A stretch of 64,000 nucleotides of DNA from a virus, in the IMG/VR virus record IMGVR_UViG_3300030451_003654, positions 22,861 through 86,860 of that record, one strand, 5' to 3'. This document shows positions 1 to 64,000 of this stretch, one piece after another. Each line of letters opens with the position of its first letter. Positions within the stretch are counted from its first letter, which is position 1. A program made the translations under genes and the position numbers. The notes beneath the pieces were generated by a model that was not told where the DNA came from, made no database searches, and saw only the letters and a list, made by a program, of their open reading frames with translations.

Positions 1-57
1 TAAAACTGCATACAATATTTTAAAGGCGTTAAATTCAGAAAATGAGGTGAGATATTA

Positions 58-1584
58 ATGGCAAAAGATTTAGAAGTAGATGAGTGGGAATTATATGATG
101 CATTAGCAAAGGTAAATGATAACAGCGATTTAGAGGTTATTCGTTCTAAGAAAATAGAGATGCCTAAAGATGTTATACGCTGGAAAAATGTAGTAGGAGA
201 GTTTTCTCTTTACAATGAGTATTCAGCAAAAATGTCATATTTTGTATCGTTAGGTCAGATATTAAAAGATTCAGTTAGAGTACCAATAGGTAGATTGGCT
301 CTTGACCCAAGAATACATTATTGTTGGATTCAAACTTCAAGGAGTGGTAAAACAACAATGTTTGATTTCTTGTGTCCTGTATGGGAAAGAACCTTTGAAT
401 TAATTAATGCTTATCCTACAACAAGAAACCAATTACCGCTAACAGGTGTTCGCAATTTTACATTGAACAATCCTGATAGTTTTACAGACCAAGCATTGTT
501 AGGAACAATGAAGATGAATGTACCAAACCCTGAATACAATAGACAGGAAGCAAGAGAAGATGATGATTATGATACCCCAGAATTTACCGATGTAACCATT
601 TTTGGTAGTCTGTATGGTAGCGGTATTATTGCTTTTGATGAGTTTGAACATTCGGGTATTTTTAAGGAGTCGCAACATAAACAAGAAACAGTTATGCTAT
701 TTCAAAAGTTTATGAATCGCTTAGATTCTAAGAGCCACTTAATTAAGAAAAGGCTAACTGAGTGGGGTAAAGATTTAGTTGTTGATTCACAAAGAAGTTT
801 ATGGGCTACAACATTACCACCTGAAGGATTAGAAAAAGTTATTCTAACAAAGGGTGTATTTCAAAGAATGTGGTTGTATGTTAGAGATGTTCCCGAATCT
901 TTGAGGGCACAAATGGAAGAAGATTACATTGATATGGTTGGTGAAATCTTAGAAGATGAAGATGGTTCATCTGTTTATCATGAAGAATTTTCTGAGATGC
1001 TTTACAATACTTATAGATGGGTTCAAGATAGATTAGAAGCAGTAGATGGTGATAAAAGAAAAGTTGTAACTTGGTCTGAAGATGGACAGAAGGCTTTGAA
1101 AAATGTTTGGAGAGGTATGAAGAAATATATGAATACTTTTGATGACAGTATTTATGAAGCATTAAATACATTTTTAATGAATATGATTAACAATATCTGT
1201 ATTGCTGCGGCTTTATGTGCTGTATCTGAAAGAAGTACAGTTATTACTGCTAAACATATTAAACAAGGTAGGCAATTGACTGATGAATCTTTTGACTCTA
1301 TTACAAGTTGGTTCACAGAAAAGTTAAAGAAGAAGCCAAAGAGATTTTCTGATAAGAGTAATGAAAAGATGTATATCGCTGCTTATAATGCAACAAACCC
1401 AAAGGTTAAAGTTAATGGTACTAATGGATGGGTAGATAAAAAGTTGATGATTGAGTCTTTCAGAAAGAATGAACAATGTGGGAGAAATAAATTTTACAGA
1501 CATTGGCATAGTGTAAAACACATTTTTGAGGAAATAAGAACAACTAAAACTTATGTAAGATTAAAGGTGAATAAAGATGAGTAA
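58..1584 (+). CDS. AAA+ P-loop ATPase, MCM/replicative helicase-like
   Basis: Walker A-like TSRSGKTT, Walker B IIAFDEFE, Arg-finger-like GVFQRMW; RBS GAGGTGA upstream; next to an exonuclease gene. Confidence 0.6.
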   Translation: MAKDLEVDEWELYDALAKVNDNSDLEVIRSKKIEMPKDVIRWKNVVGEFSLYNEYSAKMSYFVSLGQILKDSVRVPIGRLALDPRIHYCWIQTSRSGKTTMFDFLCPVWERTFELINAYPTTRNQLPLTGVRNFTLNNPDSFTDQALLGTMKMNVPNPEYNRQEAREDDDYDTPEFTDVTIFGSLYGSGIIAFDEFEHSGIFKESQHKQETVMLFQKFMNRLDSKSHLIKKRLTEWGKDLVVDSQRSLWATTLPPEGLEKVILTKGVFQRMWLYVRDVPESLRAQMEEDYIDMVGEILEDEDGSSVYHEEFSEMLYNTYRWVQDRLEAVDGDKRKVVTWSEDGQKALKNVWRGMKKYMNTFDDSIYEALNTFLMNMINNICIAAALCAVSERSTVITAKHIKQGRQLTDESFDSITSWFTEKLKKKPKRFSDKSNEKMYIAAYNATNPKVKVNGTNGWVDKKLMIESFRKNEQCGRNKFYRHWHSVKHIFEEIRTTKTYVRLKVNKDE

Positions 1585-2182
1585 TGTATTATCGTTTGAT
1601 ATAGAAACTAAAAATTTGAGTTATGAGATAGGAGGTTGGGGCAATACCCATTTATTTAAAGTTGCTTGTGTAACTACTTGGGATGGAGAAAATGGTGTAA
1701 TTTATGTGGATGAACCTCTAAAAGAATTAAAAAAAGGTACTAATGTTGAAATTAAATCATTAAGAGAGTTTAAGTTTGATATAGATGAGCACTTTCAAAA
1801 AGGTGGAATTTTATTAGGACATAATATTAACGCTTTTGATTTACCTGTCCTTAGAGATTCTATGGATATTTATATTGTAAGAAAATATTTAGAGGATAAA
1901 TCAAATAGATGTATTGATACAAGTGCCTATCTATTAAAAGAACATGGGAAAAGAATTCATTTGGACAATTTGGTTAAATGTACCATAGACGACCAAAAGA
2001 ATATGAGTAGTATTGATTCCGTAGTTAAATGGAAAGCGGGAGAATATGATGATGTGGTGGATTATTGCCTTAAAGATTCACAATTGACCTATGATTTATG
2101 GAAATACGGTCAAGAAAATGGTATAGTCAAGTATTTTGACGAAGAAGAAAATATATTTACTGAGTTGCAGGTAAATTGGTAA
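1577..2182 (+). CDS. DEDD(y) 3'-5' exonuclease (RNase H-like, PolB-exonuclease family)
   Basis: ExoI SFDIET, ExoII GHNINAFD, ExoIII YCLKD; RBS AGGTGA. Confidence 0.85.
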   Translation: MSNVLSFDIETKNLSYEIGGWGNTHLFKVACVTTWDGENGVIYVDEPLKELKKGTNVEIKSLREFKFDIDEHFQKGGILLGHNINAFDLPVLRDSMDIYIVRKYLEDKSNRCIDTSAYLLKEHGKRIHLDNLVKCTIDDQKNMSSIDSVVKWKAGEYDDVVDYCLKDSQLTYDLWKYGQENGIVKYFDEEENIFTELQVNW

Positions 2183-2210
2183 GGGCATTGAGTAAAAAAG
2201 TTATTTTTAT

Positions 2211-2251
2211 CGGGGTGTAGCCGTGTAAAAGCGGCTATGCCTCGTTTTTTT
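2211..2251 (+). terminator. Hairpin plus T-tract terminator between convergent gene blocks
   Basis: CGGGGTGTAGCCG / CGGCTATGCCTCG stem (with G-U pairs on the + strand) followed by T7. Confidence 0.75.
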
Positions 2252-2263
2252 ACGCCAAAATCG

Positions 2264-2419
2264 CTAATTTTTAATTTTTAGTGATTTTTTAATCCTGCGT
2301 TTTAACTTTTTACCCATTATAAATGCAATAGTTGTATAAAATAGTACTTCTAATACTACTGCTAATATAAACATCCAACCTTTAACACAATAATTAGTGT
2401 CAGGCAAACAATATTCCAT
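2264..2419 (-). CDS. Small membrane protein, 51 aa (not in ORF track)
   Basis: Manual translation MEYCLPDTNYCVKGWMFILAVVLEVLFYTTIAFIMGKKLKRRIKKSLKIKN: one TM segment and a basic tail; follows 2430..3086 directly; GTGA upstream. Confidence 0.55.
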   Translation of the reverse strand: MEYCLPDTNYCVKGWMFILAVVLEVLFYTTIAFIMGKKLKRRIKKSLKIKN

Positions 2420-2429
2420 ATTAATCACA

Positions 2430-3086
2430 TCATGTTATAATTATTTTAAAGTGATAAGCATCTGAAACGCTTGCTGAACCAGCAATGACATTTGAGTTTG
2501 TATCTTGTCCACCATTAGGGTTAGCAACTTTAAAAATTAATTCACCTGCTACTGCTGTATTAAGAACATCAATTCTAAAACCATTACCATAAGGTGCTCT
2601 ATAAGGAGAAGTTATTGTACCAAGAGCAGGTGAAATTTGTACATGTCCATTATTATGATTATTTCCTACATCAGTTATCGGCAAACAAGCGGCAGATTCA
2701 GTACCTGAACCTGTCATAGTAGAATGTAAAAAGGCTAAAACATCTATTCTATATTCAGTACCTGCTGATAAATTAATTGTACCATTTGTTATTGTAGGAG
2801 AAGATACTAAACCATTTTGATGTGCTACCATATCTGCAACAGGTCGGGCATTTACTTGTATTCCTGTAATTACATCAACATATACTGTTCCATTTGTTAT
2901 ATCTCTAACAGTCATTTCAACAGAAGAAAAATTATTAGGTACTGAAGGATGTGCTTTACTTGTAAAAGCAATTAGTTTAGTACCAACAAGGCTTCCGCCA
3001 CCTCCGCCACCTCCACCTGCTAATCTTTTCTTTTTGGCTTTTACACCTTTTCTAATTAACTGCATATGTATATCCATATCAACCAA
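2430..3086 (-). CDS. Putative tail fibre-associated/adhesin protein (likely ATG start at 3077)
   Basis: Basic N-terminus, G8 linker, beta-rich domain; downstream of the fibre gene. Confidence 0.5.
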   Translation of the reverse strand: MVDMDIHMQLIRKGVKAKKKRLAGGGGGGGGSLVGTKLIAFTSKAHPSVPNNFSSVEMTVRDITNGTVYVDVITGIQVNARPVADMVAHQNGLVSSPTITNGTINLSAGTEYRIDVLAFLHSTMTGSGTESAACLPITDVGNNHNNGHVQISPALGTITSPYRAPYGNGFRIDVLNTAVAGELIFKVANPNGGQDTNSNVIAGSASVSDAYHFKIIIT

Positions 3087-5301
3087 CCTTTAACCATTCA
3101 ATAGAATTTATTTTAAGATAAGTAGCCATATCAAATGCCGCTAAAGCATCCGATGAAACAGTTGTAGAAGTACCTGTTCTAATTACATCAAGAGGAATTC
3201 CATTACCTGTTGCTATAATATGTCCACCACCTGTTGTATTACATGCTTGTACTGAACATGCTTGTTTAGCAAATATAAAGAACGATGTTCCTATTTTACA
3301 ACCATGAGGCAAACCAATAAAACCTGAAGATACATCCATTACAATACTACTACCTGATTGACTTTGCCCTAAAATAGAATTTGCTGTAATAGTAGATACC
3401 TTAGCATTTAAATTATTAGAAGTAGAACCAATTACTTTCCAAAAAGATAATGATTGATTGTAACCTGTACTGTTATAATATTCTCCATGAAATTTCTCTA
3501 CTTCATAATTTGGGTCTTCTTCTGCTGAATTTCTAACCGCTTGTATAGTAATAGATTCATTCGGTCTAATTAGTAAAGCCGATTGATTACCTCCGAATGG
3601 TGGGAATTCATATAAAGGATTACCATCAATATCAGGTATTCCACCCGCTATATGACTTTGTGTTATACAATTTGTTAAATTAACAGTATGAGCACTATAT
3701 ATTGTACTTGTATTATCTCTTGCATCAAACCCTTTATGCCAACATTGTTGAATTTTAATATTATGTGGTAATGCAGGGTCATCAACACAAAATACAAACA
3801 TAGGTACATTTGCAATATTAGATAAAGTTAATCTTTTACCTGTAAATGTTGATGGGTTTGCTAAGTGTACAAATGCACCACCACCTACTAATCCATTAGC
3901 GGGATTTGGTACAGTTTTACCTTCTAACATTGTAGCATAATCAGCATGGGCTGAACCACCAGATGCAATCCATTCTTGATTTAAAATTTGATTTTTAGCA
4001 TTTATACCAATGTAAAATACTTCAGCAGTATTAGGGCTAATTATTTGTGAAGGGTCAAGAGCACTTTGTATTGTAGGTTTTGCTGAAATTGTTGTACCAG
4101 CACCTGTTTCTTCTAATCGGAAAAACTTTTGCCTTGAAGCATTATATGTTCCTAAGTTATCAATTTTATAATCAGCAGCAATACTTAAGCCTTGAATAAA
4201 ATTTACAGTCAATGGTGCAGTATTATAAGTTACAGAACCACCCGAAACAACAAGACTATTATTGATAGTTAAATGACCCGCTTCTGTTAAAGTAGCAATT
4301 GTAGTAGCAGCGTTATTTATAAATGTAAAGGATTGTGATGATTCATCGTTATCAGCATCTATTCTAAAGGACATATTACCATCAGACCTAATTGCAAAGT
4401 CATTATCAGTTGGTCCAATTAAATCCCCTCCACTTATTGTTAAATCCCCTCCTATTACTACATTATCATCGGTGTCCATTGTAATAGTGCTTCCTGAGTC
4501 TGAGGCTTTGATGATATTGCTTCCCACGATTAAACTACCTGCAATTGACAAATCTCCATTACCATCAATTGAACCTTTTGAAGCCCCGCCATATTTAACA
4601 TCTAATACAGGATTAGTAATTGTACCATCTTGACCTTCAATAACTGCACCTGCTTCTCCACCCGTATTTTTAACATGAAGGATAGGCTTAGAACCTTCAG
4701 ACCTTTCCATTTGAATAGCACCTACATTTGTAGAGCCATAGAAAGAAATATCTGTTCCGCTAATACCTATTACTTCAGCACCTGCGGTATTGTATATTTT
4801 ATCAATACTTTCAGAAAGTACTGTCTTATTATACCCATATAATTGTACAGGTCTTGTAATTACATTTGGGTCTGTTCCACCTACTACCTTTACCATAGCA
4901 ACAGGTATATCACCCGTAGCCAAATTATCAGGTACTCTTGGTGTTGTACTTGCTGTTCCTTCTCTAACTTGTAATGCTGAACCCGCAATTACAATAATAT
5001 CATATCTATCATTTGTACTATCCGCATCTGATGTTAATTCAACTGCGGTTGGAGTACCCGAATAAATCCTTCCATCTCTTTTATATTTAATTGCACCACT
5101 AAATTGAAATTTTGTTCTTGTTACTCCTGTTACTTGTTGAAAATTACTACCACCATAACTAACAACATAGTTACCTCTTGATGCTTGAGCAAGTACTTTA
5201 ATAAGACCACTATGGATATGGTCTGTTCCGTCTTTTACTCCATCTGTTGTATTTGTTGCACTTAGCGATGTTATATAATCTTTATTTGTATAATCTACCA
5301 T
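3079..5301 (-). CDS. Tail fibre / receptor-binding protein
   Basis: N-terminal anchor-like DSTNDRYDIIVI...DIPVAMVKV, G/S/T-rich beta repeats (GDLSIAGSL, GDLTISGGDL); distal end of tail module. Confidence 0.7.
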   Translation of the reverse strand: MVDYTNKDYITSLSATNTTDGVKDGTDHIHSGLIKVLAQASRGNYVVSYGGSNFQQVTGVTRTKFQFSGAIKYKRDGRIYSGTPTAVELTSDADSTNDRYDIIVIAGSALQVREGTASTTPRVPDNLATGDIPVAMVKVVGGTDPNVITRPVQLYGYNKTVLSESIDKIYNTAGAEVIGISGTDISFYGSTNVGAIQMERSEGSKPILHVKNTGGEAGAVIEGQDGTITNPVLDVKYGGASKGSIDGNGDLSIAGSLIVGSNIIKASDSGSTITMDTDDNVVIGGDLTISGGDLIGPTDNDFAIRSDGNMSFRIDADNDESSQSFTFINNAATTIATLTEAGHLTINNSLVVSGGSVTYNTAPLTVNFIQGLSIAADYKIDNLGTYNASRQKFFRLEETGAGTTISAKPTIQSALDPSQIISPNTAEVFYIGINAKNQILNQEWIASGGSAHADYATMLEGKTVPNPANGLVGGGAFVHLANPSTFTGKRLTLSNIANVPMFVFCVDDPALPHNIKIQQCWHKGFDARDNTSTIYSAHTVNLTNCITQSHIAGGIPDIDGNPLYEFPPFGGNQSALLIRPNESITIQAVRNSAEEDPNYEVEKFHGEYYNSTGYNQSLSFWKVIGSTSNNLNAKVSTITANSILGQSQSGSSIVMDVSSGFIGLPHGCKIGTSFFIFAKQACSVQACNTTGGGHIIATGNGIPLDVIRTGTSTTVSSDALAAFDMATYLKINSIEWLKVG

Positions 5302-5302
5302 T

Positions 5303-5677
5303 TTACTCTACCTCTATAATAATTCTTATGTCATAATTTTTTGTTGATTCAAGTGGTCCAATTGGGTCTATTGGTACTCTTAATAACATTGTTGTACCTG
5401 CCGAATCAAATATTCCTACTTCTCTAATCACATATCCTGTATATGAAGAACCCGAAATTCTTGAATAAAACTCTACTTGGTTTGTTAAAGACCTTGTAAC
5501 GGAATTTAATGCAAATGGGTTATTGTTAGTTATAGAAGCATCAAGAGTATTTAATGTAGGGTCAGTACTTCCCCCTGCTTCTCCAATATCTATTTTATTA
5601 AATGCATTAAAGCCACCTGTTTTATCTCCTCTAATTGCTTGCGCTAATAATTCTTTTCCACCGTCTGTAATCGTCAT
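5303..5677 (-). CDS. Tail collar/baseplate-wedge-like small protein
   Basis: ITDGGKELLA...IREVGIFD pattern typical of fibre-attachment domains. Confidence 0.55.
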   Translation of the reverse strand: MTITDGGKELLAQAIRGDKTGGFNAFNKIDIGEAGGSTDPTLNTLDASITNNNPFALNSVTRSLTNQVEFYSRISGSSYTGYVIREVGIFDSAGTTMLLRVPIDPIGPLESTKNYDIRIIIEVE

Positions 5678-8600
5678 GCCAAATCCTCCCTCATCAGATT
5701 AGTAATGCTACCTGCACTTCCAATAAACCCTAATGGAGTATTAAAACCTAATGTAGTGTTAAACCCAAGAGTTTGTTCAGGGGCAAGTCCTACTTCATCT
5801 ATTTGTATTTCTAATTCTTTAATCTTAACGCCTGTAATACTATCAAATATTTCAGCCGACTCTACAAATTCTGTTCCTCTAATTTCTGAAGAAACCTTTT
5901 TACCTGAAGCAATAACTTCAGCAATTCTATAAAATAAGTTTTTATTATAATAACCTAATGAATATACAGGTAATTTACCTATCCTATGGTTAATTGCTAA
6001 AATCATATACCTTCCTACTCTAATATTTAGACTTGGATAATCTAACTTAATTATATCTCCTACTTCTAAATGTTCTGTACCTTCATCACCTATTGTAATA
6101 TTAATTTGATTATTATCATTATTATGAAGTCTTAATAAATCTAATGCTCTTTCATCTACTTGTTTTTGTGTCGTTAAACTCAAATCAGTTTCTTCAAGAG
6201 TTTTAATACCTACCTCTTTAATACTTTTATTATCTGACTTTAAACCTCTTACACCATTACCATAAACTATTACATTATTATATAAATCAAACATTGTTTT
6301 ATTTCTTGATGTTGAAGTTATTTGTGACTCTCCTTCTGTTAAAGTTACATCTACTATATCATCTTCATCATTTATTTTTCTAATCTTAACATTTTTATTG
6401 ATAACGATTGGTTCTAAGTTTTTATATCTTGAAATATAAAGTAGAGCATTATATAAATCCGAACCATTAAATGTAGGTGAAGCAAAGTACTTTTCGCTAA
6501 TTTCTTTCTTTGTATAAGTAATATCATTTATTTCAAATAAATCGTTAATAATATTTTCTATTTCTTGCCCTATATTAAAAGTTGTACCAATCTTAGCAGA
6601 TTCTATATTTTGAGTATTAACAAATGCTGGAACTGTAATATCAAAAGTTTCACCTAAAGAAACTAACCCTTTCATTTCTTTTATTTCATTAAAAGTTATT
6701 TTAGTCATACCTGATGAACTATGATTACCATCATCTATTATTTCGTTTGACATATTCATTAGAGTGTTATACTTATTTATACCATCGTTTAGTGTTAGAT
6801 TATAACTACCTTCAGGGAATTTTTCTAATATAGTTGCTTTATTCCTTAATAATGGATAACTTGAAGAAATAGGTTCAGGGTCTAATAACACATACATAGA
6901 TAAAATACCGTCTGCTGTTCCAGCCATACCTTCTTCTTCTACAATTTCATTACCTACTAATTGTGTTGCATTAACAGCAGTACCACCACTATCTACTTTA
7001 AAAGTTTCTTGTTTTTTCCCACTTACATTTATCTTAGGTATGTTTTCTAAGGTTTCATTTTTAGTAGGATGTTTTGAATATCTTGTAGATAAAGAATTTA
7101 AAAATATTTCTTTAGGGCTAAAATCGTAAAAACAAGTATCAGATAATTTCATTACTCTATATCCTTGCATTGTTACATCTACTGTTCCTGCGTTATCAAT
7201 CCATATATTATGTATTTGTTGTCCATCTGTACTAAAAGTTATTTCATGTTTTAATATTTGATGTATATGAGCAGGTATTACATGCTTTGCTTTAAAGTAA
7301 TTTGCATTTGTTAAAGGTGTCCATTCATAAGTACTTGGGTTATATTCTCCAGGCATTTTTAAACTTACTACTGAAGGTGCGCTAAACTGTGTATTAGCAG
7401 TATCTTCTCCTGCAATTGTAACATTACTAACTAAATATAAACCTGTTAGATTAGGAGAAAATTGTAACCAATTATTTTTAAATACACCTGTACTAAAATC
7501 AATTGTAATTTGTCTTATATCTCCATTATCCATAAGTTTAAATCTATCCTCAGAAGAAAAATCAGCATCAACATTAGAAACTATTATACCTGTATCAGCA
7601 TCATGTAATAATAGATGAGGCTTAAATGCAAATAAACCTGCTAATATATTATCTTCAACACCACGACTTGAAGATATATTTTTTGTAAATTCTGTACTAT
7701 ACCTATGTGGTGCCCAAAATTGACTACAACTAAGAATAGGAAAATGCCATGAAAATACAGCATCTTGTTGTGCACCATTTCCGTCATTATAATGTTCTGC
7801 AAACATATCTGATTGATATACTGTGCCTCCCGATTTAACTAACGAAGTACTTTGATTATGAGGAAATGCCCAACCATAATTCATACCATTACTAAAACCA
7901 TCAATTTCTGTTTGTATAGAAAAAGAAGCACCAGCAGTTAAATGTTTATTATTTTTAAAAGAACCTTGAATCGGTTTTTGATGTAAAAGAGTAAAATAAC
8001 CTGAAGAATATAAACCTCCATGATTTAAATTATCTCCAGAACTTGTATAGGTTTTAATACCATATTTAATATTTAAACCACTAACTACTGTATTATTACC
8101 TTCTTCAAATACTTGCATAAGTCTTGAAGGATGATAATATGTTTTATAATGTGGGTCGTGTCTATAAATTCGAGTACCTGAAGATAAATTCCTACCTGCA
8201 TATGCGGAAAATAAATCTAATTCACTATTAGCCGTATCTATTGCTTGTACCATTCCTATAAATCTTGGTCTTTTAATATCATCATTTTCAAGATAATAAA
8301 TCATATCTTTTACTTGATAAACTGAAGTATCTAATACCTCAATACTGTTATCTCCATTATTACAAGCGGAAGTTGAATCTGATTGCATGTAATTAAAAGT
8401 ACCACCTACATAAGACCTATCTCCTCTATCCATTGATGTAGCACTTCCTGTTCCACCTACTTCTTTATATCTATGTGTAGTAGCGAAAGGATGTAGTCTT
8501 TTTGCACCAGCAAACGACTTTGCTTCTAAACCAAAATCAAATGCTGTATTATCAGACCATAAATAATACCCTGCAAAAACAAATGGTAAATATACTTTAG

Positions 8601-11600
8601 GTAAATCAATATCTACATTAAATGTATGTCCAGCACCATCAAAAGAGGTAGTACTCCAATCGGCAGAAGCCAAATTAAAAATATAGAACATTTCTACAGT
8701 ATCGCCCCAATGTTTTCCTTTTTCTGAAAAATAAGTAGTTTCGCCAACAGCAGTATTTTGTTCGGGGAATAGAGAAAATCTTAGATAAGCCGTATTATGA
8801 TGCATCTGAATATATCTATTATCTCTTATAAGACCTGCATTACTCGCTAATAGTCCTTCAATATTAGGTCGCCAATTATTTCCAAAACTTCCATATTTAA
8901 ATACAGTATTAAAAGGAGTAAAACTTGTTTTACTAAGTCTATCTTTATCTCTTGTTCCTGAAGCGTCTTTTAACTGTACTCTCATAACATATATATCATC
9001 ATCTACTGCCATTGGTACTAATGCACCATCAGCATTTCCATTAGCAGGAAATCTTAGACTATTACATCTTTGGTCGGTAGTCATCATAAAATCTCCACCT
9101 AATGTATGTCTTAATCCATGAAAACCTTGAGAAAAGGAATTTAAATTACTACGAGTAATTAACCTTACTCTATTTCTTGTATCACCATCTCTTAAGGTTA
9201 AAACTAAATCATTTGACGGACTACCAATTCCTGCTGCTGCAAATGTAACTGTATCTCCTATTTCATAATCTTGTCCACGATTAGCATCATTTATAGTAAA
9301 TATACTTGTAACTGCACCACCCGATACAACAACAGTCATTATTAGTCCTGTTCCTATACCATCTGTTGTTGATGATACATTTGTATAAGTACCGTCAGTA
9401 GCATCAGATACATTAGTAGTTATTGCACCTACTAAATCATTCGGAGTAATTTTTCCACTTATTGATGAGTGTACAATGCCCAACATTTCTCCTGTATTTT
9501 TAAACAATACATCATAACCGTGGTCTAAATCTGCAAATTGTCCATCATTAAAATCTTGAAACCAATTACCTGTTGAAACATATATATTTGTTTCTCCGAC
9601 AGTTACATTTTCGCTAATTTTAATAGGTGATTTATGGGCTAATCTTATTATTTGATAGTCATCTCTATATGATAAACCAGTATATTCATAACCTGATGTT
9701 TCAATATTTTCCATATCAATAATATTAAAAGACATGTCAAAGCCAATTTCTACTAATCTTCCTAAACTTGCTCTTTTAATATTTTGTGGTGATATACTTG
9801 AATTTATAATAGGTGAATACGAGTAATCATTAGAAGTTTTTTCAGTTGATACACCTTTACCATGATATTCTGAATGACTAATGTTTGATGCTATATCACT
9901 TCCTTTTGATATTAATGTTAGACCAAAATCCGAAAAATTAAAATTATGCCCACTATACCCAATATGATTTTCATTATTTATACTATCATTATAAATATCA
10001 CAAGGCGCAAAAATATGATAAAATAAACCTTTAGGGTCAGTTATTTCAAAATTATATTTAACATCACTTGTATTAGACCATACATTAGGATATGCAGAAT
10101 TTCTATAAAAGAAAAACCCTACATTATTTATAAATAAAGAATAATCTACTAATGGTAAAACTTCATTACCTGTGTATAATGTGTTTGCTAAAATTGGTTT
10201 TGTATTAGATTTAGAATTATCATAATATGTAAAATCAGCACAAAGACTTCCTAAGAATGTTTTATGCCCTCTTGCTTCGGGAGGCTTAATTAACATAGTT
10301 TCTGTACCATCTGATAAGGAAGATTTTAAAGTATTATTTAGTAAATTATTAAATTCTGACATAGGGGCATATATAGTAGGACTACTACTTGTTACCACAT
10401 CGCTGGAATTAGTAATAGTCAAAGATTCTTTAAATTTATAACTCGTAGCATATTTAATATATGTAGGTTTAATTCTTGAGTATTGATTATTATTAGTAGG
10501 CGAACCATAATTTGTTTCATTAATAATATAATCTATTTTATATAAATTAGTGCTATTTTGTAAATCAATATATTTAAAAATAGGATTACCAAATATATTA
10601 TTTTCATTTCTATTAATAGCAATAGCCTTTCTATTATTAGGAGTAGTATGAGTTTTATTATGTACGAGATTTACCAAACCACCATTAGTTAAACTTTGAG
10701 TATTAATTAAATATAGCCCTGCGCTATTTGTATATCTATTATCTGATGTATTAGCATCTACTCTACCTAATAAAAATGGAGATACAGGTGATATTGTAAT
10801 TACCTTCTCTTCATTTTCTGCACCAGAAACTGATACAATATCATAATTAGTCAAAGAAGATATTGTATTTATACTATGATAAGTATTAGTAGCCCCTTCA
10901 GTTGAAAGTCTAAATAAAAACTCATTATCATTATTTACATTAGTAGGACTGTTAATATCATATCCTAAAGACAGACTACCTGTTGTACCTGCTTTTTCTA
11001 CAAGGGTTGTTTCATTACCATATGAAGGGTGTGTTTTTCCAGCAGTAAAATATAATCCTTTATCAGCAGCATTTTTAATATTATTAGCATATTTTGTTGC
11101 ATCTTTATTTGTTTCTATACCTGTTCCTGATATAATATAATCTGATGTAGCAACATGAATAAGAGAAGATTTAGGATAATAACATCTTGCAGGTTCTATA
11201 AATGTAATAGCATTAACATTAACTTCCTTTACCGCAGCAATAAATCTACCATCTGATGTATATAGTTTAGTACCATAAGTCCATGTTGTATGGTCGCCCC
11301 CTAAATATTGTGTTGCCCCTGTATCGCCTGGAAATATACCCGATAAACTAAATGATGTATTAGATACAAGACCAACATTTGTTTCCCTAATGTCTTGTAT
11401 AGGATGTTCTGTTGAATAAATGTAATCGCTTGAATGAAGATATGATTTGTTAATTATAGGTCCTAATAATTTATGTATATCATCTCTACCTTTAATATTA
11501 TAAATTAATTGTCCTGATGAATTTAATTCGTCTTCTATATGTTCCACAGAACCATTAAATAATATTTTATCAATTATTGCTGAACCTGAAAAATAATCTA

Positions 11601-13272
11601 AAATACTAATAGTATTACTTCCGTGATATGAAAATGAAGGTATATTACTTAAAGACATATATTTATGCAATTCATTAACAGAACTAATATTAAGCCTTGT
11701 ACCTGTTAATTGTCCACCTTTTAATTGAATTTCTAATCTATTATATAAATTACCATCAATGTTAGAATCATATTTAAAGTTAGATAATTCTGTACTCCAT
11801 TCCTTTCTAAAATAATTTTCATTATTTAATGTAATTGGGAAATTACTACTTTGCCAAAATTTATCTGTTGTCTTTCTCCAATATGCTATCGGTAATGACC
11901 CTTGATAATAGTTATTAGTTGAATCTAATGTAGGCGTTTCAAGTGGGTCTGAATCTAATATAAAGAAATAATTTTGTATTCTAATAATTGCTGTATTACC
12001 GCTTGCATCTTCAATAATTTCTGAACCATCTACATTAGCAAACATATCAGGTGATTGTATATTGGTAACCACAATAGCCGATGTTCCTGCTGTTATAGAT
12101 GCTAATCCCTCTAATTGTGCAGTATGAGAATTGGTTAAATTGTCTTCAAACATTACCTGCCTTACCTTTAAATCATCATATAAATTAATTTTTTCATCAA
12201 TAATTTTACTTGTATCTACTAATGTAATTTGTCCAAAAGAACCTACTTTATTAATAGTTTTACTAATATCTAAATCAATAACAACAGGCATAAAATTAGC
12301 AATTTCGAGTGAGTCATTATATGTAATATATCTTTTAGGTCCTCTATATGCACCTGCTTGGTCTAATATACCTCTATTAATATTTACAAAACAATCATCC
12401 CAAGATGTTAAATCAACAGTATATGTACCATGATTTCCTGTTCCTCCTAAATCAGATACAATACTTTGATTAGATGAATTAATTTCATCTTTATTTTTAA
12501 GATTATCAACTAAATTAACTTGATAAGTAAATGGTGATTTATCTATCACCCTTTGACTACTATTAGATTCTGTAACAAAATGAGTTGTAATAGGACTTAC
12601 TTGGTTATTTAATTTCAGTAGTTTATATTTAGTAGAATAATCTAATTGGTTTTTGATATTAAGTCTATCATTGTAAAAATAAAATATAGGACTACTAGCG
12701 GTTGTTCTACTAAAATATCTTCCTACATTTGAATTACCTAAGACTCCAAAACTTACCGCTACTGTTTCTGTTTCTGTTTTTAGAGGTCCTTTATAAATAG
12801 CATATTTAATCCCTTTTACATTATCTATTTTAGTCTTAGGGCTAAATTCAAAGGCATCATTAGGTGCATCATATTGTATCTGTTCTGTGATTTTTGCAAC
12901 ATGTGTTTTATTTCTGTGAGTTTCAAAATGACCTGAAGTAAATGCTTCAGTAGAATATATTACTACAAAGTAATCATATAGTGGGTCTAAGGTTAAGGTT
13001 TGTCCGACAGGTAATTTTAATTGATATGATTTTGTATTTACAGGATTTTCTAAAATATCGTTTATTGATTGTTCTGAAGGAAGATGTCTGTTAATTATAC
13101 CTACGCCTGTTGGATTTTGAGCGTTGTGCTTTGTGGTTATTGTATATGATGATAAACTCCATTGTGTTTCTGTTCTTGTATCTACAATAACAGGATTAGT
13201 AGATACATCATATCCCGCATCTCCAGCAGAAGAATAAGAAGTTTTACCCTTTTTAAGTGCATAAAATGACAT
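5674..13272 (-). CDS. Giant tail tip / baseplate hub protein (2532 aa)
   Basis: Hub-like motifs (LFNGSVEHIE...IKGRD; NNVIVYG...ETDLSLTT...LEVGDIIKL) flanking a large beta-rich insertion; position after tape measure and distal tail genes. Confidence 0.7.
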   Translation of the reverse strand: MSFYALKKGKTSYSSAGDAGYDVSTNPVIVDTRTETQWSLSSYTITTKHNAQNPTGVGIINRHLPSEQSINDILENPVNTKSYQLKLPVGQTLTLDPLYDYFVVIYSTEAFTSGHFETHRNKTHVAKITEQIQYDAPNDAFEFSPKTKIDNVKGIKYAIYKGPLKTETETVAVSFGVLGNSNVGRYFSRTTASSPIFYFYNDRLNIKNQLDYSTKYKLLKLNNQVSPITTHFVTESNSSQRVIDKSPFTYQVNLVDNLKNKDEINSSNQSIVSDLGGTGNHGTYTVDLTSWDDCFVNINRGILDQAGAYRGPKRYITYNDSLEIANFMPVVIDLDISKTINKVGSFGQITLVDTSKIIDEKINLYDDLKVRQVMFEDNLTNSHTAQLEGLASITAGTSAIVVTNIQSPDMFANVDGSEIIEDASGNTAIIRIQNYFFILDSDPLETPTLDSTNNYYQGSLPIAYWRKTTDKFWQSSNFPITLNNENYFRKEWSTELSNFKYDSNIDGNLYNRLEIQLKGGQLTGTRLNISSVNELHKYMSLSNIPSFSYHGSNTISILDYFSGSAIIDKILFNGSVEHIEDELNSSGQLIYNIKGRDDIHKLLGPIINKSYLHSSDYIYSTEHPIQDIRETNVGLVSNTSFSLSGIFPGDTGATQYLGGDHTTWTYGTKLYTSDGRFIAAVKEVNVNAITFIEPARCYYPKSSLIHVATSDYIISGTGIETNKDATKYANNIKNAADKGLYFTAGKTHPSYGNETTLVEKAGTTGSLSLGYDINSPTNVNNDNEFLFRLSTEGATNTYHSINTISSLTNYDIVSVSGAENEEKVITISPVSPFLLGRVDANTSDNRYTNSAGLYLINTQSLTNGGLVNLVHNKTHTTPNNRKAIAINRNENNIFGNPIFKYIDLQNSTNLYKIDYIINETNYGSPTNNNQYSRIKPTYIKYATSYKFKESLTITNSSDVVTSSSPTIYAPMSEFNNLLNNTLKSSLSDGTETMLIKPPEARGHKTFLGSLCADFTYYDNSKSNTKPILANTLYTGNEVLPLVDYSLFINNVGFFFYRNSAYPNVWSNTSDVKYNFEITDPKGLFYHIFAPCDIYNDSINNENHIGYSGHNFNFSDFGLTLISKGSDIASNISHSEYHGKGVSTEKTSNDYSYSPIINSSISPQNIKRASLGRLVEIGFDMSFNIIDMENIETSGYEYTGLSYRDDYQIIRLAHKSPIKISENVTVGETNIYVSTGNWFQDFNDGQFADLDHGYDVLFKNTGEMLGIVHSSISGKITPNDLVGAITTNVSDATDGTYTNVSSTTDGIGTGLIMTVVVSGGAVTSIFTINDANRGQDYEIGDTVTFAAAGIGSPSNDLVLTLRDGDTRNRVRLITRSNLNSFSQGFHGLRHTLGGDFMMTTDQRCNSLRFPANGNADGALVPMAVDDDIYVMRVQLKDASGTRDKDRLSKTSFTPFNTVFKYGSFGNNWRPNIEGLLASNAGLIRDNRYIQMHHNTAYLRFSLFPEQNTAVGETTYFSEKGKHWGDTVEMFYIFNLASADWSTTSFDGAGHTFNVDIDLPKVYLPFVFAGYYLWSDNTAFDFGLEAKSFAGAKRLHPFATTHRYKEVGGTGSATSMDRGDRSYVGGTFNYMQSDSTSACNNGDNSIEVLDTSVYQVKDMIYYLENDDIKRPRFIGMVQAIDTANSELDLFSAYAGRNLSSGTRIYRHDPHYKTYYHPSRLMQVFEEGNNTVVSGLNIKYGIKTYTSSGDNLNHGGLYSSGYFTLLHQKPIQGSFKNNKHLTAGASFSIQTEIDGFSNGMNYGWAFPHNQSTSLVKSGGTVYQSDMFAEHYNDGNGAQQDAVFSWHFPILSCSQFWAPHRYSTEFTKNISSSRGVEDNILAGLFAFKPHLLLHDADTGIIVSNVDADFSSEDRFKLMDNGDIRQITIDFSTGVFKNNWLQFSPNLTGLYLVSNVTIAGEDTANTQFSAPSVVSLKMPGEYNPSTYEWTPLTNANYFKAKHVIPAHIHQILKHEITFSTDGQQIHNIWIDNAGTVDVTMQGYRVMKLSDTCFYDFSPKEIFLNSLSTRYSKHPTKNETLENIPKINVSGKKQETFKVDSGGTAVNATQLVGNEIVEEEGMAGTADGILSMYVLLDPEPISSSYPLLRNKATILEKFPEGSYNLTLNDGINKYNTLMNMSNEIIDDGNHSSSGMTKITFNEIKEMKGLVSLGETFDITVPAFVNTQNIESAKIGTTFNIGQEIENIINDLFEINDITYTKKEISEKYFASPTFNGSDLYNALLYISRYKNLEPIVINKNVKIRKINDEDDIVDVTLTEGESQITSTSRNKTMFDLYNNVIVYGNGVRGLKSDNKSIKEVGIKTLEETDLSLTTQKQVDERALDLLRLHNNDNNQINITIGDEGTEHLEVGDIIKLDYPSLNIRVGRYMILAINHRIGKLPVYSLGYYNKNLFYRIAEVIASGKKVSSEIRGTEFVESAEIFDSITGVKIKELEIQIDEVGLAPEQTLGFNTTLGFNTPLGFIGSAGSITNLMREDLA

Positions 13273-14354
13273 TATCTTTCAGCCTCCTCAAATGTTAAAT
13301 ATAATTTTAGTGTTTTTCTTTGCGGGAATAATGTATATATTGAAGGGAAATCTGTAATTAAATCATCATTAAACGCTAATTCATGTATTTCTCCCATAAA
13401 TTGAGTTGTTCTTGGAATAGCAGCGTTTGGGTTTTGTCCGATATAAATAGAAGTATCTGAAAAATTAAAGTCTGTTTCAATATCATTTCTTCTATCTTTA
13501 TGTCTTTTTGTAGTGACTAAAGAACCATTAAGGAATATACTCATTAGACCTGTTGCATTATTAAATGAAGCAGCAATATGATAATTACCTAAAACATATA
13601 AAGGCTCTTTTAAAGGTTCAGCAAATATTTTAAAATTATTATTATTATTATATCCTACTCTATCATATACTCCGCTAAGATGAATACCTGTTGTACCTGT
13701 TACATCTATTTGTTCAACACTTCCCATTAAATTATTTTCAATATCGTATAACAAATCTCCTACGACAAAATTATTTGCGGATGAAGCAGACATTGATAAA
13801 AAAGTATCATAAGAACTGCTTTGTATTGCTGTACCTGCACCGTTAAGAATATGTCTTCTAATGGTTTGAAATCCCTCATACATATCATTTATATTATTCA
13901 TATTAGTATGATTTGATACAGGTACAATAATATTGTTTGTATATAATGTATCATTGTTTGCAATTTTAACTCTAAAACCTATTTGATATTCGGCTGGATT
14001 ATTATTAGTATTTACAGTATTATTTTGTAAAAATATTTCTACATTATCTGAATAAAATAAAGTCATTTTTTGATTTATTCTTTGTGCGTTTGGTAAATAT
14101 AAACTACTTTGATTTGAAGCATTTGCATGAGAAGGCATAGTTTTATCAGAATCATAAACTATATTTTTAATGTTACCATTGCAATCATAGGGAGTAACAA
14201 TAGTTTGAAATGTAAATGAATCAGATATTTCCCAAATACCATATGGGTTATTATTTGGTACATTAGATGTATATGGAATAGTAATATACCCATCAGACAT
14301 AACAGGAAATTTTAATGATTTCCTATTACCAATATAAGTATTATAATTAACCAT
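13272..14354 (-). CDS. LamG/concanavalin A-like virion protein
   Basis: FTFQTIVTP...YHIAASFN...IFLNG...IYIG...FMGEIHEL pattern. Confidence 0.7.
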   Translation of the reverse strand: MVNYNTYIGNRKSLKFPVMSDGYITIPYTSNVPNNNPYGIWEISDSFTFQTIVTPYDCNGNIKNIVYDSDKTMPSHANASNQSSLYLPNAQRINQKMTLFYSDNVEIFLQNNTVNTNNNPAEYQIGFRVKIANNDTLYTNNIIVPVSNHTNMNNINDMYEGFQTIRRHILNGAGTAIQSSSYDTFLSMSASSANNFVVGDLLYDIENNLMGSVEQIDVTGTTGIHLSGVYDRVGYNNNNNFKIFAEPLKEPLYVLGNYHIAASFNNATGLMSIFLNGSLVTTKRHKDRRNDIETDFNFSDTSIYIGQNPNAAIPRTTQFMGEIHELAFNDDLITDFPSIYTLFPQRKTLKLYLTFEEAER

Positions 14355-14359
14355 TTAAT

Positions 14360-15370
14360 TCACCCAATAATTGCCGCTACCTCAAAATCAAGCGTGAAAG
14401 TGATATATGGTAATCCAGCCTGTATCTGTGTATTAAAGTTTCTGATAAAGCCCTTTACTCCTCTTACATTAGAATCGGAATGTATAGGTGAAGGAAAATT
14501 AGTGAAAGGCTTACCGTCATCTCCTTCGGGATAAAATTGGTAAATACTTCCTCTATTATCTTGCGACCTTACCTTATATGTGAATGGAATAAGGGGTAAA
14601 TCGTCAATACTTGTAAAAGTTGTAGGATTAGCCACCTGTGCTTCGCTGAGAGAGTCGTGGTATCTATATCTACCATCAACCCTTGAAGGCATAAGAATAA
14701 TTAACTCATTCATTGTTTGGTAATTCTGCAATCCTGATGAGTCAGCATGAGAGTGTATTAACTGTGCAATTTCAAAAGCGGTCATATATACTGAAGGGTT
14801 CTTAACTAACCCTGTTGTTTTCTTAAATTCTTTAGTAATGAATTGGTCTGTTATAGTACCTGATATATTTATTGATTTTGAAGCCATACCTAAATCTAAT
14901 GCAAGAGTTTGTGCTTCTCCTGTAATAGCAGCAACACCTGGAATTGGTACAGTAGGAACAGTTTTTGATGTAGTTATACCAACAGAATCAGCCTTGAGAC
15001 CTATTCTATTTGTGGAGAAAAACTCTTCAGTTAAACCCTTTGCATCTCTCGCACCTAAATTTAAAAATACAAAATGTTGTGCGCTTGATGTATTGTCGGT
15101 ACTTATATTATAATTGATAGAACTATTATTCCATAGTACTTGTCCACTTGTTAAAATAACTCCTATAAAAGAACTTTCATCTGTTATATTTTGAACTGTT
15201 GTAATTGTAGTAGCAGTAATTAATCTAATACTATATGTTCCTGTATTATTAGTTGATTGAAATATTGTTATTGTATCTCCTACTTCAAAACCATCAGAAA
15301 TAAAACTACCTGATGTTCTTGTGATTACATTGTTTGTAATTGATAAAGTTACATTACCTGTTTGTGTCAT
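14360..15370 (-). CDS. Distal tail protein-like
   Basis: Immediately downstream of tape measure; INISGTI and FTLDFEV tube-like strands. Confidence 0.5.
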   Translation of the reverse strand: MTQTGNVTLSITNNVITRTSGSFISDGFEVGDTITIFQSTNNTGTYSIRLITATTITTVQNITDESSFIGVILTSGQVLWNNSSINYNISTDNTSSAQHFVFLNLGARDAKGLTEEFFSTNRIGLKADSVGITTSKTVPTVPIPGVAAITGEAQTLALDLGMASKSINISGTITDQFITKEFKKTTGLVKNPSVYMTAFEIAQLIHSHADSSGLQNYQTMNELIILMPSRVDGRYRYHDSLSEAQVANPTTFTSIDDLPLIPFTYKVRSQDNRGSIYQFYPEGDDGKPFTNFPSPIHSDSNVRGVKGFIRNFNTQIQAGLPYITFTLDFEVAAIIG

Positions 15371-15375
15371 TTAAA

Positions 15376-17328
15376 TCAAATCCTTGTTCCTGATGAGGTT
15401 GTTCTATTAACTTCTAAAGATATTAATCTACCAACCTTATTAGCAATATCTCTTAATTCAGCATCTGAAGCACCGACTCTTCCTTGTACATTTACAGTAA
15501 TATTATTTGTAGAACCTGCTGCAATTTGTCTTGAATCATTATTACTATATACATGAGAACCTCTTGGTAAATTAACTAATTCAGGACCTTTTTCTCCTAC
15601 AACAGTTAATCCGCTTGCTGGTCCACCCATTGCTTTACCATCAATCATACTTGCTACTCCACCTATTAATGCTAAAACTAAAAGTACTACCGCTACAATT
15701 GGTCCTGAAGTTAAAGCAGCAATTGTTATAGAAGCGACATACCAAGCAGCAAATATAATTCCTACAAATCCTACAAGTTTTAAAAATCCTTTAAGACCTT
15801 GCTCTTTAAAGTAATCTTTCATAAAACCAAATAAAGCATATCCTACTGCTTTAAGTAATTCAAATACTACAATACCTGCCCCTATTGCTAACTCTAATAA
15901 AAATCCACCTAAACTCATTATTAGTTTAATACCTGAAGAAACAAAATCGCCATCTGCTGAAAATATATCAGAAATAAATTGAATTAAATCAGCAATAACT
16001 ACTGCACCTGCTTCTAATAAACCACTTAATACAGTCATTACAACGCCTCCTACTTCAAATACTTTCTTCACTAATAAGATAATATAATCAATTACACCTA
16101 AACTCTTTAATGTTATCAATAATAAAATTATAAGACCTGCTATAAGGAAAAATTGCACAAAGAATAATGTTGCTTTACCTAATAATTGCATTATTGCTTT
16201 ACCTGATGAAGCACCTTTTAAGAAACTTTGAAATGTATTCTTTTGTCGCCAAAGATATAATTTTAACATATGTCTTTTTTGCCATGCTCTATATATTTTT
16301 TCAGCCTTAGTACCTTTAAATATTCCTTCTAAGAAACCTGTTTGTTTTGCACCTGTTGAATCAAAACCTGTTATACCACCTGCTGCATTTTTATTAGCGA
16401 CTATTCCTTCTCCCTGTAAATCAGATTCAAGACTTGCAGCCTTCTCTTCTAATTTCTTTTTATCTTCATCAATTTTATCTTTTAACTCTTGTAGTTTTTT
16501 CTTTTCATCTTCATCAGTAGCGTTAGCAATATCTCTTTGCAAATCAGTATATTTACGAGTAAGTAAAATATATTCTTGTTGAGTATCTTGTAGCATACCT
16601 GCTAATTTTAATTGTTCGTCATTCATCTCTTGTAAATTATCTTTAGAAATAATAAGACCTTTATTGTAATCGTCTAATTTATCTTGTAATTCGCTTTGTC
16701 TATCTAAATGTTCTTGACTTGCATTAGCAATTTGACTAATATAATTAATTTCATCTTCCATCATTTGCATTCTTTTAAATTGATTTCTCAATTCTTTTGC
16801 TCTTGTATTATTTAAAGATTCACTAAACTCAGCAGCCTTTCCTTCAGCAGTTTCTGTTCTTTCTACTAATTTAAGAATTGCTTGACGAGTACCATATCTT
16901 TTCTGTAATACTTTAAAATATTTAGAACCAAAAATATTTCTTTTATCTTCTAAAGATGCTGTACCATCTAAAATACCTTTAAGTGCTTCTTGGGTTTTTA
17001 ATACCGTTCTAAGATTATCATCTGTTTCAGCAACCCTATTAGTTAATTCAGTTTCAGCCTTAATTCTATTTTCTTGTAGTTTTTGTTGAAATTGTAAAGC
17101 GTTTGAAAAAGCCTTAACCTTATTCTGAATTTTCCAAAACCCTGTACCTGAAAAGAAACGGGCTAAAGCAATCCACGCTTGACCCGTAGCAGTAGAATTT
17201 TTTGTTATATCAATAAATCCTTGTAAAGCACCTTTTTCTAATTTTCCTATTTCTTCTAATGATTTTGAAACTTTGTCAAGATTATATGCCATATCTTTGG
17301 TAACCTTAACATAAGTTTCTCCCGTCAT
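15376..17328 (-). CDS. Tail tape measure protein
   Basis: Coiled-coil region, hydrophobic segment, C-terminal GGP...VGEKGPELV motif; follows the chaperone gene. Confidence 0.85.
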   Translation of the reverse strand: MTGETYVKVTKDMAYNLDKVSKSLEEIGKLEKGALQGFIDITKNSTATGQAWIALARFFSGTGFWKIQNKVKAFSNALQFQQKLQENRIKAETELTNRVAETDDNLRTVLKTQEALKGILDGTASLEDKRNIFGSKYFKVLQKRYGTRQAILKLVERTETAEGKAAEFSESLNNTRAKELRNQFKRMQMMEDEINYISQIANASQEHLDRQSELQDKLDDYNKGLIISKDNLQEMNDEQLKLAGMLQDTQQEYILLTRKYTDLQRDIANATDEDEKKKLQELKDKIDEDKKKLEEKAASLESDLQGEGIVANKNAAGGITGFDSTGAKQTGFLEGIFKGTKAEKIYRAWQKRHMLKLYLWRQKNTFQSFLKGASSGKAIMQLLGKATLFFVQFFLIAGLIILLLITLKSLGVIDYIILLVKKVFEVGGVVMTVLSGLLEAGAVVIADLIQFISDIFSADGDFVSSGIKLIMSLGGFLLELAIGAGIVVFELLKAVGYALFGFMKDYFKEQGLKGFLKLVGFVGIIFAAWYVASITIAALTSGPIVAVVLLVLALIGGVASMIDGKAMGGPASGLTVVGEKGPELVNLPRGSHVYSNNDSRQIAAGSTNNITVNVQGRVGASDAELRDIANKVGRLISLEVNRTTSSGTRI

Positions 17329-17552
17329 TAGAATTTCCCACCTGTTTTATGTTTGTTTATTTCATCGAGTTTCATATGCTCGATTTCAGCATGAACCAAC
17401 AGAAGGTCAGTTATTAGACTTACAGGTAAATCCATAGCAACATCAGGGCTAATGTTTAATTCCTTTGATAGAGTATAATATGTTATTGCATGTGCTACTC
17501 TTGGATTTTTGATTTCGCCCCTTCTTACTGCCCTTCTGAATTCGCTTTTAAA
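17328..17552 (-). CDS. -1 frameshift extension of tail assembly chaperone (GT-type product)
   Basis: Slippery T TTA AAA at 17546-17552; the -1 frame is open for 74 codons (KSEFRRAVRRGEIKNPRVAHAITYYTLSKELNISPDVAMDLP...) and its TAA overlaps the TMP ATG. Confidence 0.8.
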   Translation of the reverse strand, partial: FKSEFRRAVRRGEIKNPRVAHAITYYTLSKELNISPDVAMDLPVSLITDLLLVHAEIEHMKLDEINKHKTGGKF

Positions 17553-17905
17553 TTATCATCAACCTCCACGACACTAAAAGGGTCAGGCAAAATAGCCTTA
17601 ATCTGTTGTCCGACATAAGGATTGATTCTTAACAAATCAATAGGACTCAACATAGGTTCAGTCTTTTCTACAAATGCCTCAAATAAATATCTATATACTT
17701 CAGTCATATCAAATGATACATCTTGTGCTTGCATATTGACATTAAATAGTTTCATCTGCGCTTGCTCTAATTGAAAGAATGTGGGTTCTTTAACCCAAAT
17801 CTTCATGTATTCTTCTTCATTAGGGTCAATTCTTACATAGTGTAAAACGCTTTCTACTCTTGTCAATAATTTACCTTTCTCCGTTATAATTTTCTTTTGT
17901 TCCAT
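17525..17905 (-). CDS. Tail assembly chaperone (G-type)
   Basis: Between tail tube and TMP; slippery site near the 3' end; RBS GGTGA before ATG 17905. Confidence 0.8.
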   Translation of the reverse strand: MEQKKIITEKGKLLTRVESVLHYVRIDPNEEEYMKIWVKEPTFFQLEQAQMKLFNVNMQAQDVSFDMTEVYRYLFEAFVEKTEPMLSPIDLLRINPYVGQQIKAILPDPFSVVEVDDNLKANSEGQ

Positions 17906-17950
17906 AATATTCACCTTTTTTCATAATTCTCACCGACTATATCTTAATTA

Positions 17951-20221
17951 TCATGATTGCATAACCCAATGGGTAGTAGCATTCAATGTTCCAACTCTAA
18001 GAGGCATGATAGTAAAATCAACTTGTACAGGTCCTCTATCATCTTGAATGGGCCAAGTAGCCGCACTAATAAGATAATCATCGAATTCTAATCTAATCTG
18101 TTCACCGTTATCCTTTGTAAATAACAGTACTATTTTAGCGTTTGAGCCATCATCAGTTTCACCTAATGTAAATCTATGTGGACTTTGCCTTCTTAGTTCA
18201 TCAAAAATTCTTCTGTCTGTAACCAATGCTTGCATACTAATTTCGTATGTTCTTTGTCCAGGAACATATGATTTAATTTGCCTATTATATTGCCCAACAT
18301 ATCTTTTATCTGTAAGACTGTTTTGTACGCTAAGTGTAAAAGAAGAAACCTTTAGGAATTCTTGCCCAAATAAACTAATAGAACCATTAGAGAAAAAGAA
18401 TGGGTCAATAAATGATTGAGTAATATCACAATTTGTACCTGTTCCTCTACCTGTTTGTCCACCAAAGTTTAACAAATTCTTAAATTCTGAAGTATCGTTA
18501 TTTGTAGAATCATAACATTTACCTACATATCCGCCTTCCGCTTCAAAGACTCTCTTAACATTAAGATTTATAGTAGCCTTAACTTCTTCATTTTCATTTG
18601 CCGTTAATTGCATATCTGATACAACACAGCCTGGATATAATTGAGCATAAACACTTTCACTATATGAATTTCTATCAACCATTAAAGAACGACTTGTTCC
18701 ATCAAGTACTGAACCTTTTTGTGTTAGCATCTCTAAAGCAAAAGATGGTAGTTTGTTATCATTTCTTTCTCCAAAGGTATATGTAATTCCGTTATTTAAA
18801 GCACCATTATTTTCTGAAGGTAGTGTAACTAAATATGCTGAAGTGTTAGGAAGTAAAGGAGGACATAGTGTTTGTGTACCCTTTAATACTCTATGGAATT
18901 TACCATTTGATGAATGTCCACTTGATGCTCTATCTGTATCTGTGCCTGTATTTACACCTGCGTATAAAATGTGATTTGTTGGTGCTGAATCTACTGTTTG
19001 GAAATTATTAGTATGAGTTTTATCTCCACCATTGGTACTTGTAGCACTTGATAAATTACCAAACGCATAAAATAACCATGAACCATGATTTAGATTAACA
19101 TCAATACTTGCCGCACCTGCGGTTTCCATTCCTCTATATTGATAGGAGTAGTTTCTACTACCTGCTAATGAAAGATTCATTTGTTTTGTTTCTTGTTCAA
19201 TTTGTGGAATACCGATTGAGTTAGTTAATCCTACCCAATTATTAGATAATACTCTTGGTGAAACTTTGTAAAGTGCGGTAGCATCATCTCCATTTGATTG
19301 AATAGTTTTACCTAAGAAAATATGTTCAGTATCAGCAGGGTTATCGGTAGCAGCGATTAAAGCAACCTTAACTGATGGAGTAGAATCAAGAGAAATAACT
19401 CTACCTGCTTTTGTAGAAGAAGCCCCTACATCTGATGTATGAATACTTACCCAATCACCCGCAGTTAATGTACCTGTTAAATCTACTGAAGTATTAATAG
19501 TAGAAATTGTAACTGAAGCAAGTGTTGGAGTACCACTAACTGTTCCTAAAGAATTAGTAATAAGATGTAAATGTGTTGTAGATGTTGTAGGTTCAGTAAT
19601 TGTACTTGTTAGTGTACCACTTGTTGCTGATGTAATTACTCTACCTATTTCTACTCCTAATGAATTTCTAATAATATCTCCTACTACATATTTTTGTCCA
19701 TTACCGACAACAGAACCAAGTACTGCATCACCTTGATTTGTACTTGTTATAGCATTATCAATTAATTCATATGAGTGTGGTGCAGGAATAACTGAACCAT
19801 TGGCTTCTAAAATAATATAACCTCTTGGGTTTGAAGGTGTAGCATTTGTATCACTATTATATAATGAAGGATAATCAGCAATACTACCTGCAAAATAAAT
19901 TGCATCTGCATCATTACCTGCTACTATTGCACTAAATCTAAAAGTCGGTGCAGAACTATCATCAGAATAAAAGAATTTAGCAGTACAACCCGTATATAAA
20001 TCGGGTACTAATTCATAATAATCAGAAAACTTTTTAGTTGTTCCGACTGTTACATTTGTTCCATCTAACGCATATCCTAATGAATATTTAATTAAATGTG
20101 CTTTATTCGTTCCTGTTCTTCCTAAAGTTGGTCCTAAAGGCATATACCCTAAGAATAACTCGCTTTCTGGGGCTAAGGTAACCGATTGACCTGAACCCAT
20201 CCATACTTCTGTTGATACCAT
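17951..20221 (-). CDS. Major tail tube protein with large accessory insertions
   Basis: C-terminal tube-like motifs PSFALE...YPGCVVSDMQLTA...FTLSVQNSL...GQRTYEISM; upstream of the chaperone. Confidence 0.75.
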   Translation of the reverse strand: MVSTEVWMGSGQSVTLAPESELFLGYMPLGPTLGRTGTNKAHLIKYSLGYALDGTNVTVGTTKKFSDYYELVPDLYTGCTAKFFYSDDSSAPTFRFSAIVAGNDADAIYFAGSIADYPSLYNSDTNATPSNPRGYIILEANGSVIPAPHSYELIDNAITSTNQGDAVLGSVVGNGQKYVVGDIIRNSLGVEIGRVITSATSGTLTSTITEPTTSTTHLHLITNSLGTVSGTPTLASVTISTINTSVDLTGTLTAGDWVSIHTSDVGASSTKAGRVISLDSTPSVKVALIAATDNPADTEHIFLGKTIQSNGDDATALYKVSPRVLSNNWVGLTNSIGIPQIEQETKQMNLSLAGSRNYSYQYRGMETAGAASIDVNLNHGSWLFYAFGNLSSATSTNGGDKTHTNNFQTVDSAPTNHILYAGVNTGTDTDRASSGHSSNGKFHRVLKGTQTLCPPLLPNTSAYLVTLPSENNGALNNGITYTFGERNDNKLPSFALEMLTQKGSVLDGTSRSLMVDRNSYSESVYAQLYPGCVVSDMQLTANENEEVKATINLNVKRVFEAEGGYVGKCYDSTNNDTSEFKNLLNFGGQTGRGTGTNCDITQSFIDPFFFSNGSISLFGQEFLKVSSFTLSVQNSLTDKRYVGQYNRQIKSYVPGQRTYEISMQALVTDRRIFDELRRQSPHRFTLGETDDGSNAKIVLLFTKDNGEQIRLEFDDYLISAATWPIQDDRGPVQVDFTIMPLRVGTLNATTHWVMQS

Positions 20222-20250
20222 TTTTCTTCACCGTTTTATTTTACTTTTCC

Positions 20251-20883
20251 CTAACAACCTACGGGGGATGCTAATCGTTTCATAACAACATTCACTTTAT
20301 ATCCAAAAATTCTATTCTTTTTATCATTACTTTCTGTTCTATCATTTACAGTTATCATATTGATATTTTCATAAATTGATGAGCCTGTCTTATTCCAACC
20401 TCTTCTCCTTTGCTCAAGTATATATCTTACAAGTAAATAAAGACTACGGATTCTTTCAACACCAAAATTACTTGTAGGAGAAACTCTTGTATCATCATTT
20501 AGAATCCTATCGTCTTGTCTTGTTCTAATACTAATTGACATATTATAAGTTTCATTTCTATAATCATGTGCGTATGATGGATAATCAATACTATTACCTG
20601 TTTCTGAAATTACTATAATATCTTTTGAATAAATATATGTATCAGCATTTGTAGATTCTTTTTTACTTGCAGTATTAATTCTATTACCGCCTCTTGACCT
20701 ACCTTTTGTATCTACTGTTCTACCTGCTGATAAATCTCTAATGTCCATAATAATTGGATGTACTGCATGAACATCAGCAATATCTCCACAACCACCTGAA
20801 ACTTTTAATGCGTCAATAGCATCATTCCAATTTGAATCTAATAAATCTACAAGATATTCAGTTTCACTCACCAAACATAACAC
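20251..20883 (-). CDS. Neck/tail-completion protein (possible GTG start at 20871)
   Basis: Position between adaptor and tube genes; alpha/beta pattern. Confidence 0.5.
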   Translation of the reverse strand: MLCLVSETEYLVDLLDSNWNDAIDALKVSGGCGDIADVHAVHPIIMDIRDLSAGRTVDTKGRSRGGNRINTASKKESTNADTYIYSKDIIVISETGNSIDYPSYAHDYRNETYNMSISIRTRQDDRILNDDTRVSPTSNFGVERIRSLYLLVRYILEQRRRGWNKTGSSIYENINMITVNDRTESNDKKNRIFGYKVNVVMKRLASPVGC

Positions 20884-21091
20884 CTACCATTTCTTCAAAT
20901 AATGCTTTTTCTATTTCTTGCTTAACAATTTTTTCAACAATATTATCGGACATTTTTTCTCCTAAATATTCTTGAGTAATATCTTGCAAGTCTTGATTAT
21001 CGCTTATAATTTTTTCAACACGAGTTGGAATAGAATTAATTAAAGCCCTAACTTTATCAGACTGTTCCTTCGTAAATACCATCTCAATCAC
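20864..21091 (-). CDS. Hypothetical neck-region protein
   Basis: Overlaps both neighbours within the late operon. Confidence 0.5.
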   Translation of the reverse strand: MIEMVFTKEQSDKVRALINSIPTRVEKIISDNQDLQDITQEYLGEKMSDNIVEKIVKQEIEKALFEEMVGVMFGE

Positions 21092-22184
21092 TATCTATCA
21101 AATATATTAAGCGTTTCTTCATATTTAAAATCTTCTCAACATCAGCCCTGTATGTATCAAATTTAGTTTTAATATCTAATCCTGATTGTTGATTTTCTCC
21201 TAATAAGATAGTATTATCATCTGATGACATTAATTCACAACAAACTAATTTAGTTGCCGCTTCTGTAATTACTGCTGGAACAGTTTGTTTTCCTGTTTGA
21301 TAAGTACATCTTAGAGAATGTTTAACTTGTAATGGATATGTACTTTTAAAGAATACAGTACCTGTTGCATTATCTATCCACCAATCATTATCTCTTCCAA
21401 TATTTTCATTATCTTTAAAATCTTCTTTTGTAATACCTGAACCATTAACTGTAATAGTACAATTTTTACCATCATCAGAAGGTAATAAAGAAGAGATAAC
21501 AATTGAATTATCATCTTCTAAAGAAGCGTAAAAGAATTTACTAATATTACTACCTGCACTTCCTTGAAAAGATTTCTTTCCATTTTGTCCTGTAAAATCT
21601 CTTGTATTAGCAGGGGCTTGTTCATTTATTAAATAAACTAATTCTTGAGCAGTTGTATTATTTCCAAATTGATTATTAAAACAACCTGCATTATTAGGAT
21701 GCGTTAGTAATGTAAATGTTTCACCACTATTAGGTAATTGTAATACTACATTTGTAATTGAAGTAAAATCTGTAATATTAACTTTACAAGTAGCACCTGC
21801 TAACTCTTCCCAAACATCTCCTTTCCAAGCACAAAGTCTTATTACTTTTCTTACATCTTCTCTATTTAATCTAACAAAACCGACATAATCTGTATATCTA
21901 CTTGTAGCACTATTATATCTGTACATTCTATTAAAATCTAAATCAAAATCTTTCATTTCATCTTCAATAATAGATGGTCGCCAAGATTGCTTTGTATATT
22001 CATCAATATAATCTTCAGCGTATCTAATTAACTCTCCAATATTTGCAAGAGTAGGAATTGTATCAGTTGTAAAAGGTGCTATTCCTAATAAATCACAAAT
22101 TTTTGTCATGTTAGTATAATGTCCTATACCACCGTCATAATCAAGTGAGTTAATTGCTGTATCTGATGGTCTTATAATACTCAT
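21084..22184 (-). CDS. Head-tail adaptor/connector
   Basis: YT...LIRYAEDYIDEYT...W and Y.TG...VPAVITEAATKLV motifs typical of gp6/gp15-like adaptors. Confidence 0.7.
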   Translation of the reverse strand: MSIIRPSDTAINSLDYDGGIGHYTNMTKICDLLGIAPFTTDTIPTLANIGELIRYAEDYIDEYTKQSWRPSIIEDEMKDFDLDFNRMYRYNSATSRYTDYVGFVRLNREDVRKVIRLCAWKGDVWEELAGATCKVNITDFTSITNVVLQLPNSGETFTLLTHPNNAGCFNNQFGNNTTAQELVYLINEQAPANTRDFTGQNGKKSFQGSAGSNISKFFYASLEDDNSIVISSLLPSDDGKNCTITVNGSGITKEDFKDNENIGRDNDWWIDNATGTVFFKSTYPLQVKHSLRCTYQTGKQTVPAVITEAATKLVCCELMSSDDNTILLGENQQSGLDIKTKFDTYRADVEKILNMKKRLIYLIDSD

Positions 22185-25100
22185 TATCGCACCGCCTGTA
22201 TAAGTACATTCATTCTACTTCTAATGTTTTCAACAAATTCTAATCTATCGGGGTCAGTATTTTCTCCTCTTAATGCGTCATCTTGTATTCTTCCCGTTGG
22301 TGTTACTCTTTTATTTCCTATTTTTCTTTTTTGGTCGGGTCTTAAACCTGTACCTGAAACTTTAGGCATAATAAATGATTTAGACCTACCTCTTTCAATT
22401 TTATATCCTACATATGATTCAGCCTTTGATTCCCATAAAACTTGCCCTTTTAATAATAATTTACTTTTAGCATAGTCAATTTGTACTTCCATATCTTTAA
22501 TTTCAATTGATACTTTACCATTTCTACCATCGTTAAATGCTTTATTTTTTGACAAATCTTCTGATAAACCCTTTCTTAAATCTAAAGCATTTAGTAATCT
22601 ATACATATCTGCTCTTTCAGGCTTCTTAAATTTACTGTCCTGTCTTTTATTATTCCAATGTTCTTCGATTAGTAATCTTTCTTCTTTAATATCTTCTTTA
22701 AGTTTAGACATATCATTTACAAAATTACCTTCTTCATCTTTTTCTTCATCTATTTGACTAATTAGATTTTGTAGATTATCCATATCATATTCTACCATTT
22801 CTCCCCACTCATTTAGAATAGTACCAAATTTATCTGTTGAAATATTAATATCTCTTGTATCATTTACAATTCTTAACTCTCTTCTAAGTAAAGTTAATCT
22901 ATTATCTAAATTAGAAGTCATTGTATCATATTTAATTAAATCTTGTAATCCATTTAAAAATTCTTCTTCTTTCATTAATTCAAATGTTTTACCTGTTGTT
23001 AAATCATCAAAGTCTTCTAATGATTCATCTACCATCATCTGTTGTCCTGCTGTTTCACCTTCAGTACCCTGCATAGCATCTTCGGCTTCTCTTTGTTCTT
23101 GTTCGGCTTCTTCAAGTCTTTCTTGTTGTATTCTTAACTTTGCTGATTCTTGAGCCGCTTGTTCTCTAAATTCTTCTTCGGTTAAATCATCTTCATCGTT
23201 TGCTTCATCTAACGCTTCAATTAATTCTTCGTTTTCCATAGCAAAATTAATAACTTTATTCATTGTCTTTTGGAAAATTGTTAATTTATTAATAAAATTA
23301 TCAGTCTTTTTTAAAGAAAAATCTTCTACTAAATTTTTTCTTAATTCATCTACTGTAAATTTAAAAGAACCATTGTCTTTTAAGTAAGATGAAGGTGTAA
23401 AATCTGATAAATCAATAATGTCTTCTTTTTCAAGTCTTTCGTTTTGTAATTCTTTAAGATTACTAATTATACCTGCGACCATTTCCATATCACCAATTAA
23501 ATTAGAAGTAATATATTTTTTAACTTTATTTTCTAATCTTTCTTGTGTGGAAGTAGTTTTTGCTCTATAAAAATTAGTTAAAACATCTCTAATCATTTTC
23601 CATTGATAATCTCCACTAATTCCAGGTAATTTTTTTACTATATCTTTAGGTATATTACCTGTATAATTAATTATAACTTTACCTTCTTTATTAATTTGTT
23701 TATCTATTACTGATTCAGAATTAATAATATCTCTTGATGCACCACCTATTGTTCTTGCATATCCTGATTCAAAATCAACTGCCCTTTTCTTAATTTCAAT
23801 AGGTAATTTAAATTTAGTTTTATTAGTTTCTACTTCTTCTAATCTAACATTAATATTATCAGGATTAACAAATGAATCTAAAATAAATTCTTCAATTGTA
23901 TCTCTACTCATTTTAACAGGTCTATCTGATAAATCGTCTTTATCTCTTTCTTCTAATGTAACTGTTTCAATTGTAAATTTGGCTTGTGCATTTATAAGCG
24001 GTTGAAGATTTTGCTTCTGCCACATATTTAATGCTCTATCTAATAATCTTACGACTGTTTTTATGTCTTTTTCTTTTATAAATTTAACAAAACCTTTTTG
24101 GTCTGTTATTTCATCTAATTCTTCATTACTAAATGTAATAGGATATGGAATTTGTTGTAGTAATTCTAACAATGGAGGTTTAATCTCATTACCTTTATCG
24201 TCTTTACCAATAGTAATTAGTTTATCTATCTGTACATTAATATCTAATTCTTCTTTCCCTTCGTTAATACCTGTTAATTTACTTTCTACAATTAATGGTA
24301 CTGCTAATAATTTTAAATATGTGGCTTCTCTATTTTTTACTTCTGTTTCAAATTGATTATATGATAATTCTTTACCTGTTATCATACTATATTTTGTATT
24401 GTATAAAGACTCATCTATTGTCTTTTCTACATTTTCAATTAGAATGCCTAAAGCAACCTTTTCTTCATTTGTTTGTGGTTCTAATGTAACTGCTGAATAA
24501 AATCCTTCTACTTCAGGACTATTTTCAATAACTTGTCTTAATGTAATATCATCATTATACATTGTTTTTAACTGCTCATCAAATTTTACTCTTGTAATTT
24601 CAATAGAAGATTGAAGGTCTCTAATTTTCTTTGTAAATGCGCCCTTTGCAGCACCTGTGGCTTTATCTCTTTCTAATTTAAGAGCCTGTAATTCATTCTT
24701 TCCTTCAATAAGCAAATTTCTTGCGACATTATACTCTTCTGTATTTTTTACATTTAGACCTCTTTTATTGGCTTTAAATTGTCTTCCATATGAAACTTCA
24801 AAACTTTTAAAATTACCATCTTTATCTTTAATCTCAATTGTTCTATCTGAAAATTTTAATTCTTTGGGTTGTTCTTCACCTTCTACTTGTTGATAATATC
24901 TATTATTATTTAAATCTCTCAACTTAGTATCTAATAGTATATCAATTGCTTCTTTATTAATACTATTAAATGTTTCTAAATCCCAAGCATCTTTAAAAGT
25001 AGGATTATTATCCCACTTCTTTTTACTTCGCATCCAACGGATTAAACCTGCTCTAATTCTTTTTTGCATTCCTATTTTAGATTGGTCTTGAGGAATAATA

Positions 25101-25195
25101 AACTGATAAAAAAATTCTAAAGCAGTATCTACATTCCACTTAGTACCATCTTCAAAGTTATCTACTCCACGAAAAGAGCCTACTTCTGTTTCCAT
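22184..25195 (-). CDS. Large acidic helical hypothetical protein (1003 aa)
   Basis: Long ORF, E/K-rich, translationally coupled to the adaptor gene. Confidence 0.7.
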   Translation of the reverse strand: METEVGSFRGVDNFEDGTKWNVDTALEFFYQFIIPQDQSKIGMQKRIRAGLIRWMRSKKKWDNNPTFKDAWDLETFNSINKEAIDILLDTKLRDLNNNRYYQQVEGEEQPKELKFSDRTIEIKDKDGNFKSFEVSYGRQFKANKRGLNVKNTEEYNVARNLLIEGKNELQALKLERDKATGAAKGAFTKKIRDLQSSIEITRVKFDEQLKTMYNDDITLRQVIENSPEVEGFYSAVTLEPQTNEEKVALGILIENVEKTIDESLYNTKYSMITGKELSYNQFETEVKNREATYLKLLAVPLIVESKLTGINEGKEELDINVQIDKLITIGKDDKGNEIKPPLLELLQQIPYPITFSNEELDEITDQKGFVKFIKEKDIKTVVRLLDRALNMWQKQNLQPLINAQAKFTIETVTLEERDKDDLSDRPVKMSRDTIEEFILDSFVNPDNINVRLEEVETNKTKFKLPIEIKKRAVDFESGYARTIGGASRDIINSESVIDKQINKEGKVIINYTGNIPKDIVKKLPGISGDYQWKMIRDVLTNFYRAKTTSTQERLENKVKKYITSNLIGDMEMVAGIISNLKELQNERLEKEDIIDLSDFTPSSYLKDNGSFKFTVDELRKNLVEDFSLKKTDNFINKLTIFQKTMNKVINFAMENEELIEALDEANDEDDLTEEEFREQAAQESAKLRIQQERLEEAEQEQREAEDAMQGTEGETAGQQMMVDESLEDFDDLTTGKTFELMKEEEFLNGLQDLIKYDTMTSNLDNRLTLLRRELRIVNDTRDINISTDKFGTILNEWGEMVEYDMDNLQNLISQIDEEKDEEGNFVNDMSKLKEDIKEERLLIEEHWNNKRQDSKFKKPERADMYRLLNALDLRKGLSEDLSKNKAFNDGRNGKVSIEIKDMEVQIDYAKSKLLLKGQVLWESKAESYVGYKIERGRSKSFIMPKVSGTGLRPDQKRKIGNKRVTPTGRIQDDALRGENTDPDRLEFVENIRSRMNVLIQAVR

Positions 25196-25207
25196 TATTT
25201 ACACCCC

Positions 25208-25519
25208 TCAAGAGTGTAAAACAAACATTTCAAGTCCTGTCCAATCATCACATTCAATTCTTAGACCACTTCTACAAAGAATACCATCAGTATAATGTTT
25301 TTGTTCTGATATATTTGCTAATAATCCTGCATCAAAACTATATCTTGCTATTAAATTAGTAGTGCCTGTTCCTGTATTATCAGCATAAACTGAAATTACT
25401 CTTGTAGCACCTGCGGCTAATGCACCTGTTGGAGTTAAAATAAAACCATTATAGACACATGGACTTGCTGATTGAACATTAGTATCGCCTGTTATTCTTG
25501 TACTTTGAATTCTTCCCAT
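25208..25519 (-). CDS. Small beta-rich virion protein
   Basis: ORF with RBS AGGTG in the head-neck region. Confidence 0.55.
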   Translation of the reverse strand: MGRIQSTRITGDTNVQSASPCVYNGFILTPTGALAAGATRVISVYADNTGTGTTNLIARYSFDAGLLANISEQKHYTDGILCRSGLRIECDDWTGLEMFVLHS

Positions 25520-25538
25520 TGTAAAACACCTTCTCGGT

Positions 25539-25586
25539 AAAAGAAATGAGAGAGGTCGCCACTAATAAAAGTAGCGACTCTCCCTC
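25539..25586 (-). terminator. Hairpin plus U-rich tail after the capsid cluster
   Basis: Minus-strand GAGGGAGAGUCGCUACU-UUUAUU-AGUGGCGACCUCUCUC (16 bp, one bulge, two G-U pairs) followed by AUUUCUUUU. Confidence 0.7.
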
Positions 25587-25609
25587 AAATCAATTTTAGC
25601 ATTTACTAA

Positions 25610-25948
25610 TTACTCTTCTTCATCAGATAGCAAAGAAATTAGTACAGATTTGTTATCAAAAGCCTTGTATTCAAGACCTCTTTCATCACAAAGAGCCTGT
25701 AATTCTTTCTTTGTTAGTGTAGATAAATCAACTACTTCATCAACAACTTCAACTGTTTCTTCTACAACTTCTTCAATTGTTTCTTCCACAACTTCTACTG
25801 TTTCAGTATTTTCTTCACCTTCAATTTCCCAACCATCTGCACCTGTTATTTTTAGAACCATCTGAGCATTTGCTTCTACCCAAACACCATTAGGAAACTC
25901 TCTTCCATAAAGGCGAGCAAAACCTAAAGTATATCTAATTCTTGGCAT
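25610..25948 (-). CDS. Protein with C-terminal SAP/HeH-like domain
   Basis: LSTLTKKELQALCDERGL...KSVLISLL after an E/V/T-rich linker. Confidence 0.65.
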   Translation of the reverse strand: MPRIRYTLGFARLYGREFPNGVWVEANAQMVLKITGADGWEIEGEENTETVEVVEETIEEVVEETVEVVDEVVDLSTLTKKELQALCDERGLEYKAFDNKSVLISLLSDEEE

Positions 25949-25958
25949 TTAATTCACC

Positions 25959-26330
25959 TCAAATTTGTCCGTGTACTCTTACTCTAAGATTAGTATTAGT
26001 AATATCTGTATTATCAGCAGTAGCATTTGTTCCATCAAGAGAAGTAAAAGATAGTAAAAAACCATCTTTAACTATATTTACTCCATCCATTCTGTAATAA
26101 CTACCATCACCTAATATCTTAGTGCTAACCAAATAATCAGCAGGTCTATTTGTTCCTAAAATATGTACTGCACTAACAGAAGATAATCCTAAACTGCTTA
26201 AAAGTATAGGTTCTCCACCATCTCCAACTGTATCTACTGCAATTAAAGCATCTACTACATATTCAGTTCCAACAACTCTCGGTGCATCAGAACCCAAATG
26301 GTCTGCAATTAATGTTATTGTATGTGCCAT
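25959..26330 (-). CDS. Putative capsid decoration/minor head protein
   Basis: Directly after the MCP gene; beta-rich; RBS GGTGA. Confidence 0.5.
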   Translation of the reverse strand: MAHTITLIADHLGSDAPRVVGTEYVVDALIAVDTVGDGGEPILLSSLGLSSVSAVHILGTNRPADYLVSTKILGDGSYYRMDGVNIVKDGFLLSFTSLDGTNATADNTDITNTNLRVRVHGQI

Positions 26331-26360
26331 TTTTCATCACCTATTAATTAATTAAAAACC

Positions 26361-27668
26361 TCAAGATAGGTTAGTAATCTTTCCTTGTGCTTTCAAGAAT
26401 GTACAAACAACTTCACCAATGGTTCGGTACATACCCTTGTTTCTAAGTCCATCAACCGAGAATGGGTCGCCCGAATCAATACCTGTTTCAAAGTATTCAG
26501 TTGGCTTCAAAGTAGCAAAGTGAATATGGTCTGTATCAAGAATGAAAATATCACTCAATCCACTACCTGTTCCTGTGCTTCCCATTTCCTTACAAGGAAT
26601 AATAGGAATGTCATGATAAGTAGCAACCTTAAATCCAACTTCTCTACCCTTTACACCTTTAATACCATTTACAGTAGGTAGTACTTCAGTTCTTCCCATG
26701 AATCTTTCTTGAGATTGTAGAAGTTCTCCCAATGCTTGAATTGTATCATATCCTGTTAGAATAACCTTTGGAGAAGCACCACGAATTTGCAATTCTCTTA
26801 GAGCAGTATTTAGCAAGTTAAGAGTTAGTGGTCTTCTTGTTGTAGCATCAGCAGAAGAATCTACAAATGCACCCATCCAAGCATTATTAGCCGCAACTGT
26901 TCTATCTTTTCCATATAGAGTCTTCATTTCTGTTGGTAGAGCACCTGCAAATAGATTTCCGCCATCAGCAGCCTCTAATTCTGTCTTGTTAGTTACAATT
27001 TCATATAGAGATTTTAGGTTGTTTGTTCCAACATAATTTCCTGAACCATCAGTCTTAGATTCCAATGGAGTTAGAAGCATATGATTCATCATTTCAGCGT
27101 GTGTAACACCAACTTCTTCTCTATAAGCAGCCATAATATCACCAATTCCATCATCAATCTTTGCCATTGCAGCAGCCAATTCAGAAACTTCAAATTGATG
27201 TGCAATAGTTTTAGGAGAAACATATAGTGTTTCATACTTTGGTGCAATTGGGGCAAATGCAGTTGCATCGTTAGTAGTAAATGATGCGTTTTCAGCAACA
27301 CCACCAATCAAATCTTCTGTTAGAGAACCTTGATTTGTACCACCTGTAATATTAAGAATATCTCCACTACCACCAATTGCTCTTTCAATCATGACTCTCC
27401 AGCCGCTTGACTGATATGGCTTCTTTGGTAGCATAGCGAATGCATTAATTTCACGGTTTAGCATAGACCAAACTTTTTGTCCATATACTAAATTATATAG
27501 AGCCTGATTGCTTTGTGAAAATGCACCACTACTTGAATCAGTATGCAATCCTCTTGTTACTCCAACGCCTCCCGATTGTCCTGTTGATGCTTTCAAAAGA
27601 CTATTACCACCAAAAGAACCGTAGGTTGCTCTTTCTAAATCTGCTATTGTTCTAATTTTTAAACTCAT
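26361..27668 (-). CDS. Major capsid protein (HK97 fold)
   Basis: Follows the prohead protease; YGQKVWSMLN, LPKKP, PKVILT, YHDIPIIP, DIFILDT and QGKITNL motifs. Confidence 0.85.
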   Translation of the reverse strand: MSLKIRTIADLERATYGSFGGNSLLKASTGQSGGVGVTRGLHTDSSSGAFSQSNQALYNLVYGQKVWSMLNREINAFAMLPKKPYQSSGWRVMIERAIGGSGDILNITGGTNQGSLTEDLIGGVAENASFTTNDATAFAPIAPKYETLYVSPKTIAHQFEVSELAAAMAKIDDGIGDIMAAYREEVGVTHAEMMNHMLLTPLESKTDGSGNYVGTNNLKSLYEIVTNKTELEAADGGNLFAGALPTEMKTLYGKDRTVAANNAWMGAFVDSSADATTRRPLTLNLLNTALRELQIRGASPKVILTGYDTIQALGELLQSQERFMGRTEVLPTVNGIKGVKGREVGFKVATYHDIPIIPCKEMGSTGTGSGLSDIFILDTDHIHFATLKPTEYFETGIDSGDPFSVDGLRNKGMYRTIGEVVCTFLKAQGKITNLS

Positions 27669-27704
27669 ATTTTTCACTTCCTTTATTTTGTGATTCTAAT
27701 AGAA

Positions 27705-28970
27705 TCAGCCTTGTACCTCACTAACAAGGTCATTTAATTCTTCCCAAGACATTTCACTAATATTGTCCATCTTTGCGATTACATCATCAGATAGTGTTGA
27801 GGTTGTTGTTGCTTGTGTAACTTGCTTTGCAATTACAGCATTGTTTGATTCAAGAGATTTGCGAAGTTCAGCAAACTCGTTCTTTAGAGCAGCAACTTCA
27901 GCACTTGCATCATACTTTTCCTTAGCAATCATGTTTGCTTCAGCCTGTAATTCAGCATTGTATCTTGCTTCAAATTCATTCTTAATCAAATCATATGCTC
28001 TTGCTTCTTCCTTTTCAGCCTTAAATTGTGCATATGCCTTTGCGATGTTTTCTTCGCTTAGGTCAAGAGTATCAATACTATTACCCTTGCGAGCAATAAA
28101 TTCACTATACTCAGCGTCAAATCTTCCTGTTAGGTTAGATTCTCCCATTTTTTGTCCTGTTGCGTTGTGTCCATATACAGTAGATTCAGCCGCTTTTGCT
28201 TCCTTATCTTCTTCCATATTTTCTTCATCATCTTCAGCCTTGTAAGACATGGATTCTTCATCATCCATATTTTCTTCATCATCAGCCATATTTTCTTCAT
28301 CCATAGCCATTTCTTCAACTTCGCTATCATCCTTCAAAATCATTTGATTTCGTAGTTGAGCAACAATGTCTTCAAACTCGCCTAATGCTTTACTAATTTC
28401 ATCAGTCATTTTTTCACTTCCTTTATTTTTATCTTCCTTTACAATTTCAAATTTTGCTTCAGGGTTTATTCCCTCTTCACAAATTGTAATCTCATGGAGT
28501 TCCAATTTATCTATTTCTTTGTATGTACCAATATCAGGGTCATGGACATTATGCTTATGCATGGCTTGTCCACCAATACTAAAAGAGCGAAGTTTGCCTT
28601 TCCTAATATCTCTTGCAACCTCTTTCGCTTTTTCAATGTCGTTCCTCATTTTAATAACTACAAAGAATCCTGTATCATCGCAACCTGTCTTTAACAAATT
28701 ACCTTTTGTGTCTGTGTAGGAATCAATTACTTCTCCTACTTGTACATTTGAATGAGTAATCATTACATTTTTATAATCACTCTTCATGAATTTTTCGGCT
28801 GCTTCGGCTAAAGCATCTAATGTAATTAGGTCGTTCTGTTTATCTACTACATCAACAGAAGCATATCCAGCGATAACCAAATCTTTTCCTGTTCCTTTTA
28901 GAATTGCTAATTCAGAACCTGAAGTATGATGATTACCTAACCTAATAGGTTTAACCTGCAAAGAAGCCAT
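27705..28970 (-). CDS. HK97-type prohead protease fused to acidic/coiled-coil scaffold
   Basis: IAGYAS..VVDKQND, catalytic-type H (ITHSN) and S (SFSIGG), EITICEEGINP; C-terminal D/E/M-rich and coiled-coil region. Confidence 0.9.
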   Translation of the reverse strand: MASLQVKPIRLGNHHTSGSELAILKGTGKDLVIAGYASVDVVDKQNDLITLDALAEAAEKFMKSDYKNVMITHSNVQVGEVIDSYTDTKGNLLKTGCDDTGFFVVIKMRNDIEKAKEVARDIRKGKLRSFSIGGQAMHKHNVHDPDIGTYKEIDKLELHEITICEEGINPEAKFEIVKEDKNKGSEKMTDEISKALGEFEDIVAQLRNQMILKDDSEVEEMAMDEENMADDEENMDDEESMSYKAEDDEENMEEDKEAKAAESTVYGHNATGQKMGESNLTGRFDAEYSEFIARKGNSIDTLDLSEENIAKAYAQFKAEKEEARAYDLIKNEFEARYNAELQAEANMIAKEKYDASAEVAALKNEFAELRKSLESNNAVIAKQVTQATTTSTLSDDVIAKMDNISEMSWEELNDLVSEVQG

Positions 28971-28991
28971 TGGTATATATTTTGTTTTTAC

Positions 28992-29002
28992 AAGTATATA
29001 AA
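28992..29002 (-). promoter_or_regulatory. TATA box for the protease-capsid transcript (probably leaderless)
   Basis: TTTATATA about 25 nt upstream of ATG 28970; no RBS present. Confidence 0.55.
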
Positions 29003-29011
29003 GGATAACCC

Positions 29012-31519
29012 TTATTCGTTAGAAAATGTAATACTTCTATATTTATCTTGATTAATATCCCATAACCCTTCATCACTATCTTTATCAGTTGGTTTAGTTT
29101 CATAACCTGTCCATGCTACCCACTTATCTTCATTCATTATTGGTACTACTCTAATATGAAATTTACCTTGATACATTTTACCATCTAATATATACTCATG
29201 ATAACCATCTCTTTGAGCACCTAATTCTATTTTCCCTTCATCTAACATTTTATGTTTATCAGGTTCTTCATCTATTTCGGCTAAATATTTTGTAGCCTTA
29301 CCAAACAATTCATAAATATCTTCAGTATTTTCTTGTTCTATTCTCCAACTAAATGTTTTACCCTTAGCAGTATAAATAAAATTTAAATCACCATCTTCTC
29401 TTTTCCATACCTCGTATGTATCTGAATCTTTTTCTTCATCTTTTTTTATAAAATCAGATTCAGGTAATTTAACTAATGTTTTTTCATCATGGTAGAATGT
29501 CTTTCTATTACTATTATATAATACACCAAAGGCTTCTCCTCTTTCTTTAATAAAATTAAATAATCCTTTTTCTAAATTAGTATCAGCAAATACTCTTTTA
29601 ATTATATCAGGTGCTTTTTGTTTTACCTTTCTAATTAAATCTACTTTACTAATCTCACCTTCATTAACTATTTCAGAAACAATTGACATTAACTTACCGC
29701 TATCTTTTTTGTATATAGAAGTTAATTCGTCTTTCCATAAATCAATATCTATCATAGCATTTTTAGCCATTAGATTATCTTGATAAAATCCTGATAATAC
29801 AAACCCATCGGTATCAAGAGTAGTATTTAATTCTACTACACCATGTATATTATCTGTAATTGAATATGATTTTTTAAGTGCTTCTATATTATAATCTGAT
29901 GCTGATTTTTTATTATCCTTTGATAAAAATTCTAAAGTAATAATTTTTTCAGGTTCTGTAACTTCAGGCTTTTCAATAACCTTAGCACTATATACTGAAA
30001 ATCCTGTCTTTGTTTTCTTTACTTCATCAACCTTAACTCTTATAATTTTACCAACTTCTGATTTAATTTTAGTATTAAGTGCTTTACCTACAACTAAGTA
30101 ATCTCTTTTATCATGTCTTTTTACAGGTTTAACTTCTTCATCGCCAATTGGACCTGCACCTAATGTATAACTAAATGTACCATTTTTATTTTTTCTTACT
30201 TCTAATACAAGTAAATCTAAATCTACAAACTTTTTCCATTTAACCCATTTAGGATTTTTCTTCTTCCCTACAATGTATGAGGACTTAGCATCTTTAATCA
30301 TCACACCTTCTGATGTAGGATTATTCATAATTTCTTTAGCATACTCTTCTATTTCTTCTAAGGAGTCAGCCATTCTTGTATTAGATTTACTTGGGAATTG
30401 TAGGTATTTATCTGATAACTTAGTAAATTCTCCCATTAGTAATTTTAATCTTTCTTCAAGTTTATTTTTCCAAATGTGTTCTCCATTTAATCTTAGAATA
30501 TCAAATACATGAACCCTTAACTCATAATTACTATCATTATTTTTTGAATTAATAAATGATATTGTATCGGCTCTATGTAGTGGTTCATCATCTTCATACA
30601 AAACAACCTCAGCATCTAATATACATTTAGGGAAATCTTCGTCTTGCATAATTTTAATTTGTTTATCAAACTTACCTGTAATATCTCTATTATTAAATGA
30701 ATATACTTTAATTTCTTTTGTTTTATGTATTTGTATTCTCATACCGTCATACTTTTCCTGTACTACATATTCTCCTGTAAAACCTTTTATTTCTTTCATA
30801 TCATCTATTTCAAAAATACGGTACATAGGTTTGTTAGGTACAATAAATTCATTTAAAGTATCTTTATCTTCTTTTAAAATTCTTTTAGTATCAGTTAATT
30901 CTTGCCATTCAGCAGGACTATGTTCACTTGTATATACTTCATACAATAATTCTCTTGCCGCTTGCATTTTAGATTTTAACCTTTTAACATTTACTTCTTC
31001 ACCATAGTTTTCTTGTAGCCATTCATAGATTTCTCCATCTGTTAAATCTAAACCTACAAATCCTTCAGTAAATGTATCTTCTAATTTACCAAAATCTTTC
31101 CAATTATCTAATGCACCACGACCTGTTCTATATACCCAATGTAAAAATATAGCATATAGTTGTTTATTCTCTAATAACTTCTTAGGTAATTCTGAACCAT
31201 ACTTTTTTCTGAATGGGTCTTTAGAGAAAGACTTTTCATCTTGTATTGTTTTTAGATTTTCATAAATTCTTTTAGCCTTTGCACCTTGCGGGTCTTTAGA
31301 TTCTTGGCTAAATAATAATGTTTCAGACATTTTATCTCTAAGTAAATCACCAATTGGTTGAGGACTATCCCAACTTTGTTGTATTTCTTCTACAACAGTT
31401 TCCCATTCATCTTTGTAATCTTTTGGTCTTTCTCTCGCACTTAAATATGCTACTCTTACTTTATCATAAAGTAGCCTTAAAGACCTTGATAAAGGGTCTA
31501 TTCTTCCCGCAACAGGCAT
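29012..31519 (-). CDS. lig: ATP-dependent DNA ligase with N-terminal extension and C-terminal LigD-phosphoesterase-like domain
   Basis: Motif I EKYDG, III LDAE, IIIa VFDIL, IV EGVMIK, V WVKWKK, then OB fold; C-terminal DEGKIELG...HEYILDG...GKFH. Confidence 0.85.
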   Translation of the reverse strand: MPVAGRIDPLSRSLRLLYDKVRVAYLSARERPKDYKDEWETVVEEIQQSWDSPQPIGDLLRDKMSETLLFSQESKDPQGAKAKRIYENLKTIQDEKSFSKDPFRKKYGSELPKKLLENKQLYAIFLHWVYRTGRGALDNWKDFGKLEDTFTEGFVGLDLTDGEIYEWLQENYGEEVNVKRLKSKMQAARELLYEVYTSEHSPAEWQELTDTKRILKEDKDTLNEFIVPNKPMYRIFEIDDMKEIKGFTGEYVVQEKYDGMRIQIHKTKEIKVYSFNNRDITGKFDKQIKIMQDEDFPKCILDAEVVLYEDDEPLHRADTISFINSKNNDSNYELRVHVFDILRLNGEHIWKNKLEERLKLLMGEFTKLSDKYLQFPSKSNTRMADSLEEIEEYAKEIMNNPTSEGVMIKDAKSSYIVGKKKNPKWVKWKKFVDLDLLVLEVRKNKNGTFSYTLGAGPIGDEEVKPVKRHDKRDYLVVGKALNTKIKSEVGKIIRVKVDEVKKTKTGFSVYSAKVIEKPEVTEPEKIITLEFLSKDNKKSASDYNIEALKKSYSITDNIHGVVELNTTLDTDGFVLSGFYQDNLMAKNAMIDIDLWKDELTSIYKKDSGKLMSIVSEIVNEGEISKVDLIRKVKQKAPDIIKRVFADTNLEKGLFNFIKERGEAFGVLYNSNRKTFYHDEKTLVKLPESDFIKKDEEKDSDTYEVWKREDGDLNFIYTAKGKTFSWRIEQENTEDIYELFGKATKYLAEIDEEPDKHKMLDEGKIELGAQRDGYHEYILDGKMYQGKFHIRVVPIMNEDKWVAWTGYETKPTDKDSDEGLWDINQDKYRSITFSNE

Positions 31520-31527
31520 TTAAACAC

Positions 31528-32064
31528 CTACTTCATATCATTAGGTTTTAATGCCGTAGGGGAATCTACTCTTGTAGTATCTAAAAACTTTTCAAGTTGT
31601 GCAGTAACTTCTTGTAATTTTCTTAAAAGTGCTTTACCTTCAGAAGTACTCATAGGATTCATAGCCTTTCTTTCTTCAGTTAAATCATCTTTTATTTCAC
31701 TTGCTGCTAAAGCCCCACCTGCTAATGCTAATTGAGGAACAAGATTTTCAATGTTATCATCTTCATCTTCCTTTGAAATAGAATCTCCTGTAAAATCTCT
31801 TGATGGTACTCTTCTATTAGGTACAAATCCTTTAGAAATAGTTTGTTCAATAGGCTTTGCAGTTAATCTAACTACATCTACTTTCTGTCCTTTCTTTTGG
31901 CTTGGCGTTGTAGGTTTTACATTAGGGTCAATATTACTTCCTAAATGATTAGAAAGTAGATTTGCTAATTCTACTAATTGTGTAATTACTGCCGTTGTTC
32001 TATCATCTTCATGTGAATGAACCGCAAAGTCCATTGTTACATCTGTTTCAGGTTTCCAATCCAT
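31528..32064 (-). CDS. Hypothetical head-module protein
   Basis: ORF in operon; RBS GGTGA before ATG 32064. Confidence 0.6.
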   Translation of the reverse strand: MDWKPETDVTMDFAVHSHEDDRTTAVITQLVELANLLSNHLGSNIDPNVKPTTPSQKKGQKVDVVRLTAKPIEQTISKGFVPNRRVPSRDFTGDSISKEDEDDNIENLVPQLALAGGALAASEIKDDLTEERKAMNPMSTSEGKALLRKLQEVTAQLEKFLDTTRVDSPTALKPNDMK

Positions 32065-32065
32065 T

Positions 32066-32293
32066 TTACTCACCACTCATTTTTACTACTAATTCGTCTA
32101 TTTCCTTCCAATCCATCTTTGCAATTGTATCAGCACTTGGTACTCTACTTGCTGTTTGAATTGATGGTTTCATTCCTTCTACTTTAACAAGACCTGACTT
32201 TAGTAAAACATTATCAGCATTAAATACTGTTGTTTCTAAGGTCTTGATTCTATCTACTAATTCTTTTAATAATAATGTTAATTCTTCATCCAT
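32066..32293 (-). CDS. Small protein with scaffold-like C-terminus
   Basis: C-terminal DTIAKMDWKEIDELV resembles the protease-scaffold end DVIAKM...MSWEELNDLV. Confidence 0.65.
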   Translation of the reverse strand: MDEELTLLLKELVDRIKTLETTVFNADNVLLKSGLVKVEGMKPSIQTASRVPSADTIAKMDWKEIDELVVKMSGE

Positions 32294-32295
32294 TT

Positions 32296-34803
32296 TTACT
32301 CACCGCTTTTTGGGTATATCATTTCTCTTAATTCTCTATACAATTTTTCATAATCCTTGCGTAATCTTGTCGCTAATTTTACTACTTTAATATTCTCATC
32401 ATCTAACCTAAGAACCTTCTTGTTTAGTTTCTTATCTCCCTTAACAACACCTAATGTCCTTAATAATCTGATGAGTTCTGACAACTTAAGGAAATCATGC
32501 CCGAAGTATTCTGTGGGGTCGGCAATATTTAAAATTGCCTTTATTTTCTTCTTTTGTCTTTTGTTTAGAGATTCTAATATAATACCTACATCTTCTTTAA
32601 TAAGAATGTCATCCTCTTCTCCCAATACTAATAATAAATTATCAAGAGATTTTTTAGTTTCTTCTAAATTTTTGTATATTCCAGGTTTATATCTAACATA
32701 TTTTGTTCTTTCATATGTCTTAGGTTTTCCTTTTTTGTCACGAACAATACCCATATTATTACGCTGTGTTTCTGTAACTTTTTGTTTTCTCCAACCTACC
32801 ATTCTATGAATTTCCTCATCTGTATATTTTCTTGTACCATCTGTATTTTTAATACGCCTCAATCTTATAGTTTCTTTATCTACCCATGCATATAATTTTT
32901 TACCTGCTTCTTTTGGTTCAACTTCTTGAGTTACTAAATTTACTTTTTTACCTGCTTCTTGTTGTGTTGGTAATGCGCTTGGTGCTATTTTACTTGGCTT
33001 TAAAAACTCTACATCAATTTCAGTATCAACTCTAAGTAATCTTCTTAGAATAGTAGAAGATTTATACAATTCCATAAAAGTAGTAATAATATATGAAAGG
33101 ATAGTTTCTCCGTAAATTTCTTCACTTAACATTTTAGTAATATTTTCTTCTATTACTTTTAATTCATCAGCATCTCTACCTTTATATTTAGTACTCAATC
33201 CTTCTCCTTTGGCAATATCTATTAAATCTTCAATGACAGACCTAACTTCGCTTGAATTACCATAAGCCTTCAAGATTTTACTAAATCTTGGACCTAATCT
33301 AAATTTAATTTTATTATCTGAATCAATTACCACACCCTTTCTAACAGCATTAACTAATTTAGGAAGAATATCATTCTCAAACATTCTTAATTTAGCAAAA
33401 TCTCCAACCTTTGTATCTGATTTACTTCTCATTAATCCATCTCTAATACCTTGTAAAAAGTATGCAAAGTCTTCTTCAGATGTATTAGAATCTACAATAT
33501 AATCATCCCAAACATCATTAAATAGAGTTACAAGATTATTAATTGTATTCTTTTTACCTGTAATAAGTTGAGGATATTCAGGTAAAATATCAGCAATTTT
33601 TTCTATATATTTATATTTACTTCTTTCAGATAGTTTTACCCAATTTTGATATGACTTAGAATAACCCATTTTCTTTAACCAATATTCTCCAATAGGTCTA
33701 AGATATTGATTATTAAACCATGTATCTCTTGTTAAATCAATAGTTTCAAATCCTTTAAAGAAATCTACATTAGATATATTTCTTGAATCTCCCGTACCAA
33801 AATTAATTCTAATACTTGTTTGTCTTGATTTATCTCTCGATGTATTAAATTTAGAATCTTGTCCTATTTCCATACCTTTTTCTTTTGCTTCAATTTGTGA
33901 AGGAGAAATATTTACATTTCTTCCTACCTGTCTATTTTTTATATCTTTTTCTAACTCAACCTTAATTTCTTCTAAGGCTTCTCTATCTTCATCAGATATT
34001 TCTTTTTCATTTAAAAATTTCTGTAATCTAAGTAAAGATTCTTTAGTAGGGCTATATAGAGAACCAACTAAATTTAATAAATCCATAAAACTTTTGTAAC
34101 TTTCTTCTCTATTAGCCGCATTTTTAATCCATTCGTCTAATAATTTTTGACCTTCAGTTTTTGCTGCTTCTTCTTCAGCCCTTTGTTTTTCTTGTTCAAG
34201 TTTTCTTGCGGCAGTTGCTAATGCTGCTCTATCTAACTTAACTTTATCTTCTTTATCTTTTATTTTTTGCTGTTTCTTTCTTTCCTTTGCCTGTTCTCTA
34301 CGGGCAATATTAAGATTCTTTTCATATTCAGCAATTTGCATTTTAATATCTTTAAGAGATTCTTCAGGATGTTTTTGTTGTAAATATTCAAGCATTACCT
34401 TTTCTTCTTCTTTACCATCAGGATATTTTTTAATTAATTCAGGTTTTAGGTTTTCTTTTATTTCATTAGCAAGAGCCTCACCTCTTTTTTCCTGTCCACC
34501 TATATATGTTAATCTACCATTAACCATTTGTTTTTCAGGATGTTTTTCTAATATTTCCTTCTTCTTTTCTTCAAAGTATGAATCTAAAATTGTAGGATAT
34601 TGGAAAGATATAAAAGAAACTTTATCATCGTTAAATTGTTTCAATTGGATAATTAATCTTGTATCAAGAGAAACATCTCTTAACAATTTTTTAACTTCTT
34701 CTTCTGTAATAGCCTTAGTAATATAATCACTATCTACTAAAGCGTAGAAAAGTCTTTGATAAAGACTCTTATGTAAATTATAAACTAAGACGGATGATTG
34801 CAT
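32296..34803 (-). CDS. Large K/E-rich hypothetical head-module protein
   Basis: 835-aa ORF between the portal and ligase genes. Confidence 0.7.
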   Translation of the reverse strand: MQSSVLVYNLHKSLYQRLFYALVDSDYITKAITEEEVKKLLRDVSLDTRLIIQLKQFNDDKVSFISFQYPTILDSYFEEKKKEILEKHPEKQMVNGRLTYIGGQEKRGEALANEIKENLKPELIKKYPDGKEEEKVMLEYLQQKHPEESLKDIKMQIAEYEKNLNIARREQAKERKKQQKIKDKEDKVKLDRAALATAARKLEQEKQRAEEEAAKTEGQKLLDEWIKNAANREESYKSFMDLLNLVGSLYSPTKESLLRLQKFLNEKEISDEDREALEEIKVELEKDIKNRQVGRNVNISPSQIEAKEKGMEIGQDSKFNTSRDKSRQTSIRINFGTGDSRNISNVDFFKGFETIDLTRDTWFNNQYLRPIGEYWLKKMGYSKSYQNWVKLSERSKYKYIEKIADILPEYPQLITGKKNTINNLVTLFNDVWDDYIVDSNTSEEDFAYFLQGIRDGLMRSKSDTKVGDFAKLRMFENDILPKLVNAVRKGVVIDSDNKIKFRLGPRFSKILKAYGNSSEVRSVIEDLIDIAKGEGLSTKYKGRDADELKVIEENITKMLSEEIYGETILSYIITTFMELYKSSTILRRLLRVDTEIDVEFLKPSKIAPSALPTQQEAGKKVNLVTQEVEPKEAGKKLYAWVDKETIRLRRIKNTDGTRKYTDEEIHRMVGWRKQKVTETQRNNMGIVRDKKGKPKTYERTKYVRYKPGIYKNLEETKKSLDNLLLVLGEEDDILIKEDVGIILESLNKRQKKKIKAILNIADPTEYFGHDFLKLSELIRLLRTLGVVKGDKKLNKKVLRLDDENIKVVKLATRLRKDYEKLYRELREMIYPKSGE

Positions 34804-34805
34804 AA

Positions 34806-35030
34806 TCAAACTTCCTTCATCTTCTTGTTTATTTTTGGACCGCCTGTAATAAATCCTGGAATTGATTGTTCATTAATTCCTTTATTTACGGGTGGGTGTT
34901 CATGAACCCCTGCTGGAACTGTATTTACAGTTTGCTTTTCCGCTTTAGGTTCTTGATTAACCTTCTTTCTAAGATTATCAATTTTTGCTCTTGCTTCTTC
35001 TAATTTTCTATTAATTATATTATTATTCAT
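34806..35030 (-). CDS. Small hypothetical protein (start MNNNIINRK)
   Basis: ATG right after the portal stop; the track's longer start overlaps the portal gene. Confidence 0.55.
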   Translation of the reverse strand: MNNNIINRKLEEARAKIDNLRKKVNQEPKAEKQTVNTVPAGVHEHPPVNKGINEQSIPGFITGGPKINKKMKEV

Positions 35031-35031
35031 T

Positions 35032-36660
35032 TTAACCAACTCTCCTTTCTGTTCTTCTATCAACATTGTTATTTGCTGCTTCTTTAGGTAATCCCATATT
35101 TCTATTAGGTGGACCGACACTCATTGAGGGTTTATTTCTTGTTTGTCCTCCACCTTGCCCTAATAAATTCTGTTCTGCTAATTGTCCTAATTGACTCGCA
35201 TCAATATCTGTTCCTGCATATGGGTCAGTTTCTAATTTTTTATCAGGTTGCTTTTCACCCATAGGTTTTTCTTCTTCTTTTGGCGGAGGCTTTGAATAAA
35301 TAAAGTTTCCATCTTCATCCATATCTACTTCAAATCCTAAATTCTTAATTTGAGTAGCAAGGTTAATTTCAATTTCTCTCCTTCTTAATTCGGCTACATT
35401 ATCTTCTTCTTCAGAACGAAGTAGAATTAAATTCCAATCAGTAATACCAAATTGTTTTAACAAGAATGGGAATAAATATTGATTATATACATTTTGCGCT
35501 AATTCAACAGAACGATTAGTTACAAGAATTTGCATACCCTCGTTATTTAAACCACCGCTTGTAGATGTATCTCCTTGAAAGATTTTACTTACACCATAGA
35601 AAGCACCAATTCTATCTCTCAAATCATCTTTTACATTTATGTAATCCATTTCTTTAAGAGTATTCATAAATTGTACCCATTCAATACTACCTTTACTACC
35701 GCCATCTGTTTCAATACCCATAATAGGAATATAATGTGGGTCTTTCTCTAACTTCTCTTTAACTCCTTTCCAATACTTTACAAGAGATTCCATGTTATTT
35801 GTTTGTACTGCAAGAATACCTCTTGGTGCTCTTGCTTTTGTATAAGAAGTATTTACATAATTTTCCATAGCAATTAATGTAGTAATATGACTCCATAGAG
35901 TTAGAATAGGTGAAAAACCATAAAGTCTTGAAGGGTTATACTTACTCAAGTGCATAACTTCTCCCTCTACAAAGTATTGGTCTTTACCGTGTACTCTATT
36001 TATATAATGTATAGGGTGTAATTTAGAACCACATTCGGGGCAACTTGCTAATGGGTCTGTTTCAAAAATCTCTCTATGTGTTAAACAAGTATAATGAGAA
36101 TTTCCTCTATTACCTTCTTCATCAACATCTATATACATTGTTAATGGGTCGCCTCTATAAATTTCTTTTATTTTATGTAGGGCTACACAACCTTCGTTAT
36201 CTAAGTAATATTCTTTTACTAAAATTAAGAAAGCATCATCAGCAATATTCAAATCAGCCTCTATTTCTTTTAATACATCAATAAATTTTTGCTCAGAACT
36301 ATTTACATACCCATTAAAGAATTTTTCAGCATAAATTTTTTGTTGTTGTGATGGTGCTCTTAAACTCTTACTACCACAATTTCTACAAACATCTGTTTCC
36401 TTTTCATGCTTTGTACCGCAATCATTACATATTTTAAAGAAAGATTTATTCCATTCAAAACCTCTTCTGAATATTTCAGTCTTTAATTGTGTAATACATG
36501 TCCTAACAATAGTAGATTGATTAGCAACATCATATAATACAGGTCCAATAATATGTTGTACATTTCTTTTTTCCTGTATTCCTAAATTATAAACTTCTTT
36601 GGCAAGTGGATTAGGGGTTTTTCTACGAACAAATTTCCCTAAGTAATCTCTTAATCCCAT
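35032..36660 (-). CDS. Portal protein with two Zn-ribbon insertions
   Basis: EVMHLS...LYGFSPI, APRGIL, IGAFYGVS motifs; CNDCG...CRNCG and CLTH...CPECG; downstream of TerL. Confidence 0.85.
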   Translation of the reverse strand: MGLRDYLGKFVRRKTPNPLAKEVYNLGIQEKRNVQHIIGPVLYDVANQSTIVRTCITQLKTEIFRRGFEWNKSFFKICNDCGTKHEKETDVCRNCGSKSLRAPSQQQKIYAEKFFNGYVNSSEQKFIDVLKEIEADLNIADDAFLILVKEYYLDNEGCVALHKIKEIYRGDPLTMYIDVDEEGNRGNSHYTCLTHREIFETDPLASCPECGSKLHPIHYINRVHGKDQYFVEGEVMHLSKYNPSRLYGFSPILTLWSHITTLIAMENYVNTSYTKARAPRGILAVQTNNMESLVKYWKGVKEKLEKDPHYIPIMGIETDGGSKGSIEWVQFMNTLKEMDYINVKDDLRDRIGAFYGVSKIFQGDTSTSGGLNNEGMQILVTNRSVELAQNVYNQYLFPFLLKQFGITDWNLILLRSEEEDNVAELRRREIEINLATQIKNLGFEVDMDEDGNFIYSKPPPKEEEKPMGEKQPDKKLETDPYAGTDIDASQLGQLAEQNLLGQGGGQTRNKPSMSVGPPNRNMGLPKEAANNNVDRRTERRVG

Positions 36661-38060
36661 CAGACCACCCCACTTTCCATACTATCCATCAATTGCATCT
36701 TACAATTATCATGGTATTTAACAACTACTTCGGGGTCTATATCATATTTTTCAAATTCTTTAACGCCTTGACCTCTTGAATCCTTCCAATTCTCATATTT
36801 AATTAGTTTAAATATTTCCTGTAATCGGGGTTTAGCCCATTCTTCTCTCTTAAAATTTTTCTTGATTCTAATCGCCTCTTGAATTAATCTACCCTGTGTT
36901 TGTTTCATTCTAAGATGTGGTATGCACTTTTCTAAAATTGTTGTGATGTCGTCTTGACTGTAAAAATTTAACCTGTGTTGGCTTCTACTATTTTCTCCTA
37001 CTTTTTGGTCTAAGTGTAATCTCCCACATTTTAATTCCTTTTCTAATTCTTGGAAAAATGCTTTACCTCTTTTACCCGTAGCAATCATTCCTACTCTTGG
37101 TGCTAAAGAAGAATCCATTGTAATGTAGCCATCGGAATCAATAAATCCCGCTACATAGGAATATAAATCTTTCTTAATTAAATGTTTCACTAAGTAGTAC
37201 TCATTATCTACTTTAGTAGCACCTATCTTCATTAACATTTTTGAAATAGATTGGGGTGTTGAAATTTTAGAATGTCCTTTAGATAATCTGGAGTGAATTT
37301 CATTAGAAGATAATCCTTGATTATTACAAATAATTTCTCTTACACTCTTTTCAATCATTTCTTTCTTAGATTTTCTTATAGATTGATGAGGTATATCTTT
37401 TAATAATTTTCTTAATTCATTTCTACTTTCTCTTAAAATAATATAATTATTTGAATATTGTGTGCCGTAATCTAATGATTTCATTTCTAAATCGCTTTCC
37501 CACATCTTACAACATAATTCTATGATACTCTTTCTTGTTTCACCATCTTTAATATTATGCAACTTTTGTATTTGTGAAGGGTTATAACCTAATCTTTTAA
37601 ATCCTGATTGATATGGTTTTAACCAATAAATTGTATCTAAAGATTTTTGTAAATATTCTTCATACGCAGTAATTAAATGGTCTATACCTTTTGAAATTTT
37701 AATCTTTTCTTCACCTTTAAAATTTCTTCTCATATCTCTTAATTCCTTAACTAAATCAGGAATATTCTTATTAGATACAATAGGTTCTACGGGAAGTTGT
37801 TGAATATAATCACTTGCTTCAGTTAAATTAATTTGTAATGTTTTAGAAATATCTTTTAGAATATCTACCTCATTACCGTATTGAGTGGATAACCATTGAC
37901 CTACATTACTCTTGTTAAACTGTTCTTTAATTTTATCTTTAACAGGTTTAACTTCTTGGTCTAACATTCTTTTTTCATCTTCTACTCTTTTAATTTCTTG
38001 AACATCTCGTTCTAATTCTTCTATATCAATATCATCATCCTGTTTAAAGATTAATACCAT
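36660..38060 (-). CDS. LAGLIDADG endonuclease-domain protein with long N-terminal helical/wHTH region
   Basis: YVAGFIDSDG motif with downstream LAGLIDADG-type pattern (...PHLRMK); RBS GGAGGTG before ATG 38060. Confidence 0.8.
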   Translation of the reverse strand: MVLIFKQDDDIDIEELERDVQEIKRVEDEKRMLDQEVKPVKDKIKEQFNKSNVGQWLSTQYGNEVDILKDISKTLQINLTEASDYIQQLPVEPIVSNKNIPDLVKELRDMRRNFKGEEKIKISKGIDHLITAYEEYLQKSLDTIYWLKPYQSGFKRLGYNPSQIQKLHNIKDGETRKSIIELCCKMWESDLEMKSLDYGTQYSNNYIILRESRNELRKLLKDIPHQSIRKSKKEMIEKSVREIICNNQGLSSNEIHSRLSKGHSKISTPQSISKMLMKIGATKVDNEYYLVKHLIKKDLYSYVAGFIDSDGYITMDSSLAPRVGMIATGKRGKAFFQELEKELKCGRLHLDQKVGENSRSQHRLNFYSQDDITTILEKCIPHLRMKQTQGRLIQEAIRIKKNFKREEWAKPRLQEIFKLIKYENWKDSRGQGVKEFEKYDIDPEVVVKYHDNCKMQLMDSMESGVV

Positions 38061-39462
38061 AAAAAGCACCTCCCTTTGTTGGTGTAGTAGGGGTTGAACT
38101 AAACAGACTACCACTATCTATATCTAAAAATGTATCGGAAAAAGTCTTTGTTGCATAATTGGCTAAAGCAAGAGCAATTACTATATCATCATGTGCGCCT
38201 ACACCTTCAATTTTACCATGTGCATTAATTCCAAATGCGCCTAATTCTTGAGTAATCATATTAGTTACAGACTTAGATGCTTCATTTTGCATAGGTAAAA
38301 CTATCTTCCCATTATCAATATTCATTTGTAAATTTAATATAATTTCTTCCTTTTTCTTTCTACTCATAGTAAATTCTCTAACAGGAAAATCTGAAATATT
38401 TTTCAATTCCATAGCAAAAGCCTTAGCAAATGTATTTGTTTCAATCATGACTACTTCAGGCTTATACCTTCTACACAATTCCATTATGTGTTGTATGTGT
38501 TCTCTAAAGTCAAGTCCTTTTGCCCTAAACATATGAACCACTTGTTTATTCATGTTTTCATCAACCTCTAAGACCATCATTACAGTATAATCCCCATTTG
38601 CCGAAATAGCAGGGTCATATCCTATATAATATTGAAAACCCTCTCTCGCAACGCTCTCAAGCGAAGCATAGGGATTCTTACACGCTTTAATTGCATCAGG
38701 TTGAAAAAGCATAGTATTTGTACTGATAGGTACGCAAAGATATTCTCTTGTAAATTTAGCCGAGCCTATTTCTACCTTTCTCTCTTCAAGCATTTCAAGA
38801 CTCCAACGATTAGCCCATAAAGCCGTTCCATCTTGCTTAATTGCAGGGTATCTTGAAACGGTATATGCGGGGTTTTCTTCTAACTGTACAAATATATCTG
38901 TATATGTAAAGGGTGTTCCGACCATTCTCAAAGAAGCCGTATGGTGAAGTGTAGGAATCATATCTCCCCAAAACCAATCTGTAACTCTTTGAATAGCGGT
39001 CATACTAAATTCTTTCAAAGGGTCGTCAATAATAATTTCTTGAGGGTGCAATCCACGAATCTGAGAACCTACTGAACGCTCTAATATCTCATTACCATTT
39101 GTTAAACGCATAGCCCCAACTGCCCAACCGCCTCTCGGTTTGAATCTTTTTAATTGTGGGATATTAGTGAACATTCTATCTATGTCTTTCATATGTACCA
39201 TTGTTTGTTTATGATTAGAAGAAATGTAAAGCATTTGATATGGTGGTTCTTGAAAACATAATTGATAAACACACCATGAATGAAAGAAAACAGATTTTCC
39301 GTGGTCTCTTGAACAAATAATAACTGTCCTTGAAGTATTATTTACAAGGTCTAACCATTCCTCATGAAAGTCGGCTAACTCATACCCTAATACCTTTTCA
39401 AAAAAATAAGGAAAATTTCCTTTGGACATCTTCAAATCCATTTCTGTTAAAAAATCATCCAT
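38044..39462 (-). CDS. terL: Terminase large subunit
   Basis: Walker A SRDHGKS, Walker B IIIDD, motif III VGTP, nuclease GYDPA...HDDIVIALALA. Confidence 0.92.
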   Translation of the reverse strand: MDDFLTEMDLKMSKGNFPYFFEKVLGYELADFHEEWLDLVNNTSRTVIICSRDHGKSVFFHSWCVYQLCFQEPPYQMLYISSNHKQTMVHMKDIDRMFTNIPQLKRFKPRGGWAVGAMRLTNGNEILERSVGSQIRGLHPQEIIIDDPLKEFSMTAIQRVTDWFWGDMIPTLHHTASLRMVGTPFTYTDIFVQLEENPAYTVSRYPAIKQDGTALWANRWSLEMLEERKVEIGSAKFTREYLCVPISTNTMLFQPDAIKACKNPYASLESVAREGFQYYIGYDPAISANGDYTVMMVLEVDENMNKQVVHMFRAKGLDFREHIQHIMELCRRYKPEVVMIETNTFAKAFAMELKNISDFPVREFTMSRKKKEEIILNLQMNIDNGKIVLPMQNEASKSVTNMITQELGAFGINAHGKIEGVGAHDDIVIALALANYATKTFSDTFLDIDSGSLFSSTPTTPTKGGAFYGINL

Positions 39463-39467
39463 TAGAA

Positions 39468-40103
39468 TCACCTACACTTAAGAATATCCCATGCCTTTTG
39501 CATAGCCTTATCTTCTTTCATACTTTCAGGAATATAAATAGCATAAGTTCTATTTTTACCTTTTAGTACATCATAATGTCTTTGTGGAATATCAGGATGT
39601 TTTTCTTCAGCGTTAAGGAATATCTCAAAACCCTCACTTGTATATTTTGTTAATCTATTTTCGCTATCATTTGATAAATCAAGAACAATAGGTATTTTTC
39701 TTTGATTTGCTAAATCTTTTATGAAAGGCATTCTTTTCTCATCTAATATTTTATTAAAGCCTCTACCTCTATAATCTACTCCATACATTTCAGGGTGTTT
39801 AGGCATACCGCCTACTGTAAAACTACCTGCATCACCAATAACATCATCTAATGCTACTGCACCTACCTTAGCAACATAATAACCAAACTCATCAACTATA
39901 ATCCAAATATAATTTTCAGTACCGCTAAATGTAAAGGGGCTATCCTTTCTATTTCTTGGTCTTCTATTTGCTTTCTTCCACCTATTACCTATTTCTATAA
40001 ATCTTTCTTCTGAAATTGGACCAACTATTGTAAAGGTTTCACCATTATTTTGGAAAGTTTCTCCCGCAGGTACAGGATATACTTCATCTCTTTCTCCCTT
40101 CAC
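39468..40103 (-). CDS. GNAT-like acetyltransferase with C-terminal KAWDILK tag
   Basis: Motif A-like DYRGRGFN and Y..EGF; tag-like C-terminus. Confidence 0.5.
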   Translation of the reverse strand: MKGERDEVYPVPAGETFQNNGETFTIVGPISEERFIEIGNRWKKANRRPRNRKDSPFTFSGTENYIWIIVDEFGYYVAKVGAVALDDVIGDAGSFTVGGMPKHPEMYGVDYRGRGFNKILDEKRMPFIKDLANQRKIPIVLDLSNDSENRLTKYTSEGFEIFLNAEEKHPDIPQRHYDVLKGKNRTYAIYIPESMKEDKAMQKAWDILKCR

Positions 40104-42676
40104 CTAAACATCCCCTTAACCTTGTAGATAATTTCTGAAGTAAATCCATAGGTTTCGGCAATATCATTAAATGAAGATTGACTCTTAGTAATATTGTATA
40201 TATCAATACCGTATAAATCTATATTATGTTCTTCTTTAATCATATTTGAAACATATTGAATGTCCTCTAAATCGCTAATATCTAATAACCCATAGTAGAT
40301 TTTATCTCCCTTCATTTTTCTAAGTATATCAGTTGCTTCTAACATAGCGTGAGTAATTGGTCCTGTTAGTTTTACATCAGATTCTAATAATTTCTTCTTT
40401 ACTCTCTCACTTGCTGTTTTAAATCCTCTAATTCTCATACCTGTTGTATTGATGTAATTTTCCCATTCATCTGAATTAATTAGGGCTATCAAATTTTCAA
40501 TACTTACCTGTTCCTCTTTTTGTTTATTATTCCAAAAACTCAAAGATTCTCCTTCAAAAATAATCTCATCTAATTCAGATTTATCTTCAGTTGCTGAAGC
40601 AACATCGTAAAGACTTGCACCAAATAATATTTCACTTCTTTCAATAATACTATCTAACTCATATGATTCATCTTCTACTACTGAATCTACACCTGCAAAG
40701 AATTTAATATAAGCATTTAAAGCATCGCTAAACAAATTATTCAAATCATCAGTATAAACTAATTCATTTTGATTTGCTATTCTTCCTAAGAATTTATTTA
40801 AAGTGTTTAAATCATCTACTTCTATAATAGGTTCGTTACCCTCTCTCATAGACCTTCTCGCCATGTTAATATTACTACTTGCAACAATTGAAGGGAAATC
40901 TTTGAATGCCTTTGATGTAAAGAATTTAGGTACATCTTCTAACAAAACCATATTACTTGTTAATGGTTTTACATAAAACTCAGAAATAAGAGTTGTTACA
41001 GTTTCTATTTCTTTCATTCTATCTAAATCTACTTGACTCATCTTAGGTTGAAGTGTTCTTGTAATACCTCCTAAATATTGAACAGGTGTACTATCTTGTC
41101 CACCTCTACCTCTTCTTACAGGTCTATCAGGTACTCTTTGTTTTGAGTATTGTAGATTAATAAAATTACCTACACCTTTAAAGAATCTTTCTGTACCTCT
41201 ATTAATAAATTTAACAGCCTCAGAATATTTCCTAAATGATTCAGATTTTTTAATTCCTCTTTCATAATAATTGACAGTATATAGTGCTTCTAAATTATCA
41301 AAATATTTTACAGCCAACTCATCATCTAATAGAGGGATATAAGAATCGCCTCTAATCATAGCACTTTTTCTAAAATTATCCAAGAATTTTTCTAATTCTT
41401 TATCAACAATTTTCTCAAGGTCTTTTTGAAATGCACCCATAGTTTCAAATTTTAATTCAGATTTAATTAATTTAAGAGCCTCTTCAATAACATCATTATC
41501 ATATTCACCTTTCAATTCTTTATTTCTCATCAACAAAGCGAATAATGGGTCTGTTTCTTTATCTATTTTAGTTTCATCTATTTCTTTTTCGGCTTCTTCA
41601 ATCTCATCTACTATATCATCTACTGCCGTAGGGTCAATAGATAAAGTAGAGCCTCCACCTTCAGCATCATAATCTTCTCTTGCAGTTACATTTATTCTTG
41701 CTTCGGCTTCTTTAGCATCAACTTTAGGTCTGTATTGTTCAGGTATTTCTCTACCTATTTCGCTAAAGAAATCTCTAAATAATTCTAATGCTTGATATTC
41801 AGGTCCATTACTTTTAACTTTCATGCCTGATACTTTAATGATATAAGAAGGAAGATATGCATTTTCAGTTAATTTATTAATGTCGCTATATACTTCTTTT
41901 AGTCTTTGTAATTCTTCTTCTTCCTTTTCTGTTTTAGGGCTTTCAATAAGAGGTTGTGATTCATTAAACTGTGCAATAATTCTTTCTACATTTGTCATTT
42001 CATCATCTACTGCACCAACAAACCCATCAAAATCTTCAAATTTAGTTTCTATATTTTTCCAATATCTGTAATATTTTTCTCTTGATTCAGTAGATATAAC
42101 ACTCGCATTTACTAATGATTTTTCTAATAAGTCTAAACTTTTAAATTCAGGTATTTCAGCAATTTCACTTGCTTCCTCATCACTAATACCACCTAATCTT
42201 TCAATTAGTATTTGTATTGCTTCTTTATCTTCTTCATTTAAAATGTCTTTACCCATTCTACTTGCTCTTTGAGTTAAAACTTTATTTAATTCTTCAATTA
42301 ATTCTTCTTTATTTTCAACAGCATTATATGTAACATCAATCTTTCTTGCTGATTTGATTGCCGCTACAAGTGAATCTCTATTCTTTTCTGTGTTTAAAGA
42401 AGTGGCTATTTGATTAGCATCTTTTCCATCAATAATAAAATTACTAATAATACCCTCGTTTGGATTAAAGACCTCTCCCCTTTGTTCTTTATAATCAGTA
42501 ATATCATTGAATAGTCTTTTTAATTCACCTATTCTCATTTTATCATTATCAGTTTCCTGTTGTACTAAGGCAAGTGTATCTTGTAGTCTTTCATCAGTAA
42601 TTCTACCCCTTTCATATCTACCTGCATCTCTAAATAATCTTGTTCTTAATTCATCAGACAAGTTATCTATATCCAT
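40100..42676 (-). CDS. Large acidic hypothetical protein (858 aa), possible C-terminal HTH
   Basis: Long ORF; SFNDIAETYG..SEIIYKVK at the C-terminus. Confidence 0.7.
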   Translation of the reverse strand: MDIDNLSDELRTRLFRDAGRYERGRITDERLQDTLALVQQETDNDKMRIGELKRLFNDITDYKEQRGEVFNPNEGIISNFIIDGKDANQIATSLNTEKNRDSLVAAIKSARKIDVTYNAVENKEELIEELNKVLTQRASRMGKDILNEEDKEAIQILIERLGGISDEEASEIAEIPEFKSLDLLEKSLVNASVISTESREKYYRYWKNIETKFEDFDGFVGAVDDEMTNVERIIAQFNESQPLIESPKTEKEEEELQRLKEVYSDINKLTENAYLPSYIIKVSGMKVKSNGPEYQALELFRDFFSEIGREIPEQYRPKVDAKEAEARINVTAREDYDAEGGGSTLSIDPTAVDDIVDEIEEAEKEIDETKIDKETDPLFALLMRNKELKGEYDNDVIEEALKLIKSELKFETMGAFQKDLEKIVDKELEKFLDNFRKSAMIRGDSYIPLLDDELAVKYFDNLEALYTVNYYERGIKKSESFRKYSEAVKFINRGTERFFKGVGNFINLQYSKQRVPDRPVRRGRGGQDSTPVQYLGGITRTLQPKMSQVDLDRMKEIETVTTLISEFYVKPLTSNMVLLEDVPKFFTSKAFKDFPSIVASSNINMARRSMREGNEPIIEVDDLNTLNKFLGRIANQNELVYTDDLNNLFSDALNAYIKFFAGVDSVVEDESYELDSIIERSEILFGASLYDVASATEDKSELDEIIFEGESLSFWNNKQKEEQVSIENLIALINSDEWENYINTTGMRIRGFKTASERVKKKLLESDVKLTGPITHAMLEATDILRKMKGDKIYYGLLDISDLEDIQYVSNMIKEEHNIDLYGIDIYNITKSQSSFNDIAETYGFTSEIIYKVKGMFR

Positions 42677-44796
42677 TACTCTTCCTCCTCAGTTGATGAT
42701 TCTCTTAAAAATTTCTTAGTAATTAAATACTCTCTAATACCTGCTGCTTGTCCTCTAACTTTTAATCCTTGACTTCTATATTTACCTGTGGTATCATCGG
42801 CAATATTTTGAATTGTTGATGCTAACTGAGCCTTTATAGCATCTTCTACATCTAAAAGAATTTCATCAATAAGACCTTTTGTTTCTGAAAAATCTTGTCT
42901 TGTACCAAACCAATTTGTAGAGTTATCTTCAAAATCACCATCTTCAATAAAATCTCTCATAGAATTTAGTCTATCTTCTTGAGATTCTGTTGAATCATTT
43001 TCACTAAAGTAATCTTCTATATTATCAAAAAATGTATCTATCAATGTTCTCATGGAAACATTATATGGAGAGTACTTATCTCTTTCTAATGTCATTTTAA
43101 TAATAGTCATCAATGCTCTCATTGATTTAATAAAATTATCTTCTGAAGGGTCTGCAAATAATTTACCTGTTGGTAGGTATTGTTTAAATCCTCCCGTTGG
43201 TACTATTTGTAAAGCCTTATCTTTTCCTTCTAATCCTAAATCTATGTAACTATTGTACATTAATGCTAAAATATTTCTTTCAAAACGATTCATAGGAGTT
43301 TCTAACATATCAATAAAATCTGATAGCCCCTTTTCAGTATCAAATGAATACGCTAAATCTACAAAGTCAGCACCTGTATTACCCCTAAAGTTAAAGTATT
43401 CTTTCATTGATTGTCTATTAGAAGTGATTTCATCTTGTTCTTCCTTTGGAAGTTTTCTAAATTCAGCCTCCATCTTGTTCTTTCTTCTAATATCATCTTC
43501 GTATCTTTTAAGCCAAGTAGCATTCTCGTTCTTAACTTGAGATTTAATCCAATCAATTAGTTTTGCTCTTTGAGTATAATGTCTTTCATACTTTCTACTA
43601 CCTTTAGGTGCTTCTTCTAATTGAACTCTTGAAAGAATTTCATAGCCACCGATGTTAATGTCTGTATTAGATTCTTCCATTCTTCTATTAATATAACTAA
43701 TAGTCCAATCGTGAAGATAATCTTTTTGTCTTTGCGTACCTCTATCTCCCCTTCTTCTAACTTCTACATCTCTAACCAATTGTGTAATACTTTGTGATTT
43801 ATATCCTAAGTCATAAACAATACCTATACTTTGATTTCTGATATTTTTAAATATACCTTCGGCTGAATTAGTCTTTTGTAATTTTTCTACTAATTCTTTA
43901 AATTGACCTTCAGTAAGTCCTGCAATTTTATTACCGAGTCTTTCATGAGTAAGTAATTTTTCTGATGATGCTTCTCCTACTTCCATTGTTTTAGGGTCGG
44001 CTACTCTTCTTGTTCTTTCTTTTGTTCCTTCTCTTCTAACTCTTTCGCTTGCTCTACCGTATTTATCTTCATCTTTACCTGATACTACTGTAATATCTTT
44101 CATACCCTGTGCAGAATATTTGTATTTATTAGTAAAGAAATCAAATACTCTTTTATCAATACCACCTACTACATCAGGTTCTAATCTTAATTTAAATACA
44201 TTTTGGAAAAATTCAGGATTAGGATTTTGTATTGATTCTAATCCCATTTTATTATACCATCTTTTATCTCCACTTTTAAATTGACCTTTCGTACTTTCAT
44301 CTATAAATTTATACAAAGCGTAAAGTAATTCAACAGATGGTTCATTAACCATCATATCATAAAGAGCATTCAATGTTTCAATTGTCCACTCTTGATTTGT
44401 CTTACCATCGGGCGAAACAATCTCACCATATGTTTGACCCATAGGTGTATTCTCACTTGCTAAAGAAATATCAGATGTTCTTTTCAAACCTTCATAATGT
44501 TTTAATCTCTCTTCAATAATCTTTAGACTTTCTTCTCTTGTATCAGCAACCTTAGTCCTTCTACCTGTAATCATTTGTGTAACTACACTATCTTCTAAAT
44601 CATTACCTTCCTTAGAAGAATTAAACCCTTCTCTAAGTTTAGTAATTACATTATCTAAATATTTATCTTGTAAATCTTGATTTGTAACTTCAGCAATCTC
44701 TTCTTTAGAAGGTAATTTACCTGTTCTAAATCTTGAGATTAAAGCCCCTACTGATATAGGTGGCTTATCCGCTTTCAATAAAGAAATCCAAGACAT
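42676..44796 (-). CDS. WxxLLK-tagged large hypothetical protein
   Basis: Begins MSWISLLK. Confidence 0.75.
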   Translation of the reverse strand: MSWISLLKADKPPISVGALISRFRTGKLPSKEEIAEVTNQDLQDKYLDNVITKLREGFNSSKEGNDLEDSVVTQMITGRRTKVADTREESLKIIEERLKHYEGLKRTSDISLASENTPMGQTYGEIVSPDGKTNQEWTIETLNALYDMMVNEPSVELLYALYKFIDESTKGQFKSGDKRWYNKMGLESIQNPNPEFFQNVFKLRLEPDVVGGIDKRVFDFFTNKYKYSAQGMKDITVVSGKDEDKYGRASERVRREGTKERTRRVADPKTMEVGEASSEKLLTHERLGNKIAGLTEGQFKELVEKLQKTNSAEGIFKNIRNQSIGIVYDLGYKSQSITQLVRDVEVRRRGDRGTQRQKDYLHDWTISYINRRMEESNTDINIGGYEILSRVQLEEAPKGSRKYERHYTQRAKLIDWIKSQVKNENATWLKRYEDDIRRKNKMEAEFRKLPKEEQDEITSNRQSMKEYFNFRGNTGADFVDLAYSFDTEKGLSDFIDMLETPMNRFERNILALMYNSYIDLGLEGKDKALQIVPTGGFKQYLPTGKLFADPSEDNFIKSMRALMTIIKMTLERDKYSPYNVSMRTLIDTFFDNIEDYFSENDSTESQEDRLNSMRDFIEDGDFEDNSTNWFGTRQDFSETKGLIDEILLDVEDAIKAQLASTIQNIADDTTGKYRSQGLKVRGQAAGIREYLITKKFLRESSTEEEE

Positions 44797-44805
44797 ATGA
44801 CAACC

Positions 44806-45012
44806 TCACAGTTGAGATTGTACAAATGCTACTACTACCAAAATAGAAGGTATTGCAATAAGAATTTGTTTCTTATATTGCTTAAGTTTAGCGAGAATCT
44901 TATCAACCTTTTTCTCACTAATAATTCCTAAATCTTCAGCAATATCGAGAGCATCTTCTACTAAATCTTCTACATCTTCTATTGTTTCTTTAATTTCTTC
45001 TTCCTTTACCAT
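44806..45012 (-). CDS. Small C-terminally anchored membrane protein
   Basis: C-terminal ILIAIPSILVVVAFV; RBS GGTGA. Confidence 0.6.
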   Translation of the reverse strand: MVKEEEIKETIEDVEDLVEDALDIAEDLGIISEKKVDKILAKLKQYKKQILIAIPSILVVVAFVQSQL

Positions 45013-45013
45013 T

Positions 45014-45376
45014 TTATTCACCTTTAATTGTGTCCATAGTATTACTATGAGTATTATTTTCTGCTTCCATAGCCATTTGATGTCTATGTTGTGCTTCTTC
45101 TAAACCTCTTCGGTGTTCATATTCAGCAGGTACTTCTGTAATTTCATTAGCCTGTTCCGCTTCCCATGTTCTTAAAAGAGTATTAAATGCGGGTGCAGCA
45201 ATTCCACCAATAATAGCGATTAATGCAATAAACCCATCAAGATTCTGCAATACTACATCAGGCTTCATAATACCTGTATAAACAACTGCACCTGAAGCCA
45301 AAAGCCACAAATAAATAGCAGGTAAAACAGTTTTATTTACTAATTTGTCGTTAAATGTATTTTTATCTTTACCCAT
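45014..45376 (-). CDS. Two-TM membrane protein (holin-like)
   Basis: Two hydrophobic segments followed by a charged tail. Confidence 0.55.
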   Translation of the reverse strand: MGKDKNTFNDKLVNKTVLPAIYLWLLASGAVVYTGIMKPDVVLQNLDGFIALIAIIGGIAAPAFNTLLRTWEAEQANEITEVPAEYEHRRGLEEAQHRHQMAMEAENNTHSNTMDTIKGE

Positions 45377-45377
45377 T

Positions 45378-45623
45378 TTACATCACCTGTGTTCCAACCA
45401 TAATAGACGATACTATCCCTATTAATCCTAATATTACTTTCTTAATTAAATCAAACCCTTCCCCGATAATTTGGTTCTGTGCATCCATTGATGTTGCTAA
45501 CTCCGTTAATCTCGTACTTAACTCTAACTGATTATCCGCTAATTTATCTAAAAGTAATTCATGTCTATCAACCTTTGTTTCAATATTATCTAATCTAATA
45601 TCTTGAACATCGTCTTTAGCCAT
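45378..45623 (-). CDS. Coiled-coil protein with C-terminal TM segment
   Basis: Heptad pattern followed by VILGLIGIVSSIMVG. Confidence 0.6.
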   Translation of the reverse strand: MAKDDVQDIRLDNIETKVDRHELLLDKLADNQLELSTRLTELATSMDAQNQIIGEGFDLIKKVILGLIGIVSSIMVGTQVM

Positions 45624-45627
45624 TGTA

Positions 45628-45927
45628 TTACTCACCTAAATCATAATAATAATCTTCTGACCTCATTGTATTAGGGTCAAAACTATCTATTTTATCTGAA
45701 TGCCAACCAAATAAATAATTTCTAATTGCTCTTGGTTTTTGACTCATTCCTAATACTCCTAACTTTTTTAGAACATGTTGATTAACATCTCTTACAGAAG
45801 TTTTACCATCTACTGATGACATAAATTCATCAATAACATCTCTAACATTTTTAGGTGGTACAGGTTTCTTTCTCTTTAATATATTTGCTTCTTCCATATC
45901 TGTTTTTAATATTTCTTTCCAACTCAT
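45628..45927 (-). CDS. WxxILK-tagged small protein
   Basis: Begins MSWKEILK. Confidence 0.75.
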   Translation of the reverse strand: MSWKEILKTDMEEANILKRKKPVPPKNVRDVIDEFMSSVDGKTSVRDVNQHVLKKLGVLGMSQKPRAIRNYLFGWHSDKIDSFDPNTMRSEDYYYDLGE

Positions 45928-46586
45928 GTTAATCTCTCCGCTACACTATCTCTAATCTCAGTCCATACTTCAGGATATTTTTCTATTAAAACTTTTTGTA
46001 TAATTTCAACTTGTTGAACAACAACAGTTTCCTCTCTTTTATGAACCAATTGTCCTTTAAATTCTAACATATACTTTAGAGATTCTCTAATTTCTTTTGC
46101 TAATTTTGTTAATGAATCAATTTGTTTTGTGCCTAAATCAGTATTTTCTAATAACTCATTTACTTTATTTTGTAATGTAGTTACATTTCCTGATAATATA
46201 TCTATTTCGTTTAAATCCATTCTCGCTACCTCCATAGCACCGTGTTGTTGTACAATTGGTTTCAAATGTTTTTTCATATGTAATTGTACTTGGGCTTCTG
46301 AACATGATAACATTTCAGCAACTTCTGATATTTTTAATTCTCCTTCGGCTATTCTAATTTCTATTTCGGCTCTATTAGAATGTGTACATAGTGGACAAGA
46401 TGGGTTTGAGTTATCATGATAACTACCTAAATGGTTTTGCATGTGCTTTTTAGAAGTACCTGCCCACCAATTATTTTGTTTATCTAATTCATCACAAGTA
46501 ATATTTCCAGCAAGAATATCCTCTTCTAAACCATCACGGTCTTCGTGTTGGCATAATTTACAAGACTTTCTTACCTTTCTTGTCAT
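45924..46586 (-). CDS. Putative terminase small subunit (two Zn-binding HTH-like repeats plus coiled coil)
   Basis: CKLC...HMQNH and CPLC...HMKKH repeats; helical C-terminus; upstream of TerL. Confidence 0.5.
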   Translation of the reverse strand: MTRKVRKSCKLCQHEDRDGLEEDILAGNITCDELDKQNNWWAGTSKKHMQNHLGSYHDNSNPSCPLCTHSNRAEIEIRIAEGELKISEVAEMLSCSEAQVQLHMKKHLKPIVQQHGAMEVARMDLNEIDILSGNVTTLQNKVNELLENTDLGTKQIDSLTKLAKEIRESLKYMLEFKGQLVHKREETVVVQQVEIIQKVLIEKYPEVWTEIRDSVAERLT

Positions 46587-46590
46587 AAAA

Positions 46591-46779
46591 TCAATCCCTT
46601 GCTAAGAAAGCACTATTACCGCCCTTTCTACTTTTACTTCTCTTCTGTGGTATCTTTTTATTTTCTTCTGCTAATTGTCTAAAATCTTCAGCCGTCAATG
46701 AACCATCTTTATTTTTATCAAGATGCTTCTTCTGTTTATCAGTCAATTTTTTATTTTTAATTACAGTCCACCATTTCAT
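46591..46779 (-). CDS. Tagged EF-hand-like mini-protein
   Basis: ATG after RBS GGTGA gives MKWWTVIK; DKNKDGSLTAED EF-hand-like loop. Confidence 0.65.
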   Translation of the reverse strand: MKWWTVIKNKKLTDKQKKHLDKNKDGSLTAEDFRQLAEENKKIPQKRSKSRKGGNSAFLARD

Positions 46780-46783
46780 ATTA

Positions 46784-48049
46784 TCACCTTCTAAATCCAA
46801 CGCAACCACTATATTGTTTTTTAGGGCATTGCTTTGCTAATTTAATGGGAATATCACTACTTCCTAATTGTTTTGCTAAAGGACAATCAGGTTTAAAACA
46901 CCTACTCTTCTTTTGTAAAATTTCTTCTAATGATGAAACTTGACTACCAAATTTTTCTACTTGCAATTCACCTTGTTGTTTTAAAATTAATCCAGGTTTT
47001 GCTATACCTTCTTTTGCTTTCGGGGTTTCAAACTCATTTATTTCTTGTCCTAACACATTTAACACCTCTTTAATTGTTTTATTTAATGCAATATTATTTC
47101 TTGGAAATCTTAATTGAATATTTTTAATCTTTTCAATACCTTCAACTCTATCATAACCTTTTGCAAAATTTAATAATTGTGCTTCTTCAGCATTTCTAAT
47201 TGCATAAGATTCATTTGTAAATGCAGCATTTAATCTATCTTTCATAGGTGCTCTTGATTTACCTGCTGGATAGATACTTCTATTATTCAAAACTTCTATT
47301 ACCTTTTCTTGTACGCTTTTAATTTGGGCTAACTGTCTTGGACCTGCTGAATTATTAAATACTGCAATTCTGTTTCCATCACCCATTTTAATTTTATCTA
47401 CACCTTTTAGTGCTTTTCTTGCAATTGCTAACAAACCATTCTTACCGTATTCAGTTTCACCTTCACCTGTAATTGCTTGCCATAGTGGAGGTTTTGCTTT
47501 ACCTTTCTTTTCGTTATACCAATCAGAATTTGTTTGTGCAAATTGCCCTTTGAAACCCTGTTTATTTTCTTTCATATAGGTTACATATTCATTATATGCT
47601 TCTGTTCTATAATGTCCAAATACTTGTCCTCTTTCTACGATAGGGTCATCATCAGTTTCAGTAAAATCAATAACGGTAGTAAAGGGAATATTTCTTGGAT
47701 TCCATTTAGGATTTTGTAAAACTGCTAATAAATCTTCAATATCTTCTTCTAACTTATTTCTGTGTTCTGTTTCTATAACATCTCCATCAAAAATTTCTGT
47801 TAATGATTCTAATAAAGCACCTAAACCTTCTGTGCTTCTTGCTTGGTCTCTCGCATAAGTAGCATCACCGTGATTTAATACTGTATCTAAAACAGTATCG
47901 GGTTTTGCTTCTCCAACTTTACCTCCAACAATTCCCCATTCTGTACCTTTATTCCATCTTTTTTTCCATGAATTAAAAGCACCTTTAATCTCACCAATGT
48001 TTAAGCCCTGCTCAACATTATCAAAATCTGTACCTTCAAATTTACTCAT
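46784..48049 (-). CDS. Hypothetical protein with C-terminal Cys cluster
   Basis: 421-aa ORF; ends with CFKPDC...CPKK...C after EEILQKK. Confidence 0.7.
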   Translation of the reverse strand: MSKFEGTDFDNVEQGLNIGEIKGAFNSWKKRWNKGTEWGIVGGKVGEAKPDTVLDTVLNHGDATYARDQARSTEGLGALLESLTEIFDGDVIETEHRNKLEEDIEDLLAVLQNPKWNPRNIPFTTVIDFTETDDDPIVERGQVFGHYRTEAYNEYVTYMKENKQGFKGQFAQTNSDWYNEKKGKAKPPLWQAITGEGETEYGKNGLLAIARKALKGVDKIKMGDGNRIAVFNNSAGPRQLAQIKSVQEKVIEVLNNRSIYPAGKSRAPMKDRLNAAFTNESYAIRNAEEAQLLNFAKGYDRVEGIEKIKNIQLRFPRNNIALNKTIKEVLNVLGQEINEFETPKAKEGIAKPGLILKQQGELQVEKFGSQVSSLEEILQKKSRCFKPDCPLAKQLGSSDIPIKLAKQCPKKQYSGCVGFRR

Positions 48050-49365
48050 TAATCATCACAACCGCAAGGTGTAGTTTTATCATTACATCTTTCACAAGGA
48101 GGTTTTTCACCATACATTATATTTGCTTCAGCAGGTCTAAAGCCCGCATTTGTTGTCATTCCTATTCCTGCTCTTTTAGATAATAAATCACGCCAACCGA
48201 ATTCTCCTGTATATTGGTCGTTAGATTTAAATTCTTCTTCAAACTTTCGTCTTTCTTCATCTGTCATTTCTCCTGCTTGTACTTGTGGTCTATCTCTTAT
48301 TTCTTGTGCTTGTTCTTCTGTTAGTTGGTCTGATACTTCAGGATTACTTTCAGCACTTTCTTGAAATTGTACTAATCTAATTTGAAATGCAAAACCTACA
48401 TTTCCTGTAAATTTCTTAACTAATTCTGTCATTTCAGACTTGGCATAAAGATTTTGTAAATTGTTTTTAACATTTCTTCTAACTTCGTTATTATTAATGT
48501 CGGCTTGTCCATCTCCGTCTAAATCAAAAATACTTTCTTCAGCATCATTAATTACATCATCTAAATATTCATCAACATTGTTAATTAAATTCTTAACATC
48601 CTTTTCAATCCTACTACCTAACGCTGTCCATTGGTCGTCAATAAATGATTGAGGTGGGTCAGCCATAAAATCAATTTCTTCCTCATCATCTTCATCTTCA
48701 TCTTCTCTATAAGATTCTTTGTCAAATAAATGTTGTTGTTTTGTATATGATGCATCAAATATTGCAGACATCATTTCTTCTGTAAATTTAAGTCCTGCAT
48801 CCACCATTCTATTATATCCTGATGAACCCATAATTCCTTGAATACTTCTTTCTGAATCTACAAATGATGCAGGAGGTGGACCTGTACCTCTATCTTTAGT
48901 AAGACTTGTTAAATAACCTTCAAGCATACCTTCAATATTCATCATAGCAATTTCCATACCAATACTTTGAATGTTTTTAGATGCCTTTGATTTCTTTTTA
49001 TCTATTCTTGCAAATCCTGGATTTTCAGGGTCTAAATTAATTGATGATTGTCCAAAAGCACCAACCTTACCTAAATATTCATCAAAGGTATTCATTATGG
49101 TTCTAAACCAATTTACAAGACCCACCTTTTGTAGTCTTATTTCATCAGGTAAAGGTTCATCAGGATTTTCTTCTCTAAAGTCAGCAACATTTTGTCTAAT
49201 ATTACCATCTTTATCTCTAATTATAGATTGTTTATCTCTTCTGAATGGCTTTTGTTTAAACCCATAACCGTCAATAAATACTGAACCATCGGGTTTTTGA
49301 AATCTATCACCGAGTTTGATTTTGCGTTTATCATCATCATCTTTTAGTATATTTCTCCAACTCAT
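48049..49365 (-). CDS. WxxILK-tagged acidic protein
   Basis: MSWRNILK; internal GWRDLLSK; C-terminal CERC...CGC. Confidence 0.75.
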   Translation of the reverse strand: MSWRNILKDDDDKRKIKLGDRFQKPDGSVFIDGYGFKQKPFRRDKQSIIRDKDGNIRQNVADFREENPDEPLPDEIRLQKVGLVNWFRTIMNTFDEYLGKVGAFGQSSINLDPENPGFARIDKKKSKASKNIQSIGMEIAMMNIEGMLEGYLTSLTKDRGTGPPPASFVDSERSIQGIMGSSGYNRMVDAGLKFTEEMMSAIFDASYTKQQHLFDKESYREDEDEDDEEEIDFMADPPQSFIDDQWTALGSRIEKDVKNLINNVDEYLDDVINDAEESIFDLDGDGQADINNNEVRRNVKNNLQNLYAKSEMTELVKKFTGNVGFAFQIRLVQFQESAESNPEVSDQLTEEQAQEIRDRPQVQAGEMTDEERRKFEEEFKSNDQYTGEFGWRDLLSKRAGIGMTTNAGFRPAEANIMYGEKPPCERCNDKTTPCGCDD

Positions 49366-49517
49366 TCTTCGTTCCTCCTTAGAGCCTTAACTAAAGAATC
49401 AATGACATCTAAGGGCATACCTAACTTTTTACCTTCTTTGGTGAATGCTTTTAATGCTGTTTCCCAATCAGTAATATCTTCTTCGGTAATGCTCTTTAGA
49501 TACTTTTCCCATGTCAT
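49362..49517 (-). CDS. Tagged 51-aa protein (not in ORF track)
   Basis: MTWEKYLKSITEEDITDWETALKAF...; TAATG and ATGA overlaps with both neighbours. Confidence 0.7.
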   Translation of the reverse strand: MTWEKYLKSITEEDITDWETALKAFTKEGKKLGMPLDVIDSLVKALRRNEE

Positions 49518-49768
49518 TATTGTAACTCTCCCTTCTGAATCATTTGTTTAAATAACATTTCTACACTCTTACTAAATTTTGTAAAATCTTCAAGAATATC
49601 CTTAGCCTCATCAACATCAAAAGGCATATTAGTTGATGCAGGGTCATCTCCAAAAGATTCTCTTGCTAACGCTTCCATTTCTTCTATATTGTCCTTCAGT
49701 CTTGCTATAAAATCAACAATACTGTTAAGTCCTGTATATTGTTTTTGTAAGGTATCTTCCCATGACAT
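49517..49768 (-). CDS. Tagged small protein
   Basis: Begins MSWEDTLQK. Confidence 0.7.
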   Translation of the reverse strand: MSWEDTLQKQYTGLNSIVDFIARLKDNIEEMEALARESFGDDPASTNMPFDVDEAKDILEDFTKFSKSVEMLFKQMIQKGELQ

Positions 49769-49822
49769 GTAATCGCCTTTGAATACTTTATTTTTTTACT
49801 ACTATATATTAATTACTTAAGA

Positions 49823-50875
49823 TTAGGGTCTATACTTAAGCGCATCATCAAAATTATTTGTAACCCACTCATCAGCAATATCTACTATTTTTTCCATCAT
49901 ATATTCAGCCTGTATATCAAAATGGTCTATATCGGCTCTAATTCTATCTTTCCACTCTTGAGGATAATTAGAATATTTTACAATATTAGTTTTTTTAAAT
50001 CCCGCTAATAATTGTAGTCCGTAATTAGGTATTTTATCTCCTGAAGCCTTTAAAGCATTACTATCATATGTATTTAATTTGTGTGCAACTCCAGCACTCC
50101 AAAAATCAAGCGATGGAATAAATGATTCCCATCCTTTAGAATGTATTAACCATAATAATCTACAAGCATCCTTTCTTGATATATTTTCAGATTTAGTATA
50201 AATAAAATCTACTATAAAAATTTGCATAGTTTGGTAATTTGTTCTATCATTAGGTATAAATTCCATACTACTATCAACTAATTTAGACATATGACTTCCT
50301 TTAAATTTATTACCTACTCTCCTTCCACTAAAATTATAACTAAAATCAGCAGTACTAAAATCATATTTTCCTCCTTCATCAGGATAAAAACTAAAAGCAT
50401 TATATTGTTTAACAAAACTTTCAATTACATCTGTTATTCTACTATAATATTCTAAACAATCATCGTTTGGTTCTTCTTCAGGAACAGGCTCATCTTCTTC
50501 ATCTTCTTCCTCATCAGGTAATTGTTCTGTATCAGTTAATAGTTTTGTTCTTGCTTGAGTTACTGTTTCGGCTTTTCTAATATGTGAAGTGACTTTACCA
50601 ATCACTTTATTTGCTAAACCTGAATTAGATATAATTCTATTACCTATTGATGTAAGCCAAGTTTCAAGCCTAACATTAACCCATGAAGATATATCTTGCG
50701 GTCTAATATCAGTTTGCTTAAGATTTTCTACAAATTTATTTTTTATATCCATATCTGTTACATAAAATTTAGAGCCTTCAGGTAATTCTTTAACTGCGTC
50801 TAATAAAGCATTTTTAAACTCTTGAAAATAAATGCTATGTAATTTTCTTTTCTTTAGAATAGTATTCCAACTCAT
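49823..50875 (-). CDS. Tagged two-domain protein with internal PLPD-type module
   Basis: MSWNTILK; internal QARTKLLTDTEQLPDEEEDE...C. Confidence 0.75.
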   Translation of the reverse strand: MSWNTILKKRKLHSIYFQEFKNALLDAVKELPEGSKFYVTDMDIKNKFVENLKQTDIRPQDISSWVNVRLETWLTSIGNRIISNSGLANKVIGKVTSHIRKAETVTQARTKLLTDTEQLPDEEEDEEDEPVPEEEPNDDCLEYYSRITDVIESFVKQYNAFSFYPDEGGKYDFSTADFSYNFSGRRVGNKFKGSHMSKLVDSSMEFIPNDRTNYQTMQIFIVDFIYTKSENISRKDACRLLWLIHSKGWESFIPSLDFWSAGVAHKLNTYDSNALKASGDKIPNYGLQLLAGFKKTNIVKYSNYPQEWKDRIRADIDHFDIQAEYMMEKIVDIADEWVTNNFDDALKYRP

Positions 50876-59690: not shown

Positions 59691-60307
59691 TAAACATTCC
59701 TTCCTAATCTTCTAAGAAGTGCATCATAACTTATGCCCTCTTTTGTTGCTTGTTCTTTTAAATCTTCAATCTTATACATTTTTTGATTAATGTATAAATA
59801 TCCTGGATTTGCTCTTTCAACTTCAGCAATAGTTTCTTCAGCAGTTTGTCTATCCTCACCTGAAGTATCTCTCAAATCTTTTGTTTCTCTAATATTTTCT
59901 TTTACATTTCTTGCTACTGCATCTGCAACAATAGTAATTAGTTTAGTTTCACTACTTACTACACTATCTCTTGTTAAAGTTACAGATGGTCCGAGTAATC
60001 TTTCAAAGTAATAATCACCTGATTCATCCTCCATCATAATAATTTCAAATACTTCCCTTTGCTTAGTATCTTTATGTCTATATGAAATTCTAATTTGTAA
60101 TATCTCATCTGAAATATACCTCTCTCTAACATTGATATTAGAAACTCTATCCTCTCCCTCTCTCATGGCTTGAGTAATTTTACCATAGTATTGACTTGCT
60201 GATGCTCTAACTGCTGCTCTTAATCTTTCAACAAAATTATCTACATCTCTTACAATTAGATTTTCGCCTTGATTATTTTTAATTTTTAATATTTCTTCCC
60301 ATGTCAT
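59690..60307 (-). CDS. Tagged hypothetical protein
   Basis: Begins MTWEEILK. Confidence 0.75.
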   Translation of the reverse strand: MTWEEILKIKNNQGENLIVRDVDNFVERLRAAVRASASQYYGKITQAMREGEDRVSNINVRERYISDEILQIRISYRHKDTKQREVFEIIMMEDESGDYYFERLLGPSVTLTRDSVVSSETKLITIVADAVARNVKENIRETKDLRDTSGEDRQTAEETIAEVERANPGYLYINQKMYKIEDLKEQATKEGISYDALLRRLGRNV

Positions 60308-61062
60308 AATATATATCTCCCATATTCTTGTAATAAGTAAGGTTCTTCATCAATTAATTTTTCCTTTATCTTATTATACATTTTCATTGTTGCTGGATTT
60401 CTTCTCGCTTTTGCTTTTACTTGAGGATGTCTAAGTACTGCTAATAATCTACCATTAGGATTATCAGGCATTTGTACTGTATATGCAATATACTCTTCCA
60501 TTAAATTATTACCTTCTGATATACCTGCGGATTTATCTTTATACGGGTAATCTAATATTTTTGATGCTTGATGTCCAAACTCATGAGCCAAAGTATCATA
60601 TATTTTTTCTTGTTGTTCATAATAATACTGTATCATCATCGGGTGTTTTTTGGTAGCCAAATTAACTACTACTGCATCATCTTCAGGATTATAATATCCC
60701 ATCGCTTGTCTTGGTTCATATCTAAAATCAGCCGTCATCATTTTTGAACTTAATTCATTTAACATATCGTTAAAATCTTCTAAATCATAATGTTCTTCAA
60801 TTCTACTCTTATCAGTATTATAGACTACCTGCACTCTATCTAAAATTTTAGAAATAACTGAATCATATTTTGCTAATACTTCTTTTGTTGTCGGACCTGC
60901 TATATCTAATAAATCTTGTAAATCATTATGAAGTCTATCTATTTCAGGAGTCCAATATTCATATCTACCACCTTTGTAAAAACCCATAACATCTTCTAAG
61001 TCATCAAGAATATCATCCATATTTGATGGAGTCAAACTCTTAAGGACTTCAAACCATGTCAT
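60304..61062 (-). CDS. Tagged zincin-type (HExxH) metallopeptidase-like protein
   Basis: MTWFEVLK; GYYNP...VVVN...TLAHEFGH...EEYIAY. Confidence 0.7.
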   Translation of the reverse strand: MTWFEVLKSLTPSNMDDILDDLEDVMGFYKGGRYEYWTPEIDRLHNDLQDLLDIAGPTTKEVLAKYDSVISKILDRVQVVYNTDKSRIEEHYDLEDFNDMLNELSSKMMTADFRYEPRQAMGYYNPEDDAVVVNLATKKHPMMIQYYYEQQEKIYDTLAHEFGHQASKILDYPYKDKSAGISEGNNLMEEYIAYTVQMPDNPNGRLLAVLRHPQVKAKARRNPATMKMYNKIKEKLIDEEPYLLQEYGRYIL

Positions 61063-61166
61063 TTCTTTTCACCTGTGATTAAATCTTTCCCATCTTTTTT
61101 CTCAGCCTTATCTAATTCTTTAGACTTAGCATCAAACCATTCATCTAACAATTTACATCTTGTCAT
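61059..61166 (-). CDS. 35-aa microprotein (not in track)
   Basis: MTRCKLLDEWFDAKSKELDKAEKKDGKDLITGEKK; TAATG and ATGA overlaps on both sides. Confidence 0.55.
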   Translation of the reverse strand: MTRCKLLDEWFDAKSKELDKAEKKDGKDLITGEKK

Positions 61167-61675
61167 TATTCAAACCCCCTTTGCCTACCTTTAAAATTAG
61201 CCATTAACCTATGTGTTTTCAACGGATTATCCTTTCTTTTATACTTATCTCCAAATTGTCTTGCTATAAAATTGTAAATATCTGTGTTATGAAATGCCTT
61301 TGTAGCAACTGCCTCTACAAATCCTTCTACTGTTGTAGGTATATTATACCTTTCTAATAATTCTTTATTATTATTGATTTCATTTTGTAGTTTATTTCTC
61401 CTAAAAATGAAAAAGCCACCAACTGAATGTTTATATGTTTTTGACCTATCACCTGTATCAATAAATTTACCTTCTAAATCTGTACTATTAACCCAATCAT
61501 CTATTTCATCCTTATATTGAAGATACCAATAAGACATAATATATCCTAAATTCCTATCAGGATTTTGTTCAAATAATAATTTAGGTCTTTCCCAATAAAA
61601 AGAAGGGTCATCTTTTCTACTGCTATAATTTGAAGCATCATACAAGTCGGCTTTAAGGATATTAAACCAACTCAT
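61166..61675 (-). CDS. Tagged hypothetical protein (first gene of the array)
   Basis: Begins MSWFNILK. Confidence 0.75.
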   Translation of the reverse strand: MSWFNILKADLYDASNYSSRKDDPSFYWERPKLLFEQNPDRNLGYIMSYWYLQYKDEIDDWVNSTDLEGKFIDTGDRSKTYKHSVGGFFIFRRNKLQNEINNNKELLERYNIPTTVEGFVEAVATKAFHNTDIYNFIARQFGDKYKRKDNPLKTHRLMANFKGRQRGFE

Positions 61676-61694
61676 GTAAAATACTAAAATATAA

Positions 61695-61705
61695 TTACTA
61701 TTTAA
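61695..61705 (-). promoter_or_regulatory. Putative late promoter TATA element TTAAATAGTAA
   Basis: About 20-30 nt upstream of ATG 61675 with no RBS (leaderless); same 11-mer at 55420. Confidence 0.55.
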
Positions 61706-61841
61706 CTTATATGGCTGCGAATTTAGAAAATGATATATAAATATACCATCGCTTTTTTTGAAAAAATGCCCGCAAATTTTTTTGGTACTTGCAAAAATTT
61801 TTTTTTATAATTAAATCTATTTCCAGAATAAGAATATTGTT

Positions 61842-62201
61842 TTAATTATACATATTAAAATCAGATTTGTTTTCTTTTGATTTAGATGACATCATTTCTT
61901 TCATTTGATTAACAACTTGATTTTCAAAGTCTGTATTTGGTTCTTCACCTCTATGTATATCTGCAAAATGGCGTATTTTATTGTTATATTGTTTAACTAA
62001 CTCTACAAAGTCTTCTCTTAAATCATTAAAAAATTGCTGTATCTTTTCAGCATTTCTTGGTGGTATTCCTGCTGTTCTTGTAAAGAAAGTATAAAAGTCA
62101 TTCCAATCTGCGAAATGATTTTCAAGTTTTTTCATAATATCTTCTAATTCTTCTTTATTATTATCTTCAGGCGGGTTATTTATGTAGAAATTGAACACCA
62201 T
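61842..62201 (-). CDS. Hypothetical protein (untagged)
   Basis: 119-aa ORF with GAGGA upstream. Confidence 0.6.
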   Translation of the reverse strand: MVFNFYINNPPEDNNKEELEDIMKKLENHFADWNDFYTFFTRTAGIPPRNAEKIQQFFNDLREDFVELVKQYNNKIRHFADIHRGEEPNTDFENQVVNQMKEMMSSKSKENKSDFNMYN

Positions 62202-62410
62202 AAGGTTGTCCTCGTATGCTATTAGGGTATGTTAGGGGTTATAACACTATGTATTGTGTATTTTTGAGCATTTTTAGGTTGTATGCTATTTTGTTGTACA
62301 GTTTGTATGCGATTTTGCGTTTTTATGCTGTTAGAAACACAGTTTTTTGCTATGAAGGTGTTTTTCTCTTGATGGAAGAAAAGAATTAAAACAATTAATA
62401 TAAAATTCAA

Positions 62411-62622
62411 GAACCTCCAAAGTAGAACCATATGGATGCAAGAATGAATTAGGAAACAAAAAGAACCCTCCGCCATAAGAGATGATGACGAATGAACCTG
62501 CAAACAGAACCATATGGTTCATGCGTTAGCATATTATGAACCATGCAGGAGGGTAACATAATGTTCTTTGACGATGAAGAGTGATTACATCAGTAGAACA
62601 TTTTAATTTGTTACCATATGGT
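62411..62622. repeat. Cluster of CCATATGG palindromes and GAACC repeats
   Basis: CCATATGG at 62428, 62510 and 62614; GAACC at 62411, 62425, 62463, 62494, 62507 and 62538. Confidence 0.7.
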
Positions 62623-62707
62623 TGTCGCTTTGCAGACATACCTTATCTCAAATAAAATAATAAAAGTAGTGCTTCAAAGTGAAGCGAAAAAAAAAGGAGA
62701 AAAAAAC

Positions 62708-63337
62708 ATGCCGAAAAATACAGAAAAGAAAGAAAAAGATTTGTCTATGACAGATGAAAGTTGGAACACAAGAACAGGGCGGGTATTGGAATTCTTGAAC
62801 CATGAAGGTAATCAAGAATTTCTAAATTCGTCAGATGACATAATGGATGCCGTTGAGTTAATTCAAATGAACATTCGTCGTGGTAATCGTTCAGCCGATA
62901 AGAGAAAGAATTTGTGGAATCAAATTCTAATTGAAGGAAGAGAATGGACTATTGAAAAAACTGATGGTGCATTAGCAACTAATTGGCCTGTTTCTGTTGG
63001 AAAAGAATCAAATCTACCAGCACATGTGCAAGCAAGTCTTAAGCAAATTGAACAACACACCTTTGACACATTTGTTGAATTGTGGAATAACAATTTAATT
63101 GTTCAACAAACAATGGTTATTTCAGACCGCAACAAAGAAATGGGTGGTTCACCTTATCAAGAAGGAACAGAATTTGCAAAAGCAAGAGCATTTGCTAACA
63201 AGCAAAGATTTACCAAATATTTCAACGATGGTCGTTGGGATGGTAATTTTGACCTTGAAGCAGGGTTCAATATTGCACCACCAATTGATGAAAATGCTGA
63301 AACCGAAGAAACAGGTGATTCATCTGATGATTCGTGA
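62708..63337 (+). CDS. Hypothetical protein (first gene of divergent unit)
   Basis: ATG after AGGAG (MPKNTEK...); acidic C-terminal tail. Confidence 0.7.
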   Translation: MPKNTEKKEKDLSMTDESWNTRTGRVLEFLNHEGNQEFLNSSDDIMDAVELIQMNIRRGNRSADKRKNLWNQILIEGREWTIEKTDGALATNWPVSVGKESNLPAHVQASLKQIEQHTFDTFVELWNNNLIVQQTMVISDRNKEMGGSPYQEGTEFAKARAFANKQRFTKYFNDGRWDGNFDLEAGFNIAPPIDENAETEETGDSSDDS

Positions 63338-63664
63338 AGAAGAAGATTGATTCTTTTTTAGAATCAGTATTTTCTTAGAGGTCTGAATCAATGTCAGTCT
63401 GAGTTTTGAATATTTCTCAGTAAAAAATATTCACCCTCATGGGGAGTTTTGGTTGCGAAGTCTTGGGCTTTTGTTTTCGTTATCACCTCCGTTAAAAAAA
63501 TAGTAATATATTTTCTCCCCACCTTTTTTAAAATTTAATTTGTAAAAATTATTTTTTTAAAACTTAGGGTGCGTAGCAAAGCACTTACCATATGGATGCA
63601 TCTTTGAGTAATACCTGATAATCCTACCATTATTCTATATGATGCCTAATCAGGAGGGCATAAG

Positions 63665-64000
63665 ATGGTAGAAGAAGAAAACAACCAAGAAAGAAAAGCA
63701 ACCAAAGAGGATGTAATTGAATTGGCTGAAGCAATGGGTATTGAGAGAAGCACATGTTCATGGAATAACCCTGTGAACAAGTTTGTCCATATGATTAACA
63801 CATTGTTTATGCACGATTTGTCAAGTGATAGAGTGAACCAAGATTGCTTAATGATTCTAATAGGACAACCCATGAACCAATTAGAAGCCATTAAAACATC
63901 ATACTTAGCGTTCAAGAAGTCTATTGACGAACAAAGAACGAATTACAAGAATGAACAAGAAAAGAAAGATGAGTATAGAGCAAAATTTGAGAATGTTCGA
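63665..64000 (+). CDS. Hypothetical protein, truncated by window end
   Basis: GGAGG RBS, ATG GTA GAA...; open for 112 codons to the window edge. Confidence 0.65.
   Translation, partial: MVEEENNQERKATKEDVIELAEAMGIERSTCSWNNPVNKFVHMINTLFMHDLSSDRVNQDCLMILIGQPMNQLEAIKTSYLAFKKSIDEQRTNYKNEQEKKDEYRAKFENVR

Follow-up and report, generated by a model that had tools for sequence, protein, structure and literature searches.

To our knowledge, how tailed viruses choose the proteins that are carried in their heads has been established for very few systems (T4, P1 and the ejection proteins of P22 among them), and we know of nothing on this selection in archaeal viruses. In T4, carriers of the capsid targeting sequence (CTS) exist beyond IPII and IPIII. 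As to scaffolds, the C-terminal module of the P22 scaffold is a helix-turn-helix, the protease and the scaffold of the lambda C/Nu3 pair have a common C-terminal end, and the HK97 protease gp4 reportedly carries a C-terminal encapsidation tail that targets it inside the shell.

Among the closest described systems are the herpesviruses, where, as set out in PMC4498786, the protease-scaffold pUL26 is accompanied by the scaffold pUL26.5, a protease-less partner carrying the same capsid-protein-binding C-terminal end, and where cuts fall at an R-site after the protease and an M-site just before the C-terminal peptide. The T4 CTS is described in PMC9958956 and PMC9024508 as an N-terminal leader of about 10 residues that can be removed by the head protease. 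Encapsulin cargo-loading peptides are short and terminal, occur on unrelated cargo proteins and bind in a luminal pocket of an HK97-fold shell (PMC8229669), and in phage P1 the first 30 residues of DarB suffice to send a reporter into the capsid (PMC9024508).

Here we consider a window of 64,000 nucleotides, the whole stretch of DNA that was analysed, from an 86,860-base record of an archaeal virus of the ocean. The original prediction had interpreted short tags on many of its proteins as copies of the coat-binding C-terminal helix of a protease-scaffold. The conservation of the scaffold Trp, the idea of a mini-scaffold and the herpesvirus precedent, which is as stated there (PMC4498786), have stood up to analysis; the tag as a copy of the helix has not. 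The tail helix of the scaffold is ancient and common to a small helper protein, while the tags are helix-like only in part and only in this lineage, and are more likely protease-cut leaders than copies.

Results

A protease-scaffold with a C-terminal Trp module

The 421-aa ORF at 27705..28970 (minus strand, as are all features given below) encodes a prohead serine protease (S78) fused to a scaffold, according to Pfam (PF04586, residues 29-180, E 1.9e-10), PHROG assignment (head maturation protease) and AF2 prediction. The single polypeptide that carries both protease domain and scaffold (Pfam S78; AF2) is predicted to comprise a protease core at about residues 21-164, long helices at 306-387 and a C-terminal helix-turn-helix; residues 214-282 are an acidic disordered stretch. 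A PDB sequence search with the alignment of 48 protease-scaffolds (A4) gave no matches.

Two candidate release cuts, F174-x-I176-x-K178 and I380-x-K382, lie at predicted domain borders. The former (F174-E-I176-V-K178, 28437..28451) stands at the end of the protease domain, and its F174, I176 and K178 are invariant in A4; in the sister lineage the protease end reads EATF-x-ILK-ED in all 78 matches found among 80 loci. The latter (I380-A-K382, 27825..27833) marks the end of the coiled coil, before a low-confidence linker (residues 383-391, pLDDT <50); in A4 both I380 and K382 are conserved to 90% or more, and in an alignment of 60 scaffold ends (A3, column K6) the Lys is invariant.

The protein ends in ...MSWEELNDLVSEVQG, and the ORF as a whole in ...DDVIAKMDNISEMSWEELNDLVSEVQG. 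Its Trp module, M407-S-W409-EELNDLVSEVQ (27711..27752, with M407-S-W409 at 27744-27752), has a predicted helix, residues 409-420, that begins exactly at the Trp. The Trp is kept in 119 of 120 homologues, the sole exception being truncated, and by locus in 44/44 of this lineage (lineage A) and 79/80 of the sister lineage; no column of A3 is invariant apart from it and one Lys. Among more distant long representatives, 13/116 have the motif. Met at position -2 from the Trp occurs in 100% of the sister lineage and in 61% of the distinct scaffold ends of this lineage, which from sequence is the ancestral scaffold residue. In one subclade, +3 has changed to Ala. The original prediction hinged on the Trp not being lost where tags persist, and it is conserved wherever tags are kept. 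For the major capsid protein (MCP; alignment A2 of 60 rows) and the final 45 scaffold residues (A3), a complex predicted without controls scored 0.00 and 0.20, below the mark of 0.32, and speaks neither for nor against binding.

A small protein with the same module

A 75-aa protein, a candidate separate or mini scaffold, is encoded at 32066..32293. Its C-terminus reads ...MDWKEIDELVVKMSGE, that is, ...DTIAKMDWKEIDELVVKMSGE, and it consists of a long N-terminal helix, a linker and the Trp module (W62 at 32108-32110), with AF2 helices at residues 2-32, 54-58 and 62-72. Because AF2 starts the last helix at the Trp both here and in the scaffold (block pLDDT 78-85 for the two), the label 'C-terminal helix' is reasonable. 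The gene is conserved in 24 loci. The protein has no relative in Pfam, PHROGs or the PDB (sequence search with its alignment, A5: 0 matches), and an Atlas search returned unnamed viral clusters only.

When 127 loci were searched with the motif as a regular expression, matches fell into only two protein classes, both with the motif at the C-terminal end and both on the scaffold's strand, apart from one stray internal match. One class comprises the scaffolds (41+79 from the two lineages, and a few truncated ones), the other the small proteins (~25+41). The two also co-vary: 53 distinct pairs have on average 3.23 identities at W+1 to W+8, compared with 2.56 +/- 0.12 when shuffled; with shared ancestry left uncorrected, 0/2000 shuffles attain the observed 3.23. 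Within lineage A, 114/2000 shuffles reach the observed identity, which is marginal, and within the sister lineage (B) 53/2000; in one locus (L040) the C-ends of scaffold and small protein are nearly identical. The mini-scaffold idea is supported, since the gene is conserved, encodes the scaffold's C-terminal module in each of the two lineages and varies along with the scaffold, and the 75-aa protein fits an accessory or separate scaffold.

The arrangement is like that of the herpesviruses in that one polypeptide combines protease and scaffold and another protein has the same C-terminal end; the candidate cuts F-x-I-V-K178 and I-A-K382 would correspond to the R-site and the M-site. Unlike in herpesviruses, the second protein is a separate 75-aa gene rather than a nested reading frame, the protease is of S78 type, and the candidate cut is after Lys rather than Ala; binding and cutting are both putative here. 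In layout there is also a likeness to HK97 gp4 in the presumed C-terminal targeting, to the P22 scaffold in the helix-turn-helix and to lambda C/Nu3 in the shared C-terminus.

A tag array beside the head genes

Between 44796 and 61675 lies an array of 25 tags of the form M-(x)-W-x-x-[IVL]-[LI]-[KRQ], 23 of them directly after a start codon. Counting from the Trp, which is present in 25/25, +4 is L/I in all, +3 is I/V/L in 24/25 and +5 is K in 22/25; +2 is D/E in 17/25, and -1 is S/T in 13/25 and M in 7/25. The examples quoted in the original prediction, MTWEEILK, MSWKEILK and MDWEDVIK, are real ORF starts (60307, 45927 and 56219, the last a GTG). Many tags are followed by Lys-/Arg-rich stretches. 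In six of six records of the lineage, this genome and five more, the tagged genes lie directly upstream of the head module, on its strand. Compared with Pfam and PHROGs, the tagged proteins belong to no known family, apart from a weak match to DUF5754 and a single PHROG whose function is unknown; for the 182-aa, 104-aa and 837-aa proteins neither resource returned anything.

The T4 CTS is likewise a short N-terminal leader common to unrelated proteins encoded beside head genes. It differs from the tag in sequence and in number of carriers (a few in T4, such as IPII and IPIII, compared with ~25 per genome), its receptor is the scaffold core, and its cut follows Glu rather than the Lys proposed here. 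P1 DarB is described as a single carrier as opposed to a family of 25, with no stated likeness to a scaffold.

The sister lineage

The pattern M-x-W-x-x-[IV]-L-K is found in 0/5 records of the sister lineage. This lineage has a different tag form, P-F-D-x-A-W-x-L-L-K: on the scaffold's strand there are 16-21 N-terminal leaders P-F-[DN]-x-A-W-x-h-L-K. Four of the five records have such tag-like leaders on that strand, and the fifth (G007) has no clear N-terminal one. They are no more similar to the helix than random Trp peptides, with 47-65% of 2594 windows reaching the tag median. The sister lineage, then, has the same scaffold motif as this one and a different tag, without likeness to the helix beyond the Trp.

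Tags and helix compared

The likeness noted originally between the scaffold end, the end of the 75-aa protein and the array tags is present in the sequence. A widened pattern, M[STDNE]W.[EDK][LIVM], has 8 matches in the six-frame translation of the window, at six ORF starts and two C-terminal ends and nowhere else, and a core pattern, [ST]W.[EDQ][ILV], has 9 in the six frames of the 86,860-base record, namely six tags, the scaffold end and two others, both patterns having been chosen after the data were seen. Agreement is confined to positions -2 to +3, where the shared part, [M]-[ST]-W-x-[ED]-[IV], is in register. Among the 364-365 other Trp windows in this genome, 1.4-3.3% score as high as the tag median over -1 to +3, and by this measure the likeness is real here; over +4 to +7 the figure is 58%, which leaves the tag at background level. 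The likeness is weaker (5.4-8.0%) in two further genomes of the lineage. Nothing in the helix corresponds to L-K, the half of the tag that is most conserved, and nothing in the tag to helix positions +4 to +8; in seven of the 25 tags no residue separates M from W. A scan with the full-tag profile, which was expected to single out the scaffold end, placed it outside the top 45 of 35,283 positions.

The match restricted to -2 to +3, the failure of the profile scan and the dissimilar sister-lineage tags lend little support to the view of the tag as a copy or mimic of the scaffold helix. Nor does the scaffold C-terminus co-vary with the tag, as that view had led one to look for: the subclade with Ala at scaffold +3 keeps I/V in its tags, and the sister lineage combines the same helix with different tags. 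Across the two lineages the tags change and the scaffold motif does not, and it is the scaffold and the small protein that vary together.

Lysine junctions

The MCP, of SU10/HK97 type (Pfam PF17236, E 4.7e-11), is encoded at 26361..27668. Its N-terminal junction, L24-L-K26/A (27591-27599, numbered from the ATG at 27668), has an invariant K26 and an L24 that is at least 90% conserved among 60 sequences of both lineages. When K windows are scored with a profile of the tags anchored on Lys, this junction falls within the best 1.1-2.0% here, and in the sister lineage within the best 0.7-4.2%. The protease-end site ranks in the top 3-13% and 10-21%, respectively, and the I-A-K site only in the top 17-22%; because these two rank lower, a likeness of the tags to putative cut sites is clear only for the MCP junction. 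The protease-end site T-F-x-I-L-K follows the same pattern as the sister tag A-W-x-h-L-K, and the expression [AST][WFY].[LIVFM]LK matches that site in 5/5 sister records, among 38 matches that are otherwise mostly tags.

Discussion

What can be said about the roles of module and tag? The explanation that we favour, and to which we give an even chance, is in two parts: an old docking module on the scaffold, and tags that serve as removable leaders cut by the protease and are not copies of the helix. The last ~27 residues of the scaffold would form the module, a short helix, a turn and a helix from the invariant Trp (M-S-W-E-E-[LIV]-N-x-L-V), which would also end the small coiled-coil protein encoded 3 kb upstream, itself a presumed separate scaffold or assembly protein. 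Since the two modules are kept and change together in two lineages, both proteins would most likely dock to one receptor within the procapsid. If the case of pUL26/pUL26.5 in herpesviruses is a guide, this receptor may be the inner face of the capsid protein, and a cut at the conserved I-x-K site upstream of the module could effect release. The head protease would recognise the tags and cut them, as happens to the T4 CTS, and they are best read as cut leaders because their end, h-L-K, matches the Lys junctions of the MCP (L-L-K/A) and of the protease end (F-x-I-[VIL]-K/E). Cutting, docking and packaging are putative for all of these proteins. The tags of the two lineages may use the same pocket in different registers, and a pocket shared with the scaffold helix, if unlikely, is conceivable because of the lineage-A likeness (1.4-8%) and the ancestral Met at scaffold -2.

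The original model, in which the tag is a mimic, perhaps even a descendant, of the coat-binding helix and occupies the pocket of that helix on the inside of the capsid protein, in the manner of encapsulin cargo peptides, we consider unlikely. It accounts well for the in-register motif M-[ST]-W-x-[ED]-[IV], for the small proportion (1.4-3.3%) of other Trp windows in this genome that are as scaffold-like as the median tag, for the confinement of the widened pattern to tags and C-terminal ends in the window and for the helix beginning at the Trp (AF2); a scaffold motif older and more widespread than the tags also fits the proposed direction of copying. It leaves without mutual counterparts, however, the L-K half of the tag and helix +4 to +8, and is hard to reconcile with the seven tags in which M adjoins W. 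Against it stand, moreover, the usual removal of an initiator Met that precedes Ser or Thr, the Ala subclade whose tags retain I/V, the sister lineage with the same scaffold motif and unlike tags, and a scaffold that follows the small protein and stays constant where tags change. A hybrid would keep part of the model: in this lineage the first half of the eight-residue tag would have evolved to imitate the start of the scaffold Trp helix, so that cargo competes for the capsid-protein pocket, and the second half would be the cut site that frees the cargo. We regard it as doubtful; if true, it would mean that a real virus uses encapsulin-like loading, each genome supplying ~25 interchangeable cargo proteins. 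Encapsulins, whose mechanism is the one originally proposed for the tags, differ from these viruses in having no scaffold, protease or genome, and the viral tag is probably cut off.

Alternatively, the capsid protein might not be the receptor at all, and the protease-scaffold itself could carry the tag into the head, bound in the protease groove as a substrate or to the acidic scaffold core, as with T4 CTS/gp22. The resemblance of the tag end to conserved Lys junctions, the sister tag that has the pattern of the protease-end site, the Lys-/Arg-rich stretches after many tags together with an acidic scaffold region (214-282), and the ability of the T4 CTS to localise foreign proteins to the core (PMC9958956) speak for this; with a likeness to the protease-end site that is modest by profile (top 3-21%), we hold it to be rather improbable. 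Mere chance, with tags unrelated to the capsid (leaders of some other viral machine, say, or translation or stability signals), strikes us as very unlikely. It is true that, given a Trp, 1.4-8% of random windows are equally scaffold-like in a comparison made post hoc, that the sister lineage has no such likeness and that the tagged proteins are without known families. Yet tagged genes lie directly upstream of the head module on the same strand in 6/6 records of the lineage, four of five sister records have tag-like leaders on the scaffold's strand, and in both lineages the end of the tag agrees with the invariant Lys junction of the MCP.

The preferred two-part explanation separates signals that had previously been merged, an ancient C-terminal Trp module and a lineage-specific N-terminal leader. 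The module, co-evolving in protease-scaffold and small protein, is a testable candidate for a shell-docking signal in a large group of marine viruses, and the constant part of the leader resembles putative cut sites of the head protease. With the same scaffold motif and a different leader, the sister lineage provides a natural swap experiment for the question of a single pocket. Should the leader load proteins, it could serve as a compact tag by which foreign proteins are packed into HK97-type shells. A non-exhaustive survey of the literature on magrovirus capsids and N-termini, by title and opening of the abstract, turned up neither the tag nor the C-terminal module that scaffold and small protein share; in Philosof et al. 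(2017), the terms "N-terminal", "motif" and "internal" have 0 occurrences.

A tag of the sister-lineage form (A-W-x-h-L-K) is present in this genome as well, at the C-terminal end of a 211-aa protein encoded beside the terminase (K-A-W-D-I-L-K-C-R, 39471..39497, profile score 10.6). It is kept in 3 related records, in one of which it is read through into a Cys-rich domain.

A conserved tryptophan helix ends the scaffold

The window covers the right-hand 64 kb of a virus record 86,860 bases long, and its minus strand carries a tailed-virus head module. This comprises a terminase (38044-39471), a portal with weak zinc-ribbon matches at residues 54-98 (35032-36660) and, between these two, a 484-residue protein with a weak HNH-endonuclease PHROG match at residues 318-446 (36660-38114); an 837-residue protein, a 75-residue ORF (32066-32293) and an ORF of 178/182 residues; an S78 prohead protease fused to a scaffold (27705-28970; Pfam PF04586, E 1.9e-10); and an SU10/HK97-type capsid protein (26361-27677). 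Between portal and protease lies an 835-residue protein with an ATP-dependent DNA ligase domain (29012-31519; Pfam PF01068, E 1.5e-28), which bears neither the N-terminal tag nor the C-terminal tryptophan module discussed here.

The translated sequence bears out the C-termini quoted in the original prediction, ...DDVIAKMDNISEMSWEELNDLVSEVQG for the scaffold and ...DTIAKMDWKEIDELVVKMSGE for the 75-residue protein. A tryptophan (W409 in the scaffold, from which positions are counted below) lies within the last 25 residues in 119 of the 120 best homologues (56-99% identity), the sole exception being a truncated record. Among those 119, position -2 is Leu (89) or Met (30), -1 is Ser (99) or Thr (20), +2 is Glu, Gln or Asp, and +3 is Val, Ile or Leu; the residue is also kept in all 44 IMG/VR loci that include the scaffold C-terminus. 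In a sister lineage, for which 80 loci were retrieved and whose scaffold is about 40% identical, 79 retain M-[SDTG]-W-[DES]-[ED]-V-H-x-L-A. In more distant clusters, 13 of 116 long representatives have the motif, and in two Tyr or Phe replaces the tryptophan. When the last 45 residues of 60 sequences from both lineages are aligned, the only invariant columns are this tryptophan and a lysine some 27 residues upstream. In an AlphaFold2 model, a helix (409-420) begins at the tryptophan, preceded by a short helix (395-402); block pLDDT is 78-85 for the tryptophan-initiated helices of the scaffold and the 75-residue protein. Thus, conserved in both lineages and predicted to start a helix, the scaffold motif is real and old. 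A distant relative of 1232 residues (P0147) is a much longer fused form, in which the protease occupies residues 824-971 and [ML]-[STDG]-W recurs close to the C-terminus. Residues ~214-282 of the scaffold (28200-28330, minus strand) form a strongly acidic, Met-rich repetitive stretch with runs of D/E-E-N-M, predicted to be disordered.

A small protein shares the module

The 75-residue ORF is a conserved gene, detected by tblastn in 24 loci. Apart from one stray internal match, everything matched by a six-frame search of 127 loci for the motif is either a scaffold or a small protein of 75-125 residues (about 25 loci in this lineage and 41 in the sister lineage), both classes having the motif at the C-terminus and the gene on the scaffold's strand. 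In the AlphaFold2 prediction, a long helix at the N-terminus is followed by a flexible linker and the tryptophan module (helices 54-58 and 62-72, the latter beginning at the tryptophan, W62), the layout expected of a minimal scaffolding protein. No relatives were found in Pfam, PHROG or the PDB.

The ends of the two proteins change together. In scaffold and small protein alike, +4 is Asn or Asp and +7 Val in this lineage, while +4 is His and +7 Ala in the sister lineage; in one locus (L040) the proteins end almost identically. Across 53 distinct pairs, W+1 to W+8 shows 3.23 identities between true partners versus 2.56 +/- 0.12 between shuffled ones, and 0 of 2000 shuffles reach the observed value (within lineages, it is reached in 114 of 2000 here and 53 of 2000 in the sister lineage), in statistics that ignore shared ancestry. 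Gene conservation, the shared module, co-variation and predicted layout together argue strongly for the proposal that this ORF is a mini-scaffold. In herpesviruses, as described in PMC4498786, the protease-scaffold and separate scaffold pUL26/pUL26.5 have a common C-terminus that binds the capsid protein; likewise, a protease-scaffold and a separate small protein here end in a common C-terminal module, and by analogy the pair may be read as their counterpart. We infer that the receptor of the module is the capsid protein. The ORF following the 75-residue gene begins M-D-W-K-P-E, the third M-D-W of the head module; its ATG at 32064 (minus strand) overlaps the last codons of the gene, and it has 18 tblastn matches in the loci.

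Scaffold changes are not mirrored in the tags

Upstream of the head module and on the same minus strand, 25 ORFs (44796-61675) carry M-(x)-W-x-x-[IVL]-[LI]-[KRQ], in 23 directly after the start codon. Of the other two, one is an internal copy, K-K-S-W-E-N-I-I-K-R-K-K, within a 283-residue protein (~53525, minus), and the second, I-S-W-K-D-I-L-K (~52139, minus), inside ORF 51732-52178, is preceded by ATT instead of a usual start codon. Many tags run on into stretches rich in Lys and Arg. No description of such a system was found in the papers searched.

Were the tags copies of the scaffold helix, as originally predicted, they would dock in the same pocket. Aligned in register, the two do share M(-2), S/T(-1), W, acidic(+2) and I/V(+3). 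When every Trp-centred window of the genome is scored at -1, +1, +2 and +3 against a profile of scaffold and small-protein ends, the median of the 25 tags is reached by only 3.3% of the 365 windows that are not tags (1.6% without -1). However, at +4 to +7 the tags do not rise above background, 58% of windows reaching their median, and in two other genomes of this lineage 5.4-8.0% of windows reach it at -1 to +3. The top 45 of a whole-tag profile scan (35,283 positions) consist of tags and tag-like copies together with some 20 unrelated sites, and do not include the scaffold end. The tags are best kept at W, +3, +4 (Leu/Ile in 25/25) and +5 (Lys in 22/25), whereas -1 is Ser or Thr in only 13/25 and Met immediately precedes Trp in 7/25. 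The Met of a tag is dictated by the start codon, and an initiator Met ahead of Ser or Thr is usually removed.

Co-variation speaks against mimicry as well. M-x-W-x-x-[IV]-L-K tags occur in five of five related records, one with a scaffold only 46% identical, and are strand-specific (12, 13, 9, 3 and 6 matches on the scaffold's strand, none on the opposite strand, none for a reversed control pattern). In one subclade scaffold +3 has become Ala (W-N/A-E-A-H), and the tags still have Ile or Val there. More telling is the sister lineage, where the pattern has no match in five long records, one of them complete. These have a different leader on the scaffold's strand, P-F-[DN]-x-A-W-x-[LVFI]-L-K (about 7, 4, 0, 9 and 2-3 clear copies per record), which, scored against its own scaffold and small-protein ends, resembles the scaffold no better than random Trp windows do (the leader median is reached by 47-65% of 2594 windows). 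As the scaffold motif is almost unchanged, the helix stays and the leader changes. With a likeness so short, lineage-specific and unaccompanied by co-variation, the case for a tag that copies or imitates the helix is weak, and docking of the tags in the helix pocket appears improbable. What the leaders of both lineages have in common is an aromatic residue followed by h-L-K (h, hydrophobic), which is absent from the helix. In four sister-lineage records (G007-G010; loci L152-L165), long proteins contain internal copies at similar places, e.g. G-E-P-M-D-I-A-F-R-L-L-K, a Phe version of the leader.

The constant half of the tag resembles conserved lysine sites

Three lysine sites of head proteins are conserved in both lineages: L24-L-K26 before Ala in the MCP (K26 invariant, L24 at least 90% conserved in 60 sequences); F174-x-I176-x-K178 before Glu at the end of the protease domain (invariant in 48 sequences, and EATF-x-ILK-ED in all 78 matches found in 80 sister-lineage loci); and I380-A-K382 where the coiled coil ends, directly before a low-confidence linker. 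By a tag profile anchored on Lys and ranked against 2,216 non-tag Lys windows in this genome, the MCP junction falls in the top 1.1-2.0% (sister lineage, 0.7-4.2%), the site ending the protease domain in the top 3-13% (10-21%), and I-A-K no higher than the top 17-22%. The expression [AST][WFY].[LIVFM]LK has 38 matches in the sister records, including the protease-end site in five of five, leaders, some internal A-F-x-L-L-K copies and a few others.

Taken with the comparison of helix and leader, these sites lead us to favour a tag that would be a leader which the head protease recognises and removes, for which the T4 capsid targeting sequence, as presented in PMC9958956 and PMC9024508, provides a model; the protease would cut after the Lys. 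The composite picture, an old docking module of scaffold and small protein plus separate protease-cut leaders, has in our estimate an even chance of being right, and two further readings, attachment of the tags to the protease or scaffold core and the lack of any capsid function, jointly account for what the composite and same-pocket readings leave over. A 211-residue protein adjoining the terminase ends K-A-W-D-I-L-K-C-R (39471-39497, minus), with sister-lineage spacing but at the C-terminus. This end is kept in three related records; loci L128 and L130 conserve it, and L129 reads through into a 75-residue Cys-rich domain. Thus, a tag can occupy the border between two domains, a location more in keeping with a cut site than with a docking helix at a terminus.

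What the first reader, a model, noticed from the sequence alone, without database searches (positions are those of the whole stretch)
42676..61675. About 25 unrelated viral genes share one N-terminal W-x-x-I-L-K tag: candidate capsid cargo-loading system
Seen: starts of the array genes include MSWFNILK, MTWFEVLK, MTWEEILK, MWEDILK, MWEDLLK, MNWEDILK, MWKDVLK, MWEDIIK, MDWEDVIK, MWANILK, MTWMTILK, MRWNDIIRK, MWKDILK, MSWEDILK, MNWEDIIQK, xSWKDILK, MSWQDILK, MWEEILK, MSWNTILK, MSWEDTLQK, MTWEKYLK, MSWRNILK, MKWWTVIK, MSWKEILK and MSWISLLK. Outside the PLPD sub-family the downstream bodies look unrelated (PAP2 phosphatase, HExxH peptidase, EF-hand, TRD-like, basic domains). Synonymous codons vary within the tag, pointing to selection on the peptide. 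The genes are translationally coupled, lie on the same strand just upstream of terminase, portal, protease and MCP, and tail or replication genes lack the tag. Established: T4 internal proteins use a short N-terminal capsid-targeting sequence that the prohead protease removes, and HK97-fold encapsulins load cargo through short peptides. Inference: the tag addresses an interchangeable set of proteins into the procapsid for co-ejection with the DNA. I know of no description of this in archaeal viruses.
Basis: partly seen in the sequence, partly recalled or inferred. Interest (0 to 1): 0.95.

Follow-up and report, generated by a model that had tools for sequence, protein, structure and literature searches.

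The report
Shared head-address tag on magrovirus proteins
Twenty-five mostly unrelated genes next to the head-building genes of this ocean archaeal virus (a magrovirus) start with the same eight-residue peptide, which resembles the tail of the virus's own scaffold proteins, so it most likely loads a fast-changing set of soluble proteins into the capsid, though loading has never been measured.

Summary
All 25 listed starts exist, and all lie on the minus strand between 42676 and 61675. The tag M-(S/T/N)-W-x-x-[IV]-[LI]-K occurs at no other ORF start in the 86.9-kb genome.

Synonymous codons vary as they do in the gene bodies, and 22 of 25 starts have a ribosome-binding-like site. So the peptide, not the DNA, is conserved.

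The 25 proteins fall into 17 body clusters. Across relatives, 695 tagged proteins fall into 335 clusters.

The virus is a magrovirus. Every relative with 10 kb held upstream of its terminase (18 of 18) carries 4-10 tagged genes, always on the terminase strand.

The key link: M-[SDT]-W-x-[DE]-[ILV] recurs about 15 residues from the C-terminus of the prohead protease-scaffold and of a 75-aa head-module protein. Among sampled ORFs it was found in C-terminal tails only there.

Conserved hydrophobic-hydrophobic-Lys sites in the capsid protein and protease suggest the tag's I-L-K is a cleavage site.

Best reading (about 0.55): a removable capsid-targeting tag, like the T4 capsid targeting sequence (CTS). 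Encapsidation, cleavage and ejection are all unmeasured.

This scan reached the same reading on at least 11 other magrovirus genomes. I found no paper describing it.

The parts
61166..61675 (-). tagged gene, 169 aa, MSWFNILK
60304..61062 (-). tagged gene, 252 aa, MTWFEVLK; HExxH visible, no Pfam family
59690..60307 (-). tagged gene, 205 aa, MTWEEILK
59205..59690 (-). tagged gene, 161 aa, MWEDILK
58522..59202 (-). tagged gene, 226 aa, MWEDLLK, PLPD leader family
57887..58525 (-). tagged gene, 212 aa, MNWEDILK, PLPD leader family
57415..57885 (-). tagged gene, 156 aa, MWKDVLK, PLPD leader family
56219..57415 (-). tagged gene, 398 aa, MWEDIIK, two PLPD modules
55437..56219 (-). tagged gene, 260 aa, GTG start, (M)DWEDVIK, PLPD leader family
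54916..55389 (-). tagged gene, 157 aa, MWANILK
54629..54919 (-). tagged gene, 96 aa, MTWMTILK
54300..54623 (-). tagged gene, 107 aa, MRWNDIIRK
54047..54295 (-). tagged gene, 82 aa, MWKDILK; in relatives the same domain sits at the C-terminal end of larger tagged proteins
53193..54044 (-). tagged gene, 283 aa, MSWEDILK; internal KSWENIIK at 53502-53528; DUF5754 below cut-off
52144..53187 (-). tagged gene, 347 aa, TTG start, (M)NWEDIIQK; soluble PAP2 phosphatase-family body; internal KSWEGIIF at 52366-52395, kept in 8 of 9 homologues
51732..52142 (-). tagged gene, 136 aa, ATT start, (M)SWKDILK
51415..51732 (-). tagged gene, 105 aa, MSWQDILK, basic (pI 11.3)
50872..51183 (-). tagged gene, 103 aa, MWEEILK
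49823..50875 (-). tagged gene, 350 aa, MSWNTILK
49517..49768 (-). tagged gene, 83 aa, MSWEDTLQK (variant tag)
49362..49517 (-). tagged gene, 51 aa, MTWEKYLK (variant tag)
48049..49365 (-). tagged gene, 438 aa, MSWRNILK
46591..46779 (-). tagged gene, 62 aa, MKWWTVIK; EF-hand loop below Pfam cut-off
45628..45927 (-). tagged gene, 99 aa, MSWKEILK; looks like a fusion of two tagged genes that lie apart in L119
42676..44796 (-). tagged gene, 706 aa, MSWISLLK; tagged homologues at the same place in 5 relatives
32296..34809 (-). 837-aa head-module protein just after the portal; untagged here, but 12 tagged proteins of 300 aa or more from relatives match it best
32066..32293 (-). 75-aa head-module protein ending DTIAKMDWKEIDELVVKMSGE (motif at 32087-32116)
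27705..28970 (-). prohead serine protease (Peptidase_S78) fused to an acidic coiled-coil scaffold part; conserved ILK at 28896-28904 and IVK at 28437-28445; C-terminal MSWEELNDLV at 27723-27752
26361..27677 (-). major capsid protein (SU10_MCP family); invariant LLK at residues 27-29 (27591-27599) after a conserved 26-residue N-terminal segment

Best explanation
The eight residues M-(S)-W-x-[DNE]-I-L-K are a portable, terminal address peptide for the inside of the procapsid.

**Proposed mechanism**
- The first half of the tag (M-S-W-x-D/E-I) copies the C-terminal helix of the virus's own protease-scaffold and of a 75-aa head-module protein.
- By analogy with P22, 80alpha and herpesvirus scaffolds and the HK97 protease, that helix is the part that holds on to the capsid protein during assembly.
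- Tagged proteins would therefore co-assemble with the scaffold inside the shell.
- The second half (I-L-K) matches conserved hydrophobic-hydrophobic-Lys sites in the capsid protein and the protease. These are probably where the S78 prohead protease cuts.
- On that reading the tag is clipped off, and the free cargo stays inside with the DNA and enters the next host with it.

**Shown**
- The tag exists, is under peptide-level selection and is portable.
- It sits on soluble proteins, and only in the structural-gene direction.
- It resembles the scaffold tail.

**Inferred**
Binding, encapsidation, cleavage and ejection.
For: **1. The tag is a real N-terminus selected as a peptide.**
- 22 of 25 tagged starts have a Shine-Dalgarno-like tetramer 4-18 nt upstream. 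The background is 21% of 1,660 ATGs on that strand.
- In 105 tagged ORFs of five genomes, codon use in the tag matches the gene bodies for Ile (p 0.88), Lys, Glu, Asp, Asn and Thr. All six Leu codons occur.

**2. The tag is portable.**
- 695 tagged proteins fall into 335 body clusters, 250 of them singletons.
- A complete CCA-adding enzyme homologue (L052, 416 aa) matches solved enzymes only over residues 11-397. It carries the tag outside that core at both ends.
- In the PAP2 family the tag sits on the first module, whichever module that is.
- An 82-aa domain recurs at the C-terminal end of larger proteins that are tagged at their own N-terminus.

**3. The tag is linked to head assembly.**
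- In 18 relatives with 10 kb held upstream of the terminase, 121 of 121 tagged ORFs lie on the terminase strand: 101 upstream and 20 downstream, among the structural genes.
- In the complete genome G004, tagged genes also lie between the major capsid protein (MCP) gene and the tail tube gene, and after the tail genes. None lies in a replication module.
- Of 53 tagged proteins of 300 aa or more from relatives, 12 have as best match the untagged 837-aa protein that follows the portal here.
- Array genes run into the terminase gene with overlaps of 1-4 nt.

**4. The tag resembles the scaffold tail.**
- All 19 distinct protease-scaffold C-termini shown carry [ML]-[SDT]-W-x-[DE]-[ILVA] about 15 residues from the end. 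W409 is invariant in 20 sequences.
- A relaxed pattern run over five genomes hit only the N-terminal tags, the five scaffold tails and 2 other places.
- Among 5,246 ORFs of 60 aa or more, M[SDTN]W.[DE][ILVA] in the last 25 residues gave 61 distinct tails. By length and by the BLAST lists, all come from the protease-scaffold or the 75-aa head protein.
- The tails of those two families change together between lineages. Examples are MDWSEIHKMV beside MDWSDIHKMV, and IAKMSWDDINNLV beside IAKMDWSDINALV.

**5. A cleavage logic is plausible.**
- LLK at MCP residues 27-29 is kept in 18 of 18 sequences.
- ILK at residues 23-25 and IVK at 176-178 bracket the protease domain in 17 of 17 sequences.
- The terminase has no such conserved site in 75 sequences.

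**6. The tagged proteins are soluble.**
- 5 of 695 tagged proteins have a membrane-like segment.
- In five genomes the figure is 0 of 90 tagged genes against 58 of 464 untagged genes (Fisher p 3.6e-5, crude gene calls).

**7. There is precedent.**
- T-even internal proteins are diverse defence proteins that share only a capsid targeting sequence (PMC3012670, passages).
- The first 30 residues of P1 DarB direct a reporter into the capsid (PMC9024508, passages).
- Scaffold ends contact the capsid protein N-arm, and SaPI1 CpmB appears to compete with the 80alpha scaffold there (PMC12749128, passages).
Against: - No measurement of any kind exists: no virion proteome, no N-terminal sequence, no expression timing.
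- The tag and the scaffold tail differ after the shared core. The tag continues L-K; the scaffold continues N/H-x-L.
- I saw no co-variation between a lineage's scaffold motif and its tags. That sample was small and biased: 18 loci, 5 of them with no tagged ORF.
- The load would be large. It is 25 of about 98 called genes and 5,244 residues of coding sequence, far more than the T4 internal proteins.
- The array starts next to the divergent region that faces the replication genes. Promoter-proximal early accessory or anti-defence genes would sit in the same place.
- Enzymes such as PAP2 and the CCA-adding enzyme would work equally well if simply expressed in the cell.
- The cleavage idea rests on three conserved sites. 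The Lys preference of the HK97 protease is recalled, not checked.
- The Ser at position 2 may partly reflect ATGA start-stop overlaps. AGT makes up 59% of tag Ser codons against 28% in gene bodies.
Confidence: 0.55

Rival explanations
1. The tag brings proteins to the head-assembly machinery, but they are not delivered cargo. They would be transient helpers, auxiliary scaffolds or simply substrates of the prohead protease, and would be degraded or expelled before DNA is packed.
For: The same scaffold-tail resemblance and the same conserved hydrophobic-hydrophobic-Lys sites fit this reading equally well. Scaffold proteins of tailed phages are removed before packaging (PMC12749128, passages).
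Against: Helpers of assembly should be conserved, but tagged genes turn over fast. Against G002, only 7 of 22 tagged genes have a homologue, compared with 25 of 26 structural genes. The bodies include enzymes with no obvious role in assembly: PAP2, a CCA-adding enzyme and a pentapeptide-repeat protein.
Confidence: 0.12
2. The tag is a short linear motif that binds a partner outside the capsid. The partner could be a host hub protein, a chaperone or a degradation system. The motif would stabilise, localise or time a set of accessory or anti-defence proteins that act in the infected cell.
For: The array is hypervariable and sits at the promoter-proximal end of the leftward gene block, as early accessory genes do in many phages. 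Most bodies have no known family: 1 of 25 window proteins is above a Pfam cut-off, and 9 families were hit among 100 cluster representatives.
Against: It does not explain why the same core sits at the C-terminus of the protease-scaffold and of a second head protein, and co-varies between them. It does not explain why tagged genes lie only on the structural strand and inside head and tail modules in relatives. In 120 stretches of cellular genomes that hold the DNA pattern, none had 3 or more tagged ORFs, against 72 of 118 viral stretches, 48 of them with 5 or more.
Confidence: 0.15
3. The tag is a short amphipathic helix that puts proteins on the cell membrane.
For: W, I and L fall on one face of a helix, followed by Lys. 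The only papers holding strings such as WKDILK are on frog-skin antimicrobial peptides (search listing only).
Against: Eight residues are short for a membrane anchor. The scaffold-tail match is left unexplained. The membrane-like small proteins inside the array (44806-45635, judged by eye) are the ones without a tag.
Confidence: 0.04
4. The conservation is not about the protein. It would be a translation-start or coupling signal in the RNA, or a boundary sequence that promotes cassette recombination.
For: Position 2 favours codons that start with A, as ATGA overlaps require. The window's 99-aa gene looks like a deletion that joined two tagged genes.
Against: Codon choice at Ile, Lys, Glu and Asp follows body usage, and all six Leu codons occur. 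So there is little fixed nucleotide sequence. The same peptide also occurs internally and at C-termini.
Confidence: 0.04

Closest known systems
Capsid targeting sequence (CTS) of phage T4 internal proteins IPI-III (PMC3012670, passages read)
   Same: A short N-terminal peptide is the only thing shared by a diverse set of proteins. The cited review states that it encapsidates them into the scaffolding core and that fusing it to GFP or a nuclease packages them. T4 internal proteins act against host defence.
   Different: The tag sequence is different (the T4 CTS sequence is recalled, not compared here). The host is an archaeon. The protease is of the HK97-type S78 family rather than T4 gp21, and the putative cut follows Lys rather than Glu (recalled). 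This genome has 25 tagged genes against a handful in T4. The tag resembles the scaffold's own tail. The tag also occurs internally and at C-termini in relatives. Nothing has been measured.
N-terminal packaging signal of phage P1 DarB (PMC9024508, abstract and passages)
   Same: An N-terminal stretch is sufficient to send a protein, there an anti-restriction protein, into the capsid.
   Different: That signal is 30 residues on one protein. It is not an 8-residue tag shared by a quarter of the genes.
C-terminal capsid-binding ends of scaffold proteins and their mimicry (P22, 80alpha and SaPI1 CpmB: PMC12749128, passages; HK97 protease tail: Duda et al. 2013, seen only in reference lists, content recalled; herpesvirus protease-scaffold: recalled)
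   Same: A conserved terminal helix of a scaffold or protease holds on to the capsid protein. A second protein with a similar end can use the same site.
   Different: Here the look-alike peptide is at the N-terminus of many unrelated proteins, and it ends in a probable cleavage site. Binding has not been shown.
Encapsulin cargo-loading peptides (recalled; no paper read)
   Same: Short terminal peptides load unrelated cargo into an HK97-fold shell.
   Different: Encapsulins are cellular compartments without DNA, a portal or a protease, and their peptides have other sequences.

Membership tests
T4-type capsid targeting sequence system | A short N-terminal peptide shared by otherwise unrelated proteins | tested here: met
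   25 window proteins fall into 17 body clusters; 695 proteins fall into 335 clusters. There is no conservation after the Lys.
T4-type capsid targeting sequence system | The peptide is sufficient to put a foreign protein into the procapsid | not testable with these tools
   Needs expression of MCP, protease-scaffold and tag-GFP.
T4-type capsid targeting sequence system | The prohead protease removes the peptide at its end | tested here: inconclusive
   Conserved LLK in MCP (18 of 18) and ILK and IVK around the protease domain (17 of 17) match the tag's I-L-K. No cleavage data exist.
T4-type capsid targeting sequence system | Tagged proteins are present in virions and enter the host with the DNA | not testable with these tools
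   No virion proteome of a magrovirus was found: three magrovirus papers were searched for related terms. Supplements were closed.
Scaffold-type capsid-binding terminal helix | A conserved motif at the extreme end of the scaffold or protease-scaffold | tested here: met
   All 19 distinct tails shown carry it. W409 is invariant in 20 sequences. The same motif occurs on the 75-aa head protein and co-varies with the scaffold's by lineage.
Scaffold-type capsid-binding terminal helix | The motif binds the major capsid protein | not testable with these tools
   No binding measurement is possible with these tools.
Caudovirus prohead serine protease (Pfam Peptidase_S78) | Profile match above the curated cut-off | tested here: met
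   PF04586: 41.6 bits against a cut-off of 21, residues 29-180.
Magroviruses (tailed viruses of Poseidoniales / Marine Group II archaea) | HK97-type head genes nearest to haloarchaeal tailed viruses, an archaeal-type replication block, and a DNA ligase inside the structural module | tested here: met
   The MCP's best matches are HCTV-1 and HVTV-1. PolB, an RFC-like ATPase and a ligase lie on the + strand. A second ligase lies between portal and protease, as described in PMC5434244 (passage). The host itself was not tested.

The most novel reading that the evidence does not exclude
An abundant ocean archaeal virus lineage runs a general protein address code. About a fifth to a quarter of its genes encode interchangeable soluble effectors that are loaded into the capsid by mimicking the scaffold's capsid-binding helix. 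The head protease then frees them at a Lys-ended site, including at joints of multi-module proteins, and they are injected with the DNA as a pre-made arsenal. This would be a virion-borne counterpart of polymorphic effector delivery, with a tag short enough to be reused for protein delivery.
Probability: 0.4. Interest if true: 0.9.

Novelty: new variant of a known kind. Interest (0 to 1): 0.82.

Why it matters
- Magroviruses are described as dominating the archaeal virome of the surface ocean (PMC5434244, passage). Yet most of their genes have no assigned function.
- A single 8-residue tag would assign a location (inside the capsid) and a likely role (proteins delivered at infection) to hundreds of dark-matter protein families at once.
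- It would also explain oddities such as large enzymes inside the head module.
- It would be the first capsid-targeting code in an archaeal virus.
- It gives a simple, directly testable handle: tag-GFP plus three head genes.

Tried and rejected
- **Co-folding.** I co-folded the MCP (alignment of 16 sequences) with the 105-aa tagged protein (alignment of 4). The score was 0.00 in both runs, the controls were not run, and the tool's verdict was 'no answer'. This counts neither for nor against binding.
- **Expression.** Of 20 public runs (11 studies) holding part of the head region, one is RNA, and it held only 0.06 of the sampled words.
- **Function of the bodies.**
  - PHROGs on 100 cluster representatives gave 5 families, of which only the tRNA nucleotidyltransferase families are named.
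  - PHROGs on 10 window proteins gave nothing.
  - PDB sequence searches with the 837-aa and 706-aa proteins gave nothing usable.
  - The ESM Atlas gave no usable hit for the 706-aa and 226-aa proteins.
- **Co-variation of tags with the scaffold motif.** None was visible in 18 loci. The sample was small and biased by the search pattern.
- **Same tag in the nearest cultured relatives.** HVTV-1 has no M-S-W-x-x-I-L-K starts in the 49 N-termini I printed. Only its portal, protease, MCP and one adaptor-like protein match this genome.
- **The C-terminal AWDILKCR of the 211-aa protein (39468-40103).** The spacing is W-x-I-L-K, one residue short, so I do not count it as a tag.
- **The apparent IWDYLKK at the start of ORF 34806-35120.** This lies out of frame over the portal's end. 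The likely start is the ATG after an AGGAGAG site, so it is not a tag.
- **A virus chaperonin as tag reader.** None turned up among 10 replication-side proteins scanned. The whole genome was not scanned.
- **Papers.**
  - Tag strings such as WEDILK occur in 11 papers. By title, most are on frog-skin or designed peptides and none concerns phages or archaeal viruses (listing only).
  - 'Capsid targeting sequence' occurs in 21 papers, none on archaeal viruses among the 18 listed.
  - Three magrovirus papers hold no relevant use of 'N-terminal' or 'motif' in their main text.

Full report
**What the window is**

The window is the last 64 kb of an 86,860-bp virus record. Nearly all genes from 62201 down to 2430 lie on the minus strand.
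- Pfam identifies, in order, a large terminase, a portal, an ATP-dependent DNA ligase domain inside an 835-aa protein, an S78 prohead protease, an SU10-type major capsid protein (MCP) and a tail tube protein.
- The MCP's nearest relatives in deposited phage genomes are haloarchaeal tailed viruses HCTV-1 and HVTV-1, at 24-36% identity.
- The first 23 kb of the genome, on the plus strand, hold a B-family DNA polymerase, an RFC-like ATPase, a second ligase and a GMP-reductase-family gene.
- A ligase embedded in the structural module is a described feature of magroviruses (PMC5434244, passage).
- The sequence recurs in marine, seawater and estuary metagenomes: 20 runs from 11 studies, one of which may be the source sample.

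I therefore treat this as a magrovirus. I did not test the host.

**Checking the observation**

- In the whole genome, the pattern W-x-x-[ILVMTY]-[ILVM]-(x)-K occurs 28 times in ORFs of 40 aa or more. Of these, 25 are at the very start of an ORF and 3 are internal. All lie between window 44790 and 61669.
- 22 of 25 starts have a Shine-Dalgarno-like tetramer 4-18 nt upstream, against 21% of all ATGs on that strand.
- Three use GTG, TTG or ATT as the start codon.
- Of the 33 junctions from 62201 to the terminase gene, 28 are overlaps or gaps of at most 10 nt. The array runs straight into the packaging and head genes.
- Five genes inside the array carry no tag. Three of them are small proteins with hydrophobic stretches (judged by eye).

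**Peptide or nucleotide?**

In 105 tagged ORFs from five genomes, codon choice inside the tag follows the gene bodies. This holds for Ile (p 0.88), Lys, Glu, Asp, Asn and Thr, and all six Leu codons occur.

The exceptions are modest:
- Leu leans towards CTA and CTC.
- Ser at position 2 is AGT in 59% of cases against 28% in bodies. This fits the frequent ATGA start-stop overlaps.

The conserved object is therefore the peptide. In 670 distinct tagged ORFs from relatives there is no conservation after the Lys. That sample is biased towards W-E-D-I-L-K by the search pattern.

**How unrelated are the bodies?**

- BLASTP on the bodies without the tag puts the window's 25 proteins into 17 clusters. 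One cluster of 6 holds five proteins with the tag-plus-PLPD leader and the HExxH protein.
- The 695 tagged proteins from the window and relatives fall into 335 clusters, 250 of them singletons.
- Pfam places only the PAP2 protein above its cut-off among the 25.
- Among 100 cluster representatives, Pfam finds a CCA-adding/poly(A) polymerase family enzyme, PAP2, a pentapeptide-repeat protein and two families of unknown function, one member each.

The tag behaves as a module:
- The CCA-adding enzyme homologue matches solved enzymes only over residues 11-397 of 416. It carries the tag at its N-terminus and again at its C-terminus.
- In the PAP2 family, one lineage has the tag directly on the phosphatase. 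The window's lineage has tag, then a 60-residue basic module, then the phosphatase. A second, internal tag marks the joint with a Cys-rich module in 8 of 9 homologues.
- An 82-aa domain that stands alone here sits at the C-terminal end of larger proteins in relatives, with the tag at their own N-terminus.

**Spread**

- 85 of those 118 share at least one protein with this genome. Together they hold 518 tagged ORFs in 1.0 Mb, and 48 of the 118 have five or more.
Of those 120 stretches, 87 had no tagged ORF and none had three. The nine with two were mostly nested starts of one ORF.
- In the 18 terminase-bearing relatives with a full 10 kb held upstream, every one has 4-10 tagged ORFs. All 121 lie on the terminase strand.
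- Whole genomes carry 14-28 tagged genes.
  - In the complete genome G002, tagged genes lie on both sides of the contig ends and in the head module.
  - In the complete genome G004, three lie between the MCP and tail tube genes and three lie after the tail genes.
  - None lies in a replication module.
- Of 53 tagged proteins of 300 aa or more from relatives, 12 best match the 837-aa protein that follows the portal here. In this genome that protein has a different N-terminal 220 residues and no tag.
- Tagged genes turn over faster than their neighbours. Against G002, 7 of 22 tagged genes have a homologue, compared with 25 of 26 structural genes and 8 of 11 untagged array genes (crude gene calls labelled only 22 of the 25 as tagged).

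**The link to head assembly**

- The protease protein consists of an S78 domain, an acidic stretch, a coiled-coil part and a conserved end.
- All 19 distinct tails shown carry [ML]-[SDT]-W-x-[DE]-[ILVA] about 15 residues from the C-terminus, across proteases 43-100% identical to this one. The Trp is invariant in 20 sequences.
- A relaxed pattern run over five genomes in six frames hit only the N-terminal tags, the five scaffold tails and two other places.
- Among 5,246 ORFs of 60 aa or more, the motif in the last 25 residues gave 61 distinct tails.
- By length and by the BLAST lists, all 61 belong to the protease-scaffold or to the small head-module protein encoded at 32066-32293. I did not check each one individually.
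- The tails of these two families change together from lineage to lineage.

Two different head proteins with the same co-varying terminal helix point to a common binding partner.

In other tailed viruses, the resolved ends of scaffold proteins contact an N-arm helix of the capsid protein. SaPI1 CpmB appears to compete with the 80alpha scaffold for that site (PMC12749128, passages). That the tail of the HK97 protease targets it to the capsid is my recollection of Duda et al. 2013. I saw that paper only in reference lists.

**The Lys**

- The MCP has a strongly conserved first 26 residues followed by an invariant L-L-K.
- In every homologue the protease domain is bracketed by [ILV]-[LIM]-K, within otherwise variable surroundings.
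- The terminase has no such conserved site in 75 sequences.

This fits a protease that cuts after hydrophobic-hydrophobic-Lys, and the tag ends in exactly that. The numbers are small, and the specificity of S78 proteases was not verified from a paper.

**Other properties**

- Tagged proteins are soluble: 5 of 695 have a membrane-like segment. In five genomes the count is 0 of 90 tagged against 58 of 464 untagged genes. Spurious ORFs among the crude gene calls may inflate the untagged figure.
- Isoelectric points are bimodal: 37% are above 9 and 36% are below 5.5.

**Reading**

The best explanation is a removable capsid-targeting tag. Its front half imitates the scaffold's capsid-binding helix and its back half is a maturation site. 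The closest known system is the T4 capsid targeting sequence, where diverse defence proteins share only that sequence (PMC3012670, passages). The P1 DarB signal is a second example (PMC9024508).

Differences from T4:
- an archaeal virus with an HK97-type protease;
- a much larger tagged gene set;
- resemblance to the scaffold tail;
- use of the tag at internal joints and at C-termini.

**What argues against**

- Nothing has been measured.
- The tag diverges from the scaffold tail after the core.
- I saw no tag-scaffold co-variation.
- The array's position next to the divergent region would also suit early accessory genes.

**Prior notes and print**

This scan has noted and followed up the same tag on at least 11 other magrovirus genomes, with the same reading. 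Those are AI notes, not independent evidence.

I found no paper that describes the tag:
- string searches for the tag;
- a search for 'capsid targeting sequence';
- searches of the main text of three magrovirus papers.

Noticed in passing
L218 (HVTV-1, KC117377.1) locus 37609-45902: About 15 small HVTV-1 proteins (gp144, gp159-172, 36-83 aa) end in a shared F-W-D-x-R-like motif, for example EQFWDARCPA, NEFWDRRMP and ERFWDWRLDDV. This could be a paralogous family or a C-terminal tag in a cultured halovirus.
   Followed up: no
L052:6429-7679 and L056:875-2125: A complete CCA-adding tRNA nucleotidyltransferase homologue carries the tag at both ends (MGWMQILK... and ...LWKSILKKQYNIK). It is a candidate tRNA-repair enzyme among the tagged set.
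   Followed up: partly
window 45628-45927, compared with L119:3040-3492 and L119:3503-3772: The 99-aa protein starts with the first 15 residues of one tagged gene of the close relative L119. It then continues from the I-L-K of the next tagged gene. This looks like a deletion that removed the first gene's body, so tags may also be sites of cassette loss.
   Followed up: partly
window 52366-52395 and 53502-53528; alignment A5: Internal K-S-W-x-x-I-[IL] copies sit at module joints. The one after the PAP2 domain is kept in 8 of 9 homologues. C-terminal copies such as KKSWNEILKVN occur in 16 of 5,246 ORFs from relatives.
   Followed up: partly
window 55437-59690: Six tagged proteins continue with a second shared leader, (V/N)Q(I/V)xxxRQKLRxDxxPLPDD(D/E)-acidic-C, followed by variable C-terminal domains. 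The same leader type (LKNIQIS..., IKNQISI...) appears in G002 and G003.
   Followed up: no
window 36660-38114: A 484-aa ORF between terminase and portal overlaps the terminase's end. It shows a LAGLIDADG-like stretch (AGFIDSDGYI) by eye, but had no Pfam hit at E <= 0.01.
   Followed up: no
window 29012-31519: An 835-aa protein with an ATP-dependent DNA ligase domain (residues 244-429) lies between portal and protease. It is untagged here. Magrovirus papers note a ligase in the structural module but do not explain it.
   Followed up: no
window 44806-45635 and 51188-51418: The untagged genes inside the array include three small proteins with hydrophobic stretches (possible membrane or lysis proteins). 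There are also a 39-aa Cys-rich ORF and a 36-aa basic ORF in the only large 'gap'.
   Followed up: no
window 45924-46586: The untagged 220-aa Cys/His-rich protein is the most widely shared array gene (32 of 118 pattern loci). Its place and conservation would suit a small terminase or a DNA-binding factor. No family matched it.
   Followed up: no
L339:15810-16862 (genome 15810-16862): An IMPDH/GMP-reductase family gene (E 1.5e-91) sits in the replication block of the virus.
   Followed up: no
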